Of a stretch of DNA of 57,211 bases, positions 1-57,211 are shown one piece after another. A program made the position numbers and the translations under genes. A model generated the notes under the pieces. That model saw only the letters and a program-made list of their open reading frames with translations. It was not told where the DNA came from and did not search any database. Each line of letters opens with the position of its first letter. The stretch's first letter is position 1. Source of the DNA: Vairimorpha necatrix (Eukaryota). Where the stretch lies: positions 1,054,001-1,111,211 of the forward strand of contig CP142734.1 of assembly GCA_036630325.1 (NCBI GenBank). Direction: 5' to 3'.

Positions 1-2841
1 CCATTCTAATTAATTCAAAAGTTAAATATAAAAAATCTCTTTAATAAATTTATTCTTTTTTTTATTCCTTTTTATCCATGAACAATTCATTATCTTAAAA
101 TTCTTTTTTTTGTTATTAAATTACAATAAAAATATAAATTATAAATGTTTCCTATCAAGAAAATTAAAAATAAATGTATTTTACTTTTGTGTAACGTTGA
201 TAAGAAAGACAGTAGAGAAATAATGATGGTCTATTATACCCTAATATTTAAATTCTATCTAATTACATGAGTACATATTTATACACGATAAAAATTTGGA
301 TACTTTTTATTTTTTTATATAAACTATTAGTTTGTTTTATTTTGTACAAATTGATATAAAGCTAATTAAAATATGTTTGAAGGACGTTAAATTGCAAAGA
401 ATGGAAAATAACAAGCTACAAGTTTTTATAAAGCTTTTTTAAAAATTTAATGACTAATAAACATAGAAATTAATCTAAGATTTTTTCAGCTAAAAACAAT
501 AAAATATTTACATCTAGCGATTTTTATTACATAATATTTCGCAGATTCTTTATTATTTGTAATATTTTTTTTATTTCTTTTGGCCATATACTTGCCAATT
601 TCATTTAATTATTGTTGTATATAAGAATAAGAAACTATTAAATTACATTATATTAATAAATTTATTTATACAATAAAAAATTGGGTAGCTTTCTAACTGA
701 TTGTATTATAAAATATACAATCACAATCTTCTCGGGAATTATATAAATACAATAAGGAATCATTGAAGCACGATGTCTATTTATTTATGTTAATTGCATC
801 ATTGACTTGATCTAGTTATATTTTTTCAAAAAAATTAAATAATATAACTAATTTAATTTTATATCAAAATTTATATTCTAATTTTATTACCGAATGAAAA
901 AACATAAAATTAAAAATTATAATTTTCCCCAATAGAAAAATGCATCTTGTACTAATAATATATTGTTTATATAAAAATTTGAATTTTTTTTGCATCATTT
1001 AAGCTGTTATAAAATTTATATTATACTATGACAGGACAAACATCCTTCAATTTTTTCGGACAAAAAACTGAAATTTATAAATCCTCGAATAGATTTACCG
1101 TAAAATTAAACATGTAAGCTGTATAAATATGCACAAAACAAACATATTATGATTTTATATGATGTTTTGAAATTTATTATATTATACACTATAATAACTC
1201 CAACTGTATGTATTTTTGCAACTAGAAAAATTAATTTTCAAAATTTACATTTAAACAATCCCCTATACATTATTTATTTTAAAAATAATTTTTATATCTG
1301 ATTGATTTCAGGTTGTTAAATATTGTGAGGCGATTTCTCATTCTTGCATTTTTTTTTATATAATTAAAAATATATCTAAAACAAATTGTTCTTAGTAGAA
1401 TTTTGTTTATTATATTGAGATCAGAAATGTATAATTTAATTTTGCTATCTTTATTTGGTATCTTTTTATTAACAAAAGAAAATCGAACAGTTCCGCGCAA
1501 TACTAACATATATTAGACGGAGTTTTAAATTTTAGTACTATTAATGAAAGTCTAATCGTTTGAACCGGAAGAAAAACAAATTATAAATCAAAAAAAACAA
1601 CACAATCACTTTAAATAATTAGTTTTTTCACATTTTCTATATTTAAATATATAAATATTTTATTTACTTGAACATGACTTCTTCTTCTTCTTATTCTTTA
1701 TTATGTATATCTATTGTGCCTTATACGATTATATCACAATGAATATGTGTATAAGTAAGTTATAATGTTAGTAATAAATAAATAAAGAAAATATAAGTAT
1801 ACAAATATATAAAATCAATCTATGAATAAAAAATAATTATTTAATGATCTTTTTTTTTATAAAGACTTATGCACGTTTAAAAGATAAAAAATAGATTTTC
1901 TTACTCCTCGAACATATAATCAATATTTATATTCTAAATAAATAATTAATTTTTTAATAAGGAAAGATAAATAAGAATACATAAACTATTATAAGTTTTT
2001 AAAATAGATGAAGCTATATTTAACCAAACAAAATTGAATAATAATGACACAAAAAATCATGTCGATTATGTAAATTTTTTATATATCTAACTAGCATATG
2101 CTTCCCTGTTTTGAAAGCGAATTTATATAAAAGTTTTATGGTACGTACCTCCTTTTTTTGAGTTTCCATTTTTGGTCGGAATATGAAAACAGAGAGATGT
2201 AATAAAGAAACCCCAATAATTGGTTATCTTATTTAATTCGAATAACAACATTATATCGCTTTATTCTATATCTTTCAATGAGATGACTTCCTTATGTTTT
2301 ATATTTCAATTCATACACTTTTTTTTTATTTGAATGAACGTTATTATATTGCTTTGTGAAAGATTTAAGTAAATTCTAAAAAAACAATTCCGACGATATT
2401 CCGGAACCGAGTTTCCCAAAAAAAATAAACTAAATACATTTCTATATAGATAAATTATACACACTTCATACATCTAATTTGTAACATCGAACCTAAGTTT
2501 AATTTCATATTGAGTAAACAAGATAATAATAAGTAGATGAAGACTTCAAACTTACAAAATCGAGTGTTAAATTGAAAAATTTTTTATATTGTACTATTAA
2601 ATATCTCACTGAACACTAGATGACAAACAGTTTTAAATTACTTTATTACTATGTTTTATATATTCTTAACTAAAATATTTCTTAACGTAACCATACCTTC
2701 AACTATGTAATTTACTTTTTTCCTCATTTTTTGGTTTCGATATTAAAAAAAAAGAACAAAAACAAAAATCAAAATTTGTATAAATATGTGATATGTATTA
2801 AGTAAAGATTGAAGGAGAAAAAATTTACCTCCACTTATTTT

Positions 2842-4052
2842 TTGTGCAACGGCCTGAGCCCGGACTTTCCCTATTTTTTTCACGTACTGAATCCTGACAC
2901 AGACCGTAAAATGGGAAAATGGACTCTTACTAACCACATCCCCAAGATACGAAATTTTGCAGTTTTGTTTGAATTTCATTCAGATTAACATTTTTTAGCT
3001 ATAAACTTCTTTCTTTTTAGACTATTTTTTCAAAAATATTTATTTTTATGATATGCCCAGGGCTGATTGACAGTAGGTCAAAAATCTTCCAAGACCCAAT
3101 GAGGCAATATGTTGGCTAGTGGATGAAATTACTAAAAATTGCCATAGAATGTACGATTTGTCCTGGGATAAGAGTATTCCCTCCGAATAATTCGTACATA
3201 GGCTGCCAACGGTTTAAGTGTAGGGGAAAGGGTGGATGTTGAGCTAATATGGAGTTTTTGATAAAACTTCCATTTCGAATCCCTGAATACCTAAACACAA
3301 TTATTGGTATATTTTGTATTCATCGAATAAAAAGCAGTCTACACTAAACTTAATAAAAATTACGTGTGTCAGCTTCCAGTGTTTTCAGGACTAAAAAAAA
3401 AGTATATGAAGCACTGAGAAAGGAAAACATCAAATACCAAAAAAAAAAGGAGGGGTTGAAGAAGTGACACATACCGATGAAGCTGCTATAGTAAAAGGGA
3501 AATTTGTCATATTTTTGTCGGGAAGATATGACACAGTCAAAATTGTACATGTTTTATTGGTACAATAGAAGAGCGAACGTTCGAATTAAGAACCGAGATA
3601 ATACCTAGCCGTACTATACAGGCGATGACTAAGTCTTTTAAAAATACATAAAAAACGAAACGACTTGCACATTGGAAGAGCATAAATCTCATCCCGCAGC
3701 AGTAAAATCTATCAATGAAGATCATCGCGTTGTAGTCCATGATGGCGGTTTTATCCACAAAGCCAGAGAGACCAGAAATATAATAAAAGGAGTCTGGTTT
3801 AGCTTAAATGTGATACAATAACCAGAAAAGAATTAACAAAAATGCAATCACAGATTTTTTTTGAAGATCTTATTTGGAGAATATATGCGCTATATATTTT
3901 AATATCAAGAGTTGAGAATGTTTATTTGAAATTATCAAAGTTTTCTTGGAATAAAATGTTTTATTATTATTATTTTTTCGATTCTCTCCAAGGGTCCCTT
4001 AGGAGAAAAAAAGTCCGGGCTCAGACCGTTGCGCAACTCGAGAGATTACACC
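2842..4052 (+). mobile_element. Decayed Merlin/ISXO2 (IS1595-like) DNA transposon, second family
   Basis: 27-bp inverted repeats at 2842-2868 (ttgtgcaacggcctgagcccggacttt) and 4010-4036, with 2 mismatches. Hand translation of the + strand gives broken transposase motifs: ECTICPG..FKCRGKGGC (Zn ribbon), GGVEEVTHTDEAAIVKGK, FIGTIEERT and HRVVVHDGGF...NIIKGVWFSL. These are colinear with GGQDIIVEIDESKIGK, FGIVERT and HRTVNHSQTF...NTIEGNWRSL of the 15-kb transposase. Outer ends are uncertain. Confidence 0.75.
3100..3840 (+). pseudogene. ISXO2/Merlin transposase pseudogene (multiple stops and frameshifts)
   Basis: The motif fragments lie in several frames between the inverted repeats; none forms an ORF in the supplied track. 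Boundaries are approximate. Confidence 0.7.
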
Positions 4053-5433
4053 TTAGAGTTTAGCAGCGATATTTTACAATACATGCATTAGTTATACGCG
4101 ATGATGTAAAATTTTTCAACATTTTTTGTTGTATAAGTTTCGGTTCCAGTTTGATATTAATTTTTTGAGTTTAGCGTACACAAGTTTCATGAATATAATA
4201 TTTTCGTAAAAACATAACTATAACATGAATAAAGATACAACATATTTTTAAAAGCAATAATTTTCAGTTCTCTTTATGAATAATACTTTTATCTATTCAT
4301 TAAAAATCAAACTTTCAACAACTGACTACGAAGATGCCTTTTTTCATTATAAATGTATTATTTTGTATTATAAAATAGGATACAACTATATTATTATGCA
4401 TTTACAAAATCATTATAGGTAATACTAAATAAATTTTTGTGAAAATTGTTAAAGAGAACTAAAAGAAATTAAAAATATTTCAATGCTTATACTACAGTTA
4501 ATATATGAATATTTAGATGTATAAAATTTTTGAATGTATATAAAATAAAAAAATGATTGCGATAACGAGTGTTTTTTAGATTAAAAACTAGCAATACATG
4601 TTAAATTCTAGAATGTGACATATTTAAATTTAAAAAATATCTTACAAAAAGCGTTTCATTACATTTTTAGAATTTAAAAAATAAAACGCAAAAAAATTGA
4701 ACTTTACACATATAACTAAACATCTTAATATTATGGATTAAAGTAAATAAAATAATTCTAAAAAGTTTTATTGATGCTTTATATTGCTATATTTTTATCA
4801 TTAATTCTACTAATGTAAAACCATTTTAATGTGTATTATTTGTTTTTAATTGTTAAATCTAGCAAGTGTTTTTCTAATTTAACGTCGTTTCAGCAAATAG
4901 GGCTACTTCTTCATTTTGGTCTTATTTATTGTCTTAAATAATTTTTGTATACCCGTGTTCTTTCTTTTTTGTTATTGATTTACACTAGTTAAAAAAGACA
5001 CTCTTAAAGAGTTTATTTCTTTTGCATTTCCTTCCTTTTTATGTTTTTTATGCAGATGATAAATTAGCTAAAGAATATAAATCACAAAGAGGTTAAATAA
5101 TACCATGTCCAGACAATAAACACTTTTTGCAAATACAACGAATCTACTTTTTTGTAATAGTTTTATACGACGTTTTACTCAATAATTAAAAAGATGACTA
5201 TTAAGTTTTTTTCTGATCAGAATTATACATGTATGAGCATTTTTTATATATGAACACCTTTTTATATTTAGAATTTATATTATGTTTTATTAACATTTTA
5301 TTTTAAATTGTAATAATAATAATATGTTGATTTTTTATGTTAATTATGACAAAAAAATTAAATGCATGAGAATGCATTTAATTTAATAATTTCTTTTTGT
5401 TTATTTCTGTGCACCCAATTTCATTTGCCCTTA

Positions 5434-6231
5434 ATGTTTTTAATTTTTATAATTATTTTTTGTTCCTCATTAAATATTAATAGATGTATAGAAACTCTTA
5501 ATTGTCAAAGAGATATAACTGAAAATTTTAGGAAAGCTGAGAGTTACGAAGAAGATATTTATAATGTAATCAATAAAAATATATTTGAGGATATTGAAAC
5601 CTATAACTTAAAACAAGAAATGGAAATGTATATCAATGATAAAGATTTTAATAAGTTTATTGAAATTGACTCAATAGAATTAGATACGCAGAAGGCCTTG
5701 GATAAACTTGAAAATGCTATTTTAGAAAATAACTCCGTAAATCAAAACAAGAAACTTCCTTTTTATAATTCCTCCAAACTCTTGACTAATTGTCAAAAAA
5801 GTATGAATGAGTTTAAATTCAGAATAAATAGGATGAAAATAATTAAGTACTTTATAAATTTAGACGAAGAATCAAACGAAATCCTTAAAGAGTGCTATAA
5901 AAAGATTTATATTTTTTCACAATATATAAAACTTCAAACTAAAAAAGAATTCGTCAAAACTTTTGAAAAAATAGAAAATTTATGTTTGAAGAAAGAAACT
6001 TATAATTTAATTACACAAGTTGTAAGTATATTTAAAGAATTTATGACAATTTTCGATTTAAGGAGAAAATATGGCAGTAATAAGATATACTCAGCATACA
6101 ACAAAATTTCAACAAATAATTATAATAAAGAGGTATTGTTATTATTTAATTATATACCAATAATAAAAACTTTTCAAGACGTGGAAGAAGAATTGAAACA
6201 TAGTAAATGTGAGGATATACAAAACATTTAG
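5434..6231 (+). CDS. Orphan putative secreted protein (~265 aa)
   Basis: 289-aa ORF at 5362-6231. The in-frame ATG at 5434 follows gccc-tta (CCC-type start motif) and begins a signal-peptide-like segment, MFLIFIIIFCSS. The body is K/E/N/I-rich with no recognisable domain. Confidence 0.7.
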   Translation: MFLIFIIIFCSSLNINRCIETLNCQRDITENFRKAESYEEDIYNVINKNIFEDIETYNLKQEMEMYINDKDFNKFIEIDSIELDTQKALDKLENAILENNSVNQNKKLPFYNSSKLLTNCQKSMNEFKFRINRMKIIKYFINLDEESNEILKECYKKIYIFSQYIKLQTKKEFVKTFEKIENLCLKKETYNLITQVVSIFKEFMTIFDLRRKYGSNKIYSAYNKISTNNYNKEVLLLFNYIPIIKTFQDVEEELKHSKCEDIQNI

Positions 6232-7268
6232 AAGTACTCACAATCATAAATTCATTATTAAGAAAATTACATAGAGTATCTTTGAGGACAAATGAATGCA
6301 TAAAAATCCATGAATTAATAGATCAAATATATAGAAAGGACTAAAATATTATTTTTCATTTCATACAATGTATGTTCGAAAATTATATATAAGTGAAAAA
6401 AACACTACTTTTGATATATAATTTATATTTGGCTGATATTATTATCCAAACATCATATTTAAGTTGGCCGAATGTCAATAAAAAGAATTCTATAGATACA
6501 GCCCCATTTAATGGATTTTCTATATTAATTTTTTTAATTGTAATCGCTAATATAGGATTAAGCTATGTTAATTTGTTTGATTCATATATATATATATATA
6601 TATATATATCGAGTTCAAAATAAACATAAAATCAAGATTTTTTGGATTTTAAATTTAGTTTTTCTATAGTAATTCATCATTTTAACAAAGGTGCATCTAA
6701 ATAATAATTTTCATATTCTTTTAGATACAAAAATTTCTTTCGTGGTCTTTTCTTCGTAAATCTTTTACGTAACAAAATCTTTGATCATATTGTTAAATAT
6801 AGGAGTTCCCCATGCAAAATCCATCTAGATGGAAAACATTAATTTTTGGAAATAACCTCTTTTAAAAAAAATCAAAACTTAAAATAAGGAGGAGAAAGAC
6901 CCTTAATAAAAATTTAAAACAAAACAATAAAAAACCGTTATCAAATATTTAATTCTTCATTTTAGCTTTTTATACTGTTACTTACTTGATCAAATCTTCT
7001 CTTCATTATACATTTCAATAGATCTTGTAGAAAATTCCTTAAATATTTTCAATAAAAATTTACCAAAACTACATTAGAATATTGAAACGAAGCTATACAA
7101 GAAATATTAAAAAGTTACAATGAAAATAGTCTTGTACATGTTTATATTTTATAATTTACTATTTGATGTTATATACAACATATGAATGTTTTCGATAATA
7201 CAAAAATGAAAATTAATTTTTTTCAAAAACTATAAAAAATTAATAAACTAAAAAATAATACAATTAAA

Positions 7269-7818
7269 GGCTAATAACAGTTTAGCAGAAAAATTTCGAT
7301 TTAGGGGGGGTTTTGCCCTTTTAAAAAACGGAGGAAAGAAGATTTTAAGAAAAAAAAAACCAAAAATATATTTTATGCATCAAAATTAAAATTTAATAAT
7401 ATTTATAACAATCATATACTCTTAAAAGTTCTGATTAAATTTTTTCTTATGATAATAGGAGATCTTTGTTCAACTTTTTATAACGTTAAGTAAAATAGCT
7501 AATTCGATTAAAGAAGAGAATATACATAAATCATTTGTAATATAAGAATTCTACATATTTCGCAAATAAATATAAAAATGATAAACTAGTCAAAATTTCG
7601 TTATTTTTTATTATGTTTGAACGAACACAGACCCTTTAAAACGTAAAATCATAAAAAAAATTACATATTGTGCACTTTTGTTAGGTTATAATGTAAAAAA
7701 TATAAATTGATAGGATATTTCTAATTCTTTTCTTGTAAAAATTCTTTCCTCCGTTTTCGAAAAAAGGGGCAAAAAAACCCTATATCGAAATTTTTTTTTG
7801 CTAAAGCCGACATTAGCC
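7269..7818. mobile_element. Non-autonomous Merlin-type MITE (550 bp)
   Basis: About 70-bp imperfect TIRs (ggctaat...ttgccc.ttt.aaaaacggaggaaagaa and its reverse complement) resembling the TIRs of the 14963-16028 element. Degenerate 8-bp TSD caattaaa/caattatt. No ORF inside. Confidence 0.85.
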
Positions 7819-8377
7819 CAATTATTTTATACTTTATAAAAAATGTAATTTATATAAAAAAAAAGCCAAGATAAAACAATACAAAATGATAAGGAATTAT
7901 CTATAACTTTGACTAATATTTTAATAATACAAGTGAATAGAAACTGGTTTTACATATTAAGACGTATATTATTAACATTTTTTGAGAAAAAAAACTATAG
8001 AATGGTTCATATGATTATGTTTTTCATACAATATGATTAAATTAGAACTATTTAAACTATTATTGGACTGCAAATTATTTATTTTCTTCTTTTTTTTTGA
8101 TTTCGAATTTAACAAAAAAAGAATATTTTATAATAATTGTTATTTATGTAAGGGGAGGAAGTAAAAATCGTCCTACCTTAAATGTTATTTGGATAGATTG
8201 CTTTATTGTTTATAATAACAACAAATGCCACATTTAAGTATAAACAAATCTAAAAGGAGACAATAAGAACTCAATCATTTAGTTTATATGCAATCTCTTT
8301 AAACTTTTTGATTTTTTTCGTATGATCAAATTTATGACGTAAAATGATTGTATAAATATTTATTTTTTTAGCCCATT

Positions 8378-10548
8378 ATGAAAATCTCTATAGTATTACT
8401 TATGTGTTTGTCGGCACAAACTAGCCATCCTCTATACGAAAAAATATATGAAAGTTTTATAAAAGATATAGAAAAAGGTAATTTTATATCATACAATCCT
8501 TTAAATCCAGAAAACAATATAACTATCTTGGCGGACTTTTGTAGATCGACTGCATGGTTTGGAAAGTTAACTTGTACGGTTAAAACATTTAACGGTTAAA
8601 ATTTGGGCGAATTTGTCCTTGACACAAAAAATAAACCGACAAAAGATATTATAATTAAAATGGAAGAAGAAATAGAAAAAATATTAATTGCGCCCGAGCA
8701 TTATTAAAAGTATTTTAAACTCTACATGTTCTCAAGAAAACCATCCTATTATGTTAAAGTTTGTGTACGAACTAAAAAAAGCAAACAACGAAAGAATGGC
8801 AAATAACTCTTTTTTTAAGATACACTATAAAAAAATATGTAGTGTAGGAAATGAAAAAACAAATTTTTTTTTTAAATTTATAATGATAGTAGTGAAAGTT
8901 ATTTTGAAAAGTTCAAGACTAATATTTTTCATTATATAGATTTTTTTACACAGAGTTATAAAATTGTATTGAGAATTGACATTGAAAACATTTGTCATGT
9001 AATGGAATTTTGTGTTGATGATTTTTATCACTTGGTTTTACCAGAAATTGACATTCAAAAATTTTATAGATATCAAATTGCAAGAAAACTATTTGATATT
9101 ACAATTTATACCACCACGATATCATCTTTAATTATATAAAAAAAAAAAAATATTCTGTACACTTAATTATATTTTTTTGAATGATGATGAAAATAGTTTT
9201 GAACTAAATATAGAAACAGAAGTAATAATTTTTAAAATTGACGACAAGGAATTTCACTACTTTTTAGAGCAGTATAACGTCAAAGAATCGAACAATGTTT
9301 ACATAAGCACAGATTGCTACAGAAATATTTAAATTATCATCTCTGCCTTAACTAGAACGAATATTGATAATGGCATTTGGTGTTTTTACAAGTTATTACT
9401 TAATAATGAAAATTTAGATTTTTTAGTTCAAAGAATATTGCTTAGTTCGGGATCAGCAATAAATATCATTTTTAGTCATTTATTGTTGTGTAAAAAAACA
9501 ATTGATATTTGTACATTACATAAATTAATCAAAGATAAAGAATATGTTGAAACTAACATATTAGAACTATCAGAAAAGATAACAGCAGATCTAAATAAGC
9601 CTATTTCCAACGATTATTTGTATTTAATCGCCCTTTGCTTGCTTTTGGAATTAGAAGCATATATAAACGAAACTGACTTAGTCAAAAATATTTTTTTTAT
9701 ATTAATAAAAGAAATTGGGATTTATATTTTGGCAGAACAAAACGAAAATGAGGCCGAAAAAGATAAAACTAGACATATTAATTTAATTGAAGCTTTTAGA
9801 TTAATTTCAGATACACATAAAGAGGTGTATTTTAGAACCCGGGACATAGTGTTGGAAAATATCTGTCAAATAGCGATGTTATTTACAGGATTATACTCTT
9901 TTAACATACCTGATAAATATATGAACAAATATACAAAGATAAACCAAGATGATGTTATCACTAAAATTAAGTTAGATAAATTTAATATAAAAAAAAATAA
10001 TGAAAATATAAGAAAAAGAATCAAAGAAAAAAATATTGAAAGTACAATGAAATTTCAAAAAATACAAATTTTAAAAGAAATAATATCAAAAACAAATATC
10101 GAAGAAAAGTTGAATAATTTACGTTTAGAAATTATGGAAAGATACATACATACAAACGAATCGATATGAATCAGAAAAAAAGATAATTGAAAATAAAGGC
10201 AGAATTGAAATAACTAATGCTTTTAATAAATGTGAATCAGATCTATTGCGCATGAATATAAGTACAGAGATAATAAATGAATATAGAAATATATTTATAG
10301 ATAAATTTATATTGAGTCTATTAAATTTTACACCTGAAAATATGGGAACGTATTGCAAAGAATTGTTATATACCTCGATAATAAACCTACTAAAAAGTGA
10401 GTTTTTTGATGATGAATCTGAAAAAGTAAAAAGAAAAAGATTTTTTCAAAATATAAAAAATTTGTTGAACGAAAGTGAAGTTTTTAGAATCGTAAATAAT
10501 AACTTAAAATTATTTAATGAAATAATGGTCGAATTGAAAAAACACTAA
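8378..10548 (+). pseudogene. Fragmented large orphan secreted-protein gene (~720 codons)
   Basis: gcccatt-ATG start with signal-like MKISIVLLMCLSA. Protein-like reading continues past the in-frame TAA at 8597 (NLGEFVLDTKNKPTKDIIIKMEEEIEKIL). Colinear + strand ORF pieces at 8688-8939, 9438-10169 and 10246-10548. Confidence 0.6.
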
Positions 10549-10736
10549 AAAATTTTACCTTGATTCTTATATTTATAAATTACAAATTTTGATCATAATT
10601 AAATACGCAATAAAATACCTCTGCATAAGAATACATATGTTCCTTATGTTTTTTATATTTTACCGTAAGGGATTTTTATTATTAATTTACTCTACTATCT
10701 TTTAATAAAAAGTTATGAGTTTTGCAAAAACCTAAC

Positions 10737-11077
10737 TGTAGTATTACAAATACCACAAATAATTATTTTTTTTTATAAATTTCCCCTTTTTGGAAAATAG
10801 ACCGGTCGACCGGTCTATTCCAAAAATTAAATATTTATTTCTTTGTTGCCTGACTACCACCGGATGATGAAAGAGAACATCGATCAATTCCCTTGAAACA
10901 CAAGACCAAGGAAGGACTACAAAGCCGGGTACCAGACTCCCTATAGATATGTCCACCGAGGCTTTAAAACTAAAAATAATATATAATTTATTAGAACATT
11001 ATTTATCTAAAAGTAGTCATCTGGATTAAGTCACTGACGATCATTCGTTTATAATATTTTGTGGTATTATAACTACT
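10737..11077. mobile_element. Solo-LTR-like element (~340 bp)
   Basis: Starts tgtagt and ends actac(t), with ~25-bp imperfect terminal inverted repeats. Flanked by a near-TSD ctaac/ctaaa. GC-richer core containing a perfect 24-bp palindrome at 10796-10819. Confidence 0.5.
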
Positions 11078-11164
11078 CTAAAAAATAATTTTTCCTTCTT
11101 TATAATTACAATTTTAGAAAATAGTCATTTTGACCGTCCTATTTAAAAGCTATATATAATTTAT

Positions 11165-13460
11165 TTGGGTAATATATTCGGCTTATTAATTACTTTTCAC
11201 AAGATACGCTTACAGTCTCATCTGGCAGTTCCAGGACTCCCTTCTGAGATTTACTCATTGGGCTCTCGAAAACCCCTTCCTGATCTGTATCAAGCCCATG
11301 TCTGGCTGACATAGTTAGGCTTTCTAAAGTCATTTTAATGTTTCTTGACTGTATATATGCTTCCGTTCTGATTTCTAATCTGAGCACTTTGATATGCGTA
11401 CTATGAAAATTAGTTACTATTCCATCCCACGTCATCACATAAAGAATAAATTTCGGCTTGTATTTGTAGAGAGAAGCTACATGATTTGCTAGCAAGTCGT
11501 ATTTATGTTTCTTTTCTGTTTCTACTGCATGGAGGTCGTTAAAACTTGTGATTCCAACTTCTACAACGATCACTTCTTTTCTCAACTTGTCTACAATTAG
11601 TATATCAGGCTTGTTATACTTTTTTAAATACTTGAATGTATCCTACTGTCGACTCGTATCTCAACATACTCATTAGCTACACATTCCTGGACTGAATGAT
11701 TTCTAATTCTTTTGGCATGGGATAGACCATACGTCTTACACAACTGCAGGTGGATGCATCGCAGTGCCTCATTGTGCCGTCTCATGTAATCATGTGAAAG
11801 CATACGATCACATTGGGTAGCCATATTATTTACTGTCTTTGCATATTCATGGCAGTGTGGGCATTTTTTCTGCTTCTCTAAGAAAATATTTCGGTCCTGT
11901 AATGCACAAAAATTGCCTTCCTCTCTCGGGCTTATAATTTCTTTTTGTGAGCCACGTGGCAGCCTGTTTTATATCAATAAGTGAATCGTCTTTTGGTCTA
12001 AATAGCTTTGAATGGTTTGTTTTTATTTTTATATCGCTATAAAGAGATTCGGTTTGAGCCTCTATTAATATTTTAGCTGTTACGTTTTCCTTAAGTTTAT
12101 ATTTTTCTTTTAATATCCTTCTATGGTGGATAGATATGTATAGCCAGTTTTCTCAGAGTGGAAAATCGCTTTGCGTCTTAGAACAGATTCTTTCGTGCTT
12201 TCAAATTCTTTGGCTAGTTGTAAAAGCATTCTTTCACTTTTATGTTCTACGCATTGGAGCCCTCTTCCAAGTTCGGCTCTGGAGAGATATAATCTTTCTT
12301 TAGTTGCAGGTTGTTGATGGACGTGATATTTAATCAATAATTTTCTGATGTTGTCGTCTATGATCTTGTATTCTTCTGGTTCAGCATCTATTATTCCTAT
12401 ATAGTAATTTATTAGGCTTATTCCATGTTCATTGATTGCTTTAAACAAATGTTTCGCATTCGGCTTAGTTTTACATAACTTTTCGATTCTTATTTTGATG
12501 GCCTTCCATATTTTTTCCTTTGTTTCCTTCATTATCTTACCTTCGTGGATTTCCGTAATGCCTAGATATTTATACCCCTCATGCCCCTCTAGCAACTTGC
12601 CTTCATCTTTACACTTTATACTATTTGTAGCCGATTTTCCACGTTGATTTCTAGACCTACAGTATTAAAGAATTTTCTTGTCTCATCTATCATCTCTTTC
12701 AATACTTCCTCATTTTGACAAGAAATTTTAAATCGTCAATAAACAACAAATGGTTAGTTACAAATGCTAGTTCTCCCAACGGGATGCTTAACTTTGGGTA
12801 TATACTATTCAATTTACGACTTAGCGGGTCTATACACAGCTCAAACAATAACGGGGACAAACTATCTCCTTGTAATATTCCTCTTCTGACCTTCTTTTCC
12901 ATGATCTTCTCATTTCCTTCAAATATTTCTAGATTCCACTTGCTGGCCATTATTTCTATTGTCTTACATATCCACTCTGGTAGTCCCAGAGCTTTAATGC
13001 ATTTTATTAAATAGTCATGTCTTACTGAGTCATACGTCTTCTTAACATCTATCCAGGCCGGTTTAATTTTATAATTTTATTCTCTATTCAGCATGTAATT
13101 TGTCATTGCCTGTTCTTTAGCTCCCTGCACTTTCCTCTTTGCTCCCATCTGGTTATCTGCTAATAGAGAGTTTGATTCCACTAGTTCCTGGAGTAAGTAT
13201 GTAATACATTTTGTTGTAAGTTTGTACAAGTTGGACATACATGTAATGGGTCTAAAGTCTTATTCTTCCACTGGTTGCCCTTTAGGTATCAGATAAGTAA
13301 TTCCTCTGTAAAACCATTCTTCTTCCGTATAACTCTCCAGGCATATTTTCTTAATTACTTTGTAAAGAGATTCATGTAGGCTAGACGTTTTCTTTATAAA
13401 GAAATTATAGACTTTATCTGGACCTGCTGCTTTCCAGTTGGGCAGCCATCAAACAATGAA
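11165..13460 (-). mobile_element. 5'-truncated, degenerate non-LTR retrotransposon with restriction-like endonuclease (R4/Dong-like)
   Basis: Minus-strand fragments in order: LPNWKAAGPD, DFRPITCMSNLYK, WIDVKKTYDSV, GILQGDSLSPLLF, HLLFIDDLK (RT), YKYLG, RLYLSRAELGRGL, CPHC...NMATQC (CCHC with H replaced by N), RRHN and KPDILIVD...VEVG (RLE). Stop at 11190. Several frameshifts and stops. Confidence 0.9.
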
Positions 13461-14962
13461 ATTAAAATATTTATAAAAAAATAATAATGAAATATGATTC
13501 TTCAGTGATTTTTAAAATTTAATTTTTAGGGATGATTATTCAATCAGTTTAAAATTTTTTTGTATTATTAAATTTTATATAAAATTGCTAATTACCACAT
13601 ATTCTGATTTGACACAAGCATATATAAAGATGAGAGTCCTTAACGACTTCGAAAAATTTATATTTGTCAATCGGACATGGGCAGATACTGAGCAGGAAAG
13701 AGTGTTTTAAGGTCAATAAGAGAATTTTAGAAACCATCCGGGAACAGATGAAGAGATTTTGAATGCATTTTGTAAAGGTAATAAGTAATATGATATTATA
13801 CACAATTTGATCATACTGCTTTGATTAAATAATAGAGAAAGAAAAAATATATTATATTTTAAAATGGTATATATTAATATGGTAATAAAAAATGATAGCT
13901 ATTAATCGATGCTTATAAAATCTTTAATTAATGCTAATAAAAAAAAGTTAATCAGAAAAAAGTATCTTAAACAGAATATGACTTCACTTTTATTTAAAAT
14001 TTTTTTTTTGTTGTGGTGCACTTATATTATAGAAACACTTAATGAATTTTAGTGCAAAACTTTTCGAAGTCAAATTAATTAGAAATCGAAAATTTCTTTT
14101 TTACAAATTAAATAATTTTTGTACATACAATATTTTTAAAAGCCTAGGTTCTAGTACATTCGTAATTTCCAGATATATAATTTTTAATTTTAATCAATAT
14201 TAATAGCGTATTACATATAGCTGAGTATATTATAATTAGTCATAAAGAAATTTATAGAATTATATAATATGGAAAGATGAATTGCTTTCTTAATTTTATG
14301 AATTAATTGAACATCTATACGACCAATACAGCAGTTAATCACTTGAGTTTGCTGTAAATCTAATATCTAACATGCGTATAAATTGTTTGTAGAATCATTT
14401 AATTTTATTTTTATAATGTGTAACGATATTATAAGTTAAAATTTTAATTATACGATTTTAAAAAGCAAAATGCAAATGTAAATATTAGAAGTTTTAATAT
14501 ATAAGAACGATTCTTAAATAGAAAAAATTAACAAATTGCGCTTACCATTATGTGTTTTGTAAAAAATTTAATAACAGAGATGACCATACTATTACATATA
14601 ATAAGAGGATTCAATACACTAAATACTTTTTCAAGTACCATCTTCCAAGCAGATAATACAAAGTGAATAAAAGATTTAACGATGATAATCTATACGCTTT
14701 TAATATATTTTGAAGTATTAGTAGATAATCATAGAGTTCAAGTAGTTAAGATAAGACAAATTTTTTCATCAATCATACAATATTAAAAATTACCAAATTA
14801 AACCTTACAATAGCGAACTACACTTTGTTCGATTTTAAATAAAAATTTACGAACTTTTTTATATTTATAATTTCACTGTAAATAAATTTTTTAATCTGTT
14901 CATTATTTTTGCATTTGTATTAACAAAACAAATGTTTTTTTAAACTAATTCAATAATTTAAT

Positions 14963-16028
14963 GGCTAATATCAGCATCTGTGTAAAAAAACTGGGGGGTC
15001 AAAATTTTTAAAAAATTGCCCCTTTTTTTAAAAAACGAAGGGAATGATGAGCAATGAGGAAATTGAAGATTTTTATATATCTTTAACAAATAAAAAAAAA
15101 AATCAAAATGTATTAAATGTGGTTGGGATACAGCTATTGTATCAAATGAATCTGCTTACTTGAGGTGTAAGTCTTCAAATTGCAAACACAGATTTTCAAT
15201 TTGGAAAAATTCTTTGTTTGAAAACACTAGACTAGAACATTTACTGATGTTAAAAATAGTAAATTTGTGGATATTAGGAATTAAAGTAATTCTCATATCA
15301 AAGATTTTGGGATGTAATGTACAAAATGTAAGTTACACCCTAGATAAATTATATAAATTAAAAATTTATGATAAGTATTTGAACAAGGTGAAGCTCATAG
15401 GCGGCCAAGATATAATTGTAGAAATAGATGAAAGTAAAATTGGCAAAAATAAGCATCATAGGGGAAGATTAGTTATGGGGTTTTGGTGTTTCGGTATAGT
15501 GGAACGAACCGAAGCAAAGAAGATTGTATTCGTAATTATAAAGAAAAGAGACAGGGATACATTATTTCCAATCATGTTAAAGCATGTAAATTTTGAATCC
15601 GTAATTCATTCGGATATGTGGAGGGCGTATGCAACGTTAAAAAATCATTATGCGGACCATAGGACTGTGAATCACAGTCAAACTTTTAGAGACAGAGAGA
15701 CAGGTGTGCATAAAAACACAATAGAAGGGAATTGGAGGTCTTTAAAGGCCTCTATATCTAATAGGTGTAGGACTTATGAACTAGCCGAAATATATTTAGT
15801 TCTATATATGATTAAAAGAAATGAGAGCGAAGACATCTTCAAAGCATTATTAAAATTATGTTTTTAATATATTTTATTTATTTTAAAGTTAATTTTCATG
15901 CATTTTTATATCTTAATTACATTTTTTGTTTTTTCTGAAGTTTTCTCTTCCCTTCGTTTTTTAAAAAAAGGGGCAATTTTTTAAAAATTTTGACCCCCCA
16001 GTTTTTTTACACAGATGCTGATATAGCC
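14963..16028 (+). mobile_element. Merlin (ISXO2/IS1595-like) DNA transposon, 1,066 bp
   Basis: Near-perfect ~81-bp TIRs at 14963-15044 and 15948-16028 (GG...CC ends, one 1-nt indel). Perfect 9-bp TSD taatttaat at 14954-14962 and 16029-16037. Confidence 0.95.
15044..15867 (+). CDS. ISXO2/Merlin DDE transposase (1-nt frameshift in the A11 run at 15092-15102)
   Basis: Catalytic motifs VEIDES, IHSDMWRAY and HKNTIEGNW. An N-terminal Zn ribbon CIKC...CKSSNC lies in the same frame upstream of the called ORF. The ATG at 15044 follows gggA but is out of frame by one base. Confidence 0.88.
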
Positions 16029-19000
16029 TAATTTAATAAAGCACATCTGAATTATAGAGGAAATTATTCATCTTAATGATCGTCAATACTTACAAAAGTA
16101 TGAAACGCTTATATTTCATTTTGCACAATCTTTTAACAGTATTATTTACTATATTGAGAATAAATGATCTATATGTCTCGAAAAAATAGTATTGTAACAT
16201 ATTTAAATATCTTTTGTTAATCATAAAAATTTAATTTAGCAATCATGAATACCAACTCTTATGCCAATACATATTTTACACTATAAGTAGTCTTTTATAA
16301 ATATATTCCCTAATTTATATTGTTATGTGTATAATTAATTGTCTATTGATTAATTTAAGCAGGACTTAATCGTAAGCAAAATTCAAAAGCTCATATTGTA
16401 TATCATAACACTTACTTAAAAATGCTAAAAGTCATTACAAATATGCCGAAATATATATTATTTCTTTCTTATATTCTACCATATATTTTTTGATTAATAA
16501 AATTACAAATTTGTAAAATTGTGCATATTATTATAAACAACTATACAAGATTCTTAACCAGAGTAAGTTCAGTATTTCTATAATTAATAGGTCATTAATA
16601 AATTTATCTAATTGATTACGTAAAATTCTTAGTCTTACGTTAAAATCTTTCGAAATATTAGAAAAACTTAATTGCTTGATCATTAAACACACATACAAGC
16701 AAACAAAAGGTCTTTATATATTTAAATTATATAAATATAATCCTATTTAATATTTTAATACTAATTAGATACTTTCCTATTATTAATCTATTTTTCCTAC
16801 TTATTTCTATGTGTGATCTCACGATATTATAAGGGCTCTTATTTATTGCCAAAAATAAACAAATGGAAATTTTCGTTAAAATCCTGAATTGTTTAAAAAA
16901 TATTTTAAGACTATTATAATAATTATAGATATGGAATGCATAAAAATTCCTTCATCAGTATAAAACGTATATAAAATAACCATTTATTAACCAAATTGAT
17001 AATCTTGTAGTTAAAGTATCAAAAAACATCTTGTCTATTACTTTTAAATTTTATTCTAACAATATATAATTATTTATGGTAATTCAAACTAGAAAAATAT
17101 ATTTTTGCTTGAGGAGGAAAATAGAAATAAACAAATATGAAATAAATAATTATGTCTAATCGTTTTTATATTTAAAACGAAAAAATTTCAGCTGTAAAAT
17201 ATTTTATAAAATACAAATCATTTAAAGATGTTGAATTATTTATTTTTATATGCCTATACAATATTATATGAATATTAGCATATAAATTACGTTTTATTTT
17301 CTTACATATCAACATTCTAAAATCATGGAAATTTTTCGAGCACTTTGGACTTTAATTATATACTACTGCAAATGATTTTAATTAAATATTTACTAAATAT
17401 CAATTGTGCTGTCAAAATAAATTTTTTTTTGTAAGGAAATAAAAGTTTTTTATATAATCAAATTTTAACTGCTATATAAAATCGAACACTATAAACCATA
17501 TAAATTTACATATTTCTTTTTAATTTTCACAAAGCATTGTATTTCTATTCTTATATTTAACTAGAAATAAAGGGTATAGATTAAAAAAAAAACTTTAAAA
17601 AGTAATATACATGTGTTTTATTGCAATATTAATAAAATATATAATGTATTAGACGCAGATATGAAAAAATTATTGACTTGTCACGTGAGTTGATTAATAA
17701 TTTAATCTGTATAGACTATTTTATCGCTCTAAACAAATTTGAAAACAAAATTTTTAATTGTATAAATTGTAACTCTGTACATATTGAAAGGACTGGTTGT
17801 TACAGTATCTGATGATAATGTAAATTGCCTTTAATACAACAAAACAAACACTATGTAGCTACAGTTTATTATTAAAAAGCCGTAATTTAAAAAATTTGTC
17901 AGACTCCTCTTAGAATGATAAAAATATATAGATCAAATTTTTAAAATTATGTTAACTTAATAGTTTGTTTATAATACAATGATTGTTTGAAATTATATTT
18001 ATAATATTGCACAAGGATTTCTCCAAATTTGATACTATTATGTTTCTATGTGAAATTTGATTCAGTATATAGATACAATTAAGAAGTATAGGTTTGGACG
18101 GCTATTTATATATTTGTGTAGGCTAAATTATTTAAATATCAGAGATAGCAAATATTTTATAAAATTTTTAAAATAAAAAATTGTACATAATCTTTTATGA
18201 CTCTATTACTATTTGCAGGTTATTTTTTACAGAAAAGACCTAGTATTTGTATCAAAACAGAAAAAATTATACTTAAATAAAGGTCATAACAAATCTACCA
18301 AAAAAGCCATTGTAATGCACAAGTAAATTTAATATAACACAATAATGAACTTTAAAAAAAAGATCAAATCATAAATTCATATAATCCGTAATTGCAAAAA
18401 TTGATTTTAGAGTTACTTTATGTCAAGGACATATTTTGTGTTAAAAAAATTAAGTGTTTATAAGAACGTCATATACATAGTTAAACCTCATATACTATGT
18501 TTTTGTTAACTTTATATGGATTGTTAACTCTAATTTCGACACTAACGAAAACAGCCCATGTCATAACTCGTTTATAATAATAATTAAATCATTAAAACAA
18601 AGATTTTATTGTGTTTTTGATTGAATTTAAAAAAATGCTATAATAAATTATATCAATATATGAATCGTGTTTTATTTGCTATATTTGATTTGTCATTACA
18701 TCAGAATAGCTTTGTTGTATTGTCTTAAGACTTGCTTAAGGCTTTTTTTAGTTACTTTAAAATTACACCTACCACGCTTGTACAAATGATTTTATAAATT
18801 TTTGTATTTCTAATGATATTAGAAAATTTGGTGCATCATTTATAATAATTATATTGAGGTAAAATTTTTTTATAAATATTGCATGAATATTTTTGAGTTT
18901 TTCACTACACTATATATTTTATCTATCTAAATTAGCTTAAACATGATATATTGACGCAACGCATAATTAAACAAACAACATTAGCTTTTTAACTGTATGA

Positions 19001-19215
19001 AAAAAATTTAAAACGAGAAAAGGAAAAATCAGATAATTTTTCTTATTATCGCGGTTATAAAAATACTTAAATTATATTTTCTTGTTTTAAAAATAAAATT
19101 TATATATATATTTAATATCTCTTTTAAATCGATAAGTATAGAAATACGATGTTTTTACAAACGAACTGTGCTTAGTATGGTTTTAAAACAGAAATAATTC
19201 CCTACATAATCTCCT

Positions 19216-19450
19216 GCGACGGTATAGTGACTTAGAATCCCTAAGACAGTACAAGCTTATATCTAGACGATCAAGCTAAAGAAGATGAAAGAATGCGTAT
19301 CTCTGAAATTACTAATTTGAGGAGACGAAGCTGATGTTGAAAGGACCATAGAGCGGATGCTTCCTACAAGCACAAGACGCCAACTCAAATCATATTCTTG
19401 TTTAATTAGAAGTATAAACAACACTAGCATACACAAATTAATTTTATTAT
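19216..19450. repeat. Dispersed repeat family A, copy 1 (solo-LTR-like)
   Basis: Shares acgaagc.gatgt.gaaaggac...acaa.ca..agacgc.aac...agcatac with the copies at 32.5 kb and 47.6 kb. Ends are uncertain. Confidence 0.6.
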
Positions 19451-22400
19451 GCATATTTTCTTTGTATAAAAAAAACTTTCTTACAAATTAATTTGAAATA
19501 CGTTGGGACTTTTCTAGAAAAACCTATAAGTTGTTATTTTTTTATTTTAATTAGGAAAATTTATAAAAATAATCTTCTCAATTACTTTCTTTCGTTATTT
19601 AAGAAATAAATGTATCAAAAATTAAATAAAATTTTAAAGTTGAAACTTTAGAAACACAATGAATAGATTACTACATTTCATATAAAAAAAAATTTTCGTT
19701 ATATTAATTTTTTTTAAAACAAATATTTAGAATTTCTAAGTCAAGAAATATTTTACATACAAATGGTGTTTATTATAAATTTTCAGATTTAAAACACATG
19801 TTTTACTGAACAACTTATTATTTATTTTTTTCTCAACTTAAGGTACTACTAATTCTTTTTCATTTCAATTATATATTTCATATGATAAAATATGATTATC
19901 TCATATATATATAAACACAAAGTAATAGAATAACAATGCTCATATGACTTATACCCTAAACAATGAACATTTTATACACTTCAAAGTAAAATTATAATCA
20001 AATATTTAAAATATGTATTGTCAATATAAAAAAGACAGAAAACCTAAAAAATTAATAAATTAAAATACTAATTTTATCATTGAAAATAAAAACAATAAAA
20101 TTTAAAAATAAATAATAAATATGTCGCATTATTAAATAAATATTAAAAATTGATTTTAAAAGTATAGTACATTAACTATAATAATAAATCTATATAAGCA
20201 CCAATTAGAAGACCAAGTATAATGTTGATAGTAGCCGTTTTTTTTGAATAATATAGTATGCAGTATCATATAAAGTTCTAAATATAGAGTGATTTTTGAA
20301 ATATAAACTTTAAAACATATAAGAGCACATTCACAATACGAATTGGTTTATACTTATTAGAATCGACTATTCATAATGTAAACTTGAGTACATTAGTCTG
20401 AACTATTTTAAATTTTAAAAGAAGCCTATGCAATAAAATAATATCGAGTATTGTAAAACATAACTTATATTCAGCAACAATGATAAAGAGAATTCGGACA
20501 CATCAGATAGTCGTTATAGATATTACGCTAAAAAATTAACCGAATAAAAGATTTAATATTATTTGATACTAAATCAACAAAAAATATGCATACGAGTCGA
20601 CTCGTATAAATTATACACATACTACAGTACATAAAAAAACATAAGATAAATTGTTTCAAATATCTATGGTAAATTTATTTAACTTAAATTCATATTCAGA
20701 TAAACAAATTACTAGAAGCTAGAAATTCTTTAAATCTTGCAAATCAATTTATTATATGGCAAATATATCTTCATTAAGTCATATAATACATCAATATAAA
20801 TATTCATGAATAAAAATCAAATTTTCTGATTAAAGTTAATAAAAGATATTAAAAATTATGCTGTATAATTATGATTTAAATATTCGAATTATGGTACAAT
20901 ATGTTTAAAAGTTAGGTATTACCTAATTTAATGTATTTAGATTATATTACCTTTACGAGTGGTGTAAGATTGAATTAATTTAATAACACAAATAAAAAAG
21001 AATTTATAAACAGAGAAAAAATTTATTAGTAATAAAACAATATGATATTCAAACGAAAATATATTTTTTGAATCTAAAAAATTTTTAATAATGAAAATAA
21101 ATCCTCATAGACAATAAAGCATTCAAAAGTTCTTGTATGGACAAAGAATAGATAAAGATGTTGTTATCGAATAAGTAATTTGTGATGTTTAAAGATTACA
21201 ATATATTCATTCAAATATTTGAATTCGTCAAGTTATATTGAAGTAATTAATTTTTTTTGAATAAAAAAAGGGAAGAAGTAAATTTAAAAAAATCGAAATA
21301 TTATATACAAAAGGAATTGTTAAAAAAATAAAATAGAAATTAATATAATTACAAAAAAAATATATATTAAATTATTTCTTTTGTTACTAAAACTTGTCTT
21401 AAAATTGTCGTTGAAGCTCAAAAACTACCAGCTCCATTATTGACAGTTTAATATTTTTCAAATTCACAATATTTAAAACTTTTGTATTTATCTTAAAGCA
21501 ACATGAAAAGAAAAGTATAAACTGAAAGACATTTAAATATTAAAAATTGTGGTTTATATTATCTTCATTTACGGAAAAAAAAAGTATATAAAGATTATCA
21601 AAAAAGACTTTTTATAAAAAACAAATATGAACGATCATAATAGTAATAGTATATAATAATTTTACTAGAACTTTGTAATGAAATTTTGTTTCCTCTGTAA
21701 ATTGGCTTTAAAAAGTTTATCTTTATGAGAAACCTTTTTTTTTTTGTATTTTCGTGTTTGTTGGTCCGTATGTATTTTCTTTTTTCTGATCAAAAGTCTG
21801 CAAAGTGCACAGAATTTTTTTGTTTAAAATATATATGAGTTATGTAAACAATATAAATACGATAAAAAGATTTATCTATGAAAAATAAACTAATTAAGTA
21901 AAAACAAAATGAGTACAATTGTTTTGACGTTAAAAAATATTACTTATATTGTTTTTAACCAAAATAGCAAGACCAACGATGAAAAATTTTACATCATATA
22001 TATGATAGGTAAAACATGCGTAAACTAGAAATAGCTGTTCTTGTACACATTTAAAGTTTAATTAAAAACATAAAGAAATAATAAAGTAAATGCCCCAAAT
22101 ACTATAGGAAAATCTAAAAATCATATGAGATGGAAATTGAAAATTAATAGAAAAATATATTATACATATCTAATAATAATATAGAACAAATAATGTTTAT
22201 TTTTATATTACATTTCTTGATTTTATATGTTTGCTTTATATAAAAATGCGTTTTTAAAGTCTTCTTTTTATTAATGCACATATTCGTAAATTCAAATGTA
22301 TTCATATTTAATTCAAACCCATTGTTTCGGAATTATTATGCTAAAGATGTCAAGAGGATAATCTTATTCGTCCAGAACATCTGTCATTTAAATATATGAT

Positions 22401-23329
22401 TTTAATGTTTTTTAAGATAAGACATTATGACTGCAGAATGAATTTAAAAAATAAACTTATACAATAATAATACGATAAATGAAATCATTTAAAAATACAA
22501 ATTTGTACTTTTATTGATCTAGTGATAACTAACATCGCTTATAGATATTACTATTTTTTTTTGAACTGCTAAAATTAAAAATTTTATCATTTTTTTTGTT
22601 GAGAATATATATTTAATAAATTTAACCCTTAACTTACAATTATCTTTAACATGGTGGACAATAAAAAAAATGATCGAACCCAAACTTAAACAAAAGAAAA
22701 GGTTGTAAGTTCCGCCGAGGCATGAGACGTAAAAAAAATGCAGTATATGACAGATTGGGGTGTTGGACGTCTAACAGAAGAGAAGGTGATGCCTTGCATA
22801 TGTGAAGACTTAGAGTAGCTATGGATTGCTATTTGAAACAGTTTTGATCTTGTAAGATCTGACATTAAAGTTGTCGATATTGAGTGTAGTGGTAATCACC
22901 ATTAATATTAAAGCTATCGTGGGAAGATAGCTGAACCACCAGTATTCGAAATCCAGAGAGATATAAAAAGAGAAGAAAATCAAAAAAAAAAAAAACAGTG
23001 TTATAGTTGAATAATGAAATAGATAGATAAAATCATGGTTTTAATGTTAAGAAGACATGTTAAAATTTTTTTTCATGCTTATCGAGGAAATTTATTTCAA
23101 CAGGAAAGAAAGAACTGTAAAGACCAAAACAAGAGAAGATATTAAGATGCAAAAGAATAAAGCAGCCCATGGTCTGTTAAGATAAAATTGCACTATTATT
23201 ATGAGAGCCAAGTAGTGAGCGAGCTAAAAGTACAAATATATAAAATACTTAGTTGTAAATTCAGCGCGGGATGTTTAGAATATATATTTTATAAATTAAC
23301 CCTTCACATACATTTATCTTTAACAATAA

Positions 23330-23506
23330 GCCTTAAATTATGTTATTTTTTTTGTTTAAATAATTTTCTATAAATATCACATTAACACACAACTATTTCT
23401 GAATTATTATCACTATTAATCTTTATTCGCCTTCTTGTGCATATTTTTTATCCAAAAAATGAATTAGCTACTAAAATGTAAAATACAAACCCCCTTTTAT
23501 ATATTA
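23330..23506. repeat. Diverged ~208-bp tandem unit, left copy (interrupted by the Ty3 insertion)
   Basis: gccttaaattatgttatttttt...aatatcacattaa.ac.caactatttc...cgcctt...aaaaatgaatt.g.tactaaaat recurs at 26604-26780. Confidence 0.75.
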
Positions 23507-23544
23507 TGTTAACCATTTATATATTAAGGGTTCTAAACCCTACA
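23507..23544 (-). repeat. 3' LTR (38 bp)
   Basis: Minus strand tgtagggtttagaacccttaatatataaatggttaaca. Preceded by a polypurine tract at 23545-23554. Contains the integrase TAG stop. Confidence 0.9.
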
Positions 23545-24438
23545 TCCCCCCTCCAGACGGGTAGTCTCTCCATCTTCTAAACAACTCTTCCTTATCTCTT
23601 TCAAATCATAATGCCTCTTTTTAACAATTTTACCATCCAGTAGTCTCACAATATATGAATCATTTTCACTTATAGCTACGATCCTTCCGCGACCCGTGAA
23701 TCTTCCCTTGTCTGTTTTCGCACGTGTACTCAAATTTTCTCTCCTAGCGATTCTTACCTCTTGGCCTACTGTAAATGTCTCTCTGTGTCTTCTCTTGAAC
23801 CGACCAGCATATTTTCCATTTTCATCATTTTTAATTATAACTTCAGCAGTTTGATCTCTCCACGCTTCCATCGGCGTACATTTTATTGCTGTATGTAGTG
23901 TATTATTATATTCTTTGATTGCTCTTTCTATCTTTTCAGAAATATTCCCATCATTTTGCTTTATCAATGTCTCTCTTATAGTTCTGATGCATCTCTCGAT
24001 TCTACCATTACTCCTATGAGCTTCTAAGCCCACTTTCCTATGTTTAATATCATTAATACTACACCATTCTTTAAATCTATTACTTACAAACTCTTTTCCG
24101 TTGTCTGTCACATATTCCTCTGGAAATCCATCTTCCCTTATCCACTTTTGTAATACCTCTATAACTTCAATACTCTCTTTACATCTCAAATTCGAACCCC
24201 ACAACCTTCTAGTAAAGTAATCAATACCCAGTAACACATACCTATTCTCTCCACCTATGTCCATTAAATCCAACGCCACTTTCTCCAATTTCTTTTTAGT
24301 TACTACGAAATCACATCCTCCTGTGTTTTTCCTATTGTTAATCCCACATATTTCACAATTCTTAATTACCTTATTAATATGATCTTTCATACCAGGCCAA
24401 TACCATCTTTGTTTATTGTTATTAAGTGCCTTTGACAC
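23533..24438 (-). CDS. Ty3/gypsy integrase (frameshifted from the RT-RH ORF within the HHCC finger)
   Basis: WYWPGM...CEIC, then ALDLM, TDNGKEF and NGRIER with D-35-E spacing. The HH half (HEELNH) is at the end of the upstream ORF. Confidence 0.92.
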   Translation of the reverse strand: MSKALNNNKQRWYWPGMKDHINKVIKNCEICGINNRKNTGGCDFVVTKKKLEKVALDLMDIGGENRYVLLGIDYFTRRLWGSNLRCKESIEVIEVLQKWIREDGFPEEYVTDNGKEFVSNRFKEWCSINDIKHRKVGLEAHRSNGRIERCIRTIRETLIKQNDGNISEKIERAIKEYNNTLHTAIKCTPMEAWRDQTAEVIIKNDENGKYAGRFKRRHRETFTVGQEVRIARRENLSTRAKTDKGRFTGRGRIVAISENDSYIVRLLDGKIVKKRHYDLKEIRKSCLEDGETTRLEGGCRV

Positions 24439-26203
24439 CTCTATGGTTTAACTCCTCATGTACTCTTGTTATTTCATGTTCTCTACTATCTAGGCTCAAT
24501 ATCTCTTTCACCTCACCTGTGGAAAATTCCCAATACTGTTTACCGTCCTTTTCTTTAATATGTTGTTGCTTTTTTCCCAAAATTTGTTTTTCGATCACTT
24601 CTTTTCTCTTGTTGTCCTTTTCTTTTTGTTCATCCGAAACTTCTACCTGATCATACTGCCTACTTAACGCATCTGCATCTGTCATCAACTCCCCTTTCAC
24701 ATACTCTATTGTAAAGTCAGACTCTTGTATCTGTTCTACCCATCTGTTTATTCTGTTATTATTGAAGTATGGCTTATTTCTGATCTCTGCTAATGCTTTA
24801 TGATCCGTCATCAAATGAAATTTCCTTCCTCTCAAATCACTTTCAAACTTCTTTATTCCAAAAAACACCGCCAACATCTCCTTCTCACTTATCGTATATC
24901 TTCGCTCGGTAGGAGTCAACATTTTCGATGCCCATTGTATCGGAATCCACTCACCCTCTTTATTTTCTTGTAATAGAATTGCTCCGATCCCCGTATCACA
25001 CGCATCAGTTCTTACTCTAAATAACTTCTTTCCGTCCGGAATCTTCAACTTTTTCATATCTCTCAAGCCTTGCTTCATATCCTCAAAAGCTCTTTCCATA
25101 TCCTCCGTCCAATTCCACTTAACATCTTTCTTTAAAGCCTCAGTAAGCCTTACTGTTTTATACGCATAGTTGGGAATAAAGTCTCTAAACCAACCAGTTA
25201 GTCCTAAAAATCTTCTTAACTCTCTAACATTCTCAGGTTTTCTATATTCCAATGTCTCCTGCTTTTTAATCTCATTCGGTCCCATGACCTCCCCATTAAT
25301 TGTTACTCCCAGCAACATCACCTCATCTTTTTTGTATTGTATCTTTGTTTGGTTTATTCTCAACCCACACTCTTTAAACTTTTTAATTACCCTCTCTAGT
25401 AACTCGTCATGCACTCTTACGTCTTTACCATGAATAACTATATCATCCATATATACTTCCACGCCTTTACCTCTAAATTCATCTAAAACTCTGTTCATTA
25501 CTCTCTGCATTATATGAGGCGAATTCTTAAACGACATAACCATACTATTCCATTCGTATACTCGACCATTCACTTCAAATGCCGTTTTGAGCTTATGGTG
25601 CTCCTCAATCTCAATATGATAAAACCCTTCTTTTAAGTCGATAACCGTAAATACTTTTGACCCCTGTGTGGCTCTCATAATATCCTTAATTAACGGTAGT
25701 GAGTACGGGTCCTTGTCAACCAAATCGTTTAACGCCATCAAATTGCTTACCAATCTTACGTCCCAATTTGGTTTTTCAAGTGCTCTTATTGGACTCCTCC
25801 ACTCACTTTTGGAACGTCTTATAACCCCTCTATTTTCCAACTTATTCAAGTACTCCTCAAATTTCACCCTAAGGTAGTATGGCACATTCTGCCCTATTTT
25901 CACAACCTTTTCACCTTGCTTAGTATTTATTGGACACTTCTCTCCTGTGAGATATTTTATCTTTTCTTCTGATTCTTTAAAAACTTCCAGATACTTTTCA
26001 ATTAAATTTTCTAACTTATTTACTGTTTTACATCTTTTCCCTTCATTGTTGATAATTGGTTCTTTCTGTAAAACTTGTTCCTTTTTAATTTTATATTTTT
26101 CCCTACCAGCTACACTTTCATGACATTCTCTAGCGTAATGCCCTTCTTTCTTACATATAAAACATTTTGTAGTTTCTCTGATTTCTCTTCTTTTCCTATA
26201 CAT
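24422..26203 (-). CDS. Gag zinc knuckle + reverse transcriptase + RNase H
   Basis: CFICKKEGHYAREC knuckle; RT motifs IDLKEGFYHI and YMDD; RNase H motifs TDAC, EKEMLAV and TDH. No aspartic protease motif between the knuckle and RT. Confidence 0.93.
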   Translation of the reverse strand: MYRKRREIRETTKCFICKKEGHYARECHESVAGREKYKIKKEQVLQKEPIINNEGKRCKTVNKLENLIEKYLEVFKESEEKIKYLTGEKCPINTKQGEKVVKIGQNVPYYLRVKFEEYLNKLENRGVIRRSKSEWRSPIRALEKPNWDVRLVSNLMALNDLVDKDPYSLPLIKDIMRATQGSKVFTVIDLKEGFYHIEIEEHHKLKTAFEVNGRVYEWNSMVMSFKNSPHIMQRVMNRVLDEFRGKGVEVYMDDIVIHGKDVRVHDELLERVIKKFKECGLRINQTKIQYKKDEVMLLGVTINGEVMGPNEIKKQETLEYRKPENVRELRRFLGLTGWFRDFIPNYAYKTVRLTEALKKDVKWNWTEDMERAFEDMKQGLRDMKKLKIPDGKKLFRVRTDACDTGIGAILLQENKEGEWIPIQWASKMLTPTERRYTISEKEMLAVFFGIKKFESDLRGRKFHLMTDHKALAEIRNKPYFNNNRINRWVEQIQESDFTIEYVKGELMTDADALSRQYDQVEVSDEQKEKDNKRKEVIEKQILGKKQQHIKEKDGKQYWEFSTGEVKEILSLDSREHEITRVHEELNHRGVKGT

Positions 26204-26544
26204 CCTAAGATTTTTTCTTCCCTAAACTCTTTCAACACTTTATACATAATCTCTTTAATCATTTCTTGTCTTTCTTCTGACTCTCTCTCAAATTCTGCTC
26301 CTTTTTGTAAGCCTTTATAAATTTCCTCCCAACTGCTCCTTCCGTCACAAAAATTTTCAAAAATATAATCCTGCAAGTTCGCAGATGCCAAATCCATAAC
26401 ATCTTTCCACTCAACTTTCTCAACTTTCAATATTAACTTTAGTCCCTTATCTATCCTAATTGCCTCTTTCTCTAATGTTCTAGCCTCTTGACTACGGGAC
26501 TCTCTTGTTTCCCTGTTCATCCTTGTGTTCGCCATGTTAACCAT
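26110..26544 (-). CDS. Short Gag N-terminal portion
   Basis: ORF starts inside the 5' LTR and overlaps the next ORF. An A6 run near 26212-26217 is the probable frameshift site. Confidence 0.65.
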   Translation of the reverse strand: MVNMANTRMNRETRESRSQEARTLEKEAIRIDKGLKLILKVEKVEWKDVMDLASANLQDYIFENFCDGRSSWEEIYKGLQKGAEFERESEERQEMIKEIMYKVLKEFREEKILGCIGKEEKSEKLQNVLYVRKKGITLENVMKV

Positions 26545-26572
26545 TTATTTATTAAGGGTTCTAAACCCTACA
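26535..26572 (-). repeat. 5' LTR (38 bp)
   Basis: Copy of 23507-23544 with one substitution, followed on the minus strand by TGG (PBS, ~26521-26534). Confidence 0.9.
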
Positions 26573-26603
26573 TTAAATAAAATTCTAAAAATATAAATCT
26601 TAG

Positions 26604-26780
26604 GCCCTAAATTATGTTATTTTTTGATTCTACTAATATTTTATCAATATCACATTAAGACTCAACTATTTCGCAATTAGAAGCAAAGTATTTAATTATC
26701 GCCTTGTTTGTAAATTTAATATTTTTAAAAATGAATTCGTTACTAAAATATGATCACAAAGATCTTATTTATATTTATTA
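26604..26780. repeat. Diverged ~208-bp tandem unit, right copy
   Basis: Colinear diverged match to 23330-23506. Confidence 0.75.
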
Positions 26781-28711
26781 AATTTATTTGATTCAAAATA
26801 GAAAAATTTTAAAAATTCAATATAATGGTATAAATTATATATAAAGCTGAAGAATATATAATATTCAAAAACATAACTTTTTTCAAAAATTTTATTACAA
26901 CACAAAACAAAAAAAAACTAGTTACTTACAAAAAGAAATTTATTGATTTGTTTTAGCTATCACGAAAAATAAAAGAAGTGTAAACTAAAAGATTTAATAA
27001 GTATTATTAGTTATATATTGCCTTTTTTAGGTTAATGTGATATATTCAACAAACTATTATTACAGTTATATAAAAATTCAAAATTCAACATTTATATTCC
27101 TTTTATAAAACCGAATCATTTTTACGTACTATCATGATTGACACACCTCAGGCTTTCCAAAATCCTATCAATTATACATACGTATTCACAGCTTTACGGT
27201 TCTCAGATATAGGTCCATAAAATAATATATCCAACAAATTACATCATAATAATAAAAAACTAAATTAAATAATGTTTGCTAAAACTTGTTATTATGATTT
27301 TTTTACAATAAGAATTAGTTCAAATTTATAAAATAAAAGTTTTAATACTTTAATAAGACATAAGATTTTTGAATTTAATTGTTTTACGAAATAGTGTAAT
27401 GGACTAAATCATAATGAACATTGTGTAATGAACATAAACCTTACATAAAGAAATATATATTTAATAAATATATTAAAGATAGATAAATATATTATGCTCA
27501 TGTAATGATAAAATAATATAGACCACAAAGTAGTGCTTTAAATATAACTTTAGTATGTGATAAGCATACAATTGATAATGTATTTTTTTTCCTTAAGATG
27601 AAGTTAATTACAAATACAAAAACCTACGTAGTTAGAATTTGGAGAATTAGTTTAATGATGAGATAGGTAAATGACTGCTATAGATAAACATTTCAAATTT
27701 AAGATTCTTATTTAATAATTTAATTGATCCAACAAAATTTAAAATAAAAAGCAAAATTAATATCATATGCTACATTTTATAATTTATTTTTGTTATCCAT
27801 ATAAATTTTTAATAGCAAAAGATATACTACAACTATACATTTAAATACACCTTACCTTCTAGTTCATGTTACTGTGTATATACCAAGAATCAAAAAGTAG
27901 AAGATCTCATTATTTAACTTTATTATATTGAAATTCCTTAAGTTTTCTAATTAAATCATTTAAAAGACAAATAACTATATAGATACAAGTTATGGGAATT
28001 AAAAAAAAATATATTTAATAAAAAAATGTGTTCTAGGAAATAATTAACAATAAATTTATAGAAAATGTAATAATAAATTATCCTTCTCATAAATCTAAAT
28101 TACAAAATAAAATTTTTTGATTCAGATATAGCTTACATTTATATATTAATAGATAAAATATTTTACAAATGTTATATATGCTTTTCTTTGCGATCGTTTA
28201 CTGGGAGTTTAAACAAATTTTTAAATTTATCCCATAAAGAGTAATTTCTTTCCGTATCGAATTACCAAACTAATTCGATTATAAGTTTTATTATCGAAGG
28301 ATAGTATTGCAGAACATTTTAAAATTTTTGTATAACACTGGTCTGTATAGATGACACAGTCCAAAATTTGGCTTAAGTCTATTGCATATATTCTCAAATA
28401 TTACATTATTTAGATTTTAAATTACGTTTCCTAAATAAATAGTTGTAAACTAGTCGACAGAATCTGTGATAAAAGATTATATTGCATTGTATTCATAATA
28501 TCATAATTAATTCAATACAACGTACGTTTGAATAGTATTTATATTAATTTATTCGAAACAAGAATTTAACTTAGCAAACAATTATGAGTATATTTTATAA
28601 CTAAGTGATATGATAATATAATAAATAACAAAAAACATGGAATTTTATTTTGTATATTAAGTCAATTTTTGTGTTAACTGAAAAAAACTTTATTGAGAAT
28701 CGTTTTTCTTG

Positions 28712-28735
28712 TAGGTTAGGTAGGTATGTTAGGTA
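28712..28735 (+). repeat. Short interstitial telomere-like sequence
   Basis: taggttaggtaggtatgttaggta, in the same orientation and with the same two units as the terminal array. Confidence 0.6.
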
Positions 28736-29334
28736 TTTTTTATTTAGAAAAAGACCAATTCTTAACTTAAGAAACAATTTAAGTCCGCAAAACAAAGCAA
28801 TGCAAAGTATTTTCTATTTATTTATATTTTTGTATATTTAGATCATTAATTATGGTTTGTTAGCCCTTTAAGTTTTTAGATGATCGATGTATGAAGAAGT
28901 TGTGCCAAAGAATTAACCATAATTTTTAATAGTGTAAATATAGAAATTCAACCTTTTAAATTGTACTTATAAAACAATAATATACTATATACACTATGAA
29001 GCCAAATTATTAAAAAAGCTTTAACATAACGTATTTTAACAACAAACAGAAACATACTGTATCGAAATATTGGTTAATATATAAAAATCATTGGGGTACT
29101 AAGAAAAACAGAACTTATACTCTTTTTAAAAAATCAATTGATATATATATATGTATATATAAGAAGGATAATGAACTTGAAAGAAGAAGTAAATTAACTT
29201 TACTTCTAAACAAAAAAAATTAACATGTATAGTATATGTATGTAAATTAAGAAGTATTGGTTTTCTTGATGATATTTTTAAGAGAAAAATAATTTCAAAT
29301 AATTTTTATAGATAAGTCACTATAACTTTATAAA

Positions 29335-31165
29335 CATATAAGAAGGAACAATGTCGTAAAATTAAAAATATCTAAGACTTCATATAAATCTATATTATTG
29401 TTATATAAGTGACATTTGTGTATCTTTTTTTGATTTTAAAGCATTTATGAAATTTGCCATTTTCATCTCCTTCTTGTATATATGTATATAAGAAGACAAA
29501 TCTTGCAAAATATGAAAAAATTAAGAACTTCTGAAAATGCTTATAAATTCATATTATTGCCATATAAGTACTTTTTTGTATCTTTTTTTGTTTTAAAGCA
29601 TTTATGAAATTTGCCATTTTCCATCTCCTTCTTGTATATATATATAAGAAGACAAATCTTGCAAAATATGAAAAAATTAAGAACATCTAAGACTACATAT
29701 AAATATATATTATTGGTATATAAGTGAACTTTGTGTGTCTTTTTTTGTTTTTGAGCCATTTAAAAGATTTGTTATTTTTCCATCTCTTTCTTGTATATAT
29801 ATATATATATATATATATAAGAAGACAAATCTTGCAAAATATGAAAAAATTAAGAACAGCTGAAAATGCATATAAATTCATATATTTGTTATATAAGTAC
29901 TTTTTTGTATCTTTTTTTGTTTTAAAGCATTTATGAAATTTGCCATTTTCCATCTCCTTCTTGTATATATATATAAGAAGACAAATCTTGCAAAATATGA
30001 AAAAATTAAGAACATCTAAGACTACATATAAATATATATTATTGGTATATAAGTAAACTTTGTGTGTTTTTTAAGTTTTTGAGCCATTTATGAAATTTGC
30101 TATTTTCCATCTCCTTCTTGTATATATATATAAGAAGACAAATCTTGCAAAATATGAAAAAATTAAGAACAGCTGAAAAAGCAAATAAATACACCTTATT
30201 GTTATATAAGTACTTTTTCTGTATCTTTTTTTGTTTTTAAAGCATTTATGAAATTTGCCATTTTCCATCTCCTTCTTGTATATATATATAAGAAGACAAA
30301 TCTTGCAAAATATGAAAAAATTAAGAACATCTAAGACTACATATAAATTCATATTATTGTTTTACAAGTACTTTTCAACATTCTTTATTTGTTTTTAAAG
30401 CTTTATGAAATTTGCCATTTTTCCATCTCTTTCTTGTATACATATATAAGAAGACAAATCTTGAAAAATATGAAGAAAATTAAGAACAGCTGAAAAAGCA
30501 AATAAATACACCTTATTGTTATATAAGTACTTTTTCTGTATCTTTTTTTGTTTTTAAAGCATTTATGAAATTTGCCATTTTCCATCTCCTTCTTGTATAT
30601 ATATATAAGAAGACAGATCTTGAAAAATATAAAAAAATTAAGAACATCTAAGACTACAACTAAATTCATATTATTGTTTTACAAGTACTTTTCAACATTC
30701 TTTATTTGTTTTTAAAGCTTTATGAAATTTGCCATTTTTCCATCTCTTTCTTGTATACATATATAAGAAGACAAATCTTGAAAAATATGAAGAAAATTAA
30801 GAGCAGCTGAAAAAGCAAATAAATACACCTTATTGTTATATATGTACTTTTTCTGTATCTTTTTTTGTTTTTAAAGCATTTATGAAATTTGCCATTTTCC
30901 ATCTCCTTCTTGTATATATATATAAGAAGACAGATCTTGAAAAATATAAAAAAATTAAGAACTTCTGAAAATGCATATAAATACACATTATTGCTATATA
31001 AGTGACTTTTTATGTTTTTGTGCCATTACAAGATTTGTCATTTTTTCATCTCCTTCCCGTATATCTATATAAGAAGACAGATCTTGAAAAATATAAAAAA
31101 ATTAAGAACATCTAAGATTACATATAAATTCATATTATTGTTATACAAGTACTTTTTGTGTATAT
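29335..31165. repeat. Tandem satellite, ~159-bp monomer, ~12 copies, ~317-bp higher-order dimer
   Basis: Recurrent (ta)n-aagaagacaaatcttg.aaaatatgaaaaaattaagaac. Monomers alternate between atctaagactac and a/t-gctgaaaa.gc variants. Duplicated ORF artefacts are offset by 317 bp (30403/30720). Confidence 0.95.
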
Positions 31166-32478
31166 ATATGCGTACTTATTAGTTTATTATATTTTATTTT
31201 TTCTTTAAGTGAATCAAAGTATGTCTTTCTTATATAGATTTATAAACAGAATGATTCTAAAAGTTTCTTGTGTAAACGTGGTTGTTTTACGATTTAAAAT
31301 TCTAACATAAGAATAAAATTGAAAATGAATACTAATTGGTAAAAAATCTTATTATAATGATTAAATATTTTAAAAACTCCCAGAAACAATCTCTATTTTA
31401 ATTACAATTACATCTAAATATATATACAAGTCTTTAAGTATCAGCAATATTTCTAATTTTTTTGGCTAATGGAAAGTCTCTATGTATATTTGTTCATGAG
31501 AGAGATAATGAACACGAAAAAAGGAGAAATTGACATCTCATAAAAACTAGTGAAAATAACATATGTATATATGTAAGTAGATTGTGAAGTTTTTTTTATT
31601 AATTAAAACCTTTATTATATACATGATTTTAATTTTTTTAAAGGGTATCTATCTGCATATATATATATATATATATATAAAAGTACAAAATAAAAAACTT
31701 AAAAATCAAGAACAATATACATAAATATTAGTGCAGTGAAATTTATTGTATTGAAATAATAGAACTTTCTATATGGTAACAAATATTATATAAGTATTTT
31801 TATGTAATAAAACATTCAATTATATAATTATTGCCAGTATCAACACATAGAATAAATAGATTTTGAATTAAACAAATCAGAATATAATTTGTGTATAAAT
31901 CAGTAACAAACATTTTTTGAATTTAAAGATGAATTCTTATTATTGGAATACATCGAGGTATATTAGAAAGAATATAATCGTGGATAAAAAACAACCAATA
32001 CCCCATTGGAAAACAATACTGTATAAAAATACAACACTTTAATATAATATAGAACGAAATTTAAATATTATGTAGATTTTATATTTTATTCATCTAATAC
32101 GAGTGAGCGATTATATAAATGTATCGAAAATAAACACAATTTCAATTAAGAATTATAGCAAAATCTCATATGTACGTATGTATGAATTTAACATTGAAAT
32201 TATCATAAATTATAATTTTCATACAAAAATGTAGATATTATCGTAGCCAATCAAATACTGATCAATCATATTCTCACAAATTGGCTAAAAAAAGTATTTA
32301 GAAAAATTTCTAAAAGAGGGCATGGAAAATAAGATTAAAGAAATTTGCATATTTCAAATAAAAATGATCTTATAAAATCATGTAATTATATTATATAATT
32401 GTATAATTTTTTGCATAATTTAATGAAAATTTTTAAAAAAATAAGCTTGAATAAGAATTTTCATATTTATAAAAATTA

Positions 32479-32698
32479 TGTTATGTCGAAATAACATTCA
32501 GATGATCACGCTCAAAGCATTTCTCTGGACTAGTGAAGGAGAGGATACGAAGCAGATGTGGAAAGGACTATGGAGACGAGAAGCAACCCACAAACAGGAG
32601 ACGCTAACGCGGAACCTATCCTTGTTAAACTATAAATATAAATTACAATAAGCATACCCGTATTAAGATCATTTATTTTTTTATGTCGAAATATAACA
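32479..32698. repeat. Dispersed repeat family A, copy 2 (solo-LTR-like, tgttat...ataaca)
   Basis: Core cccacaaacaggagacgc.aacgc.gaacctat shared with the 47.6-kb copy. TG...CA inverted ends; no clean TSD. Confidence 0.65.
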
Positions 32699-34167
32699 AT
32701 ATCCCAACGATATATATGGTAGTATAACATAGAATTTTACGATCCAATATAGGATATTATAAAATTAGTTATAACAACTTGATCTTAAGATATCTCATGA
32801 TTTTACGAGATCAAAATTACTTTTAATATGGTATATTTTTAGAAAAACTTACTTTTAATATATGATAATATTGGCAAATATGTTCAAGAGATGATTAGAC
32901 CACCTTCAATTAAAAGAAATATATATATATATCTGATTGTTATGTTAGTATCTTTATTAGAGAAAATATTTTATACTAAATCGTATAATATTTACTCGTT
33001 AAATCAGTAGTAGATCAAAAAAAGTAAAAAGGACTCAACATTTTGAACTGATATTTTTTGTATATCTTTGACATATCGTAGGCGGAGATATGTCTCGATG
33101 AGATAAAAGACATTTTCAAAACTATTATATTTATTGTTAATTGAGTTTGCTTTATCCTTCTTGCTCACCATGCCCTTTTGGGCTTTTCCGCTATTTATAG
33201 TTTTACATGTTTGTTTAAAACAAACAAACAAACAACAAGAAGTTTTAGAAAGATTATTCTTATAACGGAGTATAGCGTCTTATTACTTAAACATGAAGTA
33301 TTTGTTAAGAGAAGTAAACAAACAATGTGATGAGAATGTTTTTAATCAGGTCATCACAATCTTTTATATAGAAACCTCATTAATAACAATTTCTAATAAA
33401 TATATATATATTTATAAAATACTTTTTTGTCTAAAATTTTGTTTTCGATATTTCTAAAATTTTATCCTTATACATCTATTTTAAATTAAAAGCAAATTGA
33501 GAATTGGGGATATTAATAAATACTTTCTAATTAAAAATATTCATTGTTTATCATATAGTGTTATAACACTTAATATGATATCTTTTTGAATTTTCACATT
33601 TGTTTAAATCAGTATATGGAAGGGACACAAAAAATTATAAGCATTCTGAAAGTTTTCATAAATCATCTATTTGAATTCTTATAATCATAAATAAAAAAAC
33701 TAGAATAATCATCAAAATACTCCTGTTTACACATATCACACAATTCATCAGACTGATGTTCTATGAATAATATTAGTAAGTAAATTTATTTAAATACTCG
33801 AAATGTCTAAAATTGCACGTTTATTCTACGTCTAACTTTCCCCAATAATCTAATATTCATAATTTTGATCTTAATTCTAATATCCCTTTTAATACCTGAT
33901 ACATTTGCTCAGATAATGGTAAACTTATATCTATAGAAGTTTTCGCATACATTCTTCTCAATGATTATGTAATAATCATACTTATGTTTGATTGGCAATA
34001 ATTAGGTATAAATGCGATCATTAAAATCATTATTTTCTACGGACTAGAAATATATGACCGGTGATCCTTATGTTTATCAATCAATAGATTATATAGCTAA
34101 ATTTGGGTAAAGCTAATGTAGCGGAAGAGCTTCTATATAATTAAACTAAAAAGTTGCATTACAATTC

Positions 34168-34494
34168 TTGTAACAGCCCGTGTTTTTTCACTGTTAATGT
34201 AATTTTTTTTTATTTTATGCTCATGATCTTATTTATCAGCTAATGATTATGATACAATTTAATACTTCGGAAATTTGAGTATACATCTGTATTCCAACTT
34301 TTCAACTTCTCGCGACACGTGGGATGCGCAAGCGCTATAAGGTCTTGTCCATTGAAGTTGGTATAACTAACGGTACTCAAATTTCTGAAGTATATAATTC
34401 GTATCATCATCTTCAGCTGATAAAAAAGAATATAAACATAAAATATCGAGTTTATTACACTAGCAGAAAAAAAATTGACTGGGCTGGATTATAA
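34168..34494. other. Long imperfect inverted repeat (rod-like fold-back, ~325 nt)
   Basis: Nested paired blocks cagccc/gggctg, ctgtta/tagcag, tgtaat/attaca, attttatg/cataaaat, tttatcagct/agctgataaa, atgatac/gtatcat, atacttcggaaatttgagta/tactcaaatttctgaagtat and ccaactt/aagttgg, around a GC-rich apex. Confidence 0.85.
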
Positions 34495-35317
34495 ATTATA
34501 TAATACTTATTTTTATAATACTATATATTTTTAAAACTTCATTGTCATTCCAAACTTGTCTTATCTCTTTATTGCACCAATCCAATCTTTGATTTCTCAT
34601 TGCCCATAAACAAAAAAATTTTATTTAATATTTTAGGAGGGAAATTTAAAATAAACAAAATATAGAAAAGAGCGTAGATTCTGAATTTAAAGAATTTAAT
34701 AGCAAAAATAAAACAAATCATATATATAAAAGAATTTTATTTAATTTTTTACCCCTAAAATATAAAAAATGGTAAAAAAATAAAGTTGCAAATTTTGATT
34801 TAAAAATGATTTTGAATACTTAAATTGTATTTTATACACAATTTTAACCCACTTCTATTCTTTACACTTGATTTATAAATCATTTTCGAAATGCTTAGAA
34901 ATATGATTTTCTCCTTTTTAATTTCTTCCTTTTGGAAAAAGAAAACAAAAACAATGTGACATAAATATTAAAAAAATGGTTGCTAATGTGTGAAATTAGC
35001 CCAATTGAATTTATATTTGTTTCTGATTTATTTACCACTGCAATGTTGGTTCAATAATATACTTAACTTCTAAAAATCACATTTGCTCCTTTTTAATTCT
35101 TACCAGAAATGGAAAATCAAAAATCAAAACAAGAAACAAACATTGGAAAGATGATTTACAAACAGTAGAAATTTATCAACTGACTAACAAACTCAATTAA
35201 ATAAGATTCACACTAATATCAATTCTTTCTATAAAAATTATATTCTCATTTTTGTTTTCTTCTTCCCAAAATGGATTTCAAAAACTATAAATACTTTTTT
35301 TTTCCTTTACCCCCATT

Positions 35318-38300
35318 ATGTTTACGAAAAATCAAACAAAAAATGATTGTAGTAAGCAACCCAAAGCAAACGTCACTATCTCTCAGGAGATAAGTAGTAA
35401 TACTGAAAACAACAATGTTGTTTTCTATGAAGCCAAGACATCTGTAAATAGCACTAAAAATAAAAAAACAAATGCTGGAGAAACAAAAAAAAGGAATTCT
35501 ATATTCAGTTTCTCTAGCGAAAACAAAACGGCCCAAGAAACAGAAGAAACAATCATGAGAATTAATAACACTAAGATGGATGCTTTGACGGAGATTCTAG
35601 ATGTAGCTTGCAGAATCAGTACTAGAAACCATGCCGAACATTATTGTGGAGATCTCAAAGAAGAATGTGGCTTTTGTGGTGCATTACATTTTGCTGGAGA
35701 AGCAAGCAGTAATGGATTATACAAAAGCTGCTGTCATTTTGGGAAAGTTAAATTACAAAGAACAAGAGACTTCCCAGACGACATTAAGAATTTATATATA
35801 GGAAAAAATAAAGATGCAAAAAACTTCAGAGACAATATTAGATCCTACAATGCTGCTCTTTCTTTTGCTTCTCTTGGTGCTCAAATAGAAACTGTGTCTA
35901 ATGGTCCATATGTATTCAAAATACATGGACAAGTGTATCATAACACTTATAATGTAAATAATATGGACTCTAATACACCAAAGAAGTATGCTCAATTATA
36001 TGTAGTAGATAGTGATATGGCAAATGCCCAAAGAATGACGAATCCATCTAATAGAAATTGTAATATATATATCATGAGCAAATTAGATGGATTTATAAGA
36101 TCTGCCAATCCATATTCCGATGCATATAAAAATATGTCTGAAGTAATTAAGGAGCAAAGGGAGTTGGGAAAGGAAGTTAAAGACATTTCCATGGTCTTTA
36201 ATAAAAATTTAGAAAGAGATCAGAGAAGGTATAATGCTCCCTCTACAAGTGAAATCGCAATGATTTTCACTGATCCAAATGGAGAACCACCATTTGAAAG
36301 GGACATTAAAGTATATAGCAAGGGTCTTAGTTCTGATAATTTACATTTGGATATTTTAAGTTCACATTTAGATCCAATGACATATACTTTGTTCTATCCA
36401 CATGGCGAAGCTGGATGGAACGCAAATTTAAGGATTGAGTCTTATCATGGGGAATCACAGAAGATATCTTTACTACAATATAAAGTAGCACAAATATCTA
36501 TAAGAAAAGATAAGTTCAATCCTTTACTCTATGGAGGGAAGTTGTTTCAACAATGGATTGTAGATTCATATCTACAAGTAGAAGCAAACAACTTGAACTT
36601 CATAAAGTTAAATCAGAAGAAGTTGAGGGTAGATCTTTACAAAGGCTTAGTAGATTATATTAATAATGGAATAGAAAGTAATGCTAAGCCTGTAATTTTA
36701 CCATCAAGCTTCCAGGGATCTCCAAGAAATATGAGGGAAAGATACCACGATGCAATGTCTATCGTAAGAAATTTCGGCAAGCCCGATCTTTTTATTACTA
36801 TGACTTGCAATCCAAATTGGAAGGAGATAAAGGAGAATCTATTTGGGGGACAAACTGCAGTTGATAGGCCTGATTTGGTAGCAAAGGTCTTTAACTTGAA
36901 ATTAAAAAGCATGATGGAGGAGATTTTGTCAGGAAGAGTATTTGGGGAAGTTGTGGCTCATGTCTATTCCATTGAGTTCCAAAAACGTGGACTTCCTCAT
37001 GCTCACATATTGATAATGTTAAAGGATAAGATTCGGGATGAAGAAAGAATAGATAAGTATGTGAGTGCAGAAATACCATCACCCATGGACAATGAGATGT
37101 TACACAACTGTGTAACAAAACATATGATTCATGGACCATGTGGATTAAGTTACTTGACAAGTCCATGCATGGAAAATGGTGTCTGCACGAAAGAATATCC
37201 CAAAGAATATAACTTTGAAACAAAGATAAATAATGACGGATATCCTGAATACCGAAGAATAAGAGGGACCGAGTACAATGTAAGGGGGAACATTGTTACT
37301 AATGCTAACGTGGTCCCCTATAATGCTTATTTGCTTGAAAAATACAACTGTCATATCAATGTAGAAGTTTGTACTTCTATTAAGTCAGTTAAGTATATTT
37401 TCAAGTATATTTACAAGGGATTTGATTGTGCAGAAATGAGAATAACTGACAACAACGAAATTGATCATTTTGTGAATTCCAGATATGTTTCAGCACCTGA
37501 GGCTACCTGGAGATTAATGGAATACAAGATGCATGGGAGATCTCATAAGATCCATAGACTTCCTGTGCATCTTCCACAAGAACACTTGATCTCTTTCGAA
37601 GAAGGGAAAGAAGAGGAAGCTGTTAGATTATCTGATCTTAGACAGACTCCTCTTTTAGCTTACTTCAAATTAAATGAAGTCGATGAAGGGGCACATCAAT
37701 TTTCGTATAGTGAGATACCCTATCACTATACATATAAAAAAGGGGAATGGATAAGGAGAAAGAATAAGTATAGTAAGATAATTACTAGATTATATTCTGT
37801 ATCACCAACAGAAAAGGAAAGATTTAGCCTCAGAGTCCTATTGATCAATGTAAAGGGGGCTAAATCATATGAGGATTTGAGAACTGTAAATGGTGTAGTT
37901 TACAGTTCCTTTGCAGAAGCAGTGGAAGAGAGAGGACTTCTTCAAGATGATAAAGAATGGGAAAGGGCTTTAGATGAGGCAGTGGCAACCGAGTCCCCAT
38001 CAATAATAAGAGCATTGTTTGGATATATTTGTGCTTTTAATAAGCCAAAAAATACCAAAGAGCTCTTTGAGAAGTATCTTGAAGATATGTCTGAAGATCT
38101 AGATCAGAATAGTAGAGACGAAATATTAAGTAGATTAAAAGATATTGTCAATGCTCATGGATGGAGTCTAAATGCTCTGGGTTTAGATGAGCCGATTAAC
38201 TATATCGTGAAGGCAAAAACTATCTCTGATAATGGAAAAGATCTAGATCAGATGATCTCCTCTCTAAATGCAAAACAGAGGGATGCTTTTGATAAAATAA

Positions 38301-39610
38301 CAGATAATATTGATAAAAAGGGCAATTTATTCTTTTTAGATGGACCAGCTGGATCGGGGAAGACGTATTTATACAATGTCCTGGTTGAGTATCTAAGTAA
38401 GAATGGGAAATCTTCAATTCAAATGGCAACCACAGGTATTGCTGCAGATCTGCTAAAGGATGGAAGAACAATGCATAGCTGTATGAAACTTCCTGTTCCT
38501 TTGACAGAGACCAGCGTATCTAGATTAAAAAGAAATACTCCTGAAGCAGAGAAAATAATAAAGGCCTCATTATTGCTGATAGATGAAGTTTCGATGATGT
38601 CAAAACATGCATTGGACGTAATAGATGAGGTGCTTAAAAGACTCTGTAATAATAATGATATCTTTGGAGGGAAGACTTTATTATTGGGTGGTGATTTTAG
38701 ACAAACATCAACCATTGTAATGAAGGGTACTCCAAATGATATCATCGAGAACTCATTAATTAGTTCAAGACTTTTGGTACATGTCTGTGTACTAAAGCTT
38801 GAAACGAATATGAGATCTTATAATCAATTGGAGTTTAATAAGTGGTTGTTAGATATAGGCGAGGGGCGTACTAGAGATAGTAAAGGATGTGTGGAGATAC
38901 CCAAAGAATATCTTGAAGAAGGGAACATAGTCGATAACATTTTTGGAACAATCAAAATTGAAGCAGGTGATGATTCTTTGTTTGATAAGATTATCTTAAC
39001 GAGCAAAAATGAACATGCAAATGAATTGAATGCCAAAGTGATAAACCTACTTAATGGATCTTCGAGGGTATATGTGAGTTCTGATGCTATAGAATCAGAG
39101 GATATCGAAGAACAACTGAGATTTCCTCTTGAGTTCTTGAACATGCAACAGCCATCAGGACTACCTCCACATAAGTTAGTATTGAAGACAGGGGCAATAG
39201 TGATGTTGTTACGCAATATTGATCCTAAGAATGGATTATTAAATGGGACCAGATTAAAGATAAAAGGTCTTAAAGATAATTACATCTTAGGTGAAATAAT
39301 AACAGGAAGGGGAAGGGGCACCCTTGCTGTTATACCAAAAATAGACATGATGCCAAGTGACACTCTTCTTCCGTTTGTACTTAAAAGAAGACAGTTTCCT
39401 GTGGTATTGTCATATGCGATGACAATACATAAAGCACAGGGACAGTCTTTTGATAAAGTAGGAGTATACTTGCCTGAGGATGTATTTTCTCATGGTCAAT
39501 TATACGTAGCTTTGTCAAGAGTGAAGAAGAGTGAAAACTTGAGAGTCAAGTTGGGGGGAAACAGGGGCAATGTCAAAAATGTAGTTCTACATGAACTAAT
39601 TGGCTCATAA
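35318..39610 (+). CDS. Helitron RepHel transposase (HUH Rep + PIF1-like SF1 helicase), 1430 aa, intact
   Basis: N-terminal CGFC...CC motif. Rep motifs DLFITMTCNPNW, EFQKRGLPHAHIL and KYIFKYIYKG. Helicase motifs GPAGSGKT, LIDEVSM, GDFRQ, TIHKAQGQS and GQLYVALSRV. ccccatt precedes the ATG. Confidence 0.97.
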   Translation: MFTKNQTKNDCSKQPKANVTISQEISSNTENNNVVFYEAKTSVNSTKNKKTNAGETKKRNSIFSFSSENKTAQETEETIMRINNTKMDALTEILDVACRISTRNHAEHYCGDLKEECGFCGALHFAGEASSNGLYKSCCHFGKVKLQRTRDFPDDIKNLYIGKNKDAKNFRDNIRSYNAALSFASLGAQIETVSNGPYVFKIHGQVYHNTYNVNNMDSNTPKKYAQLYVVDSDMANAQRMTNPSNRNCNIYIMSKLDGFIRSANPYSDAYKNMSEVIKEQRELGKEVKDISMVFNKNLERDQRRYNAPSTSEIAMIFTDPNGEPPFERDIKVYSKGLSSDNLHLDILSSHLDPMTYTLFYPHGEAGWNANLRIESYHGESQKISLLQYKVAQISIRKDKFNPLLYGGKLFQQWIVDSYLQVEANNLNFIKLNQKKLRVDLYKGLVDYINNGIESNAKPVILPSSFQGSPRNMRERYHDAMSIVRNFGKPDLFITMTCNPNWKEIKENLFGGQTAVDRPDLVAKVFNLKLKSMMEEILSGRVFGEVVAHVYSIEFQKRGLPHAHILIMLKDKIRDEERIDKYVSAEIPSPMDNEMLHNCVTKHMIHGPCGLSYLTSPCMENGVCTKEYPKEYNFETKINNDGYPEYRRIRGTEYNVRGNIVTNANVVPYNAYLLEKYNCHINVEVCTSIKSVKYIFKYIYKGFDCAEMRITDNNEIDHFVNSRYVSAPEATWRLMEYKMHGRSHKIHRLPVHLPQEHLISFEEGKEEEAVRLSDLRQTPLLAYFKLNEVDEGAHQFSYSEIPYHYTYKKGEWIRRKNKYSKIITRLYSVSPTEKERFSLRVLLINVKGAKSYEDLRTVNGVVYSSFAEAVEERGLLQDDKEWERALDEAVATESPSIIRALFGYICAFNKPKNTKELFEKYLEDMSEDLDQNSRDEILSRLKDIVNAHGWSLNALGLDEPINYIVKAKTISDNGKDLDQMISSLNAKQRDAFDKITDNIDKKGNLFFLDGPAGSGKTYLYNVLVEYLSKNGKSSIQMATTGIAADLLKDGRTMHSCMKLPVPLTETSVSRLKRNTPEAEKIIKASLLLIDEVSMMSKHALDVIDEVLKRLCNNNDIFGGKTLLLGGDFRQTSTIVMKGTPNDIIENSLISSRLLVHVCVLKLETNMRSYNQLEFNKWLLDIGEGRTRDSKGCVEIPKEYLEEGNIVDNIFGTIKIEAGDDSLFDKIILTSKNEHANELNAKVINLLNGSSRVYVSSDAIESEDIEEQLRFPLEFLNMQQPSGLPPHKLVLKTGAIVMLLRNIDPKNGLLNGTRLKIKGLKDNYILGEIITGRGRGTLAVIPKIDMMPSDTLLPFVLKRRQFPVVLSYAMTIHKAQGQSFDKVGVYLPEDVFSHGQLYVALSRVKKSENLRVKLGGNRGNVKNVVLHELIGS

Positions 39611-39625
39611 GAGCAATAGATGAAG

Positions 39626-39730
39626 AAATGCGCCGTGAGCGTACAAGAACTATGCCATTTTTTTAACAAAAACAAGATAAAAGATGGTAAAATGCGCCTT
39701 GAGCGTACAGAAACTATGCCATTTTTTTAA
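39626..39730 (+). repeat. Two ~40-bp direct repeats in the Helitron 3' UTR
   Basis: aaatgcgcc.tgagcgtaca..aactatgccatttttttaa at ~39626 and ~39690. Confidence 0.9.
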
Positions 39731-41276
39731 AGAATAAACATAATGTGATAAAATTAAAACATGTACCCATGCAAACACAAACAACCCGTTCTTAGAACGG
39801 GTGTGCATACGCTAGTTTTACTTTATAAATTAATTAAAAAATATACAATCAAAAACTAAACAAAAATGTTAATTACTCTTTATTCAATGATCTTGTTTTG
39901 AAATTTATTATTAATTTTTCTTTGTCTACAGAGTAACAACTCAATTAAAAAGATGACCAGATAATATTTTTTGAAATACAATACGGCCTTTAAATTTTTT
40001 AAATTCCTTTGCTTTTTTTGAAGAAATTCAAAATTTAATTAAATTTTTACTAAAAATCAATCGTAATGTCAAAATAAAATATTTTTTCCAAAATAATAGT
40101 TACAGTTGTAAAATTTTAAAAGTTTAGGAATTCATTATTTCTAAACCATATTATTATTGTGTACATATATATTAATATTTTAAAATCTTATTTGCATTCT
40201 TCAGAAATCTAAACATTTCTGGAAGCATACATTCAGTCTAATGTGATAAGAAAACTCCAGAGTATATCTCTTTGGAACGAAGAATAAGATACGATGAAGA
40301 TTATGCAGAAGAAGAAGTAACTAGAGCTGTAAGCGCAATTGCAAATCTGAAGAATGTTGAACAAGCGATGTCGGTATAGGAGAATGAAGCTAAAAATTTG
40401 GAGTTGAAAAACATAGATAATTCCACAGAAACCAAAGTCTATGAAAAGCCGAATCTCGTGAGCGATATCTGGGAAGCTGTGCTAATCTAACCATAATGAT
40501 AAATTTACTCAATAAATCTTTTATATGTTGTCAACACTAAACACAAACATTGGCGTACTTACGAATGTAGTAACGACCATGCAATTTTCGTTTGATTGTG
40601 TGACCCAACTTGACATGCCATCCGAAACGGTTGACATATTTTTGACATCTGTCCATGTGTTGTAGTAATGTACATCACAGTATTTAAGAAAAACAAAATC
40701 TCAATAAAGAATATTAGTTAAATCACATAAATATGTTTTTATTATTTTGTAGTTGAAATTATTAAAAGAATGTAGGTCATATATAGTTGTAGTAGATCAA
40801 ATACTTATCAATCATATTCTTACAAATGACAGTTTTGATTTGCTGCAAAAATTATTTAAAAACATTTACTTTAGAGGGTTTGAAAAATTAGAATAACAAA
40901 ATTGCCAGATATAATAGAGAAATTGAAATACGATGCCAGTAAATCATAAAATTTGCGATCTCTTATGAAAGTATTTTGTCTATAATATAGGATATATACT
41001 CGTTTTTGCCGTGTAAAATGTATATTATTTTTTAGTATAACATGTATATATATTAGAAATGTATATTCGGATCAAAGAAAATCTTATATAATTTTATTTT
41101 ATATAAGAAAGCATAGAACTAATATTGTAAATTGTTCTATTATTTGGTTAAATCGCTTAATGATCTTTCAATCTGACTAATATGAAATGTTTCTTTATGC
41201 ATAGAAAGAAATCAAAAATTAAAGGAAGTTGAAAATATAATTGGTTTTCTTAAAGGATAACAAAAAATTAAAATAA

Positions 41277-41348
41277 TCGTGCTTGGCAGAATGGTCGCAC
41301 CTTGATTTAGGATTTCGAAGGTCCAAGGTTCAATTCCCGGTAAGAAAA
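41277..41348 (+). pseudogene. Degenerate tRNA-like sequence (tRNA pseudogene or SINE head; anticodon loop reads AGG)
   Basis: A-box-like tggcagaatggt and B-box ggttcaattccc at tRNA spacing, aggtc variable loop and ttAGGat loop. Acceptor and T stems are mismatched. Confidence 0.5.
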
Positions 41349-42039
41349 AATTTAAATTTATTTTAAGTATAAAGATATCTACTCGCGGACATTCAGATGT
41401 CACTAAATATAATATTTCAAAATTGATAGACATAACAAATATTATTAAAAGTATCTCTTGTAATGAATTGAACATTAATTTCTTAAATATATTCACACTT
41501 TAAATTCTATTACATATAATTTGTCCTTCTGTGTTTCAAAATCCATGGTTGTATATTCTATAGGGATCAAAAGCCAATTATGGCACTCTTGATGTAGAAA
41601 TTTATGAAGTTTGTTTTTATACAAACAAGATATAGTATAAGATGGAGATCTGTTCAATTATTTCATTAGTTACAAAGAAGTTTAATAAGTTTGCTTTTAG
41701 TGTTCTGTGTAAGAGAAAGAGCCATCTGGGATCTAGATGATTTATTTTTATATAGACATTATATTAATCTGATAAATCTATACAGAGGTTTTAAAATCTT
41801 CATTTTAATATATTTATCGATTTAATGACGCATTTAGAGGCTTCAATATAAAAATATTCTTACCAAATCAAATCCCAATGGTTATGTCGGCGATAGTGCA
41901 GCGCAAGTATTTGGTAGAAGTTAAGTGAATTTTAACACCCTATATCAATTGGATTGTTAACTCAATTTCTTTTGAGTTCATGTATAATACTCCTGATTTC
42001 CCTTACTTGCCAAGAATACGAAATTTTAAAGTAAATAAA

Positions 42040-42480
42040 GGCTAAAGTCATAATTTTGTTTTTTGAACTTCCAAGTTTTTAATTTTCAAGGATGACAAGT
42101 ATATATATTCAAACATCAAGAATAAGAATAAAATCATGAAAAAATAAATTATCTAAAACGACATAATTTTGATTTTCTTTTTTCATCGATGACAAGTATA
42201 TATACACATTTTTAAAAAATAAGAAGCTGATAAAAATCATGAAAAAATTTATGTCTAAAATGTCATAATTTTAGAGTTTTGAAATTTTCATTTTATAAAT
42301 GAGGAAAATTATATATACATATATATATATATATATATACAATAAGACAGAAAAAAAATCATGAAAAAATAATTAGTCTAAAATGAAATAATTTCTAATT
42401 TAAGAGATTTAAATTTTAGATTTTCCAAACTTGACAATATATATACAAATGTAATAAGATGAAGAAGAAAATTATGATAA
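42040..42480. repeat. Degenerate tandem repeat, ~4 units of ~100-125 bp
   Basis: Recurrent gatgacaagtatatata...aataaga...aaaatcatgaaaaaat...tctaaaa.g.cataatttt. Confidence 0.8.
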
Positions 42481-45400
42481 TTAATTGAGGAAATTAATCC
42501 CCCAAAATAATTCATTACAAAAGAACTTAGCTATATCATGAAGGCTTAAAAGTAATTATTTTTGACATTTTAAACAACCAATTAATTATTATAAAGAGAC
42601 GTATTTGTATATGTATATATATTAAGAAGAGATAATAATATCGACAAGACAAAAATAATATCATTAAAATTAAGAATAACAGTATTATAAGTAAAAACTT
42701 CAAAAGTAGACTTAATATTCTTTGCGATTGAAAAATTATAATTATATCTATCACTTGCAAACAAAGTAAAGTTAGTATGTATAATAGAGAAACAACTTTA
42801 ATTAGTTTAATCGTTTATATAACAAACATTGTTAAAAACATTGTTTTCGAAAAATTTATCATATACCCGAACTTAGATAATTAAAAAAAAATTTATTCCG
42901 AACAGATTCCAATTAATACTACATAATTGAATAATCTATGTGTGATAAATTATTTGCACACTGAGACGTGGCCTGCCCTGAGGATTAGCTATTATTGACT
43001 GGCACATCGATAGACTGAAGAAATGATTGACTTTATATGGCAAAATGAGCAGGTATATATATGTAATAAAGACATATAAAGATTTAAATAACAAATGTTT
43101 TCTGTGTTTTAAATATCTCCAATTAGTCATTAGCATTTTATTTAAATAAGACACTTTTAGGGAAAGACTAGGAAAGATTAATTATTAAGGATCGAAAAGC
43201 ACAGAAATGAACAATTTAAAAGAAAACAACAATATTCCTTTTTTAGGGCGTAATCAACCTCAAGGTCTATATATAAAATAAAATAAAAATTATATGATAC
43301 TAGAAATTCAAAATCTCAACAAAATTTATAAGCTTTTACTAAGACATGTGTAGATATGATTAAGATGCCAAGTGCTTAATATAAATATACTAAGAAATAA
43401 AAATCTTGGTAATAAATTCATATTTATTGCAACAATCAGATGTATCTATGTATAAAAGAATGAATACCCCAGAATCAAGTCAAATAAATTTTATTCTTAC
43501 AGACTTACTAAAATTAACGATAACGTTTTAAATGATATATAATAAGAAAATATATTTGTTTCTCAGTTATGAACAATATCGATTAATTAATAAATAAAAA
43601 ATATTTCGTATGCAAAAAGAATAAACAAATTATAGTAAAGAACCAAATCAATAAAAAGTAAGTATTGTAAACAATCAAACTTTTGTTCTCTTTGTCAAGA
43701 TAATGCTAAAAACCTAAAAAAAATAAATGACAAATTAAAAAATAGAATTTACGTATCTTATATATTCTATAAATATAATGTCAGTAAAAGATATAATTAT
43801 TAATATTTTATAGGGTGGATTAAAGTAATTTTGATCTACAATAAAAAAAAATAAGAGAAATTTTCAGTTATAAATGATTATAAAATAAACAAAAGTTAAG
43901 AAATAAAAAAAAAAACAGTTGAAATAACGAAATTATAATTATTTGTGATTTTGATTAAAAATAAATCATTTTTTTACAACATATATACAATAGAGTAATA
44001 TAATTCCGCAATTTAATATTTGATATGTTTAGATTTAATTACGTCAACATTTTATTGTGAGATTATATAATCTTTACAGTGAAAAAATTTCATTTTGGGA
44101 TACTATATTTTTTGAATATTCCAGTGATGAAAATATTTTTCATAAGATGGGATGAATGCTCATTTAAATATAACCTTTCTAAAAAACAATTGAATAGATA
44201 TATTTTTGAATCACACCCCCTAATAGATATACTTTCTGTTTGCAAATAATTAGAATATCTAAATCATTTATATTTCAAATAGAGAAGAGTACGATAAATA
44301 TAATAGAAAAGAAAACAAATAAAAAGATTACAGATCAAAAAATAGTTATAAAACTGTACGCTAAATCAAATTTATTCGTTTACATTAGATATTATACAAT
44401 GGATTTAATAATTGCAGACATAAATTTTGACTGAACCTTTATGGGATTGATTTGGTTGCAAATTTAATTTTTATAAAAAATGCACATATTTTATTTATGT
44501 TCTATAAAAAAAAAGTAAATTGACATTATATTCACATTATAAGTTACTTTAAAAATATTTTGACAAAAAATTATGCAGAAAAAACCAATTAACTTGTTTC
44601 GCCCTTATTTCTAATCTCTAAAAGCAAATTCCGTACACTAATTTTTTTTTGGCAGAAAAACAAATCCCTAGGTGAAAGATTATCGAAATGTTGTTTTTTA
44701 CAAAAACAATTGGATAATATGGTTAAGCCATTTATAATATTAAAGGCGAGAAATTAATTTTTACAAAATAAAAGAAACAATTTCTTTGAAAAACAGTCCA
44801 ATATTTATAAAAAAGAATCATAGCTTATTTCCTCGTTTAAAGGACAAGGTTCTATTGTATCATTACTAAATTAGTAATACTGTCATTGTTTTTTTGTTCC
44901 GTAAATTCTAACCTATCTTCTATTGTATAACAAAACATAAGGTTACACATTTGATAATCTTTATGAATTGTTAGTTTGAATATTGTACTGTTTCTATAAT
45001 AGAGATGTATTGTTTTAATAAATATCAGTTGTAGATAAAGTCTAGATCTTAAGTAATATTGAAGTTACCTTATAAAACCTAGATGAAATACGCTTAATAC
45101 GTATAATACATGTCGAATTAATATAATCAACTTGTTTTAAGGTTAGAATATTAGTAAAAACGCTTAATTCAAGGTATCTGTGTAAAATTAAAAATAAGAA
45201 TAATTCTTAGTTAAAAATACATTATGTTAAAATATAATAATTTGAAGTATTTATATTTTTCAATTATTATTTGTAAATGACAAAAACGGATCTACAATAA
45301 AAATATAATACAAGGATCAAAATGATGCAAAACTAACACACTCGTAAAAATCAAAAACAACTTGCATTATAGGCATAAAACTATCTATGTAGAAATTTTT

Positions 45401-47464
45401 AAGTTAATGAATTTGAATATAAATTTTGCATAGCAATATATATATAGAGTGGATAAAAAAATATTATGTTCAAAACAAAATAACAAACACTTTTTCGAAC
45501 AGAAACATAATCAAGAGTGTAATATAAGGAAAGTTTACATATAGAGTATTAATAAACTAAAAACTAATGTTCTATATAAATTAGAGATATATTATATAAA
45601 AAATAATAAGTAATTCTGTATAAAGTAGCTTTTAATATTAAATTTTAAAATTATATTTTTTGTAGTAGACAATGAATATGTAGAACATTTTGTAAATATT
45701 TATGAGATATAAAATGATATCCAGTCCTTTATCTTGAAGATTAACGAAACTAATAAAAAAAACATGGTAACCAAGCCTTTAAAACAATGACTTTCTAATT
45801 TCAGGTTTTTTGAAAAAACTTTTTTGTTCCCCGCACGACGAAGTTTATTTTTGAAATCATTAAAAAATTTTATGTAACAATGAGCTTCAAAAAATACAAA
45901 AATAGAACTTTACTATTAATGAACAACTTCACTTACAACTAGAAATAAAATTGATGTTTAAATCGACCGTGTTTTCAAAAAGAGGCCAGTTTTTTAAAAA
46001 AACAATCTCGATGCAGTGTTTAATGAAATTTGTTAATGGTGAATTAACGTCTAAAGAATTTTATATAGGAGCATCTTCATTTCTTTTATACGATTCTATA
46101 TCCCCAATTTCCAAAATTCGAATAACTGGTGGTCAAAGAAGTTTGTAGAAAGCAGGATCGAATTATAGTAATGTTAGAAGTCGCGTAAAAGATTCGTGTA
46201 ATGATAAGTGTTATTTGTGTTAGTAAATTATGTACATGGTTTTGCAATTTAGAATTTATTTAAATCTTAGTTTCTTATAAGCATTGAATCTTGACGATGT
46301 AATATAAAGATAGATAAAAACATATGTTCTGAAACGAAAAAAATTTACAATATGTACTTTCTATAGTTTGTATGAGAATTCAAATCGGTATTTATCAATA
46401 AACTACCTATACTAAACGTATGAGGTTAAATTCATTGCTAACAAAATTCTATGTAATGGTTCTCTCTTATCTTGCATGGAAAAAAAATAAAAATCAAGAA
46501 GAGAGTAATATTATGAGAAAAGAAGAGAATGTCTAGAAATAATATCTAATGAAGGATCATATACGTGTACGAAAATTTTATAACAATCGAAAAGCGAATT
46601 TATAATATAAGAAATTTAGCATATAATAAAATTTGAAAGTTTGTGCATACGGTAATTAAATGCAATTACATATCTGTCAATTAAAGTATATATTGACACT
46701 GATACAGACAAAGTTTAATATCAGCTTTGAAAGTCTTTATTAGTTTACATTTAACTTTAGATAATATATTAGTAATAAATAGGTACCAAATTATAATATA
46801 AACTGTTTAATAGATTAAAGATGATCAGTTAAACAAAATATTTCAAATGTAAAGTTATAAAAAATTAGAACATTATATTAATACCTAATTAAAGACTGTC
46901 ATTCTATTATAATAAATAATTTTAATGAGTTTAATAAATAAAAATATCATAAAAACGTATATATGATATAAATTTTTAAAAATAAATAAGAATGATTATT
47001 TTATATATATATATATATCAGTAAAATTTAGAATTTAGTACAAATAAAAATATATTCAGAAAAAAATGTTGGCCATGTAAAAGAAGGTGTGTAGTAATTT
47101 GGTAGTCCGTAATGAATTTTGCTTTTTTTTAATGATAAAGATAATTAAAACAACGGATTATATTACAATAAATACTAAATGAAGGATAAATCATCAGATC
47201 AAGCCTTGTAGAATTCTAATATTTTTTATCGATGCCAGGTTCATATTAATCTTGTCAATTATATTTAATAAAACTAATCTTTTTGTAATATTTAATTTAT
47301 ATATTTTGGGATCTGAAATTATCTTCATTTAAGGAAAAAATTTTAAATATATTATGATTAAACAAAAATAATATATAAAAAAGTAAATAAGATAGTTTAT
47401 AGAGTATAATAAAGAAGATACATATATATTTAAATTAAAATATAATATAATATTAATATTGTTG

Positions 47465-47775
47465 TGTTATATAAAATAAAAAATAGGTTTAACTATCAAA
47501 TGCTCAAGAAAGTAGAAGCATACATCAAGATGATTAACAGAGAAGACAAACAAAATCATTCCAAAGACTACCGAAGAGATATGAAGGTTCCGATTTGAAA
47601 AGGACTAAGAGTCGAGAAGCTGCCCACAAACAGGAGACGCCAACGCAGAACCTATTCAGAATATACTAGAAAGTAAAACACCATTAGCATATCCCGTTAT
47701 AATTCATTTTAATTAGAAAAATAATAGTAATTATGTTGTATATATTTGTAAAGATTGTTTATATATATTATAACA
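47465..47775. repeat. Dispersed repeat family A, copy 3 (solo-LTR-like, tgttata...tataaca)
   Basis: Core aaaggacta...cgagaagc..cccacaaacaggagacgccaacgcagaacctat...agcata; inverted TG...CA ends. Confidence 0.6.
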
Positions 47776-47838
47776 ATGGTATTTATTATGTTATTTTCTG
47801 AAAAAAACTATATTTTTTTCTTATATTAAATATGAATT

Positions 47839-48198
47839 TGTGGTATTATTTACCACATTATTATATTTTCCTCCAAATGAATTTTCTAGAATTTATTTTT
47901 ATATAAATATTTTCTTTTTATTTTTACCCCCACCAAAATATGTCAAGAAGAACAGAGGAGTCTAGAAATCAGCAGTATCAATCACTGCATCCCCAGAAGA
48001 GGTAAGATAAAGCCCAAGGAGGCAGATTTAATAATACAACTTTAATTATAATAAAACTTTAATACCCGGAAGAAGCATTATAGAATGCTATCTGAGGAAC
48101 GCCCAACTCCCGGGTAATACCTCAGAATTAAACATAAAAACAAGAAATAAATATAGAACAAATTAATAATTTTTTTTTCTTTATGGAGTATCTACACA
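47839..48198. mobile_element. Second solo-LTR-like element, distantly related to 10737-11077
   Basis: Begins tgtggtattatttaccaca (compare tgtagtattacaaataccaca at 10737) and ends ...ctacaca. Similar length and a GC-richer core containing ccgggta. No TSD seen. Confidence 0.4.
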
Positions 48199-51100
48199 TC
48201 TTATATCCGGCATGAAACCTGATCCGAAGTTGAAGTGGTGAGTTCAAACTTACATATGATTTATATTATTTGTTTGTTTTGCTGCTCATCGTAATTGTAG
48301 GTCAAGGGTAAATTCCGTTTAAATAGTCACTTAGATTAACTGTCAAACTCTTTGAGATGTAAACAAACAAACATGAAACCGAAGTTCTACTGAATTAGTA
48401 GTACTTCATGTGACATGCACTTGTCTTACTTTTAGTTTGTGAATGTCAAACATGTCTAATGTTTATTTACAATACTCTGAGATGTTTGACAGCACCAACA
48501 AAAATTGTTTAATTATAAGCAAGTCTCGTTTGTGCAGGTCTGCAGCCTCACACATCTGAATAAATATTATAATTGTTATTTCGAAATTTTTTTTGCACAA
48601 TTTAGTACATTTTTTTAGAGGTTGCCAACGTATGTATCTGTATAATTAATATTTTAAGAAATTTAGATTTTTTTGTCTTTTCATATGAGTACGTAAGTAT
48701 ATAATTTGCTGTATATAAAATAATTATGAAACGCATTATGTGCAGAATCGACATAAAAATAAAAAATTGAAGTAAAGTTAAACATATTAATTCGGCTTTG
48801 GACAAATACGTTAATTAAACTATATTTATTTCTTTTTTCAAGATAAAAACATATTTTTCAAAACAAGTAAATTAGATTATTTCAACAAGAAATTAAAACA
48901 CAATCATTGCGTAATTAAATTACAAAAATGCCTGACACTATATATTAATCATTTAAGACATATAATTTAGTATAAAAATATATTTGAAGAATAAATTAGG
49001 ATATATTATATACAAAAAATAAGATTATAAATTTATCTAAAATAATTTAGGTATATGCATTAAAGTATTTAAATAAATGTTAAAAAACCAAAACTTGATA
49101 AACTAAAGTCAAAGGTTTTTTGGAAACGTGTATTAACGATTACATCATAAGGACAGTTGTCGAAGTTTAATTGTCAAATATTCACCAACAACGTTCCAAC
49201 ACACCAATAATACAACAAAAAATGAAAAATTTACAATATGTGTTTATCCATGCAAAATAATTAACCTTTAACTTACGTGGCTAAAAAATTATTACAATAA
49301 AAATAAAATTTAAAAAAAAAGTTTGTAGATGAAGGGCAAGGAATATCTATGAAGCAAGTACATAATCATAAAGTTATTAATAGTAAAATATTTTTAGCCT
49401 TCTAACTTAAGGTAGCAAAGTTTTATCTATAAAGAACCGAGAAATAAAGGAAAAATAAGAACGAGAATGTTGGTTGAAAGAAAAGAAATTTCACAAATTT
49501 ATAAACGAACTCTACAATCTATCTAAATACAACATAGGTAATAACAAAAACTTTAAATTTGATCTTTTCATTTTTTTTTGGTATAAGTACAAAAGCAAAT
49601 AAATAAAATTTCTTTTACGGTTAAAAATAGAATGAGTAAGAAGTGATACAAATAATATTTATTTATTATAACTAGATAGTAAAAGGATTATATAGAAAAG
49701 ATATACATATGATCCATACATATTGCTTTGCTAGATAAATACATAAGAATTCAAAATAAAGATATACGATCAAGATATTTTATGAAATATAATTTTCTTT
49801 TATATTAAAATCTACGCCAAGATAAACAAAAATAATACATAATATTGCGTATAGTATTATTTAAGTACAATTAACACAAACAATGAAGTTTATTAATTAT
49901 CTAAAACATATCAGAGGATTTTATAAATGAAAATTATATAAAAAAATCAACTATATTATATTTATATATGATCAATATGTATACTATTAAGTATAATAAT
50001 TACTAATGATAAAAAACGAAAAACAAATATTGTATAAAGTTTTAAATGAATTTCGATTAACCTCGTATTTTACATTTTTTTGGTTGATAGAATTCTAAAG
50101 AAGTTTCATTTATAAAACATTGTAGACTTTTGAAATTGAAGTTGGTAAAAAACAAATGTCACAAATATTACTTTGTTGTTTACAATCATATTGACCACAC
50201 AAAATTAGAAATTTTGACCAAAAAATTCTAAAAAGTAAAATCATTCATACTAGTATCATAATTATAAAAATATATTATTTTATTATTAATTTCAAATAAA
50301 TAAGAACAATTCAATATAAAAATCTATCGGTTAAATATTTGATAATCGCTCTTTTGTTATATATATACTTTCTAAATCCGTTAAGTATAATATTTTTATA
50401 TAATAATTTGATCAAAATTTAAGTATGAAAATCGAAATATTAAAAAGAGGTCATTTACGAAAGAAAAAAAAATCCAAATTCAATCAACAATATCGTAAAA
50501 TTATATATTCATTTAGAAATCATTTATTTAATCTATAATTAGAAGAATTGAAGAAAATTATATTAAATTAACAATATAAAATAAGACCTATTCATTGATA
50601 AATCGTTCAGTAAAGGTAAAAGAATTTTACTTAGAAACGACATTTATGTTATTGATTTTAAAAATCCTAGGGAAAACCTACTTGAAAACATTTTCCATAT
50701 TTTTATATAATAAGAAATAATAAGTAAATTTTCAATTATGAATAATTAAATAAAACAATCGCACATACAATTTAATACAAGGTTGTTGTGAATAAAAGTT
50801 TTCGAGATTTTGAAAAAGGCGTCGCATTATTAAAAAAAATAAAACCAGAAATGGGGGGGATAGAAATGCATATAAATCCAATACAGTTAATAACAATGTA
50901 AGAATTAATTATGAAATCTAAATTTATTGTAAAATCTTGTATAGAATAGTTACAAGCAAACAAAATATAAATTTCAAAATTTATATATTTAAGCAGAAAA
51001 TAATTTTAATTTATATTAAGAGTAATAACATAAAATAAAATGTTTATCACTAGCTAATTTAAATTTAAAAACTTACTTATGACATGTTAATACAAGATAA

Positions 51101-54100
51101 ATATTTTTCAATAATAATACTATTTAATATTTCACCTGGACGTTTTTAAGATTATTTACAAAAAAAAATAAAATAAAAGTCTAAAAGTTAGAATTGGATA
51201 TATTAAATATTAACAATATGGTAATACTTCGAAACAAATAAGAATCTTGGAAAAAACACCTAAATAATATTTATATATCGTTAGTCTCAAAATTTTAAAA
51301 GTATTCAAAAGAAATTAAATTTTAGAATATATAATAACTCATTTACACATATTTAAATAAAAAAATAAAAAATTTTATTATTTAGCAAAAAAACGAAATA
51401 TTATAAGTTAAAAGACTAAACTTAAAAATTACTCTTATAAAGTAAAAAATTTCGTTCTTTGTCTTATAATTATCAGATATTTAAAATTTAATAATAAAAA
51501 ATTTGAATATAACCTTTATAGTCAATATTTTTAATGTAAAATAAAATTTAATTTTGATATTATACATTGTCTATAAATCAATAAAAGCGTTAGATTAAAT
51601 CTAAGCATGATAAGGTCAAGAATATTTTTGACTTAATATAAATTTTATAATACACAGAGATTTATCTACAAGTAAAATAAACATAATGCCAATAAAAATC
51701 TTTGAAAAAACTAATATATTTCGAAGCCCAATTTCAATAAAGATAAAAGGGGTTAATATTACAAAAATAATTTTTTAAAAAAAATATATTTAAAGTAGTA
51801 GGATAACTTTTTTTAAAAAAAAACATATTGGACTAAAACTCGTTTTGAAAATAGATATTTTCTTTTAGAATAGTTAATAAAAACATTCAAACTAAACGTT
51901 CAAATAATTTTAGATAAGTAAAAAGAAGAAAATTTTTATACAATTTTTTTTATTGACTAATTAATCTAGAAGTCTCAACCACTAAAACGAAAATAATATT
52001 TTTTGAACATTAAATTGAATTTTATATTTTCAAATTTCTCTCTTAATAATACACATACGACTGATTAAAATAAATAATAGTTTTAGAACATATAACGACT
52101 TAATCTTTTTTTATAAATAATATATCAATCGAACATATAAAATGCAATATATTACACCTACATTATTAAAGATGATGATATATTCAACCTACACGAAAAT
52201 ATATGATTAAATAACGAAAAATTTATAAAAATATTAAAAATAATCTATTAAAAATTTTCATATATTTGTATTTAAAAAGAAACCATATCACGGAGGGTTT
52301 TAAAAATTGTAAATTAAAGTTACTAAATTTCAATCAATTTCTCATAAAGTTTTATAAATGATTTAAATTATTCTTATAGTAAAACATTAAAACTATTTAT
52401 CGCAAGGAAACATAGGAAAGTTCTTCATATCTAAAAACTCATTTTTTTATTCTTAACTTAAGTTTTTAAAATTATTAAAAAAATGTAGCATATATAAACC
52501 AAATAATATCAAGAAAATTCATAAATAAAAATTTAAAGTCTTAAAGAAACATAAAGACACACGACGAAAATAAAATAAAAACATCTATAGAGGAACTTCA
52601 CGAACGACATTCCATTCTGTTATCCTTTATTACAACAGTATTTTGAAATTTTTGGTTGTAATCTGTAAAAAAATTATAAAATACAAAAATTATTTCATTG
52701 GGAATAATATTTAATATCTAAGAAATAAATCTAATAATGGTCAGAAAACATATTAAATATATTTTAAATGATAAGATAATCAATAAATATATATATATAT
52801 ATATATATATACAAATTGTAAATTAAACAAACTAGGCTGTAAATGAATTTCGTATTTCTTCATTTGAATTTTTATAGTAAATATCAGATATTCCACGTAT
52901 TTATTATTAATACTATAATTATAGTAAAAATAAAATCAAAATAAATATAGAATTAGAAAATTTATTGAAATATATCTTACACTAATCCAAGAATTAAAGA
53001 ATATAAATCAATAAGAGCTAAGAAAGGTTAAAAAAAAGTATAAACAAAACCCAATTCAACTAATTAATAGATATTTTTATAAATTTGAGAATAATATAAT
53101 GTAAGAGCGTATAAATTAAAAAACAAATCTTAAATTTAATAATTACAGAAAATATTTTTATGCTTAAACCCAATTACATTTTAAACATAGATGCGGTTGA
53201 CGATTTCTAATTATTATTAAATTATTTTTAATTTAAAGATTAATTGATAAAAAAATATAATAATAAATTGATAAATTAAATTTCAATTATTAAAACAGAA
53301 AAATCTTTATGAATTTTTTTGAATAAACATTTTGATTTTTGTAGAATGAAATCAATCTAATGATTTAATTAAATTTAAAATTTTTTAATAATCCATGAAT
53401 TGGTTTTATATAAAAAATTACAAATTAACATAACACATTAAGTAAAACATTTTCATATAGAATGTTAAGTTACTTTTAAACTATCCGCAATTTTTTACGC
53501 AATAATTTAGAATATACAACATATCTGAATCACAAAAAATCTATCAATATTAACTGGTTATCAAATATATCAAATATGGTTTTCTTCATAAACGAGATTA
53601 TATAAAGATCAAGCAAGAAGTAAATCCAACGGTTATAAAAGAAAATATTTAAGTAGAACAAAACATATAATCAAATATAATTCTTATAAGATGTATTTTT
53701 CAATTATCCAATATTTTCACACCCTCTTATTTTTAAAATATTATATTTCCTGCTATAGAAAATTGAATCCCAAAGAGAACATAAAAAATAGACACAATAT
53801 CATTTGTAATAATAAAAGTCATCCTGACAGTTGGGAAAATACATAGATAAATAAGATTGTACATTAGAAGAAGCCGCATACCTATGATGCAGCCAAGTAG
53901 ATATAAATATTCATAAAAAAATTCAAAAAAACAATTTTTTTCTATTCTTTTTTATTCTATAAAAATAAATTAAATCATATTACTTTAGAATAATCATAAT
54001 TACTTTCATTGATCTATTTTAAAATCACAAAAATTTATATATTTGATATTCAAATGTAATTAGTTATTCGTATTGTATTTTCAAACAAACACTGGAATCT

Positions 54101-54644
54101 AGTCCTTAATGTTTCCAAATTATTACGTCCTTTTACTTTCTTGGAATAATGATTTAATTTTTTTATTCAAAGTGATTATCATAAGCTTTCCTAAAGAGTA
54201 TAAGCTCCTGTTTCTGTATATATGCGTTAGTACATCATTCGAGATTTAAGTTATTCGTATAATATCGCTAAAATATTATTTTTTAGTATAATACGAATAT
54301 TTCCAGTAAAAAAAATTTGTAAAAACACAAGAATGACCTTTTTTTACAATAATATATATTACAAAATAAAGACATAATTTCATACTTTAACAATATTTTT
54401 TTTTCATAAATTTATTCGCAGAATTACACCAAAAATACTTTAAGTTTTAAAAATTAGTAATCTGATTAAAATACTTAAATTAAGAGATAGTTAGTTAAAA
54501 TTTTCTAACATATTTTTAGTTTTTTTTATTTTAGCTACATATTAATTTAATTGATAAATTTTTTAAAAAAAAGATATAGAAAGGTTTAAGGACTATAAGC
54601 TTACTTTTATGTAGGTTAGGTAGGTTATTCTTGTCGTAGAGCTA

Positions 54645-57211
54645 TAGGTAGGTAGGTTAGGTAGGTTAGGTAGGGTAGGTAGGTAGGTAGGTAGGTAGGT
54701 TAGTTAGGTAGGTTAGTTAGGTTAGGTAGTAGGTTAGGTAGTAGGTAGTAGGTTAGGTAGGTAGGATAGGTAGGTAGGTTAGGTAGGTAGGTTAGGTAGG
54801 TAGGTAGGTAGGTTAGGTAGGTTAGGTAGGTGTTTAGGTTAGGTAGGTAGGTAGGTTAGTTAGGTAGGTTAGGTTAGGTAGGTTAGGTAGGTTAGGTTAG
54901 GTTAGGTAGGTTAGGTAGGTAGGTAGGTTAGGTGGTTAGGTTAGGTAGGTAGGTTAGGTAGGTAGTAGGTTAGGTTAGGTAGGTTAGGTAGGTGGTAGGT
55001 AGGTTAGGTAGGTAGGTTAGGTAGGTTAGGTAGTAGGTTTAGGTAGGTAGTAGGTTAGGTTAGTAGGTAGGTAGGTAGGTAGGTTAGGTTAGGTAGGTAG
55101 GTTAGGTTAGGTAGGTTAGGTTAGGTAGGTAGGTTAGGTAGGTAGTAGGTAGGTTAGGTTGGTAGTATAGTAGGTTAGGTAGGTTAGTAGTTTAGGTAGG
55201 TTAGTAGGTTAGGTAGTAGGTTTAGGTAGGTTAGGTAGGTTAGGTAGTAGTAGGTTAGGTAGGTTAGGTAGTAGGTAGGTTAGGTAGGTAGGTTAGGTAG
55301 GTTAGGTAGGTAGGTTTAGGTTAGGTAGGTTAGGTAGTAGGTAGGTTAGGTTAGGTTTTAGGTTAGTTAGGTAGGTTAGGTTAGGTAGGTTAGGTAGGTA
55401 GGTTAGGTAGGTAGGTTAGGTAGGTTAGGTAGTAGGTTAGGTAGGTAGGTTAGGTTTAGGTTAGGTTAGGTAGGTTAGGTTAGGTAGGTAGGTTAGGTTA
55501 GGTTTAGGTAGGTTTAGGTAGGTTAGGTAGGTTAGGTAGGTAGGTAGGTTAGGTAGGTTAGGTAGGTTAGGTAGGTTAGGTAGGTTAGGTAGGTAGGTTA
55601 GGTAGGTAGGTAGGTAGGTAGGTTAGGTTAGGTAGGTTAGGTTAGGTTAGGTTAGGTAGGTTAGGTAGGTTAGGTTAGGTAGGTAGGTTAGGTAGGTAGG
55701 TTAGGTAGGTAGGTAGGTAGGTTAGGTTAGGTAGGTAGGTTAGGTAGGTTAGGTAGGTAGGTTAGGTAGGTTAGGTAGGTTAGGTAGGTTAGGTTAGGTT
55801 AGGTAGGTAGGTAGGTAGGTAGGTTAGGTTAGGTAGGTTAGGTAGGTAGGTAGGTTAGGTAGGTAGGTAGGTTAGGTAGGTTAGGTAGGTTAGGTAGGTT
55901 AGGTAGGTAGGTAGGTAGGTTAGGTAGGTAGGTTAGGTAGGTAGGTTAGGTTAGGTAGGTTAGGTAGGTAGGTAGGTTAGGTAGGTTAGGTAGGTTAGGT
56001 AGGTTAGGTTAGGTTAGGTAGGTTAGGTTAGGTTAGGTTAGGTAGGTTAGGTTAGGTAGGTTAGGTAGGTTAGGTAGGTTAGGTAGGTTAGGTTAGGTAG
56101 GTTAGGTAGGTTAGGTAGGTTAGGTAGGTAGGTTAGGTAGGTTAGGTTAGGTAGGTTAGGTAGGTAGGTTAGGTAGGTTAGGTAGGTTAGGTAGGTAGGT
56201 TAGGTTAGGTTAGGTAGGTTAGGTAGGTTAGGTAGGTAGGTAGGTAGGTAGGTAGGTTAGGTAGGTTAGGTAGGTAGGTAGGTAGGTAGGTAGGTTAGGT
56301 TAGGTAGGTAGGTTAGGTAGGTAGGTTAGGTTAGGTAGGTAGGTAGGTAGGTTAGGTAGGTTAGGTAGGTAGGTAGGTTAGGTAGGTAGGTTAGGTAGGT
56401 AGGTAGGTTAGGTAGGTTAGGTAGGTTAGGTAGGTAGGTTAGGTAGGTTAGGTAGGTTAGGTAGGTAGGTAGGTTAGGTAGGTTAGGTAGGTTAGGTAGG
56501 TTAGGTAGGTAGGTTAGGTAGGTAGGTTAGGTTAGGTAGGTAGGTTAGGTAGGTTAGGTAGGTTAGGTAGGTTAGGTAGGTAGGTTAGGTTAGGTTAGGT
56601 TAGGTAGGTAGGTAGGTAGGTTAGGTAGGTAGGTTAGGTAGGTTAGGTAGGTTAGGTTAGGTTAGGTAGGTAGGTAGGTAGGTAGGTTAGGTAGGTTAGG
56701 TAGGTTAGGTAGGTAGGTTAGGTAGGTTAGGTAGGTTAGGTAGGTTAGGTTAGGTAGGTAGGTTAGGTAGGTTAGGTTAGGTTAGGTAGGTTAGGTAGGT
56801 TAGGTAGGTAGGTTAGGTTAGGTTAGGTAGGTTAGGTAGGTTAGGTAGGTTAGGTAGGTTAGGTAGGTTAGGTAGGTAGGTAGGTTAGGTAGGTAGGTTA
56901 GGTTAGGTAGGTAGGTTAGGTAGGTAGGTTAGGTAGGTTAGGTAGGTTAGGTAGGTTAGGTAGGTAGGTAGGTTAGGTTAGGTTAGGTAGGTTAGGTAGG
57001 TAGGTAGGTAGGTTAGGTAGGTAGGTTAGGTAGGTAGGTAGGTAGGTTAGGTAGGTAGGTAGGTAGGTTAGGTTAGGTAGGTTAGGTAGGTAGGTTAGGT
57101 AGGTTAGGTAGGTAGGTTAGGTAGGTTAGGTAGGTAGGTAGGTAGGTTAGGTAGGTAGGTTAGGTTAGGTAGGTAGGTAGGTTAGGTAGGTTAGGTAGGT
57201 AGGTAGGTAGG
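54645..57211 (+). repeat. Telomeric array of mixed TAGG and TTAGG units (2,567 bp to window end)
   Basis: The G-rich strand runs 5'->3' toward the sequence end. The proximal part has variants (TAG, TTTAGG, TGG, TAGGG); the distal part appears to be only TAGG/TTAGG. A short outlier block lies at 54612-54627. Confidence 0.96.

Follow-up and report, generated by a model that had tools for sequence, protein, structure and literature searches.

A defective copy of a probable family of very compact Ty3/gypsy-type retrotransposons with 38-nucleotide LTRs in a microsporidian genome

The long terminal repeats of LTR retrotransposons are normally hundreds of bases long and hold the promoter (U3), the strand-transfer repeat (R), U5 and the ends recognized by the integrase. 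In the stretch of DNA analyzed here (57,211 bases, in the following called the window) a retrotransposon coding for gag (CCHC), reverse transcriptase, RNase H and integrase is found at positions 23507–26572 on the minus strand. This element of 3066 bp is bounded by TG..CA direct repeats of only 38 nt. The locus raises the question whether repeats as short as these are true LTRs and what they could still accomplish.

A search with the 38-nt LTR pattern gave exactly two matches in the window, both on the minus strand, namely the 5′ LTR at 26535–26572 without a mismatch and the 3′ LTR at 23507–23544 with a single mismatch at LTR position 24 (37/38 identical). None of 100 shuffled sequences contained two or more matches. 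Automated repeat finding gives 40 instead of 38 nt because one additional base per side agrees by chance. Read on the minus strand, the 5′ LTR (TGT...ACA, with CCC at positions 15–17, a AATAAATAAATG block and an in-frame ATG at positions 29–31) ends in ..GTTAACA and is directly followed by the PBS-like stretch TGGCGAACACAAGG (26521–26534, minus strand), which places a TGG at the position of the primer binding site and reads in frame as (M)-A-N-T-R. A second ATG straddles the junction of the 5′ LTR and this TGG. At the other end the polypurine tract GGAGGGGGGA, lying within the 24-nt block GAGACTACCCGTCTGGAGGGGGGA (23545–23568, minus strand, in-frame reading ..ETTRLEGG..), directly precedes the 3′ LTR. 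The ATG within the 5′ LTR is the start of a 144-aa gag-like ORF (26544..26110), and the stop codon TAG of the integrase ORF (23533–23535, minus strand) occupies positions 10–12 of the 3′ LTR, leaving only 28 nt 5′ of the ATG and 26 nt 3′ of the stop codon as non-coding ends. An earlier note on this DNA had described 38-bp TG...CA repeats with an adjoining TGG and polypurine tract, and a gag ATG and an integrase stop inside the two LTRs of a 3,066-bp element; all of this could be confirmed.

The Pfam domains follow each other in the order zf-CCHC, RVT_1, RT_RNaseH, Integrase_H2C2 and rve from the N to the C terminus, all on the minus strand. The nucleocapsid-like CCHC zinc knuckle (26123–26167, residues 13–27 of a 593-aa ORF) has invariant C, C, H and C columns. 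The reverse transcriptase domain (25298–25786, E 2.8e-28) and the RNase H domain (RT_RNaseH/RT_RNaseH_2, 24722–25111, E 6.4e-30) occupy residues 140–302 and 365–494 of the same ORF, and the H2C2 zinc-binding domain and the rve catalytic core of the integrase (24037–24432) are encoded in the next one. The element has the pol order RT–RNase H–integrase of Ty3/gypsy elements (Metaviridae). The TG..CA direct LTRs (TGT...ACA) are a Ty3/gypsy trait as well, and so is the polypurine tract beside the 3′ LTR, which is conserved in the relatives L001, L027, L035 and L047; the length of the LTRs, however, is far under the usual range.

The coding sequence was thought to run from LTR to LTR. This is correct insofar as ATG and stop codon lie inside the LTRs, but the coding sequence of the window copy is not continuous: breaks near 26213 and 24422 divide it into three ORFs, which occupy two frames. 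The first break (26213–26214, minus strand) lies at the gag/pol join and limits the gag-like N-terminal part (26215–26544, minus strand) to 110 aa in frame, and the second one (24422–24423, minus strand) lies at the RNase H/integrase join. Contigs from four of four public sequencing runs have 7 additional bases at the first and 2 at the second break, and by frame arithmetic these bases bring gag, pol and integrase into one ORF of about 1006 codons. The window copy with its two frame breaks is defective. Both AATAAA hexamers of its 3′ LTR are lost through the mismatch at position 24.

We compared the element with its relatives. In L001 (67% aa identity) the 3′ LTR is likewise 38 nt long and can be aligned with that of the window element, agreeing at 29 of 38 positions, and the polypurine block of L001 is identical save for one additional A. 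Close variants of this block are also present in L027 and L035, i.e., it is conserved at the DNA level. The family in bin G002 has LTRs of 47 nt (5′ LTR on contig C80) and 46 nt (3′ LTR on contig C451), which belong to separate copies; on the inner sides TGGCAACACC.. follows the 5′ LTR and ..GGGGGGA precedes the 3′ LTR. Among the 29 full-length relatives, 19 are located on contigs of 3035–3192 nt, 18 of these with 25–100 nt outside the ORF, and 18 of the 29 are ORFs of 987–1031 aa on contigs of 3.03–3.16 kb that extend no more than 100 nt beyond the ORF in total. The N-terminus is M-A/G, or a short leader followed by [N/H/Y/D]-M-A/G, in 21/29 relatives. This is the in-frame reading of ..AC A/TGG C.. 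(the slash marking the end of the LTR) and implies that the junction of LTR and TGG has been kept; in 11/29 relatives the C-terminus is the in-frame reading of the polypurine tract. These LTR lengths rest on single ends, on ends paired across copies and on the sizes of contigs; a further complete copy, with its two ends and the flanks on either side, does not stand behind the comparison. Bins G001 and G002 gave 52 and 16 matches, respectively; the loci read were those selected for ends of this family, namely L002, L017, L027, L035, L047, L048 and L051, with no recognizable element end in L048 and L051. The metagenome loci L003 and L004 (50% identity) are without a 3′ end and gave no LTR pair, the distant loci L005–L009 (26–31% identity) are outside the comparison, and 32 pattern matches in viral contigs comprised no relative. 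L004 contains an inverted gag fragment. Elements of this kind turned up as contaminant contigs in bins labelled as bacteria. Since the relatives are built alike, we regard the family as real and extremely compact. Family members with long LTRs would have refuted this interpretation, but neither L001, the G002 copies nor the compact contigs provided any.

The 110-aa N-terminal part of gag is predicted to be all-helical (pLDDT 85.5). As regards the capsid fold expected of a Gag, a Foldseek search with this model gave no match at E ≤ 0.001. With VIA-align the Arc C-lobe was matched at rank 17 (Z 5.6, rmsd 3.1, 63 aligned residues), among unrelated helical hairpins with Z 5–6.2. At E ≤ 1 the 29 members yielded a list of 25 families, with no retropepsin in it; 39 families which each match at most one member are outside this listing. 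In the window ORF the first conserved pol block follows the zinc knuckle at a distance of only 37 residues. The more distant matches, e.g., P0076 and P0086, do have PF00077/PF13650/PF13975. Judging from the sequences, the family has no recognizable protease between gag and reverse transcriptase.

The best named protein matches come from Nosema granulosis (78%) and also from Vairimorpha, Pseudoloma, Enteropsectra and Nematocida. The GC content of the window is about 22%, and a TAGG/TTAGG array extends from 54645 to the window end. TTAGG is given as the telomere repeat of the Nosema/Vairimorpha clade in PMC12449221. The window copy lies in a transposon-rich region beside this telomere-like array, at a microsporidian chromosome end. 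Close by there is a non-coding element of 729 bp (22597–23325) with LTRs of 54/55 nt. Taken together, the element in the window is very probably a damaged member of a genuine, multi-copy family of Ty3/gypsy-type LTR retrotransposons which are very compact and whose host is of the Nosema/Vairimorpha kind. In this explanation intact members have a length of about 3.05–3.15 kb, LTRs of 38–55 nt and a single Gag(CCHC)–RT–RNaseH–integrase polyprotein of ~1000 aa without a protease. Both the sequence and the relatives support the structural side of the earlier note's interpretation, a streamlined Ty3/gypsy-type element with LTRs of only 38 nt and a reading frame reaching from one LTR into the other.

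How could such an element replicate? Transcription would start inside the 5′ LTR. A candidate start signal is the conserved block GCC/CCC-N(3-5)-TAAATAAATG, which would be of the microsporidian type located a few bases 5′ of the start codon. The RNA would pass through the 3′ LTR and U5 would be close to nothing; with RNA running through the 3′ LTR, R could be at most about 20–30 nt long. A tRNA might anneal at TGGC... and prime minus-strand DNA, which would jump to the 3′ copy via the short R. GGAGGGGGGA would serve as the plus-strand primer, the integrase would act on the TGT...ACA ends, and the polyprotein would remain unprocessed or be cut by a host protease. That promoter, R and poly(A) function are all accommodated within 38 nt is inferred and has not been shown.

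We were not able to identify the primer. The window itself contains no tRNA, Rfam gave no match over its whole length, and no tRNA was found on 10 further loci. The 11-nt complement of the G002 primer binding site has three exact matches, the site itself and two others which are not followed by a gag-like start. None of the 40 Rfam tRNA matches of G002, most of which are in clusters resembling bacterial tRNA operons, ends at a match of this pattern. Self-priming is known from the Ty3/gypsy elements Tf1/Tf2, in which the start of the RNA must pair with the primer binding site. In the window element and in the G002 element on C80 alike, the LTR and the PBS region share no Watson–Crick run longer than 4 nt, and 349 and 440 of 500 shuffled sequences, respectively, reach the same length. 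The complementarity is not beyond chance, and a Tf1-like mechanism is not supported.

The repeats could also be true LTRs which serve only strand transfer and integration, containing att sites and R but no promoter, with transcription reading through from neighboring host or transposon promoters. We consider this unlikely, even though 38 nt offer very little room for a promoter. According to PMC2685015, microsporidian start codons are closely preceded by an enrichment of CCC, in the range −10 to −3; the CCC of the window LTR begins 14 nt 5′ of the ATG and thus outside this range. Nor can the LTR hairpin AGGGTT/AACCCT be called on as a signal. The earlier note had listed it among the contents of the 38 bp, and it does exist (−5.9 kcal/mol, z −0.24), but it is no better than chance, since folds of equal or greater stability arise in 78 of 200 shuffles. 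Furthermore, the hairpin is weaker in L001, and the 46-nt LTR of L027 has none in the corresponding position. It is not supported as an LTR feature. On the other hand, strong-stop DNA must pair at the 3′ LTR in retroviral strand transfer, and an RNA starting upstream would give rise to strong-stop DNA with a flank-derived end unable to do so. In addition, the LTRs of the window element, L001 and G002, different as they are in other respects, have all retained the TAAATAAATG block preceded within a few bases by GCC/CCC, and the family is spread over many sites and hosts. The chance-level hairpin, the lack of a recognizable protease, and the frame breaks together with their repair to a ~1006-aa ORF are new in the present analysis.

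It is very improbable that the true ends of the element are located further out. The positions 23327–23477 and 26601–26749, which are separated by 29 and 28 nt from the outer ends of the 38-nt repeats, form a direct repeat with 75% identity over 154 nt for which we have no explanation. They could be regarded as diverged LTRs or as split direct repeats, with the 38-nt repeats being merely internal. But an order X–R...R–X′ fits no layout of LTRs or split repeats, and TGG and polypurine tract adjoin the 38-nt repeats and not the flank repeats. In run X1 the unitigs spanning 23516–25178 and 25149–26552 have a word depth of 61–65 and break within the 38-nt repeats, outside of which the depth drops to 13–19 (7–19 for the flanking unitigs); these figures are word depths of contigs and not copy numbers. 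A contig of run X3, which stems from another sample, follows the window sequence only as far as the outer end of the LTR (26574) and departs from it before the flank repeat 26601–26749 is reached. Finally, the flanks of L001 and G002 are unrelated to the flank repeats of the window, and also the outer flanks of the two G002 LTR copies are unrelated to each other, with similarity ending exactly at TG and CA. A homology extending past TG...CA, the second finding that would have spoken against the short LTRs, was thus not seen in X3 and G002. The earlier note had named other copies or solo LTRs as a check: contigs of runs X1 and X3 point to copies elsewhere, and the 38-nt pattern search revealed no solo LTR in the 57,211 bases of the window.

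The flanks of the window copy, a single and mutated one in very AT-rich DNA, share only 3 nt, TAA, for which we roughly estimate a chance probability of about 0.04 in DNA of this composition; a 4–6-bp target-site duplication is absent around this one copy examined. Hardly credible at all is the idea that the 38-nt repeats are deletion remnants of ordinary long LTRs in a dead relic, which the frame breaks and the lack of a clear target-site duplication would allow, but which requires that both remnants retained the same 38 nt with TG..CA ends beside PBS and polypurine tract and which leaves unexplained that relatives at 44–83% aa identity have equally tiny LTRs or no room for longer ones.

Returning to a real family with 38–55-nt LTRs, we find most in common with the known microsporidian Ty3/gypsy elements (Metaviridae; PMC4202319, as far as available), which share the order CCHC–RT–RNaseH–integrase, TG..CA, TGG, the polypurine tract and the hosts. 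The family differs from these elements in that its LTRs do not measure hundreds of nucleotides, in the missing protease, in a gag of only about 150 aa and in a single ORF which makes up about 98% of the element and overlaps both LTRs. The available text of PMC4202319 gives no LTR lengths, and the set described there may already include this family with the short LTRs unremarked. The matching proteins of Nosema granulosis and others are named ‘Tf2’, ‘17.6’, ‘gypsy’ or ‘opus’ polyproteins by their sources. With Tf1/Tf2 of fission yeast the family shares the single gag–pol ORF; Tf1, however, includes a protease, and its LTRs measure a few hundred bases. SMART/FRetro129 of grasses is the published smallest LTR retrotransposon and has likewise very short LTRs with TGT...ACA ends, but it comprises just 292 bp, codes for no protein and is non-autonomous; its LTRs measure 85 bp and its target-site duplication 5 bp (PMC3281118). 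The LTRs of the window element are less than half as long, yet it encodes its own reverse transcriptase and integrase; the 729-bp non-coding neighbor is the closer analogue of SMART and TRIM elements. Our literature search, which did not cover Repbase, found no description of LTRs this short in microsporidia, and this is only weak evidence that none is in print. For the detection of SMART the minimum length in LTR_FINDER had to be lowered to 50 bp (PMC3281118). The usual minimum of LTR finders is well above 38 nt, and elements such as the present one would consequently be scored as fragments without LTRs.

A more far-reaching proposal, which we put forward only tentatively and which the evidence does not quite carry yet, is that these are the smallest autonomous LTR retrotransposons seen so far: a widespread, protease-less microsporidian lineage of ~3.05–3.15 kb, in which LTRs of 38–55 nt would unite att sites, transcription start, an R of no more than 20–30 nt, start codon and stop codon, and which would mobilize 0.7-kb non-coding partners such as 22597–23325. 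If this were true, a new lower bound would be set on the cis-acting sequence needed by an LTR retroelement. A family with 38-nt LTRs is a natural minimal system for how little each replication step needs; its reading frame moreover reaches into both LTRs, and it manages with no protease. With this element the compaction of microsporidian genomes reaches the genome's own parasites as well.

Pattern matching recovered the 38-nt repeat TGTAGGGTTTAGAACCCTTAATAAATAAATGGTTAACA on the minus strand at both ends of the element, as the 5′ LTR (26535–26572) and, with one mismatch at position 24, as the 3′ LTR (23507–23544). The boundaries of 23507–26572 (3066 bp) proposed in the earlier note are exact. 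With as many as three mismatches allowed, the 57,211-base window has no further copy of the string, and two matches were obtained in none of 100 shuffles. The 40-nt direct repeat found by the repeat search consists of the 38-nt LTR and one chance base on either side. As had been proposed, a putative primer binding site (PBS) starting with TGG and a polypurine tract (PPT) adjoin the LTRs: the PBS-like sequence TGGCGAACACAAGG directly follows the 5′ LTR and GGAGGGGGGA directly precedes the 3′ LTR (both on the minus strand). The ATG at positions 29–31 of the 5′ LTR is the start of the first ORF and the TAG at positions 10–12 of the 3′ LTR is the stop of the last, in agreement with the claim that gag begins and integrase ends inside the LTRs; a second ATG straddles the junction of the 5′ LTR and TGG. 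Beyond the outermost start and stop lie just 28 + 26 nt of the 3066. The Pfam domains follow the Ty3/gypsy order (zf-CCHC, RVT_1, RT_RNaseH, Integrase_H2C2, rve), and judged from this order, the ends, the PPT and the relatives the element is a Ty3/gypsy-type retrotransposon. A target-site duplication of 4–6 bp was not found at the window copy, the flanks having TAA alone in common.

Whether relatives possess long LTRs and whether similarity extends past TG..CA had been named beforehand as tests. Long LTRs were not found. In the 3024-nt metagenome contig L001 (67% amino acid identity to the element), which comes from a bin labelled bacterial, the 24-nt block GAGACTACCCGTCTGGAGG(A)GGGGA occurs as in the element. 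Next comes a 38-nt TG..CA stretch that is identical to the window LTR at 29 of 38 positions, and then unrelated AT-rich flank. The metagenome bin G002 contains two different copies from another family. Contig C80 reads from flank through a 47-nt LTR (TGTTATAG...GATCACA) into TGGCAACACCGATC, and contig C451 reads from ..GAGACTACCGTCTCGAGGGGGGA through the same LTR, but of 46 nt, into a flank unlike that of C80; the similarity between both LTR copies ends exactly at TG and CA. The same architecture is seen here with a second, independent LTR sequence. A protein search gave 29 full-length relatives (934–1036 aa), 19 of them on contigs of 3035–3192 nt, and in 18 of these 19 only 25–100 nt lie outside the ORF; ordinary LTRs therefore cannot fit. 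The N-terminus is M-A/G, or a leader of 3–30 residues followed by [N/H/Y/D]-M-A/G, in 21 of the 29 relatives (eight are without it), which is the in-frame translation of the junction ..AC A/TGG C.. The C-terminus ..ET(T/P)..GG(D/C/M).., found in 11 (the other 18 stop short of the PPT), is the in-frame translation of the PPT. The DNA junctions are thus mirrored in the protein ends.

Similarity beyond TG..CA is likewise absent from the visible data, as seen in the ends of C80 and C451 and in at least one contig of the public sequencing run X3, which tracks the element and departs from the window at 26574 into unlike sequence (at least one case among the loose ends listed). In run X1, unitigs at 23516–25178 and 25149–26552 span the element with a word depth of 61–65, compared with 7–19 for flank unitigs; the tool itself cautions against reading these depths as copy numbers. 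These unitigs break within the 38-nt repeats, the behaviour expected of repeats of such length in a 31-mer graph. Just outside both LTRs there is a direct repeat (23327–23477 and 26601–26749, 75% identity over 154 nt), whose left copy begins immediately after the 3′ LTR of a mini element. It lies outside both LTRs, in an order (flank repeat, LTR, LTR, flank repeat) that arises from no LTR layout, and the X3, L001 and G002 copies do not have it in their flanks. We regard it as a local repeat that the element entered or landed next to. A preferred target and a local duplication are both possible; its presence on two sides remains unexplained.

The earlier note also described a coding sequence running from LTR to LTR. 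Start and stop do lie inside the LTRs, but in the window copy two frame breaks leave three ORFs (144, 593 and 301 aa), which occupy two frames. The region 22500–27600 was compared with Logan contigs from four public runs, which come from four studies; relative to the window, the contigs of all four runs are longer by 7 bases behind 26213 and by 2 behind 24422. Both indels coincide with the frame breaks, within the open overlap of neighbouring frames. By frame arithmetic the 7 + 2 bases would join the three ORFs into a single frame extending from the LTR ATG to the LTR TAG (about 1006 codons), a length in agreement with the 976–1031-aa relatives on contigs of about 3.1 kb. As far as sequence alone can tell, other copies are unbroken and the exception is the window copy or the way it was assembled.

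Several expected features are missing or lack support. No retropepsin family is among the 25 families listed for 29 members at E ≤ 1 (39 others match at most one member each), and the zinc knuckle is followed by just 37 residues before the first conserved pol block begins. Protease domains are present in more distant protein matches. In contrast to usual Ty3/gypsy elements, the element lacks a recognisable protease, and its LTR length is far outside the usual. Gag comprises about 150 aa including the knuckle, and its first 110 aa are confidently predicted to form four helices, two of them long and two short (pLDDT 85.5). With regard to a possible capsid relationship, a Foldseek search with this model gave no match at E ≤ 0.001, and its similarity to the Arc C-lobe (Z 5.6) lies amid unrelated helical hairpins at Z 5–6.2. 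The AGGGTT/AACCCT hairpin suggested for the LTR is not supported as a feature: 78 of 200 shuffles fold as well, and the 46-nt LTR has no hairpin in the corresponding position. Tf1-like self-priming complementarity was not found in the element, nor a tRNA match for the putative PBS in a search without a microsporidian tRNA set.

The window has a G+C content of about 22% and ends in an irregular TAGG/TTAGG array (54645–57211, about 585 units, about 2.5 kb). This telomere-like array fits the TTAGG telomere repeat given for Encephalitozoon, Ordospora and Vairimorpha necatrix in PMC12449221. On the plus strand the window contains an intact Helitron-type ORF of 1430 aa with Helitron_like_N and PIF1 helicase domains (35318–39610) and a 206-aa ORF with an ISXO2-like (IS1595-type) DDE transposase domain (15247–15867); Merlin DNA transposons have been reported from microsporidia (PMC4202319, PMC2685015). 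Between the retroelement and the Helitron lies an array of 7–11 tandem units (29358–31239), with a period near 158 bp (and 317 bp). Among named proteins, the best matches of the element belong to Nosema granulosis (78%) and other microsporidia. Judged from its G+C content, the telomere-like array, the Helitron ORF, the DDE transposase and these matches, the window is therefore a chromosome end rich in transposons, from a microsporidian near Nosema/Vairimorpha.

The mini element adjoining the left flank repeat (22597–23325, plus strand, 729 bp, non-coding) has TG..CA LTRs of 55 and 54 nt with 89% identity; the first is followed by TGGTGGACAAT and the second preceded by GCGCGGGA. In run X2 the word depth of its left part is very high (850–18,000). 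Its PBS-like start resembles that of a relative at locus L017 (TGGTGGAGAC; PBS start TGGTGGA), unlike that of the studied element, and the mini element probably belongs, as a non-autonomous partner, to a sister family with this putative PBS.

Two metagenome bins labelled Clostridium sp. (G001) and Turicibacter sp. (G002) gave 52 and 16 retroelement matches, among them members of the present microsporidian family, suggesting that eukaryotic sequence of high AT content had been binned together with low-GC bacteria. In another metagenome contig (L004, 540–1100) a gag fragment lies inverted, carries an LTR/PBS junction of its own (..TTTCACA/TGGCACC, minus strand) and adjoins the plus-strand pol of a relative with 50% identity. 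Either the contig is a chimera or it records a rearranged or nested insertion.

The shortest LTRs that we found in print are the 85-bp LTRs of the non-autonomous 292-bp FRetro129, which its authors present as the smallest LTR retrotransposon (PMC3281118), and a 194-bp LTR of tomato TARE1 was termed 'very short' (PMC3701649). No description of microsporidian LTRs so short was found in a literature search that did not cover supplements, Repbase or the 2006 Nosema bombycis paper. Public databases already list proteins of the family, but only generic names are attached to them.

The 5′ leaders of microsporidian genes are only a few bases long, and retroviruses tolerate an R of about 12–15 nt. The three LTR sequences have in common the initial TGT and final ACA, which are the integrase ends, and GCC/CCC followed 3–5 nt later by TAAATAAATG, a block of AT-rich stretch, AATAAA and start codon. 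CCC just upstream of the start codon is described for microsporidian genes in PMC2685015. Transcription would start inside the LTR shortly upstream of the ATG, and the RNA would continue through the 3′ LTR; R would therefore be the last 10–30 nt of the LTR, with U5 near nil. Minus-strand DNA may be primed at TGGC... and transferred via the short R, and GGAGGGGGGA may prime the plus strand. None of these steps has been demonstrated; most likely the element uses the ordinary steps of LTR retroelements in far less sequence.

Follow-up and report, generated by a model that had tools for sequence, protein, structure and literature searches.

Unit order in a terminal array of mixed TAGG and TTAGG repeats of Vairimorpha necatrix and a candidate two-unit telomerase template

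The last 2567 bp of a 57,211-nucleotide stretch of Vairimorpha necatrix DNA (CP142734.1:1054001-1111211, from GCA_036630325.1; hereafter the window) are built from a 4-mer, TAGG, and a 5-mer, TTAGG. Whether such a mixture belongs to the natural chromosome end, and what could write two units of different length into a single array, are the questions raised by this locus.

The array runs on the + strand without interruption from nt 54645 to the last base of the window, nt 57211, and by direct reading it contains only T, A and G. The lack of C on this strand gives a GC skew of +1.000 over nt 55001–57000. Tandem Repeats Finder reports a single array with exactly the same coordinates; its top score, 3153, belongs to a period of 9 (TAGGTTAGG), with periods of 13 and 4 scoring 2971 and 2695. 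With at most one mismatch allowed, the window has 230 matches to CCTAACCTACC, where 0.27 would be expected by chance. Read 5′ to 3′, the G-rich strand points to the end of the window, as in a telomere.

Cutting the array after every G run yields 584 units, comprising 318 TAGG, 228 TTAGG and 38 variants. Among the variants are 15 TAG, 8 TTTAGG, 7 TTAG and 2 TGG; TAGGG, ATAGG, TG, TTGG, TATAG and TTTTAGG occur once each. Most of them have lost G (TAG and TTAG) or gained T (TTTAGG), that is, they are mostly changes of homopolymer length. All 38 lie at or before nt 55513, within the proximal 874 bp, so that variants make up 38 of the 201 proximal units versus none of the 383 distal ones. Their restriction to the proximal third is expected with continual resynthesis of the distal part. 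The proximal third is the older portion of the array and has gathered variant units.

In the distal part TAGG accounts for 58% of the units and 52% of the bases, and TTAGG for 42% of the units. The GG run is intact in all 383 distal units; only the T run varies. The preliminary description of this DNA, made from the sequence without database searches, had seen TAGG and TTAGG in irregular order over the distal ~1.7 kb, with short runs of either unit. The parsing bears this out: the distal part consists of these two units only, TAGG occurring in runs of 1 to 6 and TTAGG in runs of 1 to 4. The two parts of the array and the other features of the window are listed in Table 1.

Table 1. Coordinates of the array parts and of other features in the window
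Feature	Position (nt)	Strand	Remarks
Distal pure part of the array	55519–57211	+	1693 bp, 383 units: TAGG 222, TTAGG 161; irregular order with alternation bias
Proximal degenerate part of the array	54645–55518	+	201 units: TAGG 96, TTAGG 67, variants 38
Non-repeat spacer	54628–54644	+	17 nt, TTCTTGTCGTAGAGCTA; between the short patch and the main array
Short telomere-like patch	54612–54627	+	TAGG-TTAGG-TAGG-TTA; just inside the subtelomere; direct reading and motif search
Interstitial telomere-like tract	28712–28733	+	TAGG-TTAGG-TAGG-TATG-TTAGG; ~26 kb from the array
Subtelomeric gene-family ORF	5362–6231	+	289 aa; no Pfam match
Helitron Rep/helicase ORF	within the window		intact; protein matched Helitron family
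Ty3-type reverse transcriptase (RT)/RNase H and integrase ORFs	within the window		
IS1595/Merlin-like DDE transposase	within the window		flanked by perfect 77-nt inverted repeats
Second RT fragment	within the window		

The window is gene-poor, with a G+C content of about 20%, and scans of it with Rfam models and for tRNA genes gave no matches. The 289-aa product of the subtelomeric ORF displays 95% identity to VNE69_06002 and 71% identity to VNE69_09002, both of V. necatrix. The window is probably one end of the 1.11-Mb V. necatrix contig that also carries VNE69_09002, and the locus-tag number of that gene suggests chromosome 9. The interstitial tract at nt 28712–28733 and the patch at nt 54610 have the 16-mer TGTAGGTTAGGTAGGT in common.

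Order of the units

The preliminary description had proposed fitting the unit-transition statistics of the array. In the distal part, TAGG is followed by TTAGG in 123 of 221 cases (0.557) and by another TAGG in 98 (0.443). TTAGG is followed by TAGG in 123 of 161 cases (0.764) and by another TTAGG in 38 (0.236). Changes from one unit to the other occupy 246 of the 382 successive distal pairs. The probability of TAGG is thus 0.76 after TTAGG and 0.44 after TAGG, and a likelihood-ratio test of Markov order 0 against order 1 gives p = 4e-10. Independence of successive units is likewise rejected by a chi-square of 39.2 (p = 3.7e-10). A second order adds little over the first (p = 0.22), and the BIC values for orders 0, 1 and 2 are 521.5, 488.5 and 497.3.

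The lengths of the runs agree with a short memory. TAGG runs of 1 to 6 units number 71, 29, 10, 9, 3 and 2 in the distal part, TTAGG runs of 1 to 4 units number 98, 15, 7 and 3, and both distributions are near geometric. The lag-1 autocorrelation of the unit order is -0.320 versus -0.321 expected. The three thirds of the array display similar transition parameters. Among adjacent canonical units of the proximal part, TAGG is followed by TTAGG in 45 of 80 cases and TTAGG by TTAGG in 14 of 52, which matches the distal part.

The longest string of units that recurs in the array is 16 units long. In 500 simulated first-order chains the corresponding length is 17.9 +/- 2.35, and 88% of the chains reach 16 units. 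Since the longest repeated string is no longer than in the simulations, the array contains no higher-order blocks. Successive units thus behave as a first-order Markov chain that is stationary, is biased toward alternation and lacks higher-order blocks.

Published descriptions and public reads

The V. necatrix genome was assembled by hifiasm from HiFi reads with a mean QV of 34, and Flye was used to polish it (PMC10759460). In the available text of that report the pentanucleotide TAACC is 'manually identified' as the telomeric signature and is placed on 42 of 48 contig ends. The accessible part of a second paper (PMC12449221) gives the V. necatrix telomere as 'the same 5-mer' as that of Encephalitozoon and Ordospora, and lists TTAG for Glugoides and TTAGGG for Hamiltosporidium and Mitosporidium. 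The portions of the two papers at hand make no mention of a 4-mer unit for V. necatrix. In a repeat that is common to many chromosome ends, Flye polishing could alter which unit stands where.

The present array is not a homogeneous (TTAGG)n tract, as no more than 4 TTAGG units stand in a row and none of its 31-mers is pure TTAGG. The 5-mer description of V. necatrix is hereby corrected, with 4-mers in the majority among the units. Software that searches for perfect tandem repeats will report telomeres of mixed units wrongly or incompletely.

The 31-mers of nt 52212–57211 are partly present in 23 of the 24 public runs listed, which come from 10 studies. The share present, reckoned in distinct words or positions, is 0.24–0.29 in 20 runs and 0.10–0.11 in 3, and reaches one half in none. 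Some of the matching runs are labelled 'bee metagenome'; a bee was considered on that account as the source of the window and rejected, given the 95% identity of the subtelomeric ORF product to a V. necatrix protein. Reads of four runs (X15, X1, X2 and X9) were aligned to nt 52212–55000, with the array portion, nt 54642–55000, excluded as a repeat. Among the pieces listed for these four runs, the AT-rich unique sequence of nt 52212–54641 received only chance pieces of 18–28 nt; by elimination, the array is therefore the probable place of the common 31-mers. Of the 449 mixed 31-mers that are possible, 377 occur in the array, and none of its 31-mers is made purely of TTAGG or of TAGG, so these words cannot come from a host whose telomeres are plain TTAGG. 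The matches, which are not from V. necatrix reads, suggest indirectly that other organisms, sequenced in unrelated studies, have mixed T(1-2)AGG arrays.

Run X1 (383 Mb) includes AT-rich contigs of 2–8 kb at a depth of 23–46. As a guess, these would suit a genome that is small and AT-rich, for instance that of a microsporidian.

Metagenome loci with the order TTAGG-TAGG-TTAGG-TAGG-TAGG were considered as further telomeres and rejected, as none of the 28 stands at a contig end in telomeric orientation. A mixed array of at least 6 units is present in 21 of the 28, and in the near-end loci L006, L011 and L022 the G strand points inward. These loci look like internal microsatellites in sequence of 37–45% GC.

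Source of the two units

The preliminary description had offered two explanations of the mixture: either the telomerase RNA template contains both units and is subject to alternative alignment or early dissociation, or there is a pair of template RNAs. We give an even chance to a single telomerase RNA template that spans both units and is read in two alignment registers. Such a template would cover one 4-mer and one 5-mer, ...AGG-TTAGG-TAGG in the DNA sense, with an RNA resembling 5′-CCUACCUAACCU-3′. A full copy of it would yield TTAGG-TAGG. After translocation, the ...TAGG 3′ end could re-pair at the 3′ alignment site of the template, so that TTAGG would come next (56%), or alternatively at the internal AUCC, so that TAGG would come next (44%). 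TTAGG-TTAGG (24%) would result where translocation took place early, directly behind the TTAGG unit. The choice after ...TAGG would be near even (0.56 / 0.44) because both registers offer identical AUCC pairing. One template with both units would therefore generate a first-order chain with an alternation bias. The two-register fit is saturated, having two parameters for two probabilities, and any two-state first-order chain fits in the same way. The two registers draw their support from four features: the correlation has the predicted sign, order 1 suffices, the parameters are stationary along the array, and block structure is absent; of these, only the first two amount to genuine tests of the fit.

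The sign of the correlation bears directly on the second explanation, in which two telomerase RNA paralogues, one with a TAGG and one with a TTAGG template, would serve the same ends. A precedent, and the closest described example, is found in the available text of bioRxiv 10.1101/2025.04.29.651168, where duplicated TR genes are proposed as the origin of two randomly alternating 10-mers in Andrena. A two-enzyme model, with S for TAGG and L for TTAGG, gives P(S|S) = qS + (1-qS)a and P(S|L) = (1-qL)a. If the choice of enzyme is blind to the primer end, TAGG should follow TAGG at least as often as it follows TTAGG at any processivity; the observed 0.44 and 0.76 are the reverse of what independent pure-template enzymes would produce. 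Moreover, with TTAGG runs of at most 4 units and TAGG runs of at most 6, neither enzyme would be processive. We consider two paralogues very improbable. Of the two explanations first offered, the pair of RNAs is thus not supported, and the single template with alternative registers stands as the candidate that predicts the observed alternation bias. A template of one unit, of TTAGG or TAGG type, might also produce both lengths if slippage or skipping at the T/A step depended on the alignment pairing of the previous unit. The variation of the T run alone in the distal part would agree with this, as would the occurrence of TTAG beside the common motif TTAGG in the microsporidia covered by the available descriptions, which indicates that unit length evolves by single bases in the phylum. 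However, a slip without memory predicts independent units, which are rejected at p = 4e-10. A primer ending in TTAGG would also be expected to pair better with the AAUCC site, so that TTAGG after TTAGG should be favoured, yet it is observed at 24%. Slippage on a single-unit template is unlikely on these grounds.

The absence of block structure also counts against copying by recombination or by a rolling circle instead of telomerase, through which the mixture would be inherited. The tracts at nt 28712–28733 and nt 54612–54627 show that movement or copying of telomere-like sequence can occur, and a reduced set of telomere proteins is described for Microsporidia sp. MB in the text available on it. 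Against this origin, the array has no higher-order periodicity, its longest repeat being within the range of a first-order chain, and the distal part has none of the variants, which would be spread by copying from the proximal part; TERT, in addition, is recorded in other microsporidia in the accessible literature. Such copying is extremely improbable as the source. An artefact of assembly, consensus or polishing, in which the true telomere is (TTAGG)n and TAGG arises from dropped T's, would reconcile the array with the 5-mer given in the available text of the two genome papers (PMC10759460 and PMC12449221). The Flye polishing of the V. necatrix assembly (PMC10759460) is in its favour, as is the fact that the proximal variants are mostly changes of homopolymer length. 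In the part available of a report on a lepidopteran assembly, occasional TAGG and TTAG units appear inside some TTAGG ends; that they are noise is our own reading and not that of the paper. An artefact, however, needs the identical T deletion in 222 of 383 distal units with not one of the 383 GG runs changed, and the QV of 34 of the HiFi reads (PMC10759460) corresponds to fewer than one error in 1.7 kb. Errors would also be independent between units, and the units are not. Both units are reported at 19 contig ends of Nosema muscidifuracis in the available text of PMC11592040, and mixed-unit 31-mers occur in runs of 10 other studies, their assignment to the array being by elimination. An artefact is therefore quite improbable.

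We conclude that nt 54645–57211 are very probably a genuine composite T(1-2)AGG telomere. This agrees with the preliminary description, which had read the locus as an aperiodic telomere of two units; the analysis supports a telomere-type terminal array whose two-unit heterogeneity is true and not noise. The statement taken as a whole, namely a natural composite T(1-2)AGG telomere at one V. necatrix chromosome end together with a single two-unit-template mechanism, is fairly probable. The extension of a single TAGG+TTAGG template with two registers to the entire Nosema/Vairimorpha clade, including the sources of the 23 public runs, is more tentative.

If this clade-wide reading is true, chromosome ends would be a first-order Markov text with species-specific transition probabilities (58% TAGG here versus 75% in N. 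muscidifuracis), and the published 'TTAGG' of V. necatrix, and perhaps that of N. ceranae, would be simplifications. A word resembling CCUACCUAACCU outside telomeres would then be a handle for the first microsporidian telomerase RNA, no such RNA appearing among the papers listed, as judged by title. The candidate two-unit template offers a search key, a 9-mer that in the sense of the C strand is any permutation of CCUACCUAA. The window contains neither TERT nor a telomerase RNA, and outside the array it has a template-like motif only at nt 28710–28733 and nt 54610–54620, both of them short interstitial tracts.

Comparison with known telomeres

The array resembles the (TTAGG)n telomeres of Encephalitozoon and Ordospora in its 5-mer unit, its apparently terminal position and its orientation. 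It is unlike them in that their arrays are described, in the text available, as homogeneous 5-mers, whereas here TTAGG runs do not exceed 4 units. TERT is present in Encephalitozoon according to the accessible literature. The (TTAG)n telomeres of Glugoides intestinalis and Microsporidia sp. MB likewise use units of 4 bases, and they show unit length changing by a single base among the microsporidia. Their 4-mer, in contrast, has lost G and not T, and their arrays are described as homogeneous in the available accounts.

The closest likeness is with Nosema muscidifuracis. The preliminary description knew of no described T1-2AGG telomere with such a frequent 4-mer. This does not hold, as a composite TAGG/TTAGG telomere was reported in 2024 (Biology, PMC11592040) at 19 contig ends of the N. 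muscidifuracis assembly of 28 contigs, which was made from HiFi and 10x Illumina data. According to the available text, TAGG forms 75.3% of those telomeres, TTAGG about 20% and TAGGG 1.5%; its authors state that the composite form is reported in no other microsporidian genome, and they give TTAGG, from short reads, as the candidate for N. ceranae. In both species the two units are interspersed in one terminal array, the organisms are AT-rich insect microsporidia of the Nosema/Vairimorpha clade, and the assembly is from HiFi reads. TAGG predominates in both, but more weakly in the V. necatrix array (58% of distal units against 75.3%), and the distal V. necatrix array is without the TAGGG that makes up 1.5% in N. 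muscidifuracis. The accessible part of the N. muscidifuracis report contains neither unit-order statistics nor a mechanism, whereas order statistics are given here for V. necatrix.

A literature search combining TAGG, TTAGG and microsporidia returned PMC11592040 as the sole match, and of the papers found with TAGG, TTAGG and telomere it was the only relevant one as judged by title. Searches with the strings TTAGGTAGG and TAGGTTAGG returned only primers, G-quadruplex oligonucleotides and ordinary TTAGG papers. None of the hymenopteran telomere-motif papers found has a TAGG unit, and the text of PMC12558613, on forty microsporidian genomes, does not contain 'telomer'. The composite TAGG/TTAGG telomere, reported once before, is extended to a second genus-level lineage. 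What is new here is the correction of the 5-mer, the Markov statistics that favour a two-unit template over two RNAs, and the hint of a wider spread in the clade. The finding is incremental and does not represent a new kind of chromosome end.

The irregular telomeres of yeasts, such as the TG1-3 repeats of Saccharomyces cerevisiae and those of Schizosaccharomyces pombe, owe their uneven units to a single telomerase RNA that is used in several alignment registers and is copied abortively or in part, the kind of mechanism proposed here. The yeast repeats have another sequence and are far more degenerate; the V. necatrix array has two types of unit, for which a first-order memory suffices. A further likeness is found in Andrena bees (bioRxiv 10.1101/2025.04.29.651168), where two related motifs stand in one telomere in seemingly random order. 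The available text of that study attributes the mixture to RNA paralogues whose templates differ, an origin against which the alternation bias speaks in V. necatrix.

Telomere-like tracts and the subtelomere

The boundary between the telomere and the subtelomere is not a clean switch, since a telomere-like patch and a unique spacer precede the array, the terminal TAGG/TTAGG repeat. The 16-mer TGTAGGTTAGGTAGGT in the patch (54610-54625) is also found in the interstitial tract, and the flanks of the two sites are unrelated. The interstitial tract could be what remains of an earlier chromosome end or of a healing event.

Between the tract and the array lies a tandem satellite, whose copies display 60-100% identity to reference copies. 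Short minus-strand ORFs at 29693-31025 sit inside it, and a Pfam scan of two of them, 29693-30070 and 30720-31025, gave no match. The 289-residue ORF at 5362-6231 exhibits 95% identity to VNE69_06002 and 71% to VNE69_09002, both V. necatrix proteins. In the annotation, at least two V. necatrix chromosomes have a copy of its family as their second gene; therefore the ORF is a member of a subtelomeric multigene family.

Features of the chromosome end
Feature	Coordinates	Strand	Details
Reverse-transcriptase ORF, second	12699-13076	minus	fragmentary
Compact DNA transposon	14968-16024		perfect 77-nt terminal inverted repeats around an ORF
Ty3-type retroelement	23533-26221	minus	
Interstitial telomere-like tract	28712-28733		TAGG-TTAGG-TAGG-TATG-TTAGG, ~26 kb inward of the end
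Tandem satellite	29358-31239		~158-bp unit (period 156-159), ~11-12 copies; subtelomere
Helitron Rep/PIF1-helicase ORF	35318-39610		intact, 1430 aa
Telomere-like patch, then unique spacer	54612-54644		16 nt, then 17 nt, ahead of the array

Mobile elements

The Ty3-type element carries an RT/RNase H ORF of 593 residues and a separate integrase ORF of 285 residues in a different frame. The fragmentary reverse-transcriptase ORF lies within a patch of 34-36% G+C at 11-13 kb. The Helitron ORF, which contains Helitron_like_N (E = 4e-62) and PIF1 (E = 1e-52) domains, has a G+C content of ~35% versus the 20% background. The DDE transposase domain encoded by the DNA transposon is IS1595/ISXO2-like, or Merlin-type (E = 5e-17), and the perfection of the element's terminal inverted repeats suggests that it was recently active.

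Mixed repeat words in public runs

Mixed TAGG/TTAGG 31-mers of the array, placed there by elimination, are contained in public sequencing runs X1-X23 from 10 studies, and some of these runs are labeled bee metagenome. Yet the sole telomere call published for N. ceranae, a parasite of bees, is plain TTAGG as far as PMC11592040 relates it. Among microsporidia associated with bees, the composite telomere may be under-reported.
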